44,133 bases of DNA. Source: a virus (taxonomy: Duplodnaviria; Caudoviricetes). The notes beneath the pieces are model-generated. The model worked only from the letters and a program-made list of their open reading frames with translations, ran no database searches and was not told where the DNA came from. Within the stretch, counting starts at the first letter, position 1; every line of letters starts with the position of its first letter. The translations under genes and the position numbers were made by a program. Location of the stretch: positions 1 to 44,133 of IMG/VR virus record IMGVR_UViG_3300011338_000370; one strand, 5' to 3'. Positions 1-44,133 of this stretch are shown piece after piece.

Positions 1-189
1 TTGCCGCCGCGCGCGACGTCGACACCCATGCTGTCCATCGCGGGCTTCTTGTCCATCGGCTTCCACCGCGCCTGCGCTGCCTCGACCCACGCCGTTGGGA
101 TCACCTGCCACGGGTCGTCCTGCACGCCAGCATGGAAGTCGCCATGCAGCATCTGCGAACGCAGCGGCTCGGGCAGCGATTGCAGCTGC
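1..189. repeat. Terminal direct repeat / circular assembly overlap (copy 1)
   Basis: Bases 1-189 match 43945-44133 except C127 vs T44071. Confidence 0.95.
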
Positions 190-962
190 GCCATGTAGCC
201 CGTGTTGAGCAGGTAGGGGTTGTCGGTCACCCTGCTGGGGATGAACGTCCTGCTCTGCGGGATGATGTGGTCCGCGCCCACCGTGAACGGCTCGCCGCTG
301 TCGACCTCGACGTCCTCGCCATCGAGCGTCGCGAACCATCGCACCTCCCCAGGCTTCGCCGGTCGCGGGTGCTTCTTGTCCAGCCAAGGCGCAAAGTAGC
401 GCACTACCCACCTGCCCTCGACCGTCGTCGGCGGGTTGAACGTCATCACGACGCGGCACCGCTGCCCTTGCTCGGTCGTTCGCAGCCAGCCCATCAGGAA
501 GCGCACTGCCGACTCGCGCATGTTGGACGCCTCGTCGAACACGAGCAGGTCGTGCGGGCGGCCCTGATACTTGCGCTCTTCGTCGGGCGACGGGAACGAC
601 CCCAACTCGATCTGCACCGGAACCCGATCCCACCGCTTCATGCGCCAGATGCGGTCGGCCCCGTTCCATCCATCACGGTTGCCGAGCACGTCAGCCAACC
701 GGTCGACGATGCCGGTCAACTCGGTGCCGTTCTGTCGGAAGATGCCCACCCTTCGATGCCTCGTCACAGCCAGCCCAACGGCGAGGTCGGTCTTGCCACC
801 ACCTGCTGCGCCACCGTAGCCCACGACCGTCGCGCTCGACTCCAGTGCCTGCGTCTGCGGTCCAGGCAGCGGGGACCATGGCGGCGTCTCAGCGAGCAGC
901 CGGTCCAACTCGGCGCGCTCCTCCGGCGTCATCGCAGCCAGCACCTCGGGCTCGATCCTCAT
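1..962 (-). CDS. terL: Terminase large subunit, N-terminal ATPase part (continues across the junction to 43359; 515 aa in total)
   Basis: Not in the ORF track because it runs off the end. Read by hand from ATG at 962: MRIEPEVLAAM..., Walker A YGGAAGGGKT, Walker B DLLVFDEA. 962+586 nt = 516 codons, so it is in frame with the 43359 segment. ATGA overlap with the upstream gene. Confidence 0.93.
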   Translation of the reverse strand, partial: MRIEPEVLAAMTPEERAELDRLLAETPPWSPLPGPQTQALESSATVVGYGGAAGGGKTDLAVGLAVTRHRRVGIFRQNGTELTGIVDRLADVLGNRDGWNGADRIWRMKRWDRVPVQIELGSFPSPDEERKYQGRPHDLLVFDEASNMRESAVRFLMGWLRTTEQGQRCRVVMTFNPPTTVEGRWVVRYFAPWLDKKHPRPAKPGEVRWFATLDGEDVEVDSGEPFTVGADHIIPQSRTFIPSRVTDNPYLLNTGYMAQLQSLPEPLRSQMLHGDFHAGVQDDPWQVIPTAWVEAAQARWKPMDKKPAMDSMGVDVARGG

Positions 963-1282
963 CGGTAGCCCTTCGCCTGCCGCCTCGTGTCGCGCGTGCT
1001 CTTCGGTTGGTCTCCTCGCTTCACGTCCTTCAGCGGTTGCGTTCGCTTCGGTGCCACGTCGACCGCTGCCGGTGTCGCGTTCTCGATCTCATCGATCAGC
1101 AGCCAGACATAGTTCGCTGCCGCGACCAACGCTGTCTGCCACGACGTGTCCAGCGAGGGCCAGCCGTCCACTGCTTCGAGCTTCTCGCGCGTGGTCGACG
1201 ATAGGTAGCCCTTGACGATCGCGAGATCCAGCGAGCTAGGAGGCGGCTTCCCGGGCCAGCCAGCGAACAGCGTCAGCAGCAT
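959..1282 (-). CDS. Hypothetical protein, 107 aa (MLLTLFAGW...)
   Basis: Start re-called to ATG 1282, which overlaps the upstream stop (TGATG). Its stop overlaps the terL start. Confidence 0.7.
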   Translation of the reverse strand: MLLTLFAGWPGKPPPSSLDLAIVKGYLSSTTREKLEAVDGWPSLDTSWQTALVAAANYVWLLIDEIENATPAAVDVAPKRTQPLKDVKRGDQPKSTRDTRRQAKGYR

Positions 1283-1896
1283 CAGTATTCGTAGCCGGTG
1301 ATGGTGACGTCCCACGTCGGGGCGTTGGTCGTGAACGTTGCCGCTGCGGTCACGCCGAACTGGAGCGTGCCGTCGCCGACGATCTCGGGACCGTCGCCAC
1401 TCCACGTCAGCGTGTAGCGATCCCATGCGCTGGCGGTAGCCGGGGTTGCCGAGCGTGCTGCCAGCATCACTGCGCTGCTCGTCGTCACCGCGCCGCCCGT
1501 GTTCACGCGAAGGCTGAACGTCGTCGTCTGCACCGTGGCCGTGGCGTTGCCGCGCGTCGCCACGCTGAACGACGTCAACCTGAACCGCTTGCCAGTGCCC
1601 GGGGCGAAGGACGTGCCAGTCGTCACCGTCGCGCCGGGAGCGTTCGACCTGGACAGCGTGATGGCCGTCTCGACGCCGGTCGCGCCTGCTGCGGCAGCCA
1701 CCGCCCAATAGGCCAGCACCGTGCGGTCGTGGTCCATGGTCAGCACGGGCATCGGGTTCGCCTTGCTGACGTCGCCGTCGTTCACCCCGTCAGCCCCATG
1801 CACGAGCTTCACGCGCTGGAAGGAGACGCCGCCGATGTCGTCGGCCGCGATGATCGAGCCGCCTGCGCCCGCGTTCAACTGCACGTTGTCAGCCAT
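1282..1896 (-). CDS. Putative virion-associated beta-rich protein, 204 aa (MADNVQLNAGAGG...)
   Basis: Thr/Ala/Gly-rich. The N-terminus ADNV..AADDIGGV..QRVKL..GADG.NDGDVS.ANP.PV is a motif I recognise from uncharacterised phage structural proteins. Confidence 0.6.
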   Translation of the reverse strand: MADNVQLNAGAGGSIIAADDIGGVSFQRVKLVHGADGVNDGDVSKANPMPVLTMDHDRTVLAYWAVAAAAGATGVETAITLSRSNAPGATVTTGTSFAPGTGKRFRLTSFSVATRGNATATVQTTTFSLRVNTGGAVTTSSAVMLAARSATPATASAWDRYTLTWSGDGPEIVGDGTLQFGVTAAATFTTNAPTWDVTITGYEY

Positions 1897-2314
1897 CGAT
1901 GTCGTCCTCGTCGTCCTCGTCGCCTGCTGCGGTCGCCTGCTCTGCCATGCCCAGCGCGTCGTCCATGGCATGCGCCAGGGCTCGGCCGATGCTGCTCGCC
2001 CCGTAGGCCACCGCCCACTGGTCCTCCGCTTCGACGCCCACCTCGACCCAGCCGTAGCGCGGCACGTCGACGCCGATGGACCATCCACGGTCGCATGCAA
2101 GGGCGAACAGGTCGTAGATGCGCTCGTCGTCGTCGTAGTCGGCTGCGTCGGGCATGGTGAGGCAGCCACGAGCCCAGCCTGCTCGCACGCTCGACGGCTT
2201 GCCGTCGCCATCCCAGTGCGCCTCATATACGCCCTGCACCCATCCGCATGCAGCAGCAAGGCGCGCGTTCCTCGCCTCCGCCTTGGCGTCCATAGGCTCG
2301 CCTGCGCGCTTCAC
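1889..2314 (-). CDS. Hypothetical acidic protein
   Basis: GTGA overlap with the terS stop, and an acidic tail DEDDEDDIDG. Confidence 0.65.
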   Translation of the reverse strand: MKRAGEPMDAKAEARNARLAAACGWVQGVYEAHWDGDGKPSSVRAGWARGCLTMPDAADYDDDERIYDLFALACDRGWSIGVDVPRYGWVEVGVEAEDQWAVAYGASSIGRALAHAMDDALGMAEQATAAGDEDDEDDIDG

Positions 2315-2811
2315 TGCTGGCCCCCCTGCGTCGGGTCGACCTGCTCGGGGATCGCAGCCTGCGCGGGCTCCTGCGGCTCCACAGCCACCTGCACTCGGCC
2401 GCGCGCGGCATCGAGGATGCGCTGGATGCGAGCAGCACGGTCAGCGTCGTCACGGATGACGATGGGCGCATCGGCATCGCCCTGCACCGTCACGCGGTCG
2501 CCGTAGACAGTCGGCACCAGCTTGCTCAGCACCCACTTGCGCGCGTCGACCCTCAGCCGGTCGCGAGCAGGGTCGCCTTCACCGTCCGCGATCTCGACGA
2601 TGTCCTCCGCCCAGACAGCAAGCTGCACTCTGCGCGCGTGCGCGTAACGACGGGCAAACTCTGGATCTTGCAGCTGCCAGTCGAGCACTTCACGAGTGCC
2701 GATCCCTGATGCCCTGATGCCCTCGCCTCTGCACAGTGCAGCGAGCACTCGCTCCTGCTGCTCTGCGCGTCGCTCCAGGTTGCGCGGCCGTCCGCTGCGC
2801 TTCGTCGTCAC
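2311..2811 (-). CDS. terS: Terminase small subunit (Sf6 gp1-like)
   Basis: N-terminal GRP, W..DPEF..RY..AR, EIAD, and the RLRVDARKWVLSKL.P..YGD signature. Lies upstream of terL. Confidence 0.88.
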   Translation of the reverse strand: MTTKRSGRPRNLERRAEQQERVLAALCRGEGIRASGIGTREVLDWQLQDPEFARRYAHARRVQLAVWAEDIVEIADGEGDPARDRLRVDARKWVLSKLVPTVYGDRVTVQGDADAPIVIRDDADRAARIQRILDAARGRVQVAVEPQEPAQAAIPEQVDPTQGGQQ

Positions 2812-3038
2812 GGCTCGACCCTCACCCAGCTATCGGCGCGAACTGCACGGCGTGAGTAGCTGCACCAGGACTGCACAGTCGAGCGCGGCAATCCGAACCG
2901 GCGAGCGAGCCTGCGAAGGCCCAGGCCCTCAATCTCATGCGCATCGCGAACAGCGCGCACCACGGCATCGGCAACGCGGGCGCGCGGGTGAGTCTCACCG
3001 CATCTGCGACCTGCTTCGGATCGAGCGACCATCGGCAT
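2808..3038 (-). CDS. Small HTH DNA-binding protein
   Basis: GETHPRARV...VRAVR...LRRLARRFGLPRSTVQSW helix-turn-helix pattern, coupled to terS. Confidence 0.75.
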   Translation of the reverse strand: MPMVARSEAGRRCGETHPRARVADAVVRAVRDAHEIEGLGLRRLARRFGLPRSTVQSWCSYSRRAVRADSWVRVEP

Positions 3039-3062
3039 GGCACCGATGTAGCCGCTCGCAGA

Positions 3063-3206
3063 TCACCGCGCCACTGGTATGCGGAAGCGAGCAGCGGTCG
3101 CGTCTGCGGTCTCGATCTTCCAAGCGAGCAGAGGCAGCGTCAGCACTACGAGCGCGCGGAGCAGCCAACGCTCGATCGGATGCATGCCTATGTGTCGGCT
3201 GCTCAT
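3063..3206 (-). CDS. Small single-TM membrane protein, 47 aa
   Basis: ATG 3206 overlaps the upstream TGA. Hydrophobic stretch WLLRALVVLTLPLLAW. Confidence 0.55.
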   Translation of the reverse strand: MSSRHIGMHPIERWLLRALVVLTLPLLAWKIETADATAARFRIPVAR

Positions 3207-3310
3207 GGTGGGGTGATCGTCCACCAGATCGCCACGCAGGCCGCACAGAGCAGCAGCGTGAGGATGACCACGGCCGGATGCTCGCGGTCGACGTCTGCGG
3301 GGCGGCTCAT
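3203..3310 (-). CDS. Small single-TM membrane protein, 35 aa
   Basis: ATGA-coupled on both sides. Hydrophobic stretch AVVILTLLLCAACVAIWW. Confidence 0.55.
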   Translation of the reverse strand: MSRPADVDREHPAVVILTLLLCAACVAIWWTITPP

Positions 3311-3534
3311 CGAGACCTCCGCAGCAGGATCGCGCCGACAGCGTTCCGGCCGCTGTCGTTCTGCGCATCGGCCTCGCACTCCCAGACTAGCGTGCGGTCG
3401 CCACCGTCGAGCAGGTCGCCAGGGTGACCCACCACCACGTCGCCGAGCATTTCGCCCAGCAACGCGACGGCAGTCTCGTAGTCCTCCCCCAGGGCGAACG
3501 TCGCGCCCGTGGCAAGTTGTAGGACGTAGCTCAT
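3307..3534 (-). CDS. Hypothetical protein, 75 aa (MSYVLQL...)
   Basis: ATGA overlaps at both ends and globular-looking composition. Confidence 0.65.
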   Translation of the reverse strand: MSYVLQLATGATFALGEDYETAVALLGEMLGDVVVGHPGDLLDGGDRTLVWECEADAQNDSGRNAVGAILLRRSR

Positions 3535-3896
3535 CGGCGTGCCTCGCAAACGCGAACCAAGCGAGGCAGGCGCAACTCCAGGCCCTCGTCGGCCACCTGC
3601 GCAACAAACATCTCGATCTGCTCGCGCAGGATCGGGATGCGGTGCGGATCCGACAGAAGCTCGATGGTGTCGGGCAGGTCGGCAAAGTCGCGCGCGATGG
3701 CGTTCGCGCACTCGATCGCAGCGACGCACGTCAAGCGCACCGCAGCCAGCGCGACGTCCTCCGCTTCGCGCGAAGGGCGCGAGCGCAGAAACTGCCCCAG
3801 GCTGCACTCGGGCTCGTGCCAGTCTCCGACGCTGCTGATCGCGGCATCGAGACGGTTCAGGCGCACGGCGCGCGCCTCCCAACGCGCGGAGGTCAC
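3531..3896 (-). CDS. Hypothetical protein, 121 aa
   Basis: GTG 3896 overlaps the upstream TGA. Confidence 0.6.
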   Translation of the reverse strand: MTSARWEARAVRLNRLDAAISSVGDWHEPECSLGQFLRSRPSREAEDVALAAVRLTCVAAIECANAIARDFADLPDTIELLSDPHRIPILREQIEMFVAQVADEGLELRLPRLVRVCEARR

Positions 3897-4150
3897 TTGG
3901 CACCTCCGACGTAAAACCACGCCAACTGGGGATCGTCGGCATCCGGTGCATCGTCGGCAGCGATGCCAACGGCGCGCGCGTAGCGGACCCAATCCTGCAC
4001 GAGCCAACGCTTGTATCTGCGGGCGGACACCCACCCGCCTCCATCCTCGTCGCGCTCCATCGGCACGCAGCCGTCATGCGGCGGCGTGCCCACGATTGCC
4101 AAAGTAGCCGTTCCGTCTAGGTTCTCGATCAAGTTCGTGTTGCAGATCAT
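3893..4150 (-). CDS. Hypothetical early protein, 85 aa
   Basis: Preceded by a GAACCAGAACC leader directly abutting the ATG. Confidence 0.7.
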   Translation of the reverse strand: MICNTNLIENLDGTATLAIVGTPPHDGCVPMERDEDGGGWVSARRYKRWLVQDWVRYARAVGIAADDAPDADDPQLAWFYVGGAK

Positions 4151-4186
4151 GGTTCTGGTTCTCTGTTGTGGTTCGTGGTTCGGGGA

Positions 4187-4525
4187 TCAGAAAGGCAGCT
4201 CGTTCGCGTCGGCCTCAGGCTCGACCAGATCGATGATCAGCACCGCGCGGAACTGGTCCGTGTAGTAGTCCTGGCGACGCTCCTGCTCGGTCGCGTAGAA
4301 CGTGATGAAGCACGGGTGGCCTCCGGTGACGTAGCCCTGCGGCAGATACAGGCCGACCACGCGATGCGCGTCGGCCAGCGATCCGACCACGATCTTCTGC
4401 TCGTGCGTCGCGACGGTCGTGTCCGTGTAAACGTCGCGCGACCAGTCGTGCGTGATCGTCTCGTGCTTCGTCTGGCAGCCAAGGTAGAGCGTGTAGGTCA
4501 GGATCTTGCTCGTGTTCGTCGTCAT
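4187..4525 (-). CDS. Hypothetical early protein, 112 aa
   Basis: Has its own promoter and GAACC-type leader. Confidence 0.75.
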   Translation of the reverse strand: MTTNTSKILTYTLYLGCQTKHETITHDWSRDVYTDTTVATHEQKIVVGSLADAHRVVGLYLPQGYVTGGHPCFITFYATEQERRQDYYTDQFRAVLIIDLVEPEADANELPF

Positions 4526-4570
4526 GGTTCTGTTCTCGTTTCGTTTGGGGTTCTGGTTCCGGGGGCGCGG

Positions 4571-4599
4571 AAGGTATCGACCGCGCGCGCTCCCGTCAA
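4571..4599 (-). promoter_or_regulatory. Sigma70-type promoter TTGACG-17-TACCTT, with an inverted repeat enclosing the -10
   Basis: -35 at 4594-4599, -10 at 4571-4576. Arms GCGCGG 4565-4570 and CCGCGC 4581-4586. Confidence 0.75.
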
Positions 4600-4603
4600 G
4601 CAG

Positions 4604-4942
4604 TCATTCCAAGATTCTTTGCTCGACCTCGGCCAACAGGTAGGTCGCGTCGCTGCGCGTGCCAGTCAGCACGCCTGCGCGCACTCGGCCGACCTCGCCC
4701 CGCTTGCCGTCTGCCTCCAAGGCCAGCGCACCATGCCGCTGCGCCCATGCGTCGACCGCCCCAAGGATGCGGTCGACGTGGTTCGCCGCGTGATCGTAGG
4801 GCACCGTGATGCGCGCGCGCGTGCCGCGCAGCGTGCCACCGTCGACAACGTATCGGCTGCCCAGCCTATCGGTCGGGCCGCGGTAGACGACGCGCAGCAG
4901 CACGCGCGTGACGTTCGAGCCGCTCACCTCGACGCGGCTCAC
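4604..4942 (-). CDS. Hypothetical early protein, 112 aa, with a Y.GPT...GSR motif
   Basis: GTG 4942 overlaps the upstream TGA. YRGPTDRLGSR resembles a recurring small phage protein family. Confidence 0.65.
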   Translation of the reverse strand: MSRVEVSGSNVTRVLLRVVYRGPTDRLGSRYVVDGGTLRGTRARITVPYDHAANHVDRILGAVDAWAQRHGALALEADGKRGEVGRVRAGVLTGTRSDATYLLAEVEQRILE

Positions 4943-5286
4943 TCTGCCACCTCCGCGTCGTCGGCTTGCAGCTCTTCGCGCACCTCTTCCAGCACGTCCA
5001 GCACGTCGGCGAGCATCGCCCAGTAGGCTGCGCGCGTCAGGCACTCCTGCACGCTGCTGACGCCAGCAAACGCCTCGTTGCCCATGTGGTCGATTATCGC
5101 GTCCTCGTTCTGGCTGACGAGGCAGACGAAACGCGCGCGGCCGTGGTAGATCACCCACTCGCTGCCGTCCACGCTCTCGTGGATCGCGTCCTGCTCGTCG
5201 ATGCCCTCGCGCTGCGCGGTGCGGATGGCCTCGGCCGCGATGGTGCGGCACGTCTCACGGTAGTCGATCTCGCTGTAGTCTGACAT
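4939..5286 (-). CDS. Ocr (T7 gp0.3)-like acidic DNA-mimic candidate, 115 aa
   Basis: About 27 D/E versus 8 R and no K. DAIHESVD...Y parallels Ocr DAIHMAAD...YY. Acidic C-terminal helix. AGGAG 9 nt before the ATG. Confidence 0.6.
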   Translation of the reverse strand: MSDYSEIDYRETCRTIAAEAIRTAQREGIDEQDAIHESVDGSEWVIYHGRARFVCLVSQNEDAIIDHMGNEAFAGVSSVQECLTRAAYWAMLADVLDVLEEVREELQADDAEVAE

Positions 5287-5317
5287 GGTTCTAGTCTCCT
5301 GTTCTGGTTCGGGAGGT

Positions 5318-5599
5318 TCATTCCATACGCGCCACAACGTGCGGCGCGAGCGGTTCGGTGCCTTCGGGCAAGAACACGGTCGTCGTCCCGACGATGTTGC
5401 CGTCGTCGTTCCGGTCGTTCACGGTGACCGCGACCGCGTTGCCGTTGTCGTCGCAGATCACTCGGCGCACGACCACCACGTTGCCGCGTTGGCAGGCCAC
5501 GCAGAATGCGCGGCACTGGTAGTGCCACTGGTCGATCCACACGAGCGTCATGCCGAGGTTGCAGCGCGAGCAGTCGAGGATGTTCTTCGTCGTCTTCAT
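5318..5599 (-). CDS. Cys-rich putative Zn-binding early protein, 93 aa
   Basis: CSRC ... CRAFCVAC. Start re-called to ATG 5599, after the GAACCA leader. Confidence 0.65.
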   Translation of the reverse strand: MKTTKNILDCSRCNLGMTLVWIDQWHYQCRAFCVACQRGNVVVVRRVICDDNGNAVAVTVNDRNDDGNIVGTTTVFLPEGTEPLAPHVVARME

Positions 5600-5642
5600 G
5601 TTCTGGTTCTCTCTGGTTCTGGTTCTGGTTCGGGGAGCGCGC

Positions 5643-5671
5643 ACGGTAGCAACCGCGCGCGCCGTTGTCAA
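5643..5671 (-). promoter_or_regulatory. Sigma70-type promoter TTGACA-17-TACCGT, overlapped by a hairpin
   Basis: -35 at 5666-5671, -10 at 5643-5648. Inverted repeat 5637-5662 (10 of 11 bp). Confidence 0.8.
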
Positions 5672-5962
5672 CTACAGCGCGGAGTCCGTCTCCTTCACGG
5701 CTCGCAGAATCTCGCGCGCCGTCGTCTCGCGGTCCCAGTAGTCAGCCGTGCGCGACGACATGACTCCGTCGACGTAGTGCACTTGGTAGGCGTCGCCGTC
5801 CCATCCGGCATCGGCGACATGGGGCATCGCGCGCAGCTTCGCGATCACGTTCTGGCTGTAGCGCGGCCGACGGAACGGGTTGCTGCGACGGACGACGATG
5901 CGCTGGCCGAACACGTCGGACAGCAGGCCGGGGATCAGGACGAACGAATCGGACTTCTTCAT
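5672..5962 (-). CDS. Hypothetical early protein, 96 aa
   Basis: Has its own promoter and leader. Confidence 0.7.
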   Translation of the reverse strand: MKKSDSFVLIPGLLSDVFGQRIVVRRSNPFRRPRYSQNVIAKLRAMPHVADAGWDGDAYQVHYVDGVMSSRTADYWDRETTAREILRAVKETDSAL

Positions 5963-6015
5963 GGCTCTGTCTCTCTGTCTGTTTCAGGTTCTGGTTCGGA
6001 AGTGAACCGACGCGG

Positions 6016-6044
6016 AAGGTATCGGCCACCCGCGCCGGTGTCAA
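6016..6044 (-). promoter_or_regulatory. Sigma70-type promoter TTGACA-17-TACCTT, with an inverted repeat enclosing the -10
   Basis: -35 at 6039-6044, -10 at 6016-6021. Arms 6006-6015 and 6030-6039 (9 of 10 bp). Confidence 0.8.
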
Positions 6045-6048
6045 CAGG

Positions 6049-6897
6049 TCATTCCTGGATTTCTGAGATAATCCTGCGGACCTTGGTCGGCCGGAGGCCG
6101 GTGCCTACGTGCTGCGCCGCGCTGCGCTGCTCGACCGTGGCGGTGACGTCGATGCGGTCACCGGCAGCCACGTCCCAGGTGCACCAAGAGCCGCCGCGCA
6201 GGCGCAGGATCCACGGGCCGGTCGACGCCTCGACGCGGATGTCGACGAGGTGCGTCGCATCCCAGGCCGACTGCGCGACCCACGAGCGGACCACGGTGCC
6301 GACGACACGAGCGCGACCCTCGGGGACCGGTCCCCACTGCGTCGTCGTCTCGACGTGCAAGCGCAACACAAGATCGACCTGCTTCGGGCTGATCCTGCCG
6401 CAGTGCGCGAAGTGCGCCGCGATCTCGCGGACGATCTCGTGCTCGCAGCGGAGAGCCTCGGCGAGGCCGGGATGCGCGGCGAGCGTCGTCGAGCGCAGGT
6501 CAGCAGCCACCGCTGCCTCGTATTCCTCGCGCTCGGCACGGCGAGCAGCAACGTCGGCTGCCGATGCGCGGATGCGCTGAGTGCGCTCGACGTCGCGGCG
6601 CGCGCGGACAGCAGCGGCGCGCAGCGTGGTGCCGTCGCTGCCCAGGCGGCGGATGCAGTCCTGGCCGACGATGCTGCGCTTGCCGTCCTGGCTCTCGACC
6701 GCGAAGCAGTGCGCGATGCCCTGCCCGCAGTAGTCGCAGGTTCCCATCGGCTGCCCAGGCGCACCCACCTCGCTGCCGTCGTCGCAGCGGATCGGGCCGC
6801 GGCTCTCGTAGTAGCCCGCAAAGCGGAACGGCGCGTCGCCGAGTCCGGCCTTGGTCCACGGGTGCAGGGTCGTGTTCGTGTTCGTGTTCGTCGTCAT
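6049..6897 (-). CDS. Early protein, 282 aa, with an N-terminal Zn-finger (CDYC...H/C...C) and a possible C-terminal OB-like beta domain
   Basis: HPW.KAGLG.APFRF start, GTCDYCGQGIAHC...VGQDC, and a beta-rich C-terminus after PEGR. Confidence 0.7.
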   Translation of the reverse strand: MTTNTNTNTTLHPWTKAGLGDAPFRFAGYYESRGPIRCDDGSEVGAPGQPMGTCDYCGQGIAHCFAVESQDGKRSIVGQDCIRRLGSDGTTLRAAAVRARRDVERTQRIRASAADVAARRAEREEYEAAVAADLRSTTLAAHPGLAEALRCEHEIVREIAAHFAHCGRISPKQVDLVLRLHVETTTQWGPVPEGRARVVGTVVRSWVAQSAWDATHLVDIRVEASTGPWILRLRGGSWCTWDVAAGDRIDVTATVEQRSAAQHVGTGLRPTKVRRIISEIQE

Positions 6898-6941
6898 GTT
6901 CGTTCGTCCTTTCTGGTTCTGGTTCTGGTTCGTGAGTGCGC

Positions 6942-6970
6942 AGTAGAGCGACCGCTGCGCTCGGCGTCAA
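6942..6970 (-). promoter_or_regulatory. Probable promoter TTGACG-17-TCTACT with inverted repeat
   Basis: -35 at 6965-6970, weaker -10. Arms GCGCAG 6938-6943 and CTGCGC 6955-6960. Confidence 0.6.
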
Positions 6971-6980
6971 GCGTCTCGCG

Positions 6981-7277
6981 TCAGAATCCGCGAGCTTCGT
7001 AGCTCTCTTCGTAATCTGCCACGCCTTCGCGCGGGTCGACGTCGTCGATCCCTGCGAGGGAGTCGAGCGTCGGCCAGACGATGTCGGTGTCGAGGTCGAC
7101 GTAGGCGTGTTCGCCGCGAGCGAGGTCCACGCAGTAGAGCACGCGGCGGCCGCAGTATTCGAACGGCACCTCAGTGCCGCCTGCGGCGGGCACCCAGCCG
7201 CTGCGGTAAACGCGGGCCACCCATGCTGCGGTGGACTCGCCGGGGAGAATGCTGCCAGGGATGCGGAAGGGCGTCAT
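6981..7277 (-). CDS. Hypothetical early protein, 98 aa
   Basis: Start re-called to ATG 7277, downstream of a promoter. Contains WVPAAGGTEVPF...GRRVLYC...HAYVDLDTDI. Confidence 0.7.
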   Translation of the reverse strand: MTPFRIPGSILPGESTAAWVARVYRSGWVPAAGGTEVPFEYCGRRVLYCVDLARGEHAYVDLDTDIVWPTLDSLAGIDDVDPREGVADYEESYEARGF

Positions 7278-7320
7278 GTGTATGCCTATCGGTTCGGGTT
7301 GGGGTTCGGGTTGAGTCGGC

Positions 7321-7348
7321 AGAGTAGGATCCTGGCGCACGGTGTCAA
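7321..7348 (-). promoter_or_regulatory. Sigma70-type promoter TTGACA-16-TACTCT
   Basis: -35 at 7343-7348, -10 at 7321-7326. Confidence 0.7.
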
Positions 7349-7612
7349 GTCGCTCGTCGCAGAATCTTGCGCAGCATGCCAGAATCCGCGCGCGGGCCGG
7401 TGCCGGTCCGTCGACGACGCGGCGCGCGACGACCGTCCACGGGCCGCTGCGGGGTGGCCGCGTCGTCGCTTCTTCCCGGCGCGCCCAGGTCGCTCGACCG
7501 TCATATACGGTGCAGCGACACGAACGAAAACCGACCTGCTTTGGTTTCGCGGCCCGACACACTGAGAGCATGCGTCTGCGCATCTCGATCAGCGGGGCGA
7601 ACGGAAGATAAA

Positions 7613-7840
7613 AGCGTCCGAGGGCCGGGGGGAAGTTGGGAGGGACGCGATCGCAGTCTGCCCTCGGACGCTGCCGGATCCCCTCTCTCAAGAATCCGGC
7701 GATCGATCCGCTCGCACACGGATCGAGGCACTGTCATCGGCGGCAGGGCTCGCACCTGCATTCCAGGGCTGTGAACCCCGATCCTGCTACGTTGGACGAC
7801 GCCGATGTAACTCCCGCTGGCCCCGGTCAGAACCAGCGGG
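7613..7840. ncRNA. Candidate structured non-coding element (five consecutive stems)
   Basis: Perfect stems 7613-7625/7660-7672 (13 bp), 7673-7679/7694-7700, 7703-7710/7719-7726, 7735-7742/7800-7807 and 7813-7820/7833-7840, in the only long gene-free interval. Confidence 0.5.
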
Positions 7841-7891
7841 CGAACCTAAACTACGCTACAGAACCAAACAAAGAACGTCTCATCATCCATG

Positions 7892-8212
7892 TCACTCGCG
7901 GGGATCGTCCAACAAGGACCATCCCCAGAGCAACTCGGTCGGGAGCCGACGCAGCCACCACCATCCGGTTTCCCAGACAATGGCTGCTGCTTCGTCGCGC
8001 GCGGGATCGTAGCACAACGCAAGCCCGTCCCAAGTCTTTCCTGGGATCAATCGCATGCCGTTCGAGGAAGCCGCCTCGCTCACGTCGAACAGCTTGCTCA
8101 CAGGCATGTCGAAACCGACGACCTTCGACTCTTGCTTGATGACTGTGTGCCAGTTCCACGCGCGAGCTTCGTCCTCCGTCAGCGTCTCAAGGACCATGTA
8201 GAACGGAGTCAT
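7892..8212 (-). CDS. Hypothetical Trp-rich protein, 106 aa
   Basis: ATG 8212 overlaps the upstream TGA. Confidence 0.65.
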   Translation of the reverse strand: MTPFYMVLETLTEDEARAWNWHTVIKQESKVVGFDMPVSKLFDVSEAASSNGMRLIPGKTWDGLALCYDPARDEAAAIVWETGWWWLRRLPTELLWGWSLLDDPRE

Positions 8213-8622
8213 CGCACGATCTCTTTGTCGGACTTCTGTCGCACGATCTCCCAGATCGTGTGCTTGCGTCCCGCTTTCACTTGCTTGCCAGCGGCTTGGA
8301 CGTAGCCCATGCGGACCAGTTCGCTGCGTCGAGAGCGGACGGATTGCGGCGTCTGCTTCAACGCCGCGTGTAGGTCGTAGTTGCCTTCGTAGTACCACAC
8401 CAACTCTGAGTCTGTGCACGGACCAAGACGGCGCAGCAGTTCAAGAACAGCCTTGCGCTTGCTGGTCATCGCAGTCACTGACGCAGCTGCATCCTGGCTC
8501 GTCGTGCGATCGCGGCTTCGAGCGCGAGCACGCAGCAGCAACTGCGCCATTTCGCTGGCTTCGGTGGGAGTGCATCGTCCGCTCGATGCGATGTCGTCAA
8601 GTCTGGTCAACAGGTCAGTCAC
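8209..8622 (-). CDS. Winged-helix DNA-binding protein
   Basis: AR..D..TS..AA followed by VLELLRRLGPCTDSEL...SVRSRRSELVRMGYV, a common phage wHTH pattern. Confidence 0.75.
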   Translation of the reverse strand: MTDLLTRLDDIASSGRCTPTEASEMAQLLLRARARSRDRTTSQDAAASVTAMTSKRKAVLELLRRLGPCTDSELVWYYEGNYDLHAALKQTPQSVRSRRSELVRMGYVQAAGKQVKAGRKHTIWEIVRQKSDKEIVR

Positions 8623-9004
8623 AGTCTAGGTCTCCTTCAAACGGCAGCATTGGCTGCGCTGGTGTAGCTTCGGCACCGATCATCTCGGTCAGCACTGTCT
8701 CCTTCGACAGCACCCACATCGGCGGGTAGACCGCCAACATCTGCGACCCGTGTCCGCTGGCTTTGCTTTGCAAACGGATCGGCGTCATCTCGAAGGCGAA
8801 CTCCTCTTGGAATCGGTCGCGAAGGAACGCGCCAATGTTGGTCTTCGTTCCATGCGACAACGACTTCCAGTCGCATCCGCACACGATCTCAACGCATGCC
8901 CATGCAGGTAGCCATCCTCGCATGAGCGAGTCGGTCGAGCGCAGGTTGCGCGCGAGCACGTCGAAGTGCGCTTTTACTTCGCGCACGCGGTCGTAGTAGC
9001 TCAT
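8615..9004 (-). CDS. Hypothetical protein, 129 aa
   Basis: Tightly packed in the operon. Confidence 0.7.
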   Translation of the reverse strand: MSYYDRVREVKAHFDVLARNLRSTDSLMRGWLPAWACVEIVCGCDWKSLSHGTKTNIGAFLRDRFQEEFAFEMTPIRLQSKASGHGSQMLAVYPPMWVLSKETVLTEMIGAEATPAQPMLPFEGDLDCD

Positions 9005-9005
9005 G

Positions 9006-9473
9006 CTAGTCCTCCTGCCTGCGACGCAGCAGTTCTTCGAGCGCAGCGATCAGCGTCACCGCGTTTGTCCCCACTTCTCCGGCATGCGCCCATTTCCGGC
9101 AGTGCTTGTAGGTCTCGATCAACATGCGAATCGCGTTGTCGCTCGGGTTCTTCTCGTCCTCTAGCGGCTCCGGCCACACGAAGACCTGATGCCTGTAGTC
9201 GTAGTCTCGCATCGAGATCAAGTGCGCGATCAGCTGTCGACGCACAACATCGGCGCGCGTCACCGTCGGATCAAGGAACGCCATCGGAAGATCGACCAGC
9301 GTTCCCACTTCGTCGTTGCGTCCTTTGCGTGTCCACAACGACCGGACGTAGAGCACGGGGCAGTTGTGAGTATGGCTGTCCCACTTGAACTCGAACATCA
9401 CGCGCGTCACGTCTCGCGTGGCGATGATCTCCGCCATCTCGTGCAGCGTTTTCTCGTTCGGGTCTGCCATCAT
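9006..9473 (-). CDS. Hypothetical protein, 155 aa
   Basis: ATG 9473 overlaps the rusA stop. Confidence 0.65.
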   Translation of the reverse strand: MMADPNEKTLHEMAEIIATRDVTRVMFEFKWDSHTHNCPVLYVRSLWTRKGRNDEVGTLVDLPMAFLDPTVTRADVVRRQLIAHLISMRDYDYRHQVFVWPEPLEDEKNPSDNAIRMLIETYKHCRKWAHAGEVGTNAVTLIAALEELLRRRQED

Positions 9474-9886
9474 CCTTGCTCCCATGCATCGATGAACACG
9501 CCGGGGTCGCTTAGATGTGCAGTGCCGTAGGTGTATTGCTTGTCGACAACGAGCGTCGTGATCTGCGCATCGTCCTTCCACCATCCGGCCGTGGTCAGCG
9601 CATCCATCACAGCTTTCGCAAGGTTGTCGACATCCGGCTTGCCAACAGGCATCGAGCACTTCGGTCGCTTCGGCTTTGCCATCAGGAACAACAGGCGAAG
9701 ATGCACGCCTTCGAGGAAAGGCTTCTTGTGCAAGTGCTTCGCTTTGCTTGCCAACAAGATCGCCTGCTTCCAGCCGTCTGCGGTCTTCGGATTGTAGACG
9801 CGAGCGAACTTCCCGCGCGCTGTAGCTCTCGCGCGAGGCTGTGCCTTCGGATCACCAAGCACGCGCAACTGCTTGGGCGGGATCAT
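9470..9886 (-). CDS. rusA: RusA-family Holliday junction resolvase
   Basis: G.PKAQPR.R, KPDVDNLAKAVMDAL and W.DDAQI catalytic motifs. Start at ATG 9886. Confidence 0.92.
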   Translation of the reverse strand: MIPPKQLRVLGDPKAQPRARATARGKFARVYNPKTADGWKQAILLASKAKHLHKKPFLEGVHLRLLFLMAKPKRPKCSMPVGKPDVDNLAKAVMDALTTAGWWKDDAQITTLVVDKQYTYGTAHLSDPGVFIDAWEQG

Positions 9887-10329
9887 CGCACCTTCCTTGT
9901 GGCTTCCCACTCCGCTTCGGCAACCGCTTGCGGGATGCCATCGGCTCGACGGCAACGGATGTAGTGCTCGCGGTCTGCGTCGACCCACTCGCGCCGCTCG
10001 CCTTCAAGAGCCTGCCGACTGCGCGCGCGATCCATCTCGCCGGGGTGCAGCTTGCGACCTGGGACTCCGACCTTCGACAGGTCTTCGATCGCAGCCTTCA
10101 AGCGAGCGTGATCGCGCAGGCAGTTCACGACCTCGCCCAACGCGATGCGCTTGTCGTTGGACATCGAGAGGATCGACGTGCACACGGAGTCGACCTCGCC
10201 TGCGGAGAACAGCGCGTCGTCGAGATCCTTAGCCAGCTGCTCGCGCAGTTCGCGACGGGTAGGCCACAGGCCGTGGCGAAGAAGCACATCCGCGATGCTC
10301 ACGTTGTGCCTGTCTGCTGACTGGGTCAT
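9883..10329 (-). CDS. Hypothetical helical protein, about 148 aa
   Basis: Start re-called to MTQSAD because a TTGACA (10418-10423) promoter-like site overlaps the longer start. Confidence 0.6.
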   Translation of the reverse strand: MTQSADRHNVSIADVLLRHGLWPTRRELREQLAKDLDDALFSAGEVDSVCTSILSMSNDKRIALGEVVNCLRDHARLKAAIEDLSKVGVPGRKLHPGEMDRARSRQALEGERREWVDADREHYIRCRRADGIPQAVAEAEWEATRKVR

Positions 10330-10432
10330 GGAATACAGGCCAACAGACAGACACGGAACGGCGATCAACCGTTCTACGTTCGATGGTGAAAGAGAAGTAG
10401 CCATTTGGTTCGGTGCTTGTCAAGAGAAAACT

Positions 10433-10681
10433 TCAGCCGCCGAGAGCAGCCGTCGCAGCTTCGATCATCTCAGCCCACTTCTTCCGCGCCGTGTTCTGCT
10501 TGAGCCGAGTGCACATGACACACATGCTGGAACGCGTGTAGCGCAGAACGTTGCGGCACTTCTTGCACGGGGTGCCGTCGTAGTGGGTCAAGCCGCTGGC
10601 CGCAGCGCGGACGCGTGCTTCGGAGGATGCCGCGCGAGCGGCCTGGAGGGCTTCGTAGTTGGTTGGTGTGGGAGTATCCAT
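10433..10681 (-). CDS. Small Zn-finger protein, 82 aa
   Basis: GLTHYDGTPCKKC...RY....CVMC. Confidence 0.75.
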   Translation of the reverse strand: MDTPTPTNYEALQAARAASSEARVRAAASGLTHYDGTPCKKCRNVLRYTRSSMCVMCTRLKQNTARKKWAEMIEAATAALGG

Positions 10682-10749
10682 GCTGCAACTGAACCAGAAC
10701 CACGACGCCTGAGCAAGGACATTCGGCGCAACTTTTCTTCAGAACCCTA

Positions 10750-10777
10750 TTGCAACCGGACGATCAACCTCTACTCT
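10750..10777 (+). promoter_or_regulatory. Probable promoter TTGCAA-16-TACTCT for the recombination operon
   Basis: Lies in the divergent intergenic gap and has the same -10 as the 7321 promoter. Confidence 0.55.
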
Positions 10778-10804
10778 TCCGCTCTCAACCTGAACGACAA
10801 GCAC

Positions 10805-11089
10805 ATGAACGAACTCTACGAAAGCATCTTCCACGCGGTCACCGAAATCGACAACGCGTGCCTTCTGAACGACCAGCACACCGAAGGTCAGAACACGATG
10901 AGCAACCACATCGTGCGCGACCTGCTCATCCAAGCTCGCACGGCGTTGCTCACCGCTTCCGCTCACGCTTGGGCGACGGGCACTGGTGCGCCGACGCACC
11001 GCCGCTACCAGCACCCCATCGAGACCATCGACGCCGCGTCGCCTCGCTGGCAGGAACTGGTCGAGTCCAACGAGACGGAGGCATTCTGA
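10805..11089 (+). CDS. Hypothetical protein, 94 aa (alternative start 10898)
   Basis: Its stop overlaps the exonuclease start (TGATG). Confidence 0.55.
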   Translation: MNELYESIFHAVTEIDNACLLNDQHTEGQNTMSNHIVRDLLIQARTALLTASAHAWATGTGAPTHRRYQHPIETIDAASPRWQELVESNETEAF

Positions 11090-11868
11090 TGACCGAGATC
11101 AAACTCGCAGCCGTCTCCTCGGAGAGCGGCCACTGGTATACGCAAGCCGGACAGCAGGTCGAGCTTGTCGAAGGATCGAAAGGACAGCCAGTCAAGCCGG
11201 ACCTGCGCCACGCGCGCAAGCTCCAGTTGGCTCCTGGCATCACGACCATCCTCAAGGTCGCACATCGCGAGCAGCTTGTGCAGTATCGCGAACGGCAGGC
11301 AGCGTGGGCTGCACTCACGCTGCCTCGCCTCGCCAACGAGACCGACGACGACTTCGTTGCTCGCATCCTGCGAGACGGCGGCGTCGCTGCGAAGCAGGCA
11401 GCCGACCAAGGAAGCAACATCCACGGCCGCATCGAGAAGGGTCTGCCCGATCCCTACTCGACCGACGAAATCGTGCTCGCAGTCCGTGGCCTGCTGCCTC
11501 TGACCGATACGCCATGGCAACTGGAGCAGGCTGTGACCAACTCGCGCTACGGATACGGCACCAAGGCCGACATCCACAACCGGCAGGCCAACGTCGTGCT
11601 CGACTTCAAGACCAAGGATGGTCCTGTCGGAGACCAGAAGATGTGGCCCGAGCACTTCATGCAGCTGGCTGCAACTCGCGAGGCTCTCGGCATGCCTACC
11701 GCCAAGGTCGGCATCGTCTTCGTCTCGCGCACGCAATGCGAAGCAGCGATCTGCTGGGCTGGCGAGGACCAGACGCAGAGCGCGTGGCGCGTCTTCCTGG
11801 CCCGCCTCAACCTGTGGCAGGTCACCAACAACTACATCCCCGCGTGGGCTAACCCCGTCTACTCCTGA
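11089..11868 (+). CDS. PD-(D/E)xK-family exonuclease, 259 aa
   Basis: HWY..., P.ITTIL, AA..GS.IH..IE, YG...D, VVLDFKT and QLAA motifs. Adjacent to ERF. Confidence 0.85.
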   Translation: MTEIKLAAVSSESGHWYTQAGQQVELVEGSKGQPVKPDLRHARKLQLAPGITTILKVAHREQLVQYRERQAAWAALTLPRLANETDDDFVARILRDGGVAAKQAADQGSNIHGRIEKGLPDPYSTDEIVLAVRGLLPLTDTPWQLEQAVTNSRYGYGTKADIHNRQANVVLDFKTKDGPVGDQKMWPEHFMQLAATREALGMPTAKVGIVFVSRTQCEAAICWAGEDQTQSAWRVFLARLNLWQVTNNYIPAWANPVYS

Positions 11869-11870
11869 TC

Positions 11871-12494
11871 ATGCAGAACCTTTTGACAGCCTTGTGCTCG
11901 GCGTCTGCCGAGATCTCGAACCCCAAGAAGGACAGCAAGAACCCGCACTTCCGCAACGAGTATGCATCGCTAGAGTCAGTGCTCGATGCGGTGATGGGGC
12001 CGTTGCAGCGGCACGGGCTCGTGCTCACGCAGGTGCTCAACACCGTCGATGGTGACATCGAACTGACGACCACGCTGTGGCACGCGAAGAGCGGCGAACA
12101 CTTGGCGTCCGCCATCCGGCTGTCGCCGCAGAAGCGCGACCCGCAGGGCTACGCTGGTGCGTGCACCTACTACCGGCGTCTGTCGATCAAGAGCATGCTT
12201 GGCCTCGCCGAGGTCGACGACGACGGCAACGAGGCATCGCAGCCGCAACAAGCACGTCCTGCTGCAAAGGCTGCTGCACCGAAGGCTGCGCCCGCTGCGG
12301 TGCAGATGGTGCAGAAGCACGTTGGGGGCGAGCAGGTCGACAACGGCATGGAGATCTGCGCTCTCATGGAAGAGTGCAACAGCCTCGACTACCTCGCCGA
12401 GTTGGCCGAGCGTGCGAAGAAGTTGCCGCAGGAAGAGCGCGCGGAATGTCGCGAGGTCTACCTGCGGCGTCGCGAGGCACTCACTTCTTCTTGA
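11871..12494 (+). CDS. erf: ERF-family single-strand annealing protein
   Basis: KDSKNPHF...YASL, LWHAKSGE, PQ..AGACTYYRR.S....LGLA..DDDGN. Confidence 0.92.
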   Translation: MQNLLTALCSASAEISNPKKDSKNPHFRNEYASLESVLDAVMGPLQRHGLVLTQVLNTVDGDIELTTTLWHAKSGEHLASAIRLSPQKRDPQGYAGACTYYRRLSIKSMLGLAEVDDDGNEASQPQQARPAAKAAAPKAAPAAVQMVQKHVGGEQVDNGMEICALMEECNSLDYLAELAERAKKLPQEERAECREVYLRRREALTSS

Positions 12495-12645
12495 CGGACC
12501 GCTTGGCCTTGTCGTCCGTGTGCGACTTGTCCTTGTCGACATACTCGCGCGCGACCTTCTGAGAGATGCCAGTCTTCTTGGCGATCCCGAGGTTGTGCGC
12601 GGCGGCCTGCATCAGACGACGTTGTGCTTCAGACTTGGCTGGCAT
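12481..12645 (-). CDS. Small basic phage protein, 54 aa (MPAKSEAQRRLM.AAAHN family)
   Basis: Recognisable MP..S..Q.R.M.AAAHN...A...GI...VA.E motif. Last gene of the late operon. Confidence 0.7.
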   Translation of the reverse strand: MPAKSEAQRRLMQAAAHNLGIAKKTGISQKVAREYVDKDKSHTDDKAKRSVKKK

Positions 12646-12964
12646 TGTTCGGATCTCGATCAACGGGGTTTGGTTGTGCCGGTGCTTCCGACGGAACTGC
12701 AACCTTCTTCGGCCAGAACATCCGAAGCAATGGGCTGACCAGCGGCTTTGCTAGCAGCAGAATGCGAGCAGCCGCAGGCAGTCCAAACAGCGTCAGCACG
12801 GTTACCACGATGTCGAGCGGATCGCTTCCGCCGATGGTCGGGAATCCGGTGTCGCCAGCTGGTGGCGTCCCACCTTGAGCGGGAACGGAAGCTGCCGCCC
12901 AGTCGTCCATGAACTTGCAGGATGACAGTGCGAGCAGGGAAAGCCACACGGTTAGTCGTCTCAT
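12629..12964 (-). CDS. Lipoprotein with a second hydrophobic segment (spanin-like candidate)
   Basis: Lipobox LALSS|C at residue 16, a Pro/Gly linker, then IVVTVLTLFGLPAAARILLLA. Confidence 0.6.
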   Translation of the reverse strand: MRRLTVWLSLLALSSCKFMDDWAAASVPAQGGTPPAGDTGFPTIGGSDPLDIVVTVLTLFGLPAAARILLLAKPLVSPLLRMFWPKKVAVPSEAPAQPNPVDRDPNNASQV

Positions 12965-13278
12965 CGTCGCTCCATCTGGGTTTCAACTCGGGTCATGCGT
13001 TGCAGTAGGTCTGCTCGCATCGTCTCAATGCTACTACGCAGAGCCCGTAGTTCCTCGATCACCGCATTCGCGCTGCGTCGGTCAGTCTCCAGCTGCATAG
13101 CCAGTGCGCTCACCTTCGCGTCGAGGCTCGTCAACTCCTGGCTAGTCTTCCACGCCCACCCTATGCCAGGGATGACGACGACCGAACACACGATGCTGAT
13201 AATCTTCAACGCGTTGTCTATCCGCGAGTTCATGCGAACAACGTAGGCCGGATCTGCCCCCTTCGCGACGGTATCCAT
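12961..13278 (-). CDS. Single-TM coiled-coil protein (holin or inner-spanin-like), 105 aa
   Basis: TM IISIVCSVVVIPGIGWAW followed by a heptad-rich helix. TAATG overlap with the giant gene. Confidence 0.6.
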   Translation of the reverse strand: MDTVAKGADPAYVVRMNSRIDNALKIISIVCSVVVIPGIGWAWKTSQELTSLDAKVSALAMQLETDRRSANAVIEELRALRSSIETMRADLLQRMTRVETQMERR

Positions 13279-16200
13279 TAGCGTCCTCCCCACGATCCGC
13301 CGAACACCATCGCTCGCACGGCATCTGTTGCGTTGACCGGCGAGCGACCGGCGTTCCAGTCGATGAGTTGCTCGGCAGGCTTTGCCAACCACAGCGTCGG
13401 CAAGCCAGTGAACATGGAGAAAAGCCACGACCACTCCTTCGCGTCTTTGCCTCGAACATCCCGGCCTTCGTAGAAGATCTCGAAGAGATCGTTCGCTCCC
13501 TTTGCGCTCTTCTCGATTGCCGTCAAAGCTGGGACGTTCAACAGACGATCGTTGTAGGGCTTGTCGTCGAACGCGTTCGCCAGGGTCGACGCGACAGGCC
13601 CAACAACTGGGACCATCGCGCCAGCACCGCGCAGTTGCGAGTTGACGAACACCTCGAACCACACGTCGTCGATGCCGTCACCGTCTTCGTCGTCCTCCCA
13701 GTCGCCGGTTGCAGCTTTGCTGATCGCATCGCCGAGAACCATCGGCAGCAAGAAGCCCATGATGTAGACGTGCAGCATGCGGATGCTTCCAGACTTCCAT
13801 CCGATGTCGCGTTTGATCGCTTTCAGAAGGCTTGCGTTGCCATGCATCAGAGTTAGGAAGTAGGACTGGAACTGGAACACCAGCTTCCACCACTCGCCTG
13901 CGTTGTGCATCGCGCTGATCGACTCTGGGTTCAGCGATCCCTGCGTCTTTCGCACGATGCCGTCCGCGTGCGCGACAGCATCCGCCACCTTCTCGTGCTG
14001 CTGCATCGTGGTGTCCGCGCGCAGCTGATCCATGCGATGGTTGAACGCAGCCGTCCATGCGATCGAGTCGACCTGATTCTGGAACAGCGACTGCAACCAG
14101 TAAGCCTGCTTCTCGACCTTCTCGCGAAACTTCTCGAACATGTTCGGGTCGTTCAGCATCTCGTCGAGGTTGCCAGCCAACTCCATCAGCTTGTTGCGGC
14201 GACGCTCGAACATGAACTTCGACAAGGCTTCTTGGTTCTTCGCCATTTCGCCTGCCGCACCGCTCCACCACATCGCGAACGCGCGCGCCCAATACTTGAC
14301 GGGCACTCGCGTCATCGTCACGGCGTGGCCGGTCACCTGCTGCAACGCGTTCGCAAGGTGGCTGAACATCTGGTTGATGCCAGTGCGGCGGCGCAGCCAA
14401 CGCGCGATCCATCCAGTCGACGTCGCATCTACGCCCATCGACTGTGTCTGTTGCGACACGCGGTTCAGGTAAGGCGTGATCATCGACGTGAGAATCGTTG
14501 GGTCGAATGATTCGAGTGCGCTTCCAAGGTTCTTCTGCTTCAAAACCTGGAGCACCTTCTTGATGTGCGGCTGGATGTAGGCAAACTGCAAAGCCTCCGA
14601 CAGGTGAATGCCGGAGAGCCGAACGTCCAGCAGCAACGGACGATACTCGTGCTCGACGCGCGAGATGCCGAACCCGCGCGGCGTCTGCACATGCATGACG
14701 CGAGCTTCGTTCTCCAACGTCGCTTCGAGGTCGCGCTGCGCAGCTTCAGGACTCTTGGTTGCGTCCTGCTTTGCAGGCCAGTAGCCACCCTTCCACTCGC
14801 CGAAGCGATTGCTGATCCCTTCAAGGTTGACCTGCTTGAATGGGATACCGAACACTGCACGCCACGCTCGCTGCGTGTAGGGAAGGATCTCGGCGTTCAA
14901 GTCCCACAACTCCTGCACTGCCGCGAAGTCGGCCTTGGTCAGGATGGGGTTGTCGCCTGCCGTGATGCGATCGATGAACGCGTTCCAGTCGTCGGTGTTC
15001 AACGACTTATCTTCGTTGACGCTACCCCAAGACTTCGACCTGTCGTCCGCTCGACGCATGCCAAGCAGCAGGCGCGTTAGGTTGCTCTGGTTGCCGCTTT
15101 GCAGGACAGCCCCTAGCAACTCAGCCTTGCTCGCGAACTCGTAGCCACCAAGTTCGTGCGCCACGAGAGGCTCCTTCCACCTCTTGATGTTGCCAAACTT
15201 CTTGATGATGGCGTTCGACCGCTCCTTCATGTTGGCGGAGTGCCACCTCCAGTCGTCGATGGCCTTCTGAATCGGGCGGTAGAACAGACGCGTCCAAGGA
15301 CCATCCTTCGGCTTGCCGTTCTCGTCGACACCGTCGATCATCTCGCACCACAACTCGACGATCTTGGTCTTGTTCCAGGTCGTCAGCAGCCTGCGAGACT
15401 TGCGCTCGGTGTCGCTTGTTGCGCGCTTCCACTTGTCCTGCGCTACCTTCCGCGACTGCGTTTGCAACGGTTCAGCCAACTGGTTGGCGACGTCCTGCGC
15501 CTGCATGCGCTGGCCTTCGATCTCCATGCGCTTGGCTTCGAGCGAATACTTCCACAGCGTCTCGATGGTGTCCGAGAGATCCTTGAACTGATCGACAGTC
15601 AGCTCCTTCCACAACGGACCCTGCTCACCACGGCGCGCTGCATCCTGCGAACGCTCGGTGGCGATCTTTGCTGCCTGCGCCACAGCGTTTTCGACTTCGT
15701 CTGCCATCGCAGGGTTGAACGTCCGCACCTCTGCAACGGCAGCCTGCACTGCTTCCGGCGTCATCACGTCGGAGTTCGGGCCAAGCCCGTAGAGCGAAGC
15801 AAGTGCGCGAACCATCAGCACCACTTCGATCATGCGGCGTTCGCCGAGCTTGGTGTCGGCTGCGAAGATCCTGCGCACCAGTTTCTTCGTCCCGCTGATC
15901 GTGTCGTGCAGCTTGTCCGCAAGCACCACCATCGCGTGATGCACTAGCTCGCTGGTCTTGGCGTCCACCGCAGCCTGGATGTTGTTCTTCCGACGTGCAT
16001 CCTCTGCATCTGCGCGTGCTCGCTCGGCGATGCGCGCGTGCTTGCTGGCACTGACGTCTGACACCCTGCGTCCAGCGAGCATCTTCTCGGCAGCCTTGTG
16101 TGCAGCGTGAACGATGGTGCGGATCGGAGTGCGAACTCCACTCGCCTTGCGATTGGCTTCGACGATCTTGTTGTCGAGGTCTCGCTTCTCGTCCAGCATT

Positions 16201-19200
16201 CGCAGCAGGTCGTTCTCCAGCAGCTTGTCACGATCAGCTTGCAGCTGCTGCACTTCGGGGCTGGCCTTGTCCTTGATCTTGCGGATCTTCTGATCGATCT
16301 CCGACACCTGTTTGCGGACAGCCTTTGCCGCATCGTTGCGGGCTTGCGTCTGCTGCTTGTAGGCGTCCTTCACCTTCTTGCGAGCAGCGCGCATCTTTGC
16401 AACGTCCTTCGTCTGCTCTGCTGCGACGAGTTCGCTTTCGGCCGCTTGCACCGCAGGGCCGGTAGCTGCATCGGCAATGCGCTTTCGCTCTGCCTGGATG
16501 CGCTTGACCAACTCCTTGCGCTTCTGCACAAGGTCCGATGCCAGCTTCTTGTTCGTTTCGCGATCGGCACGGATCTCTGGAGTCTCCGAGGCGGCGTCAG
16601 CTTCCATTCGAAGCAACGTCATCTCGTGCTCAAGCTCAATGGCGATGATCTCTTCTCGGTGCTTGTTGTGCAGGGCTGCGCCAACGGCGTCCTGCATGTC
16701 CTGGTCGTCGTAGAACTCGCTGTATTCCGCAAGCATGCGATCGTCGGTGCGCTTCTGAACCACTTCGTCCATCGGCTTGACATCGACCATCGCACGGATC
16801 ATGTCGGATCCAGTGTTCCACCCGACCATCGGAGCGACCAGCGTTGGGCTCTGCCCGCGTTCGGACAACATGTGACCCAGCTTGCGTTCGATGGACGCTT
16901 CGTCGATCAAGCCTGGGATCTTCAACTCGGCCAGGATCTGCATCACTTCGCCACGGTTCAGCTTGCGGCTTTCTCCTGGCTCCAGGCCGGTTTCGCCCAT
17001 GTCCTCGCCTTGGTCGTTCAGCAAGACCCCGGTGCGGATCCAGTTGAGCAGCCGGTATTGAGGCAGCTTCGACACGGCATCGATCTCCTCCGTCTCGACC
17101 GCAGCACGGATCTCGGCAGCCTTCTCTTGCAGGTTGTCGAGCACGCGCATCGCAGTGCGTCCCAGCATCGCAATGATGCGAGCTTGTCTCTGCCCCAGCC
17201 GTTCTGCTGCTGCGTCGCGAGCACGCTGCTTTGCGTCTAGGTAGTTAGACCACTGTTCGGGAGTCATTCCAGAAGCCAGTGCCTGCTCCTCGCTCATGTA
17301 GATCGGCTGCATCTTGCGCGCAGCCTCCGTCTTCTGGATCTCCTGGTCCGAGGCCAGCATGCGGGACATGACCATCTGCACGTCGCCGGTCAGGATCGGA
17401 AGATCCTCGCCAAACTCCTGCTTGTAGGTCTCGTTCAGCTGCATGCGGATCACGTCGTAGACGCGCAGCAGGAACCGGCGGAACGTGGCAAACACACCGT
17501 CAAGCTCTTCGGTTGGAGCAACACCTTCGGAGAACCAGATCTCCCACGAGTAAGCAAACCGCTCGTGGTATTTGCGCTGACCTTCAAGCCCGAGCGCATT
17601 CCATTCTTCAATGCTCTTGATTCCGAACCAGTCGAGCAAAGCCTGCGCGTCACGCTTGTCGGCTTCGCTCGCGTCCGGCAACGCGGCATCGCGCATCAGC
17701 CACACCATGAACATGTGGCTCGACTCGTGCAGGAAGGTGCTCATGTCCGCCTTCTGCCGAAGCAGGATCATCATCTGATCCGAGAAGAACTCGCCACGAA
17801 CGTCCGTCCCTGGAGTTGGCCGAGCCGGGGTAACAGAGCGCAGCTGACGGAGCGACTCGCCACGCGTCATCGTCGGCGGTGCCATTTCCTGTTGCGGTTC
17901 CGCAGCAGGTGCAGCGGCCGGAGCAGGCTCAGGCTCGACAGCAGCCTTGTAGTCCTGCGTCGCATTCACCCGTTGCACGGGGAACGCGATACGCGTCGAA
18001 GCGTTTGCTCCTTCGCCAACTACCACCAACGGCCACTCTGCGACGTAGCCTTCCGCATTCTTGTCCTGCTGCTGTGCCCAATCGAAGTCGGCATTGAGCA
18101 CTACCGGGATGTGCGTGTAGCCAAGGCCAAGCAAAGCCACGGCTTCTTCCTTACCGGTGTGCCCCACGACCGTGCTCTCAGTCCCGCTTGTCTTGAGAGT
18201 CAGCGTCGGCACAGCAGCTTCCGAGCCCTTAGCTTCCAGCAGTTGCTTCAGTTCCTCGATGCGCGTCTCGTTGCCGCTCGCGCCGTCCATTGGATTCGAC
18301 ACGCCGAGGAAGTCCTCGATTCGCATCTGCACCATGTGCTCGTTGGCGTTGACCTTGGAAGTATCGGCGACAGGGAACAGCGCATCCGCTGCTCGGTCGC
18401 GCGCTCGGCTTTGCATGTCTGGAGTCACACCAGTGGTGTGCGCCCATTCCGGCAACAGGCCGGTCTTCTGCACCGAGAACTTTGTCTCGTCTACGCTGGC
18501 AACTCGATTGGCCTGCCCGCTCGGTCCAGAGTTCAGCAAGCTGTTCTGACCTCGCGTCTCCGTAGTGATCGCGCGCCGAGCAGGGCCAGTGTAGAACCGG
18601 ACGTGCGACTGCCACGCGTTCTCCTCGCCGTGCATGCGGAAGCCGGATCCTTCCATTGCGTGACCAAACGCGTCGTGCACCGCACGGAACACGTCGTTCA
18701 GCAAAACGGGCTGCTCTTCGCCTTTCAGCGAACCGCTCGGCCACCGAAGTCCGGTGTCCTCCAGCATCGGATTGTTGGCACGCTGCTGGTCCGTGATCGG
18801 CTCGTTGCCGTATCCGGCTTGCGTCGAGTAGACGCCCATCGTCCTCGTCGCGCGAAGGTCGCGCAGCGCGTTGAACCCGTTTGACGCGTATGGATCCGAA
18901 GCCGCGTCGAAGAACCAGAACCGGTAGCCGCTGTCGATCAGTGCTTGGTATTGCGCGAGCGTCTGCCGCTTGAGGTCTGCGTAGGCTTCGGCAACTTCGG
19001 GCACATTGGAGTCGTCAGACATCGCTTCGTAGGCATCAGCCAGACGACGCGACAACTCCTCGGACATCGCTACATAGTTGGACTGTCGTCGGATGACGAG
19101 GCCGGTGCGGGCGGCGTAGAGCTCGGCTGCTGCGACGATGCCCGGATCCGGTCCCTCGACGCCTGGGCGTTGTGGTGAATCTGCAAGCGGCGCAAGGTCT

Positions 19201-22200
19201 CCCCGTGGATCCCATCCTCCTCGGTTTCCTTCAAGGGCGGACTCAGCTGCGGCGAGTTCTCGCTCGTAGATGGCTCCTGCCTCGCGAACGAGATACTCGG
19301 CCCTCTGTTGAGGTAGTGATTCGGCGGCAACGGACGATGTCCCACGTAAACCATAGTCGGTTCCTTTCTCAAGACGCTTGCTGTAGACCGTCGACTTGCC
19401 GACGGTTAGGTTCGGAAGTGTAGCCCCGACAAGCGTAGCAAGCTGTTCGGCAGTTACACCAGTCCTTGCTACATCATCGGCAGACCAGACGATGTCCATG
19501 AACTCGCCGTCTGCGGTGAACCCCTGGATGAGGCTTTCGCGCGATTCGCTGCGGATGACGTCTCGCAGCAACGCGTAGATGCTGTTGGCGTCACCAGGGG
19601 TGAACCCAGCAGGGAGCTCAATCTGCACAAGGTTGGCCTGCTGCGTTCCCGCCATGGGATCGCGCGAAACCACCTGGACCGACTGCTGGTTCAGCAGTTC
19701 GCCCAAGATGCGTCCGGCAAGAATCGTCTGTTGCGGAGACGAAAGTGTGACGCGGAAGCTTGCGTTGACCTTGTCGTTGAACCCTCCAACAGTCTGCACG
19801 CTTTGCCCCAACGTGCCGACTTCCGTCAGCACGAGCGGCAGCACCTGCATCAGCACGCGATGCGATACCTCCGATCGCAGCCCTGCTGGCAACTTGTCCC
19901 ACCGTGCCGTGGCTTGCGCGTCTGCCGGATTCGGCGCGACTTCCACCGACAGCTGCGGAGGCGAAACGACGCCGCGATTCTTCCGAGTTTGCTCGACCTC
20001 TGCTGCGAGATCTCGCGAACGACCAACGTAGGTCGGGCCTTGGTCTGAGTTGTAGGGCGACCCTTCCCAAAACAGCGGGCGGAAGCCGGTTGTCTTGTCC
20101 TTCGTTTGGCCTTCGGCGAGTTCGATAATGCGCGCGCGAACCTGCTCCGGCGTTAGCTTGCCGGAAGCCGAGTCCCGCCACATGCCTTCCATCGCCACCA
20201 GCAGGTCGGTGTTGATGTTCTTGTCGTATTTCTTCTGCGCTTGCGCGAGGTTCTTCTCAGCTTCCAAGACAGCCGGGAGCTCCTCTTGCACGAGCTCTTT
20301 GAACTGGTCATCGGTCAGCTGATTCTTTTCGGCAACATCGCGTTGCTTCGCAGCCAACACCTCTTGTGCCTTCTTTATCAGCTGCGGCTGCTTTTCCAGC
20401 TGCGCTTCCAGCTTTGTGAGCACGTCGACATCCGCTTTGTTGTTGGCGACGACTTCTTGCTTCTTCGCAGTCGCTTTTTGAAGCGACTCGATCTTCTTCG
20501 GCTTCGCGTTTTCCTTCTGCGCTGTGGCAAGATCCTTCTTCAGTTGTGCCAACTGAATCTTGCTCTCGTCCAGTTTCTCGACACGTTCCTTCTGTTTGAC
20601 TTTCCGCTTGGCGATTTGCTTTGGAATGTCAGCAAGTTCAGCTTGAAGCTCTGCAATCTTGTTCGCAAACGGAATCAAACGAACCGCCAGCGGCCTGTCG
20701 GCAAAAGTCTTGCGCGCTTTGCGGATGACCTTTTCGGCAGAAGCAACCTTTCCTACCGTGTCCTTGAAGTCGGGGGTAAACAGAGACCGCACGCTTTCCC
20801 ACGTAATCGACTGCATCTCGCGAGGGAGAACGTTGATGTCCGGGTCTGCTCCGGCCCGCCGGTAAGCCTCGACAAAGATGGCATACAGACCGTTCATGCC
20901 GGTCTCTGCGCTCTTGCTGGCTCCGCCACCTCCCCACGCGTGCCCGACGTAATCGCTGCTGCTGGACAACGGAAGAAACAACGCTGCCGCAACAGCGTGC
21001 GTATCAATCGTTGCGTGGCCCAGCACGGAGTTGGGCGAAACGATGTTGTTGTAGAAGGACCGGACCTTGTGCTCGTTTCCGATTTGCTGCCACACGTTTG
21101 TGCGGCTGCCGTCGCGCAACAACGAGATCACCTTGGAAAGCGCGCCGTAGCTCTGCCATTGCATCTTGACCTGCCAATCAACACCAGTGCTTCCGCCCTC
21201 TGGCGTAAGGCGGAACACCTTGTTTGAGTTGTAGGTCTCGTCCCACATACGCATAAACATGGCAGCGGCACGGGCCTTCATCGGGTCGGCCATGAGCTCG
21301 CCAAGCGTGCTATTCCCGATCTGTGCCCAGATCCGCTTCTTCTCCTTAGGCGACATCCGTTCCGCCGGAGAAATGTCCTCTGCGTTCTCGTCGGTGTCGG
21401 CCTCACCGTTACGGAACTCGGCTTGCTTCTGCATCTCCGGCGTGACCCGCTGGTCGCGCAGCGTCGTCCACATGTCCAGCATGCGCTCTGCCATAGAAAC
21501 GTTCACGAACCAGTCCTTCTGCGGAGACAGCGCAGCGATGATCGCTGCTGCCTGCATCTCGCTGATGCCGTAGCGTTCCGACCACACAACAGCATACTTG
21601 CGCGCTCCGTCATACCACTGCCTAGACCTGTCGCGCAGTTCTTTCGGCATAGCGTGGTAAAGCGTCTTCAGGTTGTCCGCCATCCAGTTGACAAACTTTT
21701 CGATGACCGTGTCAGGGTCAGCACGCTCTGCTTCGGACAACGCACCAGCGACGAACGGGTAACTCAGGATGAGGTTGGCGTGCTTCTGCTTCGTGTCGGT
21801 GTGCGCCATCGCCACCTGGAAGTTGATGTTCAGCACATCCATCAACGAGTCTTCGGTGACCTTCTTGCCCGTTGGTCTACGGACAGACATCTCAGCAGAC
21901 TGCTCTGCGGTAAGTGGCGCGCGCGAACGCAGCGACTTCAGCGAGCGCAGTGGCTCCTCGACGTTGCGGATGTCCTGAGAAACCTTGTCGATCTCTTTCA
22001 GGAGTTTAGTGCCTTCGTCTCCGGCTAGTTTTTCGAGAGCATTCTTGGCGGCTGATGCAATCGCATTGAGCTGGTTGTTCAGTGCAGTAGCTGCTGCGCC
22101 AGCGGCTCGAATCTCTGATGGGCTTCCGCCATCCCATCGGACGTTGTCTTTTGCATCTTCGATATCCTCCAAAGCCATCGTCTCGTCTTGTGACGCGAAC

Positions 22201-25200
22201 AGCACAGCTTCCAGATCTTGTGCAGCTACCTGAGCTGTTCCCTTGTCGAGAGATTCAGAAACGCGCTTTGCCGCAAGTTCAGCAGCGGAAATCGATATTC
22301 CGTTGCTGTCGTCGATCATGTCAGGGTTGGAGGCCCACGCGTTCAAAGTGTCGATGACGCGGGACCACGCATCTGTTGCATACTTGCCGGTAGCCTTGAC
22401 AGCAGTCGTCGGCTTGTCGGATAGCAGGTTGTTCAGCTCCTCGCGCAGGTTGACGCGCTTCTCCAAGAGCATCTCCAGCTGGCTTTCGCTGTTGGCGATG
22501 ACCTCGACTTCCTTGGCGTCCATCCACTTTGCGGCGTCTTCGAGGTAGGCACGAAGCTGCGCTGCGCCTTGTGCAGCGGCAGCACGCTCTTGCTCTGACA
22601 ACGTCTCGTCCTTCGACTGCTTCTCCAGCAACGCCGCATCTTGCTCTGCCTGGGCCATCTCGTTGAGCACGGCATCGGCCATGTCCACGTCCGAGATCTC
22701 CGCCAACTTGGTCACGACGTCGATCTCTGCGCGCTCGGCTTTCTCCATGCGCGAGACAAGCCGCCGGTAGTTCTCGGCCTCCGCCTTGAACTCGTCGGTC
22801 TGCGACTTGCCGTCAGCATGCATAGTCGTCAGCTTGGTCCGGCTGATGGCTAGGTCGGCCTTGGCTTGCGCCATCTCCGCCTTGGCTTGCTGCATCTGCT
22901 CCGAAGGAAGCACCGCGCTCGGGGCCGGAGTCCCCGCAGGGATCTCCTCCGCAGGGATCTGGCCTGGAGTTGATTCCAAATTGGAAGCAACTTCCTCGAC
23001 CTTCTGCACGGACTCCTGCTGCTGTTCCGGCGTTGCCCCAGTCAGGATCGAAGGATCGACTGGCGCAGGCGTAGGGGCTGGAGTGGGGGCTGGGGCTGCT
23101 GGCGTTGGCATAGTCACCAACGGCATCCCTCTGGCTGCGGCTCCAGGCGCAATCGGAGCGGGGCTAGTAGGCGACACTGCCGATCGAGGCGCGCCAGCCT
23201 TTGGTGCCATCCCCGGGATCTGCGGGCGGACCGGTGGCGTCCCTGCTTGGCGGGCCAGCTGCTCTTCGGTTACGACTCGCGGATACTCCTTCGCAAAGAA
23301 GTCCCAAGGATCCATCTTGCGGCGAGATGCGCGGAACACGATGGCGCGCACCCACAGTTCCGCCTGCATGTTGACCTGCGCGGACGTGTAGCGACCCGTT
23401 GCGCGCAACTGTTCCGTGACAGCACGACGCACACGGGCGACAGGATCCTGCTTCTTTTCTCCGCCTGCACCGCCCTCCGTCTCAGCTTCAGCCTCGGCTT
23501 CCTCAGCCTTAGTGCGCATCCGTTCGGCCGCGTTGAACGCGTCGAGGGCTTCCTTGAGCGACAGTGGGTTCGGGTTGTCCTTAGTGGCGATGCGCAGATC
23601 CTGCTTCAGGATCTCGGCAAACTCAGTCTTGCCAAGGCCAGCAACGTATTCGCCGATCGTGATGACGATGTCGGTTCGGTCGTCATCTGCGTTGTCGAGT
23701 TGCTCGGCCAGCTTCGGGAACTTCTGACGGAATGCCTCGAAAGCAGACAGCGGTTGCACGCCTTTGCCTTCGGCGTTCGCCGTCTTCTCCATCGATGCGA
23801 TGTGCTGCCGCAATGCACCCGCTTCGATGAGGATCTCACCTTGCTCAGTGCTATCCGCTACAGCCTGCGACACTTCCTTTGCCAGCTGCGGATCGCGCGC
23901 GGACAACGGATCGATCTGCTTGCTGACGTGGTTGAGCGTCTCAATCTTGCGCCCGTTCTTGACGGCCTTCCGTGCGCGATTGATGTCGCCCATGGAGCCG
24001 ACAGCAGCCATGCCAAATGTCGGGATGACCATGCCCTGCATGGTGTAGGCAGCTACCTGGAACGTGCGCTCCCAATACGAACCAAGAGCTTCCTCGCCTT
24101 GCGCGATCGCCTCTTGGTATTCGGGTCGGCTCATCGCCTTCGAGACGACTTCCGCCAGCATTTGCATGTTCTCTTCAAACTCTTCCTCGCCCGTCTCGAA
24201 CGCGGCCGTCTTTGTGGCGTAGCTGGCAGCACGCTTGGCAATCTCCGTTGCCGTCATCGTCGTCAACTTCTTGGTGTATGCGCTACCGCCAAGGCGCGTC
24301 AGCCACTTCGGACCAAAGGTCTTTAGGGCAGCGCGACCAACAACAGGGGACACGAACTTGCCAAGGCCCAGTGCTTCTGGAAGCGCAGCAACCAAAGCCA
24401 CGCCACGCGCGGCGTCTGCCGCAGCTTGCGGGTCGTATCCAACGTCGAGCAGGTTCTGGAAGCTGTTGCCCTGGATCTGCCGGAAACCTTGCAGCGCGTT
24501 GCCCGCCATGAAGACGGACGTAGCGGCAGCAGCACCACCAACAGGAGTGGTGAAGACCGAACCTGCGACGAACGCACCGGCAGCTGAGATCGCAGGCCAG
24601 AACATCTGGTCGTAGAACTGGCGCGTGATCTCTGCGCCACCAGACCACATGCCGCTCGTCTGCGGCATCTTCTCCATCTGCGCTTGCAGTTCTTTGATCT
24701 TGGCTTCGCGCTCGTCGTCGAGCGTCACGCCGCTCCAGCTTTGAGCCAACTGCTCAGAGCGCAGTTCGCCAATCTGGTTTGCCAAGGCAGACCGAGACCA
24801 ACCGTTGGCCCAACGTTCATACCACCACAGCTTGTCGGTCACGTCCGACATGACCTTGGCCTTCTCGATGTCGGCCATGAACCGCGACAGAACCGGAGCC
24901 TGCTCGTAGATCTTCTGCGAGGCAGCCATCTCTTCCTGCGCATATTTCTCGAACACGCGCGGATCCGTGCGCACTTGATCGGTCGAGATGTTGAGTGCTG
25001 CGGCGATCGAGTTCGCGCGCGCCACTTCTTCGGGATCGGTGTCCAGGCTCTGCAACCAAGATTGCCTCGCTTGGTTTGCTGTCTCTTGCCGCTTGTTCTC
25101 CCTTGCCGCGTCGATGGCAGCGGACACCACAGGATCCCTTTGCGGACGACGACGGAACTCTGCGTCTTGGTATTGCTTCTCCATCGACGACGTCGCATTC

Positions 25201-25424
25201 CACAACGCGTCGAGCCTCGGGTCGTCGAACATCGGCAACGCAAAGCCGCGCTCTTGCATGGTCTGCAAGGCTTTGGCGCGAGCCTCGTCTGCCGTCATCC
25301 GTTGGATTGGTTCCTGCCCAACCGTTGGAGACATCGGTGGCAGCACTGGTGGCTGCGGACCGACGACGGGTGCAACGGGTTCTTGCGGATCCTGCGGGAT
25401 GAGTTCGTCCATGTTGGTGTTCAC
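13278..25424 (-). CDS. Giant multidomain ejection/internal virion protein (polyvalent-type), 4048 aa
   Basis: Last of three internal-protein genes after tail tubular B. Has N-terminal Gly/Ala hydrophobic helices, a Pro-rich linker, several enzymatic-looking modules and STFLHESSH (HExxH). Confidence 0.85.
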   Translation of the reverse strand: MNTNMDELIPQDPQEPVAPVVGPQPPVLPPMSPTVGQEPIQRMTADEARAKALQTMQERGFALPMFDDPRLDALWNATSSMEKQYQDAEFRRRPQRDPVVSAAIDAARENKRQETANQARQSWLQSLDTDPEEVARANSIAAALNISTDQVRTDPRVFEKYAQEEMAASQKIYEQAPVLSRFMADIEKAKVMSDVTDKLWWYERWANGWSRSALANQIGELRSEQLAQSWSGVTLDDEREAKIKELQAQMEKMPQTSGMWSGGAEITRQFYDQMFWPAISAAGAFVAGSVFTTPVGGAAAATSVFMAGNALQGFRQIQGNSFQNLLDVGYDPQAAADAARGVALVAALPEALGLGKFVSPVVGRAALKTFGPKWLTRLGGSAYTKKLTTMTATEIAKRAASYATKTAAFETGEEEFEENMQMLAEVVSKAMSRPEYQEAIAQGEEALGSYWERTFQVAAYTMQGMVIPTFGMAAVGSMGDINRARKAVKNGRKIETLNHVSKQIDPLSARDPQLAKEVSQAVADSTEQGEILIEAGALRQHIASMEKTANAEGKGVQPLSAFEAFRQKFPKLAEQLDNADDDRTDIVITIGEYVAGLGKTEFAEILKQDLRIATKDNPNPLSLKEALDAFNAAERMRTKAEEAEAEAETEGGAGGEKKQDPVARVRRAVTEQLRATGRYTSAQVNMQAELWVRAIVFRASRRKMDPWDFFAKEYPRVVTEEQLARQAGTPPVRPQIPGMAPKAGAPRSAVSPTSPAPIAPGAAARGMPLVTMPTPAAPAPTPAPTPAPVDPSILTGATPEQQQESVQKVEEVASNLESTPGQIPAEEIPAGTPAPSAVLPSEQMQQAKAEMAQAKADLAISRTKLTTMHADGKSQTDEFKAEAENYRRLVSRMEKAERAEIDVVTKLAEISDVDMADAVLNEMAQAEQDAALLEKQSKDETLSEQERAAAAQGAAQLRAYLEDAAKWMDAKEVEVIANSESQLEMLLEKRVNLREELNNLLSDKPTTAVKATGKYATDAWSRVIDTLNAWASNPDMIDDSNGISISAAELAAKRVSESLDKGTAQVAAQDLEAVLFASQDETMALEDIEDAKDNVRWDGGSPSEIRAAGAAATALNNQLNAIASAAKNALEKLAGDEGTKLLKEIDKVSQDIRNVEEPLRSLKSLRSRAPLTAEQSAEMSVRRPTGKKVTEDSLMDVLNINFQVAMAHTDTKQKHANLILSYPFVAGALSEAERADPDTVIEKFVNWMADNLKTLYHAMPKELRDRSRQWYDGARKYAVVWSERYGISEMQAAAIIAALSPQKDWFVNVSMAERMLDMWTTLRDQRVTPEMQKQAEFRNGEADTDENAEDISPAERMSPKEKKRIWAQIGNSTLGELMADPMKARAAAMFMRMWDETYNSNKVFRLTPEGGSTGVDWQVKMQWQSYGALSKVISLLRDGSRTNVWQQIGNEHKVRSFYNNIVSPNSVLGHATIDTHAVAAALFLPLSSSSDYVGHAWGGGGASKSAETGMNGLYAIFVEAYRRAGADPDINVLPREMQSITWESVRSLFTPDFKDTVGKVASAEKVIRKARKTFADRPLAVRLIPFANKIAELQAELADIPKQIAKRKVKQKERVEKLDESKIQLAQLKKDLATAQKENAKPKKIESLQKATAKKQEVVANNKADVDVLTKLEAQLEKQPQLIKKAQEVLAAKQRDVAEKNQLTDDQFKELVQEELPAVLEAEKNLAQAQKKYDKNINTDLLVAMEGMWRDSASGKLTPEQVRARIIELAEGQTKDKTTGFRPLFWEGSPYNSDQGPTYVGRSRDLAAEVEQTRKNRGVVSPPQLSVEVAPNPADAQATARWDKLPAGLRSEVSHRVLMQVLPLVLTEVGTLGQSVQTVGGFNDKVNASFRVTLSSPQQTILAGRILGELLNQQSVQVVSRDPMAGTQQANLVQIELPAGFTPGDANSIYALLRDVIRSESRESLIQGFTADGEFMDIVWSADDVARTGVTAEQLATLVGATLPNLTVGKSTVYSKRLEKGTDYGLRGTSSVAAESLPQQRAEYLVREAGAIYERELAAAESALEGNRGGWDPRGDLAPLADSPQRPGVEGPDPGIVAAAELYAARTGLVIRRQSNYVAMSEELSRRLADAYEAMSDDSNVPEVAEAYADLKRQTLAQYQALIDSGYRFWFFDAASDPYASNGFNALRDLRATRTMGVYSTQAGYGNEPITDQQRANNPMLEDTGLRWPSGSLKGEEQPVLLNDVFRAVHDAFGHAMEGSGFRMHGEENAWQSHVRFYTGPARRAITTETRGQNSLLNSGPSGQANRVASVDETKFSVQKTGLLPEWAHTTGVTPDMQSRARDRAADALFPVADTSKVNANEHMVQMRIEDFLGVSNPMDGASGNETRIEELKQLLEAKGSEAAVPTLTLKTSGTESTVVGHTGKEEAVALLGLGYTHIPVVLNADFDWAQQQDKNAEGYVAEWPLVVVGEGANASTRIAFPVQRVNATQDYKAAVEPEPAPAAAPAAEPQQEMAPPTMTRGESLRQLRSVTPARPTPGTDVRGEFFSDQMMILLRQKADMSTFLHESSHMFMVWLMRDAALPDASEADKRDAQALLDWFGIKSIEEWNALGLEGQRKYHERFAYSWEIWFSEGVAPTEELDGVFATFRRFLLRVYDVIRMQLNETYKQEFGEDLPILTGDVQMVMSRMLASDQEIQKTEAARKMQPIYMSEEQALASGMTPEQWSNYLDAKQRARDAAAERLGQRQARIIAMLGRTAMRVLDNLQEKAAEIRAAVETEEIDAVSKLPQYRLLNWIRTGVLLNDQGEDMGETGLEPGESRKLNRGEVMQILAELKIPGLIDEASIERKLGHMLSERGQSPTLVAPMVGWNTGSDMIRAMVDVKPMDEVVQKRTDDRMLAEYSEFYDDQDMQDAVGAALHNKHREEIIAIELEHEMTLLRMEADAASETPEIRADRETNKKLASDLVQKRKELVKRIQAERKRIADAATGPAVQAAESELVAAEQTKDVAKMRAARKKVKDAYKQQTQARNDAAKAVRKQVSEIDQKIRKIKDKASPEVQQLQADRDKLLENDLLRMLDEKRDLDNKIVEANRKASGVRTPIRTIVHAAHKAAEKMLAGRRVSDVSASKHARIAERARADAEDARRKNNIQAAVDAKTSELVHHAMVVLADKLHDTISGTKKLVRRIFAADTKLGERRMIEVVLMVRALASLYGLGPNSDVMTPEAVQAAVAEVRTFNPAMADEVENAVAQAAKIATERSQDAARRGEQGPLWKELTVDQFKDLSDTIETLWKYSLEAKRMEIEGQRMQAQDVANQLAEPLQTQSRKVAQDKWKRATSDTERKSRRLLTTWNKTKIVELWCEMIDGVDENGKPKDGPWTRLFYRPIQKAIDDWRWHSANMKERSNAIIKKFGNIKRWKEPLVAHELGGYEFASKAELLGAVLQSGNQSNLTRLLLGMRRADDRSKSWGSVNEDKSLNTDDWNAFIDRITAGDNPILTKADFAAVQELWDLNAEILPYTQRAWRAVFGIPFKQVNLEGISNRFGEWKGGYWPAKQDATKSPEAAQRDLEATLENEARVMHVQTPRGFGISRVEHEYRPLLLDVRLSGIHLSEALQFAYIQPHIKKVLQVLKQKNLGSALESFDPTILTSMITPYLNRVSQQTQSMGVDATSTGWIARWLRRRTGINQMFSHLANALQQVTGHAVTMTRVPVKYWARAFAMWWSGAAGEMAKNQEALSKFMFERRRNKLMELAGNLDEMLNDPNMFEKFREKVEKQAYWLQSLFQNQVDSIAWTAAFNHRMDQLRADTTMQQHEKVADAVAHADGIVRKTQGSLNPESISAMHNAGEWWKLVFQFQSYFLTLMHGNASLLKAIKRDIGWKSGSIRMLHVYIMGFLLPMVLGDAISKAATGDWEDDEDGDGIDDVWFEVFVNSQLRGAGAMVPVVGPVASTLANAFDDKPYNDRLLNVPALTAIEKSAKGANDLFEIFYEGRDVRGKDAKEWSWLFSMFTGLPTLWLAKPAEQLIDWNAGRSPVNATDAVRAMVFGGSWGGR

Positions 25425-28400
25425 TTGCCGCCCCAGTAGTCGCTGTAGGTGTTGCTCAAGCCTTCGGCCTTGCGTTCGTATGCCTGCGCCTGCTCGATCA
25501 GCAAACGCAGGTTGATCTTCTGGGTGTCAGATAGATGGTCTGTCCCTTGCTCATAAGGGTAAGTCATCTCAATGGTAGACCTTGCCATCTTCGCAGCCTT
25601 GACGAGCGTGTCGTGCTCCACCTTTGCTTGCGGAGCCTTGCGCTCTTTCTCTGGCATGTTCCACCTTCCCTCGTATTTGGACTTGAGCGACTTTGCTTTG
25701 GCTTCCGCTCGCTGCGCGTGCTCAACCAGCCACGCGTGGTGCTGGCTTTCCAGCTGCGTCATGTTCGCCAATCGATCGATGGGGTAGTAGGACAAGGCAA
25801 TGTCTCGCCACACGCGCGCGGACTGAAGCAACTCGTCGTGCATGGTGCGAGCGACTGTTGCCCTGTAGGTTCCGTTGCGTGCGCTAGAACGCAGCATCTG
25901 CGTGCGCATCTGTCGCCACTGCGGGTCGTTCGGGTCTTGCGTCCACGAAGGCGTCTCGACATTTCCGCTAGGCATCTGGCCTTCCGCAGTCGCAGCAAGC
26001 CGCTGCGCAACAAACACCGTTTCGGTGGCATCCAGCACACCCAGCTTGTTGATCATCTGAATGTTGTCGATCGCTGTAGCTTCCAGATTCTCTTGCAGGT
26101 TCTTGCTCTGATTCACAGTTCGAGCAGCGTAAGCAAGCAACTCCGCAGACCTCTGCTCTTTCTGCTTGAGTAGCGCAGCCTGCTGCCGGTCCGACAAGTA
26201 TTGCTCGTCACCAGTCGGTTCCAGAAGTTGCTGCGCCATCATCACCGCTTGCATGGCGCGCTGTTGCATGCCGCTCGCCATTTGGATCGTCGCGTCGTAG
26301 ACCTTGGTTCGCTCGACGTTTGCTCGCTGGATGTCGGTTAGGTGTGCGTCCGATACGTCAGGAGACAACTGCGACATCAAATCCGAGTAGCTCTTTTGCG
26401 CCACCGACAACTGCTTCTGTGCCTCCGCGTAGCCTTCAGTTGGGTTCATCGGATTGACGTCGCGCATGGCATCTCGCTGCGCCGCGATGTCCGTCTCTAG
26501 CCGCTGCTTCGTTTCAAGGAACGGCTGCAACCCAACGTCTTGAATGCCAATAGGTGGCATGTCTCGAATCAACCTCTCGGGCAACGGCATGTTGGCGTCG
26601 TTGCGCCGATACAGTTCTTCAATGCTTTTGGGCCGACCGATGTTCGCCCACATCTGCGCAAGATCTTTGACCGACGTGTAGTCGGAGTAGCCTTGCTCTT
26701 GCAGCAAAGCGGCGATGAGCCGGTTGTCCTTGGGAAGGTCGACTAGCTTGACGTTCTCTCCGTTATCGAGAGCGACTTGCAGATTCGAGACAGCGGTCAA
26801 GCGATCGATGTCTTCCATCTCGAACAGCTTGTCCATGGAGTCAAACGTCACCTGAGCTTCAGCGTCGATGTCGACCAGCTGGAAGTCTTCGATGATGTTC
26901 TGCACCATCTCGTCGCGCTCTTGACGAGTCATCCTAGGCTTGTTGCTTTGCGCTCGCGCCGCGTCGGCTTCGGTGACGCGTTCGTCGATCAGTGCCGACA
27001 ACCTCTGCTGCGACAACAGCAACTGCCCATACTTTTCCTTGGCCTCTCCGTTGCGATCGGAAGCGGTCTTGCCTGTCTCCCACGCTGCTTTGTCGTTTGG
27101 TCGTGCCTTCAGCCACTTCAGCCATGCGTGCTCGTGCTCCGACAACTCCGGCTTGTAGTCGCTCGTTCCGCGAGCTTCCTGCGCCTTGCGGATCTCGCTC
27201 TTCCAATACGCCATCTGCTCTTGGTTGAGCACCTTGTGCCAGTTGACGCCAAACTCAGCAAGATCCTGGTCAGCCAGCTTTCCATCAGACCGCATGCGCT
27301 CCAAGACTGCGACCGCTTGAGGGCTGTAGGCCCACCCGGGTAGCTTGGCTTGTTGCTCCAGCGTCTCTAGCTGCGTGAAGCCGCCATTCGATTCGATGCG
27401 TCCAGCGAGGTCTGGAGCCATCCTGCGGAATGACACGACGTCTGGTTGTGCTCCGGCATCTCGCTGCTGTCGAAACCACATGCGGGCCGAGTCCAAGTCT
27501 GCGGCAAGCTGCTCCGTCTTGATTCCCTTCTCCGCAGTCTGCTGGGCAAGGATGGTCTTGCGGATCTCGTCGACGTCTTCGACGCGCACTTCGTTGGATT
27601 GGACACGTCCTGGCAAACTCGCGATCAGCTGGTCTCCGCTCAAACCCTGGCGACCTTGCCACAGCGACATGCCGATAGCAGTCGCGCGCGCTCCGTCGTC
27701 TGCCGACCGAGCCTGTGTGCGCGTAGCACCATAGGTCCGAGCGTCCAGTTCGCCTTCGTCAAGGAACTTTGCGGCATACCTCTGGGCCTGCGCTGGGTCA
27801 TCACTCTTCAGAATGTTGACCACTGTCGCTTTGTGCATCGCCTCCATGTTCTTGGCGAGCATGCTTTGGAACGCAGGCGAATCCGTCGCGATGCCTTCCA
27901 GCTTGGCAAGCGCAACCGTTTCGTTGACGATCTGCGCGCGCGAATCCCTGTAGAAGTTGGGACCGTAGGTTGGATCGGTTTCGTTTTCCCAGCCTTGCCA
28001 GTTCTGAGAAGCCATCTGTGAGAACCGGTCGAGGCGCGCAGTTGCTTGGAGCTTGGCGTTGGCGCGCATCTCCTTGCCAGCATGCAGTTCCCACTTGCCG
28101 ACGAAGTGGTCGCGCAGCTTGACCAACTCTGGCTGCAACAACTTTTGCTGCATCGGAGACTTCGCTTGCTTGGCGATCTCCTCCAACGACTTGTCAAGCT
28201 GCTTGAGAGCAGGCTCGTAGGCATCGACCGCCACGCTTCCAGCAGTCCACAGGTAGCCGTTGTCCTTGTCGTCGCTCATCCGCTTGGCGACGTTCCATGC
28301 CTGCTCTTCCAGGGCCTTGGCAGCGGACTCGTCTTGGACGTCCTGCAACTCTTGCTGTTGCTGCTGCAACGCCAACTGCTGCTGCTGCTTGATGCGCTCC

Positions 28401-28573
28401 TGTCGCTTCAACTCAGTATCCATCCGCTGGATTCCTGTGCCGAAGTTCTGCAACGCTTCGCCATATTGCTCGATCTGCTGCGGAGCGTAGTTGGGGACTT
28501 GAGAGACAGTAGGTGCCTGGAACAGGTTGGCACCACCGATGTCCTGCGAAGCAAAGTTAGGGACGCGTGGCAT
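25421..28573 (-). CDS. Internal virion/ejection protein, 1050 aa
   Basis: MPRVP start, helical Q/A-rich composition, position equivalent to T7 gp15. Confidence 0.75.
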   Translation of the reverse strand: MPRVPNFASQDIGGANLFQAPTVSQVPNYAPQQIEQYGEALQNFGTGIQRMDTELKRQERIKQQQQLALQQQQQELQDVQDESAAKALEEQAWNVAKRMSDDKDNGYLWTAGSVAVDAYEPALKQLDKSLEEIAKQAKSPMQQKLLQPELVKLRDHFVGKWELHAGKEMRANAKLQATARLDRFSQMASQNWQGWENETDPTYGPNFYRDSRAQIVNETVALAKLEGIATDSPAFQSMLAKNMEAMHKATVVNILKSDDPAQAQRYAAKFLDEGELDARTYGATRTQARSADDGARATAIGMSLWQGRQGLSGDQLIASLPGRVQSNEVRVEDVDEIRKTILAQQTAEKGIKTEQLAADLDSARMWFRQQRDAGAQPDVVSFRRMAPDLAGRIESNGGFTQLETLEQQAKLPGWAYSPQAVAVLERMRSDGKLADQDLAEFGVNWHKVLNQEQMAYWKSEIRKAQEARGTSDYKPELSEHEHAWLKWLKARPNDKAAWETGKTASDRNGEAKEKYGQLLLSQQRLSALIDERVTEADAARAQSNKPRMTRQERDEMVQNIIEDFQLVDIDAEAQVTFDSMDKLFEMEDIDRLTAVSNLQVALDNGENVKLVDLPKDNRLIAALLQEQGYSDYTSVKDLAQMWANIGRPKSIEELYRRNDANMPLPERLIRDMPPIGIQDVGLQPFLETKQRLETDIAAQRDAMRDVNPMNPTEGYAEAQKQLSVAQKSYSDLMSQLSPDVSDAHLTDIQRANVERTKVYDATIQMASGMQQRAMQAVMMAQQLLEPTGDEQYLSDRQQAALLKQKEQRSAELLAYAARTVNQSKNLQENLEATAIDNIQMINKLGVLDATETVFVAQRLAATAEGQMPSGNVETPSWTQDPNDPQWRQMRTQMLRSSARNGTYRATVARTMHDELLQSARVWRDIALSYYPIDRLANMTQLESQHHAWLVEHAQRAEAKAKSLKSKYEGRWNMPEKERKAPQAKVEHDTLVKAAKMARSTIEMTYPYEQGTDHLSDTQKINLRLLIEQAQAYERKAEGLSNTYSDYWGGK

Positions 28574-29202
28574 CAGACAGACCCTCCTGCACGCAGCGAG
28601 CGTCCACTTCGACCCATACCTGGGGTCGCCATGGACGCTTCAGAAGACATCTCGGGCCGTTGCGTATACGCCCAGTTGGCCGCCATCTGGCCTGCGCTTC
28701 CAAGAAGCGACGCCATCAGTGCCTGCCCTGGCATGATCGCTTTGCCAGCCATCCGCAACGCCGAAGCCTGCACACCAGCCATGAGCCCTTGGTTCTGGAT
28801 GTCGACGCGCTGCGTCATCATCGATTCGCGCTGGCGCACAGCCTGCGCGTTCATCGACATAGCCGTCAACTGCTTGTCGTATTCCAGACTAGCCATCACC
28901 TCGGCTGCGCTACCTACGCCACCTTGGAGTCCGCGCGCTGCCATGGACGCCTGAGCTTGCTGTTTGGTTCGGCCCATCTGTGCCGTAGCTTGACCAATCG
29001 CTTTCTGCGCTTGCTGGAACGTCTCGATGGCTTCGCGCGCCACGATCCGTTGGTTCAGCTGCGACATGCGCTGCTGGTATTCCAGCGACGAAGCCTGAGC
29101 CTTCATGGACAGCTTCTGCGATCTTGCACCATAGAAGGCACCAATCGCTTGGTTCACGGCACCAACGCCCTGAATGATCATTGCAGCTGCTTGTGCGCTC
29201 AT
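28573..29202 (-). CDS. Internal virion/ejection protein (gp14-like), 209 aa
   Basis: Ala/Gln/Gly-rich with Q.ASMAARG...G.GSA, directly after tail tubular B. Confidence 0.75.
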   Translation of the reverse strand: MSAQAAAMIIQGVGAVNQAIGAFYGARSQKLSMKAQASSLEYQQRMSQLNQRIVAREAIETFQQAQKAIGQATAQMGRTKQQAQASMAARGLQGGVGSAAEVMASLEYDKQLTAMSMNAQAVRQRESMMTQRVDIQNQGLMAGVQASALRMAGKAIMPGQALMASLLGSAGQMAANWAYTQRPEMSSEASMATPGMGRSGRSLRAGGSV

Positions 29203-29203
29203 C

Positions 29204-32200
29204 TCATCCTCCGATGCTTGTTTCGATAGTCATGCCCAACACCGTCAAAGGTAGGGCGGTTTGCTGCGTGACGTAGATCTGCCCTGTGCGTTGCCACGTT
29301 GGTGACACCAGCATTTGCACCTCTTCGGTGCGCAGGTCCGTCTTGTTGTGTTGGTCGATGACGTGCGACTCGGTATCGCTTGGTCCGATGCGAACGCCAG
29401 CACTCCGGTAGAGCTTGACCCAGGTGTTGCAGACGTTCTTAGTTCTGCCCTGTCCGGCTCCGTCGATCTGCATCATCACCGGCAACGTGACCAGCTTGCT
29501 GGTGTAGCCAAGACCGATGCATCCGCGAACCAACCGCTCGGCCGTGGTGACGACACCGCCAGAAGACGCTGTAGCTCCGGCCTGGACCTTGCCGTCTCCA
29601 AAGACCTGGACAGCCGTGCTCGGCAAATGCGCGACCGTAAACGAGCTTCTGGCCCACGACCAATCGGCGCGTGCAGTAGCCTGCAACGAGGCAGCAAAAG
29701 CGGAGATCAGCGTCCCAGTTACCGTAGTCGTGTTGGTGTAGGTGGTGATTAGCACGCCGTAGTTGGAACCGTTGATCGTGAACCGGATCTCGCTTCCAAC
29801 GTCTCCAGCAACAAAGGTTGCAGCCGATGCTGTGACGGTGACAGTTGCTCCGGCTGCGTAGCCTGATCCGCCCGTCACGGTAACGGTCGTCGCGGTAGTG
29901 TTGCGCCCGTCGAACGCCAAGAACGCATCCAAGAACCGGCAGTCTTCGATCGCCTGGAACTCCAGCGTCGACATTCGCTCTACAAACCTGCGCGTGTTCC
30001 CGTTGATCGTGCGCTTGGTCACAACGTAGACGCGATCTTCTTCGCCTTCTGGGATCGAGCACACAGACTCAAACGTCCCGGTCGTGTCGTGCTGGTGCCA
30101 TGCCCCTACTTGCTCCTCGGGAACGTAGGTCAAGCCAAGCAGCTTGCCAGAGGTGCTGACAAACCACGCAACTGGATAGGGTGCCTTCCCGTAAGATAGG
30201 TCAACAAGGTCGTAGCTATCGAATAGATGCGTTGCGCGCAGGCTCATGTCGCCAGTGCGGAACCCATTCGCGTTGGCGTCGTAGCCTAGTTCGCGCACAT
30301 GCCCGCCACGCTCGGCGCAAAACAGAACAGTCGCGTTGATGATCGCAGGCTGAACGTTGTTGGCACCGACGTAGCTTTGTGGGCGAACACTGATCGACGT
30401 TGGAGGCATCGCGTCAGTGTTGACCGACGTGACGAGCCACTCGCTGCTGTTGGTCAGCATCACAAGATTGCCCATCGGCAACCGGTGACGCACTCGGTTG
30501 CGTTCGCGTGCTGCAACGCGGAACTTGATGCGGTCGGTGTCTTGGCTTGGGAACGTGTAGGCCAGATCAGACTCCGTCGCGCTGCGCGTCATGTAGATCG
30601 TCTGCGGCTCGGAGTTGCTGCCAGAGAAGCAGCGGCGTTGCTCGAAGTAAGCTACTGCACCTGGGTATACGTCGGCAGCTGCAAGATCTCCGGCATCTCG
30701 CAGCGGCGGAGTTTGCCCCATGTCGGGGGCGATGTTGTCGTCCACCAACATGTTTGCCTTGCGATACAAGCAAGGGAGCAAAGTCGTTGGTGGGTTGTTC
30801 ACCGAGTTGACGATCTTCGCACCGCCAACGGTAGCCTTGATGTAGAAGCCGTTCGCATCGAGCCGCTCTACATAATAGATCGCCGTTGCAGTGACCGTTG
30901 TCGGGAACTGCCCTGCTGCCGACAAGCCAGGGACTGGATACACCCTGACCATGTCGTTCGTCTGCAAGCCATGGTTGTTCTTCGCGATCAACAGATCGGT
31001 AACGCCAACAGAAACGTTGGAGAACGAAGCGTTGACTTCTTGAGTCGAGGAATCCTCCACCTGCCCGATGTATCCGAACAGCCCGTTCTGCTTCTTGTAG
31101 ACGTTGTAGCGAAGTGCGCCAGCAACCGACGTCCAACCGATGGCGTTTGATGCGCCAGCGATGACAAGGATGTTGTTGATGGTAACGGTCGTTCCGACTT
31201 CGGACTCCACACCGCTCGCGTCTATCGACGTGATCGCGTATGTGTTTGTGAGCTCGGTAACCTGATCCGAGTATTGCGCCAGTGCTGCCGAAAACGTCTG
31301 CGCTGACGTAGCTACAATCTTTACTCCGGTAGAGTAATATGTCAGAGCAAGATGCAGAGGAAAGCTCGTGTTGATCTCGTGAACTGTATAAAACCCGTCT
31401 GGGACACCGCATGCCGACGTTCCGGTCAAATAAACGGGATCTCCTGGCGAGAAGTTGTGCGCTGTAACGCACTCAAAATATGTGTTGGTGTTTGCAATCT
31501 TGTCAACCTTGACGGCTTGTCCTGGTGTCGATTGCCCTGCGACAACGGATGGGGCTAGGACAGTTGCTGCAAAGCTGACGTCCGCAAGCACATAGCGGTT
31601 CGCTGCGTATCGCCGAAGCTCACGCGCAGGATGGCTCGGATGCACTAGCGTTAGCACATCGTTGCTTTGCGTGTAGTGCAGATCGAACAACTGGTCTGCG
31701 GTATAGGTAGTCGGGATCTCGTATGCATCGGATGCTACGGGAGTCCATCGTGCAGGCTCAGACGCTGGGGCTGTCGACTGTGCTGCATGCTCTTGGATGC
31801 AGTAGTAGTAGACGCCCGACGACACCGCGATGTCTCCCACGCGGTATACGCGCGCCATGCGCATGTTCAGCCACGATGACAACGTGTTGTTGACGTTGAG
31901 CAACAGGTTGCCTGTTGGAGTCAACGACAGGTTGAAGCCCGATGCTGTGCGGTTCCGAACGTAGTAGATCGTGTCGACCTTCAGGTAGTCGTCTGCGCCG
32001 CCAGAGACGTAGCGAACTTTGGGAAGCGTAGTGATCGTGGGCAGCGGATCGCCACCGCCCCAAGTAAACCCGTAGTTCGAGTATGGAAGAACAACCGGCT
32101 CTCCGTCCGTCAGCGTGTTGCCAGACCAGTTGAAGAACAGCGGCTGGTTGATCGTGTTGCCCGTATACCAAAGCGTCGCCGGAACCGACAAGCGGCTTTG

Positions 32201-32509
32201 CCACGTCGTGCTTCCTGGGCTAACTGGTGTCCCGTTGCTGTGGAACCGGACGTAGCCGACACCCATCTCGATGACGAGGCTGTCGTCCACCGATGCCGAA
32301 AACGGGATTAGTCGCGCCACACCGTTGTTCTTGGTGTTGGCGACGTATTGCATGCCTGGACGCCGAGCCACAGGTCCATGCGGTAAAGCGATCATGTTGC
32401 GCAGTTCGGCTGCGCCCGCTTGGTAGCGCGCGTCATCGATGCGCCCGAACATGTCGGGAGCGATCTCTCCACCGTTGAACGATCGGTTGTAGATGCGCGT
32501 GTTGGGCAT
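29204..32509 (-). CDS. Tail tubular protein B / nozzle, 1101 aa, with inserted domains
   Basis: SFNGGEIAP.M.GR.D, N.I..PHG...RRPG, YP.AV.YFEQR, EQV.AWHQH and PLT(V)L motifs. Start re-called to 32509. Confidence 0.9.
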   Translation of the reverse strand: MPNTRIYNRSFNGGEIAPDMFGRIDDARYQAGAAELRNMIALPHGPVARRPGMQYVANTKNNGVARLIPFSASVDDSLVIEMGVGYVRFHSNGTPVSPGSTTWQSRLSVPATLWYTGNTINQPLFFNWSGNTLTDGEPVVLPYSNYGFTWGGGDPLPTITTLPKVRYVSGGADDYLKVDTIYYVRNRTASGFNLSLTPTGNLLLNVNNTLSSWLNMRMARVYRVGDIAVSSGVYYYCIQEHAAQSTAPASEPARWTPVASDAYEIPTTYTADQLFDLHYTQSNDVLTLVHPSHPARELRRYAANRYVLADVSFAATVLAPSVVAGQSTPGQAVKVDKIANTNTYFECVTAHNFSPGDPVYLTGTSACGVPDGFYTVHEINTSFPLHLALTYYSTGVKIVATSAQTFSAALAQYSDQVTELTNTYAITSIDASGVESEVGTTVTINNILVIAGASNAIGWTSVAGALRYNVYKKQNGLFGYIGQVEDSSTQEVNASFSNVSVGVTDLLIAKNNHGLQTNDMVRVYPVPGLSAAGQFPTTVTATAIYYVERLDANGFYIKATVGGAKIVNSVNNPPTTLLPCLYRKANMLVDDNIAPDMGQTPPLRDAGDLAAADVYPGAVAYFEQRRCFSGSNSEPQTIYMTRSATESDLAYTFPSQDTDRIKFRVAARERNRVRHRLPMGNLVMLTNSSEWLVTSVNTDAMPPTSISVRPQSYVGANNVQPAIINATVLFCAERGGHVRELGYDANANGFRTGDMSLRATHLFDSYDLVDLSYGKAPYPVAWFVSTSGKLLGLTYVPEEQVGAWHQHDTTGTFESVCSIPEGEEDRVYVVTKRTINGNTRRFVERMSTLEFQAIEDCRFLDAFLAFDGRNTTATTVTVTGGSGYAAGATVTVTASAATFVAGDVGSEIRFTINGSNYGVLITTYTNTTTVTGTLISAFAASLQATARADWSWARSSFTVAHLPSTAVQVFGDGKVQAGATASSGGVVTTAERLVRGCIGLGYTSKLVTLPVMMQIDGAGQGRTKNVCNTWVKLYRSAGVRIGPSDTESHVIDQHNKTDLRTEEVQMLVSPTWQRTGQIYVTQQTALPLTVLGMTIETSIGG

Positions 32510-32511
32510 GT

Positions 32512-33531
32512 TCAGCGGGCCGTGATCCAAGAAGCCTGATGCTCAGGGTGCACACGTCGCACCGACGAATCCGACGACGTTGCCTTCGCGGCATACATCG
32601 ACGACATCTGGATGCACCGCTTGCTCTCGTTCGCGCCAGCGTCACCCTTGAGGATCGCGCCCGCGAGCATGCTGGCAAGGTGCCATGCCACCGCCATCTG
32701 AAACAGCGGCGGGAACAGGTGCGTCTCGACAGAGTATTCCGTGTAGATCAACACAGCCTCCTCGCAATCGGTGTATAGGCGAGGCACGCCAAGAGAGTCC
32801 AGCTGCACCGAAAAGTCCTGCGATTGCAGGTAGTCGTCCATGCTGTTCGCTGGCAGGACCGCTACAGCCTTGAGGAAGTGGCGCGGGAGTTCGTAGAAAT
32901 ACTCCCACTCCGCGCAGTCGCAGTGCGTCCCCCACTCATGGGTATGCGTGGAATGCTCTTCGATGTGGTCAACGTCAACTAGCGTCAGTTCCGTGCGACG
33001 CGTCGCAAATGCCCAGTTGTGCATCTCCAACGTCGACCGCAACGCCATCGGATAAAACTTGCTGCACAGTTCGGCCTGAACGCTCGCATCGGGCGGGTTG
33101 ATGCTGGTAATCCTGGCTTGGTCGCCGATGAAGCTCAGGGCCATGTTGCAGATGTCGATGTCCGACACCTTGTTCGTCTCGCAGCTGTCGACGAACAGCC
33201 ATCGACCTTCCGCTAGCACAAGGTTTCGACCAATCGTGTCAATGGCATGCAATGTGTAGTAGTAGCGTCCGAGATCGGTTGCCGACTGCACGCTGTCGAG
33301 TTCAAACTCCACGACCCCAGCAGGTCCGTTCGTGACCGTTCCTGTCAGCTGAAACTCCTGCGTTGTGAGATCTGGCGGATTCTCAAGCTGATCGACATCA
33401 AGCGAGAACGTGTAGCCCGTCACATCCAGTGGCTCCTTGTTGTCGCCACGAATGGTAATCGTCCATGGGTTCTCGTCGCCTTGATGGATGAAAATGTCGA
33501 AGTTGGCCGGACAGATGCTCAGGACAGGCAT
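32512..33531 (-). CDS. Tail tubular protein A / adaptor fused to an N-terminal BppU/Ig-like domain
   Basis: From about residue 122: DICNMAL..IG...I.S...A.LC..FY...L..HNW.FA. Residues 1-120 carry an I.QGD...DVTGY...G.V.F...YYY beta-sandwich pattern. Confidence 0.85.
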   Translation of the reverse strand: MPVLSICPANFDIFIHQGDENPWTITIRGDNKEPLDVTGYTFSLDVDQLENPPDLTTQEFQLTGTVTNGPAGVVEFELDSVQSATDLGRYYYTLHAIDTIGRNLVLAEGRWLFVDSCETNKVSDIDICNMALSFIGDQARITSINPPDASVQAELCSKFYPMALRSTLEMHNWAFATRRTELTLVDVDHIEEHSTHTHEWGTHCDCAEWEYFYELPRHFLKAVAVLPANSMDDYLQSQDFSVQLDSLGVPRLYTDCEEAVLIYTEYSVETHLFPPLFQMAVAWHLASMLAGAILKGDAGANESKRCIQMSSMYAAKATSSDSSVRRVHPEHQASWITAR

Positions 33532-33533
33532 GG

Positions 33534-35621
33534 TTAGATCCTCACCCAGATGGCTTCAGAGGGAACGCCAAGATCGTCCAAGACGAACAACATGTAGTAT
33601 CCGTCAGGCAACGCGCTATCGCTTGCTGGCAACTGGAACGTCATCGACGTCGAACTGACCAACGTCTGCGTCACTGGCTTGTAGTAGCGTTGGCAAAAGT
33701 CGATGTGGTGCGTGACCGAGCTCGGAGCCATCAGCACGCAGTGCGCAATGCTGCGGTATTGGGTCAACGCGTCACACGTCAGCGTGTAGGTCGTTGCGCG
33801 CGAGACGACGTAGGTGTCGTCTGCATCCTGCGTCGCGCCTCCACCAGACAGGACCACGTTTTGAGGACGCCGGAACACAACGTGCGGATCGGGGTTTGGA
33901 CGCAGGTAGCGCGGCGACCACATCTCGTAGTCGTAGCCAGGATGATCCGATGCACTCGGGTTGTGAACGTGCGAAGGATGAGCATTAGTGACCGTCTGCG
34001 TTGAGGCATCTCCGCCTCCAACAAAGATCTGCCCGTTCGGCATCAAAACGGCGGTGCTATGGTAGTCGTGAAAAGCCTCTGCCGGAGACCACGACAACAG
34101 TTCCCACGCACTTCCCCATCCAGATCCGTCGTGCCGCAGCAACTCCGTCTTGGTGTGGTATTGGCCGTTGAACGTCGGGGGAACAGCCCCGTTGTCTGTT
34201 TCCTTTTCTGCGCCACCGAACAAATAGAGATCGGCATCGGGCGTGATGACCATATTTGCTTCGGTGCGCGCCAGATTCATCGAAGGCATAGACACCCACT
34301 GCGCAGCAGCTGTGGTTGCACTGATGATCTCGACCGTGCCGGTAGTCGCCGACAAAAGCGGTGTAGCTGTCTCGCCACGAAAGTGGTAACCACCAGCGCG
34401 GATTACCCGATCAGCAACTCCATCGTAGTTTGGAGCGATAACCGACATTGCATAGACACGCTCTAGGTTGAGCAGCCCAGCTTGCGACGTGGCTCCAATA
34501 GTGTTTGTCCACACGCCAGGGTTGGTGCCGTGGTTCGTCAACGTTGCCGACTTCCAGGCCATCCCCGACATGAACATGCCACCGTTCGATAGCAAGTGCA
34601 TGTGTGGGTAGAAGAATAGCCAGTCGTCTAGGTAAGCAGGCACTCCTGCTCCTGGTGTGCCTGGGCCTGCAAACACCTTGGGGATTGTTGGACCACGCAG
34701 GTCAAACGTTAGACCGCTAGTGTTGATCGTTGGCGAAGCGGTAACGGCAACAGCTTCGTAGTTGTTCCATGCAGGGTTGCCCGATGGTTGGTCACTCTGC
34801 ATGTTGTTCTGTCCGCCAAAGATCAACACCCCGCATCGGGCTCCGTTCCATGGTGAGCTTGCGGCAGTAGCAAACTTCTGCGTCAACTTAGGTGTCGGAT
34901 ACCACCGCTTGAAATGCATGTCCTCCGCACGGACCCAGGCACCTACGTCGAAGTAGTGCTTGTGAGACGTCGTGTTCCAAGAATGCGTGTAGTTCGTCCC
35001 CGTGTTGTTGCGGTAGTAGATCGACCCATCAAGATCGGGGTTCCACATCCACAATCCTTGGTAGGCACCAAACAGAAAGTTGTCGCGTTCGTATTCGTTG
35101 CCACCTGCGATAAGAAGATCGCCGTTGTCTGTCCAGCAGTGACCAGCACAGAACAAAGACGGATACCATTCAGTGGCTCCATCGATTCGCACAGGACCGA
35201 TTGGCAACAGGTAGTTTCGGCTGCGGATGGCTGCGTTTGGATCGGTATCGAGGATGACCAACGCTTGCCACGACCACCATGCTTTCCCGTCAACGTCTGG
35301 CGTGCGCGCGATGACCGGCAACGTGTTCCACAGCAACAGCCGACCCTTGTTCCTTCCCTTTGGGATCAGCGAACAGTGAGTCGCCTTGAAACGTGTGGGG
35401 AATCCCCATGTTGCCGTGATGGCATACGCACCTGACCCAATAGTCCCTGTCCAAAACTCGATCCCCGGCCAAGCAACAGTCGGATCGGTTTCTTGCGGAT
35501 CGTTGTTCCAGCCCTCGGAAAAGTAACCAACTCGCGATGGGTTGGCCGACATGTCCAGGCTGTCGTAGTTCGTGAAGAAGTTTCCGTTCCGATCCGGCTG
35601 GATGATGTCGATGTTCGACAT
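33534..35621 (-). CDS. AA5 copper radical oxidase (galactose oxidase/GlxA-like; kelch propeller plus C-terminal Ig/DUF1929-like domain)
   Basis: LFCAGH (C158), RWYPT (Y241), YP.MHLL, YHS.AVL.P.G....GG (Y520, H521), E..SP.YL, VTH...QR (H638) and P.GYYMLFV....VPS. Confidence 0.92.
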   Translation of the reverse strand: MSNIDIIQPDRNGNFFTNYDSLDMSANPSRVGYFSEGWNNDPQETDPTVAWPGIEFWTGTIGSGAYAITATWGFPTRFKATHCSLIPKGRNKGRLLLWNTLPVIARTPDVDGKAWWSWQALVILDTDPNAAIRSRNYLLPIGPVRIDGATEWYPSLFCAGHCWTDNGDLLIAGGNEYERDNFLFGAYQGLWMWNPDLDGSIYYRNNTGTNYTHSWNTTSHKHYFDVGAWVRAEDMHFKRWYPTPKLTQKFATAASSPWNGARCGVLIFGGQNNMQSDQPSGNPAWNNYEAVAVTASPTINTSGLTFDLRGPTIPKVFAGPGTPGAGVPAYLDDWLFFYPHMHLLSNGGMFMSGMAWKSATLTNHGTNPGVWTNTIGATSQAGLLNLERVYAMSVIAPNYDGVADRVIRAGGYHFRGETATPLLSATTGTVEIISATTAAAQWVSMPSMNLARTEANMVITPDADLYLFGGAEKETDNGAVPPTFNGQYHTKTELLRHDGSGWGSAWELLSWSPAEAFHDYHSTAVLMPNGQIFVGGGDASTQTVTNAHPSHVHNPSASDHPGYDYEMWSPRYLRPNPDPHVVFRRPQNVVLSGGGATQDADDTYVVSRATTYTLTCDALTQYRSIAHCVLMAPSSVTHHIDFCQRYYKPVTQTLVSSTSMTFQLPASDSALPDGYYMLFVLDDLGVPSEAIWVRI

Positions 35622-35681
35622 AGGTCGTGCTCGCGCAGGTGCTGGTGGTGCTGCCGCGCGCCGCGAGCGACGCGGCGGCGG

Positions 35682-35876
35682 CTACTGAGGTGCCGGAGCC
35701 GCAGGGCGCGGCTTCGGCTGCTTCTTGGACTCGGCATCAACCGGGGCTTCCGGCTGATGTTGCTCTGCGACGGCTTCGATCTGGATAGGCAACTGCCCTT
35801 CCATCTCGAACACGTCTCCAGGCAGCCGGAGTCCACCGGCTGCCCAGCAAAGCATGCGGGCTCTGACCTTCACCAT
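35682..35876 (-). CDS. Small protein of the capsid module, 64 aa
   Basis: KVRA...R.PGDVFE N-terminus with a Pro/Lys tail. TGATG-coupled to the cement gene. Confidence 0.7.
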   Translation of the reverse strand: MVKVRARMLCWAAGGLRLPGDVFEMEGQLPIQIEAVAEQHQPEAPVDAESKKQPKPRPAAPAPQ

Positions 35877-36343
35877 CAGACGCCAGACGTCGTGAACGTG
35901 AAGCCGCTCGGGTAGAACAGCCTGCCGTCCGCGATGTGCGGGACAAGGTTCATCGTGACTGCCGTCGACGTCAAAGTTGCCCCAGCAACTACGAACTGCA
36001 ATCGCAGATACCGAAGGTCGGAACCCTGGAAGCTGTTGTAGATGGCTGGAGCAATCGGAACCGCGACGGTCGTGCCCAGCGGAGCCAATGCCGCAAACGA
36101 TGCACCAGCAAGATACTGCTCGTTGGCAAGTGCGCCGCTAGAGGTCGTGCTGACCCACAGGTTGACGGCCAGCGTCGCGCTAGCACCAACCATGGCAGCC
36201 GTCAGCTGAAACACAGCGTAAATCGGCTGGCCCTCGCCGATGTTGCGCTTGTCGACAATGTCGATCGCATCCGCGCCGACAGTCGTGCCGACCACAGTGG
36301 AGCCAAGAGTTGCGCTCAGTGAAGCAAAAGCGTCAGTAATCAT
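35876..36343 (-). CDS. Capsid cement/decoration protein (Bbp16-like), 155 aa
   Basis: MI.D start, R.IGEG, RYLRL and Y.SGF motifs. Immediately after the MCP. Confidence 0.85.
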   Translation of the reverse strand: MITDAFASLSATLGSTVVGTTVGADAIDIVDKRNIGEGQPIYAVFQLTAAMVGASATLAVNLWVSTTSSGALANEQYLAGASFAALAPLGTTVAVPIAPAIYNSFQGSDLRYLRLQFVVAGATLTSTAVTMNLVPHIADGRLFYPSGFTFTTSGV

Positions 36344-36357
36344 GTGTGTGCCTCCGA

Positions 36358-37377
36358 TCAGGGGACGAGGGTTTCGTTGTTCGTCAGAGCGTCGCACTTA
36401 CGCAGAGGAACGCCCAGGTAGGAAAGGAACGAGTGAGCCTTGCCGAACTGCGTCAAGCCTTGCTCGATGCTCATAATGCCCAGCGACTTTTCCATCGCGA
36501 GGCGCGACATCGCCGCGTGCACGTTGCGATTCAGGTAGAACGCACAACGACCCATGGTCGAAGTCGGGAGCAGGTAGTAAGCCTGCGCCATCGCGTGCAG
36601 GACATTGGTCAAGCTCGTCGGGTTAGCCGTCCCCGAAAGGCCCGTCAAATCCGCAGTTGGGATGTTGCAGATACGGACGACGTATCGCCAATCCTTGACG
36701 ACGAGACCGCACTTCCACTGGTAGCGCGTGCTCAGGGCCTGCATGCGCAGGTCGCCGTTGTAGACGGTCTGCTCGCCGAGATCCTCGTGCACGAGACCGG
36801 CCTTGCTGCCCTTCGGGAAGATCCCGTAGACAGTTTGGTCGCCCCAGCAAACGAGGTAGACCGAAGTCAGAGCAGAGCCGCTCGACGCAACGCGAAGGAC
36901 GTTTTTGCTGTTGCCAGCACCCGTCGACGCGCTGTAGCGCGCACGCAGACCCAGGAACTTCTTGGGGTCAGTCGCAGGGTCACCATTGAACAAGGTGTCC
37001 GCCATCGTCTGATTCATCGACTCCAAGAACGCGGAGTCTTCGCTCAGGCGGAACTGCGCCGTGTTGCCGTTGAGCATCGCGAGATCCTTGTCGACCTCGC
37101 TACGAGCTTCGATGATCGCACAGCCTTCGTCGACCTGGGCGGTCGTCGACTTGCTGTTCGGGATGCCCGCGTTCAAGGCGCGGAAATAGACGTCCGGCAA
37201 GCCCGTGCGGATCACGACTCGCTCGCCAGTCGGGAGGTTGCCCTCGCGCCAGACGCAGTCCGTCAGGATCTCGTTGGTCTGCGAGAGAAGCTCGCCGATC
37301 ACCGGGACGTTGCCGTCTGGATCGATACGCTTCGTCCAGTCCGTCAAAGTCAGATTGTTAGTGCCTACAACTGCCAT
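36358..37377 (-). CDS. Major capsid protein (BPP-1 Bbp17-like)
   Basis: LTL.DW.KR.DP, ELLSQTNEIL.D, RTGLP, FRLSED..FLE.MNQ, G.FPKGSKAGL and DWRYVVRI.NI motifs. Confidence 0.95.
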   Translation of the reverse strand: MAVVGTNNLTLTDWTKRIDPDGNVPVIGELLSQTNEILTDCVWREGNLPTGERVVIRTGLPDVYFRALNAGIPNSKSTTAQVDEGCAIIEARSEVDKDLAMLNGNTAQFRLSEDSAFLESMNQTMADTLFNGDPATDPKKFLGLRARYSASTGAGNSKNVLRVASSGSALTSVYLVCWGDQTVYGIFPKGSKAGLVHEDLGEQTVYNGDLRMQALSTRYQWKCGLVVKDWRYVVRICNIPTADLTGLSGTANPTSLTNVLHAMAQAYYLLPTSTMGRCAFYLNRNVHAAMSRLAMEKSLGIMSIEQGLTQFGKAHSFLSYLGVPLRKCDALTNNETLVP

Positions 37378-37386
37378 GGGTCACAC

Positions 37387-37980
37387 CTAGCTTTGGTTGG
37401 GGTAAAGCGCGCGGGCAAGTTCGGCGAATCCCTGCGGCTGGCCCTTGCCAGACGAGTTGCCGCTGCCCACGAACTTGTCTTCTGAGATTGCCTTTCCGGC
37501 TCGGTAGAACGCCTTGATCATGTGGACGTTGTTGCCGAGGCCCGTTCGGTCGAGAAGCTGCACCAGTTCTGGCGAGCCCAGTGAGTCCAAGAACTTGCGC
37601 GCGACGGACAGGTTCTCGTCGAGCTTGTCGCCGCCAATCTCCTTGTCCGCTCGAACTTCTTGCTCCCACTGAGCGGCTTCCTGTTGCCGCTGCTCTTGCG
37701 CCCGCTGGTTCATCACCGGAGCGATGCGTTCCAGCAGTTGCTGCGCTGCGTCCGTTGGCAGTTTCAGATCCGCAACAGCTTCGGCGTATGCACCAAGCAC
37801 ATGCTCGTCGTAGCTCTGTCCTTCTGGGACGGTGAACGTAGGACGATCCGCAACTGCCGGAGCAGCTTCGGTGTTGCTGTTCTTCTGCTGAACCTCGGGA
37901 GCGGTCTGTCCACTCGTCGAGGGTTGCCCTGCGGTTTGTGTTGCAGCCGCGTTATTCGGCTGCGTCGTCTGTTCTGTCAT
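37387..37980 (-). CDS. Capsid scaffolding protein
   Basis: W.....D.EIGG, TGLGN...I.AF...GKAISED and LY motifs. Upstream of the MCP. Confidence 0.88.
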   Translation of the reverse strand: MTEQTTQPNNAAATQTAGQPSTSGQTAPEVQQKNSNTEAAPAVADRPTFTVPEGQSYDEHVLGAYAEAVADLKLPTDAAQQLLERIAPVMNQRAQEQRQQEAAQWEQEVRADKEIGGDKLDENLSVARKFLDSLGSPELVQLLDRTGLGNNVHMIKAFYRAGKAISEDKFVGSGNSSGKGQPQGFAELARALYPNQS

Positions 37981-38284
37981 GCTTTTGTTCCTTGACCATC
38001 ACCGGCCATAGCTCTGGGCAGAGCGCGTGGATCTGCTCCAAGACGGTCCCGCCGAAGTGTCGACGACCGGCTGCAAACGCAAGCCACAAGCCGTCTGGAC
38101 GAAACTCCTGCGCGAACAACTCGGATTGCTCCAGAAGACGCCACACGATGCGGCGTCCCTTCTTGCTGCTCATCAGCCACCGGATGTCGGCATCCTCGAC
38201 TTCGCGCGCGAGCTTCCGATGGAGCTTGCGCTCCTCGTCGGCTACTCGATCTGCTTCGTCGATGGAGGGTCTGTCGATGGTCAC
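37952..38284 (-). CDS. Bbp19-like head protein
   Basis: D..WLMS...GRR.VWRLLE...F....AF..G.R..G. Confidence 0.85.
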   Translation of the reverse strand: MTIDRPSIDEADRVADEERKLHRKLAREVEDADIRWLMSSKKGRRIVWRLLEQSELFAQEFRPDGLWLAFAAGRRHFGGTVLEQIHALCPELWPVMVKEQKHDRTDDAAE

Positions 38285-38324
38285 GTTGTAAGGTTACGAA
38301 TGTTGGGTTTGGTGCTGCATACCG

Positions 38325-40220
38325 TCAGACAGCCCACCAGCGCGCTTCTGCTGGCGTTTTCGGAAGCTCCGAGAACATGTCGAGCATCACGCTCGCCGAG
38401 CGCGTCCAAGGCAAGCAAGCCGTCGAGACGTAGACGTTGTCGTTCCACACCTCGTTGTAGCTTTGCAGCGGCGGCCAATCTGCCAAGGAGAACGCATCTC
38501 CGTTGTTCCATCGGATGGCGTAGGCATGGAACCAGGATTCGCTCGAAGCTCCAGCTGGCTGCGCGATCCGCTGCCACGCGTTGACGTCGATGACCTGAGC
38601 CAGCGACGTAGCGACATCGTGGTATTTGGCGGCCAACCCATCGCTGTTGGCTGCGAACAGCTGCCTCGAAGCAGCCATCACGCCAATCGCCGCGATGGTC
38701 TCTTGCCAAGGCTGCCATCCAACTACGGGCCTACCCTGCGAGTCGACCCATCCGTATTTGGCTTGCTCGTAGCCGCCGAAGATCCGCACCGGCTTGCCCT
38801 GCGGGATGTTTGCCATCGAAGCAAACCGCAGCGCGGTCTCGATGCCGATGACCATCGTCGAGTCGTCAGCAAGGCCCAGCCACATCTGGTTGGCCCGCGT
38901 CAAGGCGAGACGGCCAACCGCTCGCGGCGACTGGTTCAGAGCACGCTTGATGTAGACGTCGGTCTTGTCGAGTTCGACGTGCGCGCGCACCAACTCCTCC
39001 AACGCAGGGTCGGCAGTCAGTGCAATCGTCGCGTGCAGGAAGTTGTCCGACCGGTGCTGGTCGTCGCTCGTGGTCCACAGGACTGTGTTGATCGATGGCA
39101 TCCACGCGATGGCGTTCTGCCCAGGCCAACCAAGGCGATCCTGCAAGCCAAACGACAAGTCTGGACGCTGGTTCAGCGTCTCAGCCTGCGGGTGGTTCAC
39201 AGCCTTCATGGGCGAACTGTCGCGCTCTCGGTTGTTGGTGGGTCTTTGGACGTAGCCCTGGCATTGCCAGAGCGCGTCGTGGATCTCCCACGGCATCTGC
39301 ATCGTGACCGCGAGATCCGATGCTGCTCCGAAATCTGGCTGCTCTCCCGTCGTCCCGCTTTCGCGAGGCTGGATGCGCGGGCGCGCGGATGCGTAGCCGA
39401 TGAACTGCTGCTGCGTGTAGGCAGTGTGCTGCTGCACGCGCAATGCCTGCGTCGGCTTGGTAGGTGCTGGCACTCGGCCAAGAGCCATCCACGCACCGTC
39501 CCAGTTTGAGAACAGGCCAAACATCTGGTAGCCGCTCGCGCGCGCTTCGTTCGGCGCAGCATGGATCGCGCCACGGATCTCGAACGTCGACGCGCGGTGC
39601 CATCTCTGGTTGTCGGTTGTAACGTTGACAACCGATTGCCCTCCGATTGCACCAACCGAATGCCCGTTCCGCAGGGCAAAGTCGACCGAGACGGGCAACC
39701 CGCAAGCCATCGTTAGTGCAGGCAGAAGCACCGACTGCTCTTGCCCGTTGTTCTCCGTGGTCCCGTAGGTTGCGTGCGCCACGAAGTCGACTGATGCAAG
39801 GCCGCTGAAGACCGTGCACCACACGTCAACCGTAACGAGCTTCGCCGGGAACCAGTGGCGCATGTGGAAGGTGGCCGATGCATCGCCGCCCACCATGCTG
39901 ATCAACGCCATCTGCCCAGCGATCCCGCCCATGTAGAACTTGGGAACGACAGAGTCGATGTCGCGAGTCAGCGCAGCATGCCACTGAAACTCTTCTCGCT
40001 TCCGCTCATCGGGCATGAACTCCAGCTTGACCGACTGACGTGCAGGAACAGTCGCGAGCACGCGGATCCCACGCTCGGACGAGTCTACAGCGTATGGGTA
40101 TCGATAGACGCCATCCGTCATCCATCCGTAAGGCTGCGGCATGCGCTGCTTCGGGATGCCGCAGAACACCCAGGACGTAGCTGGGTGAGCGGAGACGTTA
40201 TCGATGGTGACGTGCATCAA
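38325..40220 (-). CDS. 631-aa protein, possible YetA/PL26-like (alpha/alpha)-toroid glycan-active enzyme
   Basis: N-terminal V.N.S.....V..GIP beta domain. Aromatic-rich helical C-terminal half with DDQH...LTAD, PRA.GR and PWQ motifs. The ORF is secure and the function is tentative. Confidence 0.55.
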   Translation of the reverse strand: MMHVTIDNVSAHPATSWVFCGIPKQRMPQPYGWMTDGVYRYPYAVDSSERGIRVLATVPARQSVKLEFMPDERKREEFQWHAALTRDIDSVVPKFYMGGIAGQMALISMVGGDASATFHMRHWFPAKLVTVDVWCTVFSGLASVDFVAHATYGTTENNGQEQSVLLPALTMACGLPVSVDFALRNGHSVGAIGGQSVVNVTTDNQRWHRASTFEIRGAIHAAPNEARASGYQMFGLFSNWDGAWMALGRVPAPTKPTQALRVQQHTAYTQQQFIGYASARPRIQPRESGTTGEQPDFGAASDLAVTMQMPWEIHDALWQCQGYVQRPTNNRERDSSPMKAVNHPQAETLNQRPDLSFGLQDRLGWPGQNAIAWMPSINTVLWTTSDDQHRSDNFLHATIALTADPALEELVRAHVELDKTDVYIKRALNQSPRAVGRLALTRANQMWLGLADDSTMVIGIETALRFASMANIPQGKPVRIFGGYEQAKYGWVDSQGRPVVGWQPWQETIAAIGVMAASRQLFAANSDGLAAKYHDVATSLAQVIDVNAWQRIAQPAGASSESWFHAYAIRWNNGDAFSLADWPPLQSYNEVWNDNVYVSTACLPWTRSASVMLDMFSELPKTPAEARWWAV

Positions 40221-40600
40221 GCACCGACCCGCTGCGCAATATGAGCTGTGACGATAAACTCTCCTACTGCTGCTGCTGTTGCGTGCAAAGCAAAAGCGCG
40301 AGGTGCTACGCTCAACTCGCTAGACAAAGAATAAACAGTGATCCCGAGAATGCTGTTGCTACCTTTTGGTGCCAAGGCTTCTGCAATACCACCATACCCA
40401 ACAAGATCGGTCGGATCGGATCCGCACAACGCTTGAACCTGCCCCGCAGTCCACGTTGTCGTATTTCCTACCGAGTAACGAATGCTAGACGATGGCTGGA
40501 TTGCAATCCACGCAGTGTAATCGCCAGGAGCAATAGTGGCTGTATACGAAGTGGTGTAAATGTCGGTTGTCGCAAGACGCGTCCAAGCTACTTGTGCCAT
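40217..40600 (-). CDS. Hypothetical beta-rich protein, 127 aa
   Basis: AGGAG RBS, visibly more AT-rich than its neighbours, coupled to the 631-aa gene. Confidence 0.7.
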   Translation of the reverse strand: MAQVAWTRLATTDIYTTSYTATIAPGDYTAWIAIQPSSSIRYSVGNTTTWTAGQVQALCGSDPTDLVGYGGIAEALAPKGSNSILGITVYSLSSELSVAPRAFALHATAAAVGEFIVTAHIAQRVGA

Positions 40601-40608
40601 GTCATCTC

Positions 40609-42303
40609 CTACAGCATCTGTGCTGATGGTGAGTTGTAACCGCTAAACATCCCCATCACGTCAGATGCTGCGGCGTTCATCGGTGTGCCACGCAGGTTGC
40701 CCATTGCCTTGGTCTGCTGCTCCAGCGCGGCCGTTTGTTCCTTCGCAGCCATCGCGGCTTCGCGAGCTTGGCGGATCTGCACGACGTCCTCGGTTGCGAG
40801 GATGAGCTTGGGATCAACGCCAAGCATGTCGCCATACGCATCGGCCCACACGTCGGGGTCGAACTTGTCGAGCACCTCTGGCTTCATCTGCGCGACGACG
40901 CCAAGGCTGCCGACAAAGCGATCGACTGAGTTCGTGCCGATCGCACGCTGCGCTTGTGCAAGCATGCTGACGAACTCGACCGACAGATCCTGCCCAGACA
41001 ACTCTTGTGGTGGAGGCGGGATCTGGCCCGACTGCATCATGTGCTCGAACGTGATGTCGATCAGCGGATCGAGCAGTTCGTTGTGCAAACGTTCCAAGAC
41101 CGGACCAAGCATGAGCAGCTTCTCCTCGTGCCTCTCGGCGACTTCGGTAGCGGTCATGCGCGGGTTGTTCGCGTTGTTCGCCAGCATCAGGAACAGGTCC
41201 GCGTAGAACGCGGAGTTGATGCGTTGGCGGCAGTCGCCGATGTCCTGCAACAGGTAGGACAGGTTGAGGTTGACCTCGAACGCTGTGCGGATTCCGCTGT
41301 TCGGACCCGACGAGTCGACGAAGGACACGCCACCTGGAAGCATTTCGATGTCGCGGTTCTTCGCGCTCGTCGGTGCTTGCAGCGGCGGCTTCGTCTGGAG
41401 GTCGATGGCTTGAGCCTTGCGCAGCTGTTCGTGTTGCAACTGCTTCACGTCGCCAAGGCACTCCATGCCAGGGCTCATGCCGTAGATGTCGCCACCGGCA
41501 GTCGACCACCTGGGGACCACAGCAGGGAACCGGCGGAACCCAGACTCGCGCAAGTAGCTGTTGTTGTCGCCACCGATCTCGAAGTAGCACGACCGGAACG
41601 GCATGTTCAGATCGTCTAGCTTGCTGGTGTCTCGATCCTCGCGCGGCTCGATCGCATGGATGACGGTGATCCAGCTGTCAAGGTTGCCTCGACGCCACTG
41701 CTCCTGCACTTGGCTAGAGCAGTTCTCGATGCCGAACTCCTTGACCATCTGCGCGACGGTCATCTCGAACTCGCGGTAGAGACAGTCGACTCTGCCCTTG
41801 TAGTCGGCCGCGATGCAATACTCGCCGATCGTCAGCGGGTGGTGGTGCGTGACGTTTTCGTAGTCCGGCATGACCAACGACGCCGCCGTGCCGAAGGCAG
41901 CAAGCTCACCGTAGATCTGGTGCAGCGATCGGTAGGTGTTGCTGCGCGAGAACACCGACTGCATGCGACGCGTGACGTCGTCGAGCCATAGCTTGACCGG
42001 ATAGAACTTGTTGAGGTCAGGGTCAGCTGTCGCAAGGCGGAACCACGGACGAGCAGGGCTCGTAGCTCCTGCCATCAATCCCGACTCGCACACACGGAGC
42101 GAACGGGTAGCCGTGTTGTCGTAGATCAGGTTGTGCCTCTTCGTGCCGCGATTGCGATCCTGCACGAAGAAGCGTCCGCTGCGTGGCAGCAGGTAGTCGC
42201 TGATCTCCTTCCAGTGCATCCACCATGATGCACGCTCGCTCTTCAGCTGCCCCCATCGGGTCAGCAGATCGCTGCGCTTCTTGGGGGTGCTGGTGTAGTC
42301 CAC
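40609..42303 (-). CDS. Portal protein (head-tail connector, T7 gp8/Bbp21 type)
   Basis: TSPARPWFRL, RSN.Y, FGT, YG.SP...LGD.KQLQ, MTATEV.ER.EEKL..LGPVLERL. Confidence 0.96.
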   Translation of the reverse strand: MDYTSTPKKRSDLLTRWGQLKSERASWWMHWKEISDYLLPRSGRFFVQDRNRGTKRHNLIYDNTATRSLRVCESGLMAGATSPARPWFRLATADPDLNKFYPVKLWLDDVTRRMQSVFSRSNTYRSLHQIYGELAAFGTAASLVMPDYENVTHHHPLTIGEYCIAADYKGRVDCLYREFEMTVAQMVKEFGIENCSSQVQEQWRRGNLDSWITVIHAIEPREDRDTSKLDDLNMPFRSCYFEIGGDNNSYLRESGFRRFPAVVPRWSTAGGDIYGMSPGMECLGDVKQLQHEQLRKAQAIDLQTKPPLQAPTSAKNRDIEMLPGGVSFVDSSGPNSGIRTAFEVNLNLSYLLQDIGDCRQRINSAFYADLFLMLANNANNPRMTATEVAERHEEKLLMLGPVLERLHNELLDPLIDITFEHMMQSGQIPPPPQELSGQDLSVEFVSMLAQAQRAIGTNSVDRFVGSLGVVAQMKPEVLDKFDPDVWADAYGDMLGVDPKLILATEDVVQIRQAREAAMAAKEQTAALEQQTKAMGNLRGTPMNAAASDVMGMFSGYNSPSAQML

Positions 42304-42304
42304 T

Positions 42305-42589
42305 TCAGCCCAGGGTGTTGTTGGTGCCGTATGGCTGCGTGAGCATCGTGCTCGCCGCGCCTTGAGTTGCAGGTCGACGAGCAGCCGTGAGCAAGCTCAT
42401 CATGTCGGGAGCCTTCTGATTCGCGCGCATCTTCTCCATCGCAGAGATGCGCTCTTGGCGAACAGCAGCAGACTCCGCACGCTTCTGCGCGTCTTCCTGC
42501 TGCATCATCGCTTGCTTCTGCGCCTTCTCGGCACGTCGTCCTTGTTGGATGCCGCCGATGATCGGCGTGTAGGAAAGAGCATCGCCCAT
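42305..42589 (-). CDS. Small pre-portal virion protein, 94 aa (MGDALS...)
   Basis: Q/A-rich helix ending STMLT....TLG, as in T7 gp6.7/7.3-like pre-portal proteins. Confidence 0.7.
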   Translation of the reverse strand: MGDALSYTPIIGGIQQGRRAEKAQKQAMMQQEDAQKRAESAAVRQERISAMEKMRANQKAPDMMSLLTAARRPATQGAASTMLTQPYGTNNTLG

Positions 42590-42591
42590 GA

Positions 42592-43089
42592 TCAGAAGTC
42601 CTTGATGAAAACGGTTTCGAGCGGCTGATAGCCAAAACGTGGAAGCAACGACTCCAGCGTCGTCATCGGCTTTGCGTGCATGGTCATGCGCTTGCATGCG
42701 TTCTCGCGCGCGAGCCGCTCGGTCTCATCAATCAGCCTGCGGCCGATGTTGCCGCGCCGATACGGCTTGTCGACAAACAGAGCGATGTGGGTCAGCCACT
42801 TCTCGTTGTAGATCGGATGACGTGCGACAACGGAGTTGAGCGAGTATCCGACGAGCTTGCCTTCGTACCATGCTCCGATGCCGATGAAGCAGCCAGCTGC
42901 TTCCATCGCCTGGAAGTGCTGCATGTCCTCATCGATGTCGACGCCTGCGATGTTGCCGATCTCGTCCAGATGCCGATACCACAGGCCAGCATCGACGCTT
43001 AGTTCGCGCGTCGTCGCCTGTCGCACCTCGACGTCTTGGATGATGAATCGCACATCGGAAAGGTAGGAGTCTTGCATGCCGTCCTGCAT
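42592..43089 (-). CDS. GNAT-family acetyltransferase
   Basis: G.LVGY, HP.Y, and the acetyl-CoA motif LFVDKPYRRGNIGRRLI. Exact start uncertain. Confidence 0.9.
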   Translation of the reverse strand: MQDGMQDSYLSDVRFIIQDVEVRQATTRELSVDAGLWYRHLDEIGNIAGVDIDEDMQHFQAMEAAGCFIGIGAWYEGKLVGYSLNSVVARHPIYNEKWLTHIALFVDKPYRRGNIGRRLIDETERLARENACKRMTMHAKPMTTLESLLPRFGYQPLETVFIKDF

Positions 43090-43093
43090 ACCG

Positions 43094-43357
43094 TCACTGA
43101 AGCGGGCCAATGGGACGCTTGCCGGTGAGCATGGTCGAGTTCGTCACGTCGCCCGCGAGCCCAGGCTTGTCTTCGTTGCGAACTGCGGACAGCATCGATT
43201 GACCAGGAGCAGCCGCACGTCGAGCGGATGCCTGCTGCGCTGATGCTTGTCGCTCTGCTGCCAGACGCGCGCGCGCTGCATCCTGCTCGGCTTGGCGTTC
43301 GCGACGCCTGTTCTTGCCACTCAGACTGTCCCAGGCACCTTGGTAGACGTCGCCCAT
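43094..43357 (-). CDS. Small pre-portal virion protein, 87 aa (MGDVYQ...)
   Basis: Same layout as 42305-42589: MGD start, helix, STMLT. Confidence 0.65.
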   Translation of the reverse strand: MGDVYQGAWDSLSGKNRRRERQAEQDAARARLAAERQASAQQASARRAAAPGQSMLSAVRNEDKPGLAGDVTNSTMLTGKRPIGPLQ

Positions 43358-43358
43358 G

Positions 43359-44133
43359 TCAGTTGATCCAGCTGCCTCGCAGCGTCTTCGGGTCGTAGGG
43401 GTCGTATTCGCTTCGGGTTCGCCTGCCGTAGAGCTTGCTCACGACGCTCTCCTTGGGCGTGTCGATCAGTGCAAGGCAGAAGGCCGACGCGTAGTCGGGC
43501 GACCTGCCGAGTCGTGCGTAGATGTCCTCGCGGCTGTCGACCTGGATCGTCGCGCCGGACAGTCGCCACGTCGGGCTGGTCAGGTCAGCCAACAAGCGAG
43601 GGCTCGGCGGGAGTGCGATGGCGTTGTTGGCGGTCGGGTCCAGTGCCTCGCGCATGCGCCACCACAACTCCGACCGCAGGTTCTTGAACTTGAGCCTGCC
43701 CGACTTGTCGACACCACGCGCTGCCTCGGCGACGTTCACTCCCAGCACCTGCTGCTGCGCCTCGTTCAGGAAGTCGTAGGGACTCGCGCCCACGCCGATG
43801 ACGTCGATGTGGATCGGTGCTCGGTCGCGTGATGCCGCGATGACCAGCCCCGCCACCGTTGGCCCGTCCGGCGTCTCCTTGCCAGGGTAGGCCAGCGGCT
43901 CGTCGAACCACATGCCGTGCCTGCGAGCGATAATGGTCTCGTCCTTGCCGCCGCGCGCGACGTCGACACCCATGCTGTCCATCGCGGGCTTCTTGTCCAT
44001 CGGCTTCCACCGCGCCTGCGCTGCCTCGACCCACGCCGTTGGGATCACCTGCCACGGGTCGTCCTGCACGTCAGCATGGAAGTCGCCATGCAGCATCTGC
44101 GAACGCAGCGGCTCGGGCAGCGATTGCAGCTGC
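43359..44133 (-). CDS. terL: Terminase large subunit, C-terminal nuclease part
   Basis: RNase H-like GVDVARGGKD, IDVIGVG, F.NLRSE.WW..RE and GRSPD motifs. Confidence 0.95.
   Translation of the reverse strand, partial: QLQSLPEPLRSQMLHGDFHADVQDDPWQVIPTAWVEAAQARWKPMDKKPAMDSMGVDVARGGKDETIIARRHGMWFDEPLAYPGKETPDGPTVAGLVIAASRDRAPIHIDVIGVGASPYDFLNEAQQQVLGVNVAEAARGVDKSGRLKFKNLRSELWWRMREALDPTANNAIALPPSPRLLADLTSPTWRLSGATIQVDSREDIYARLGRSPDYASAFCLALIDTPKESVVSKLYGRRTRSEYDPYDPKTLRGSWIN
43945..44133. repeat. Terminal direct repeat / circular assembly overlap (copy 2)
   Basis: Identical to 1-189 except for one base. Confidence 0.95.

Follow-up and report, generated by a model that had tools for sequence, protein, structure and literature searches.

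A phage AA5 copper radical oxidase gene paired with an Ig-domain-bearing structural gene

Introduction

Within the AA5 family of copper radical oxidases, GlxA-type enzymes are exported, membrane-associated proteins that have a capping domain and CslA as a partner. The galactose 6-oxidases of subfamily AA5_2 are marked by Trp290 stacked on the Cys-Tyr pair and by the pocket residues Phe194, Arg330, Gln406 and Phe464, and usually carry a CBM32 domain. The copper-radical set consists of Cys228, Tyr272, Tyr495, His496 and His581 in galactose oxidase, and GlxA presents the pair Trp288-Tyr289 (PMC11611005, excerpted text). Phage virion enzymes, on the other hand, have been reviewed as hydrolases and lyases, with O-antigen deacetylases editing the glycan without cleaving it, and the word 'oxidase' occurs 0 times in the accessible text of that review (PMC5380687). 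Depolymerase activity has been reported for tail tubular protein A of Klebsiella phage KP32, a gp11 homologue (PMC5440376, excerpt), and in lactococcal phages the BppU_N domain serves to attach to a structural hub (Dit), not to hold cargo (PMC9692632, excerpt).

Here we analyse an AA5 gene carried by a tailed phage (IMG/VR record IMGVR_UViG_3300011338_000370); the window is the whole stretch of 44,133 nucleotides. A first, sequence-only reading of this DNA had stated that no phage virion enzyme of this class has been characterised. This held in the literature searched, in which no virion role for a phage AA5 was found, although catalogues of viral genes already include AA5 or galactose-oxidase entries (PMC13507307 and PMC9611531, accessible portions); search reach was limited for subscription journals, and the gene table of PMC13507307 may list such genes. 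The phage protein has the same propeller and E-set (Z 32-33.5), Cys-Tyr pair, axial Tyr and two His as Streptomyces lividans GlxA (4unm), Fusarium galactose oxidase (1gof) and Pseudarthrobacter galactose oxidase (9g43), and with GlxA it also shares the Trp before the radical Tyr. It is, however, only 21-24% identical to these cellular enzymes, lacks both signal peptide and CBM32, and has an N-terminal arm of ~28 residues, long surface insertions including PSHxHNP, and an Ig docking candidate encoded beside it. Unlike the exported GlxA type, it has no signal or transmembrane stretch, and its neighbours are virion genes.

Results

The assignment to AA5 made by the sequence-only reading was borne out at the level of both sequence and predicted structure. 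Residues 606-695 match Pfam PF09118 (DUF1929, GO-like E-set) above the cut-off (E=8.5e-18), and the PDB galactose oxidases and GlxA were matched at E~2e-12 with the single sequence and at 3e-46 with a profile. With the AF2 model (pLDDT 90.6, pTM 0.92), each of the best 27 Foldseek rows was an AA5 structure (E 1e-28 to 5e-20). Against 9g43/9g8h and GlxA, the VIA structural comparison gave Z 33.5 at an rmsd of 2.6-3.4 Å across 441-459 residues, with Z of 31-33.5 for 25 AA5 entries against 20.6 for the next fold. The predicted fold is therefore that of AA5, in which a seven-bladed Kelch propeller precedes an Ig-like E-set domain at the C-terminus; alignment of the model to galactose oxidase starts at residue ~153 of the latter, the CBM32 region being absent. 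The protein (P0001) had no match in PHROGs or among the 50,697 phage records of INPHARED, and the top-ranking BFVD entries were generic Kelch proteins (E at least 5e-8, TM at most 0.32), which leaves room for AA5 proteins there.

Table 1. Features of the oxidase gene and its surroundings (positions in the window).
Feature	Position	Strand	Remarks
AA5 copper radical oxidase gene	33534..35621	minus	695 aa; Kelch propeller and C-terminal E-set, without signal peptide
N-terminal arm, residues ~1-28	35538..35621	minus	outside the AA5 fold, low pLDDT; candidate docking strand
Cys158 (LFCAG)	35148..35150	minus	galactose oxidase Cys228
Trp240-Tyr241 (RWYP)	34899..34904	minus	GlxA Trp288-Tyr289; Tyr is galactose oxidase Tyr272
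Tyr520-His521 (YHS)	34059..34064	minus	galactose oxidase Tyr495-His496
Clade-specific loop PSHxHNP, residues 549-555	33957..33977	minus	H551 and H553 invariant; pLDDT 58 at 551-560
His638 (VTH), E-set domain	33708..33710	minus	galactose oxidase His581
Head-tail adaptor (T7 gp11 / tail tubular A-like, phrog_394), N-terminal Ig fusion	32512..33531	minus	2 nt downstream of AA5
BppU_N-like Ig domain (adaptor residues 1-116; phrog_1084)	33184..33531	minus	predicted AA5 docking site
Adaptor His-rich loop ending Cys-Asp-Cys, residues 189-206	32914..32967	minus	alignment A5
Nozzle (tail tubular B-like) with inserted domains	29204..32530	minus	CBM5/12 match weak, below cut-off
64-aa ORF	35682..35876	minus	separates cement gene from AA5
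Bbp16-like capsid cement protein	35876..36397	minus	PF21190
~630-aa PL26 / PcRGLX-like protein	38325..40220	minus	beta-sandwich and (alpha/alpha)-barrel; portal on one side, Bbp19 on the other

All five copper-radical residues lie where the sequence-only reading had placed them, and their motifs align on those of GlxA and galactose oxidase. The model blocks that contain the five predicted Cu-site residues have pLDDT values of 91-97, in a fold that superposes at 2.6-3.4 Å. C158, Y241, Y520, H521 and H638 are invariant in 24/24 aligned first-tier (close) homologues, and all four motifs are present in each of 15 second-tier AA5 sequences (~30% identity). W240, likewise invariant in the 24 first-tier proteins, is replaced by Tyr in 8/15 of the second tier; in the phage protein, as in GlxA, a Trp directly precedes the radical Tyr. 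Since this Trp-Tyr motif is GlxA-like, galactose is not indicated as the substrate; by sequence, the protein would not be filed as a galactose oxidase.

Conservation of this kind bears on whether the protein is an enzyme at all. It could instead be a lectin-like receptor-binding propeller on the virion, with a copper site for binding or stability and negligible turnover, which we consider quite unlikely. The GMC-oxidoreductase fibril proteins of mimivirus, kept with negligible turnover, offer a parallel. No tail-fibre or spike PHROG was recognised among the 48 window ORFs scanned, so that a binding protein would be needed, and GlxA itself is weakly active on sugars (PMC11611005, excerpted text). 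A pure binder would, however, be expected to lose the radical set, whereas the full set including Cys158 is kept across sequences of ~30% identity.

The plus-strand frame opposite the AA5 gene is closed. The gene had been described as sitting between the capsid cement gene and tail tubular A; the 2-nt gap to the adaptor start was confirmed, but direct adjacency to the cement gene was not, since a 64-aa ORF intervenes. Up to three cement-like paralogues lie upstream of AA5 in three related loci (L006, L007, L010). The operon also encodes a GNAT acetyltransferase. None of the 20 listed sequencing runs containing the sequence is an RNA run, and 12 of the 20 may be where this DNA came from, for which reason the habitat labels of the runs were set aside. 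An assembly chimera, or a recent and decaying host insert, would fit a GC3 of 0.66 at the bottom of the neighbours' range (0.66-0.80) and closest cellular relatives that are bacterial. A chimera is nevertheless ruled out because independent contigs span the junctions: one from another study (run X13), 96% identical, covers positions 28000-37077 unbroken, and one of ~92% identity (run X17) covers the adaptor and AA5 genes. Moreover, gene order is kept in relatives down to 47% identity and beyond, and dN/dS values of 0.05-0.11 (0.047 and 0.106) indicate purifying selection on AA5, so we regard chimera and decaying insert alike as refuted. In another locus (L003), AA5 and adaptor are each 95% identical to their counterparts in the window, as against 28% for the cement protein and 69% for the nozzle; AA5 and adaptor travel together.

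This association extends to a specific domain. The gene following AA5 opens with the same BppU-like Ig domain, across a gap of at most 7 nt, in 13/13 loci in which that gene is visible (L001-L008, L010, L180, L181, L185 and L186); these loci are not independent, representing about 5 lineages, and adaptors of the AA5 clade were the source of the Ig profile. Outside the count are two loci that end within AA5 (L009, L011) and two motif-scan loci (L191, L192), the latter with cellular-type AA5s outside structural modules. The pairing is strict in podophages and in one myophage. In 11 podophage loci it is the head-tail adaptor that bears the Ig domain as a fusion; in an unrelated myophage (L185), where the arrangement was seen in context once, a baseplate-cluster protein does so: in this 34%-GC phage AA5 follows the baseplate genes gp25, gp6/J and P2-I and lies 2 nt before an Ig-led protein of 995 aa (HHalign probability 98.6). 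Among all collected loci the Ig profile matched only the paired contigs and the window, and it found the Ig domain in 0/91 adaptor loci without AA5. No AA5-adaptor fusion was present among the proteins examined. As judged from sequence, the enzyme is encoded in the tail module together with a candidate anchoring partner, as expected of a virion-associated glycan-modifying enzyme.

Other cargo is found at the same adaptor end. A long N-terminal extension, mostly SGNH esterase-like, is carried by 6/91 AA5-less adaptors; PF03629 scored above the cut-off in L095, L145 and P0155, and SGNH motifs were further seen in L089, L215 and L220. In the L071 adaptor fusion the N-terminal portion had no Pfam match and looks, by eye, like a beta-helix. 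A second-tier AA5 (P0176) contains an insert matching a tail-fibre PHROG. A small insert common to second-tier AA5s, nozzle and adaptor fusions scored weakly in proteins other than AA5 (E 2e-5 at best, in a set of 10 sequences). Elsewhere in the operon, the PL26-like protein had no Pfam match; by structure, its best match of 48,161 chains was 5xq3 (PL26; Z 11.6, rmsd 4.5 Å, 476 aligned), and its Atlas leads (0.88-0.93) were to PcRGLX clusters. It reads as the product of a second host-derived, glycan-enzyme-like gene in the window, and in L180, L181 and L186 it has a signal-peptide-like N-terminus.

The absence of a signal peptide from the phage AA5, claimed by the sequence-only reading, was upheld (top 12-residue hydropathy of 0.6 in the first 70 aa). 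Its first residues have pLDDT <50 (1-14 and 17-26), structural alignments begin at ~25-30, and a comparable arm was seen by eye in other viral AA5s. The signal peptide of the cellular relatives has been lost and seems to have been replaced by this ~28-residue arm, which may serve as a docking strand. HxHNP is present in 25/25 first-tier proteins and in 0/80 of the other search matches, and this loop possibly forms a second metal site; overall His density separates viral from cellular AA5s weakly (best 20-aa window 2-6 versus 1-8 His). On the partner protein, the His-rich loop is found in 18/19 fused and 0/7 unfused adaptors of alignment A5, and is a putative copper store; the L180 and L181 adaptors lack it. 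These Cys/His-rich adaptor loops, the tight adaptor pairing and the cement-like paralogues ahead of AA5 would also suit an Ig-held assembly or maturation enzyme that oxidises or cross-links the virion itself (neck, cement or virion glycans). We nonetheless hold such a role to be very unlikely: 91 related adaptor loci do without AA5, the alternative cargo at the site is esterase-like, and no glycosyltransferase was recognised in the window.

The viral AA5s form one clade (FastTree support 0.998), nested within a clade of 0.982 support in which the 11 members with names all bear Planctomycetota or Brocadiaceae titles. Their nearest cellular relatives are secreted multi-copy AA5s in Planctomycetota MAGs (L013, L017 and L038 among them), 30-36% identical and with all catalytic motifs. 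These Planctomycetota AA5s, themselves uncharacterised, mostly start with signal-peptide-like N-termini, as does the sister sequence L038; the HxHNP loop and the viral arm are absent from all of them. The gene was likely captured once from a Planctomycetota host. In the donor's order, a 7.19-Mb contig (G074) holds an integrated related prophage with an SGNH-adaptor fusion, and portal, capsid or terminase DNA matches were found in six of 301 genomes (G074, G083, G113, G162, G196, G239); integration is clear for G074 alone, while the remaining five are short MAG contigs that may be mis-binned. Beyond the six, this DNA search gave short, chance-level matches, and no convincing spacer match was found in the 301 genomes. 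The capsid protein matched 3/121 genomes at 30-33% identity. Together, the gene's origin and the related prophages point to a probable Planctomycetota host.

Discussion

The sequence-only reading had left open whether the oxidase is virion-mounted or released at lysis. Comparative genomics favours the former, because the Ig domain on the adaptor or baseplate cluster is co-inherited with AA5 and because relatives tether esterase-like domains at the same site. With a conserved AA5 gene placed ahead of a neck gene that has gained an extra domain, the particle likely wears the oxidase. We therefore lean, by a little over even, towards an oxidase that is mounted on the virion by way of the Ig domain and would oxidise host surface glycans. 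Operon position by itself is no proof of virion location, since GNAT and the PL26-like protein, with its signal-peptide-like start in relatives, are encoded there too. Nor need a BppU_N-like domain mark a cargo socket: such domains are common among phages, and the lactococcal ones attach to Dit.

These non-structural genes would equally suit an active oxidase that stays outside the virion, as a late cytoplasmic or lysis-released auxiliary metabolic gene product whose H2O2 or aldehydes weaken envelope or matrix at lysis. We judge this unlikely. The cytoplasm is copper-poor and reducing, and such a role leaves unexplained the Ig pairing in both a myophage baseplate cluster and the podophage adaptor, the coincidence of the gene with the site of adaptor-fused esterases in relatives, and the tail-fibre-like insert of P0176. 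It would, however, account for the missing signal peptide, and for a scan of 48 window ORFs in which no endolysin was recognised; AA5 also appears among the auxiliary genes catalogued for prophages (PMC13507307, accessible portion).

For the virion-mounted oxidase, we envisage that apo-protein would be made late in the cytoplasm and bind the Ig domains of the adaptor ring, probably through the N-terminal arm, giving up to 12 copies per particle if the ring is dodecameric like that of T7 gp11. Copper loading, possibly assisted by the His-rich loops, and self-formation of the Cys-Tyr cofactor would follow on exposure to O2 and copper, probably after lysis. During adsorption, primary alcohols of host surface glycans would be oxidised to aldehydes with release of H2O2, the same job as may fall to the adaptor-fused esterase-like domains of related phages: by binding the glycan, altering it irreversibly and letting go, the particle could move through the surface layer with the backbone uncut. 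A more speculative picture, which we regard as doubtful, is of a portable module, AA5 with an Ig socket that fits any virion protein, common to Planctomycetota phages of both morphotypes: a copper-radical warhead armed after lysis by copper scavenging through the His-rich loops, so that the virion ratchets through or weakens the glycan coat by oxidising surface sugars, possibly priming it for the PL26-like lyase. On that picture, redox would be a third chemistry of phage entry enzymes beside hydrolysis and beta-elimination, and infection would depend on O2 and copper.

If the virion-mounted reading is true, phage entry would gain redox chemistry, and infection would be tied to the supply of O2 and copper. 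It would also open a way to study the surface glycans of a Planctomycetota order that is represented here by MAGs. That AA5-Ig pairs and esterase fusions share this adaptor end suggests that the necks of BPP-1-like phages carry a modular site for displaying enzymes. For biocatalysis, the clade supplies 25 or more new AA5 sequences that lack a signal peptide and have unusual loops.

Among viral proteins, entomopoxvirus fusolin is an AA10 copper monooxygenase and GMC-oxidoreductases are fibril proteins of mimivirus. Both are redox or copper folds at particles or spindles and host glycan barriers, but they belong to eukaryotic viruses and are unrelated in fold and chemistry. Phage depolymerases and O-antigen deacetylase tailspikes are likewise tail-region enzymes acting on host surface polysaccharide; in contrast, the phage AA5 would be a redox enzyme needing copper and O2, and a separate neck-docked subunit instead of a trimeric spike. 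KP32 tail tubular protein A occupies the same T7 gp11-type adaptor position (a dodecamer in T7) and is linked to glycan activity, but in KP32 it is the adaptor protein that is credited with the activity, whereas here it would reside in a separate 695-aa oxidase held on an added Ig domain.

Results

The protein matches 17 PDB sequences, all of them galactose oxidases or GlxA, and with a profile search the GlxA match rises to E=3e-46. The DUF1929/PF09118 profile also matches (E=8.5e-18), and C158, Y241, Y520, H521 and H638 lie exactly where the sequence-only reading had put the copper-radical site. An AlphaFold2 model from 71 sequences (pLDDT 90.6, pTM 0.92; residues 1-26 disordered) bore out the AA5 fold, with Foldseek rows 1-27 all AA5 structures. 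VIA gave a Z of 33.5 (rmsd 2.6-3.4 A over 441-459 residues), the next fold reaching only 20.6, and its alignments begin at about residue 25-30, just past an N-terminal arm of ~28 residues. On modelled fold and residues the protein is an AA5 member, assigned to neither galactose oxidase nor GlxA orthologue; galactose oxidase numbering and the GlxA Trp288-Tyr289 feature follow the available text of PMC11611005.

A word-based search returned 104 proteins, 24 at 45-93% identity, several from 41-45 kb contigs. All five copper-radical residues are invariant in the 24 rows of the first-tier alignment of close homologues (the query and 23 hits; partial P0025 excluded), as are H551 and H553, whose loop is missing from 80 more distant hits. 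The gene is under purifying selection (dN/dS 0.047 against the related contig L003, 0.106 against L005). The sequence-only reading had allowed for a chimeric host insert; this is excluded, since a 96%-identical contig from a separate study covers window positions 28000-37077 unbroken.

The record (G000, 44,133 bases) is rated 100% complete, its first 100 bases being repeated at 43944. A BPP-1/T7-like podophage module on the minus strand comprises terminase, GNAT, portal, Bbp19, scaffold, major capsid GP7, Bbp16 cement, adaptor, nozzle, gp14-like and two large internal proteins. The proposed placement between cement and adaptor holds on the adaptor side (2-nt gap to its start), and a 64-aa ORF intervenes on the cement side. 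Among the 48 window ORFs scanned, no endolysin was recognised and no tail-fibre or spike PHROG matched, a search that a divergent fibre could escape; the receptor-facing candidates are therefore the AA5 protein and the enlarged nozzle (tail tubular B-like).

Coordinates of features in the window and in related loci (L)
Feature	Location	Strand	Remarks
AA5 ORF	window 35621 to 33534	-	695 aa
AA5 His-rich loop	window 33957-33977	-	PSHxHNP
Spacer 5' of AA5	window 35622-35681		60 nt, GC-rich; kept in L003 and L005; obvious Shine-Dalgarno absent
Adaptor His-rich loop	window 32914-32967	-	ends Cys-Asp-Cys
PL26/PcRGLX-like protein	window 38325-40220	-	~630 aa; between portal and Bbp19
Polyvalent internal protein	window 13278-25424	-	4048 aa; LPD22 and DUF7178 domains
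Spanin-like and lipoprotein-like ORFs	window 12481-13662	-	weak Rz-like spanin match and lipoprotein-like ORF, past the 4048-aa gene
tRNA-Val(CAC) gene	window 7733-7807	-
Three tandem cement-like paralogues	L006:8248-9977		Bbp16-like by eye; 5' of AA5
Same	L007:7995-9769
Same	L010:553-2293
Myophage baseplate cluster	L185:8792-15408		AA5 with extra N-terminal region; Ig-led 995-aa protein
SGNH esterase-like adaptor fusion	L089:2375-5707
Same	L095:2853-5180
Same	L145:8384-10699
Same	L215:3290-6556	-
Same	L220:9270-12551	-
Same	P0155
Extended adaptor	L071:4208-6376		~510-aa N-terminal domain, no Pfam match; beta-helix glycanase look by eye

The 339-aa adaptor (T7 gp11/tail tubular A-like) joins a phrog_394 core to an N-terminal phrog_1084 domain, a BppU_N-like Ig domain falling among viral Atlas clusters, two of which carry the name BppU. 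This fusion occurs in 22/48 adaptor homologues, the remaining 26 matching the core only. Run over six frames of all loci gathered, the Ig profile matched the window and 13 other contigs. In every case the domain opens the gene directly after a viral-clade AA5 (gap at most 7 nt); it was found in 0/91 AA5-less adaptor loci. In 11 of the 13 the Ig domain is fused to the adaptor. The L186 contig stops inside the Ig-led gene, and in L185 (34% GC) a 1208-aa AA5 follows the baseplate genes gp25, gp6/J and P2-I and lies 2 nt ahead of an Ig-led 995-aa protein (HHalign probability 98.6 for Ig). The 13 loci represent about five lineages and, because AA5-clade adaptors supplied the sequences of the profile, only L180, L185 and L186 are independent matches. 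The GC content of L185 is far lower than in AA5 donor genomes.

L003 shares 95% identity with the window in AA5 and likewise in the adaptor, while its cement (28%) and nozzle (69%) diverge; the pair has therefore been inherited as a unit. No AA5-adaptor fusion was seen among the proteins examined. Cement genes have been exchanged between phages otherwise 95% identical (L003). A His-rich adaptor loop is present in 18/19 fused and 0/7 unfused forms, and such loops recur in viral AA5s, which suggests candidate copper capture; the His-density contrast between viral and cellular AA5s is weak.

Most of the 91 AA5-less loci keep the usual order of cement, small ORF and plain adaptor (~190-240 aa), and in six the adaptor is extended (L071, 722 aa; L089 and L092, 1110; L095, 775; L145, 771; edge-truncated L094). 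PF03629 (SGNH acetylesterase) matches above cut-off in L095, L145 and the protein P0155, while the L089 match falls short of it. Both a GQSN and a DxxH motif are present in L089, L095, L145, L215 (a protein of the G074 prophage) and L220, and a QGE motif in all of these except L220. As covalent fusions of this kind show, a sizeable enzyme-like domain can be borne on the particle at the adaptor N-terminus. In the available text of PMC5440376, T7 gp11 is a dodecamer and glycan activity is reported for its phage KP32 homologue. The SGNH-adaptor fusions, a family in BPP-1-like phages that includes one integrated prophage, are a separate finding in their own right.

The PL26-like neighbour has 92 homologues; its best match of 48,161 chains is 5xq3 (Z 11.6, rmsd 4.5 A, 476 aligned), and Foldseek gave weak GH63/GH94 rows. 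Its start is signal-peptide-like in L180, L181 and L186 and lacks this character in the window. Between portal and Bbp19, G074 has a PKD-domain protein in its place, and genome G083 a LamG protein.

Among GTDB loci with AA5 relatives, 33/43 are titled Planctomycetota, Planctomycetia or Brocadiaceae, and five such Planctomycetota-type genomes have more than one copy. When 1.84 billion representatives were searched with a profile, a distant second tier emerged, made up of longer forms without signal peptide (619-1249 aa), whose genomic context comes from four loci only. A FastTree phylogeny of 90 sequences over 508 columns, with distant bacterial AA5s as the root, unites the first tier with 15/16 second-tier sequences in one clade (0.998), sister to L038 plus P0172 (0.97), and all 11 named members of the enclosing clade (0.982) are Planctomycetota-titled. 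L038 and most cellular relatives have a signal-peptide-like N-terminus, an export signal that the viral clade has lost. We infer from this topology a single capture, in which the arm would have taken over the place of the signal peptide. Relatives of the ~630-aa neighbour occur in 95/301 genomes of one Planctomycetota order, and in G074, of the same order, a prophage of this type lies in a 7.19-Mb contig near tmRNA and tRNA genes; a Planctomycetota host is inferred. Five second-tier AA5s (P0165, P0169, P0170, P0174, P0179) begin with different modules that by eye resemble FN3 or tail fibres, and their contigs reach 95 kb; second-tier AA5s have His/acid-rich insertions at a different site from PSHxHNP.

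Discussion

The proposal of a virion-mounted or lysis-released oxidase that edits host glycans is partly supported and sharpened: the AA5 class stands on fold and five residues, and the fact that phages of two tail types pair the gene with an Ig domain favours the virion-mounted side. Counted against that side are the description of BppU_N as an anchor onto Dit, not a cargo holder (PMC9692632, available text), the non-structural genes in the same operon, the signal-peptide-like start of the PL26-like neighbour in three relatives, and the lack of any AA5-adaptor fusion among the proteins examined. On the virion-mounted reading, AA5 would dock onto the Ig domain, probably through its arm, mature with copper and O2 by self-processing, probably after lysis, and oxidise primary alcohols of host surface glycans. 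Galactose oxidase self-processes (PMC11611005, available text). We predict catalysis with high confidence and consider attachment to the virion likely; were both to hold, action on the host surface would be highly probable, and all three together are somewhat favoured.

Prophage CAZymes have been reported to include AA5 (PMC13507307, whose supplements may name genes of this sort), and a lake virome has one galactose oxidase listed as an auxiliary gene (PMC9611531), as far as the available text of each goes. In the available portions, 'oxidase' occurs 0 times in a review of virion-associated enzymes (PMC5380687) and 'virus' 0 times in the AA5 review (PMC11611005). As the sequence-only reading had supposed, we found no characterised phage virion AA5 in the published literature, where the family is known from gene catalogues. 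A virion AA5 would not be categorically new, because viruses offer precedents in fusolin and in the GMC oxidoreductases of mimivirus. Phage tailspikes that deacetylate have reportedly been described. The role proposed for AA5 would be akin to that of the deacetylase tailspikes of other phages (PMC5380687, available text).
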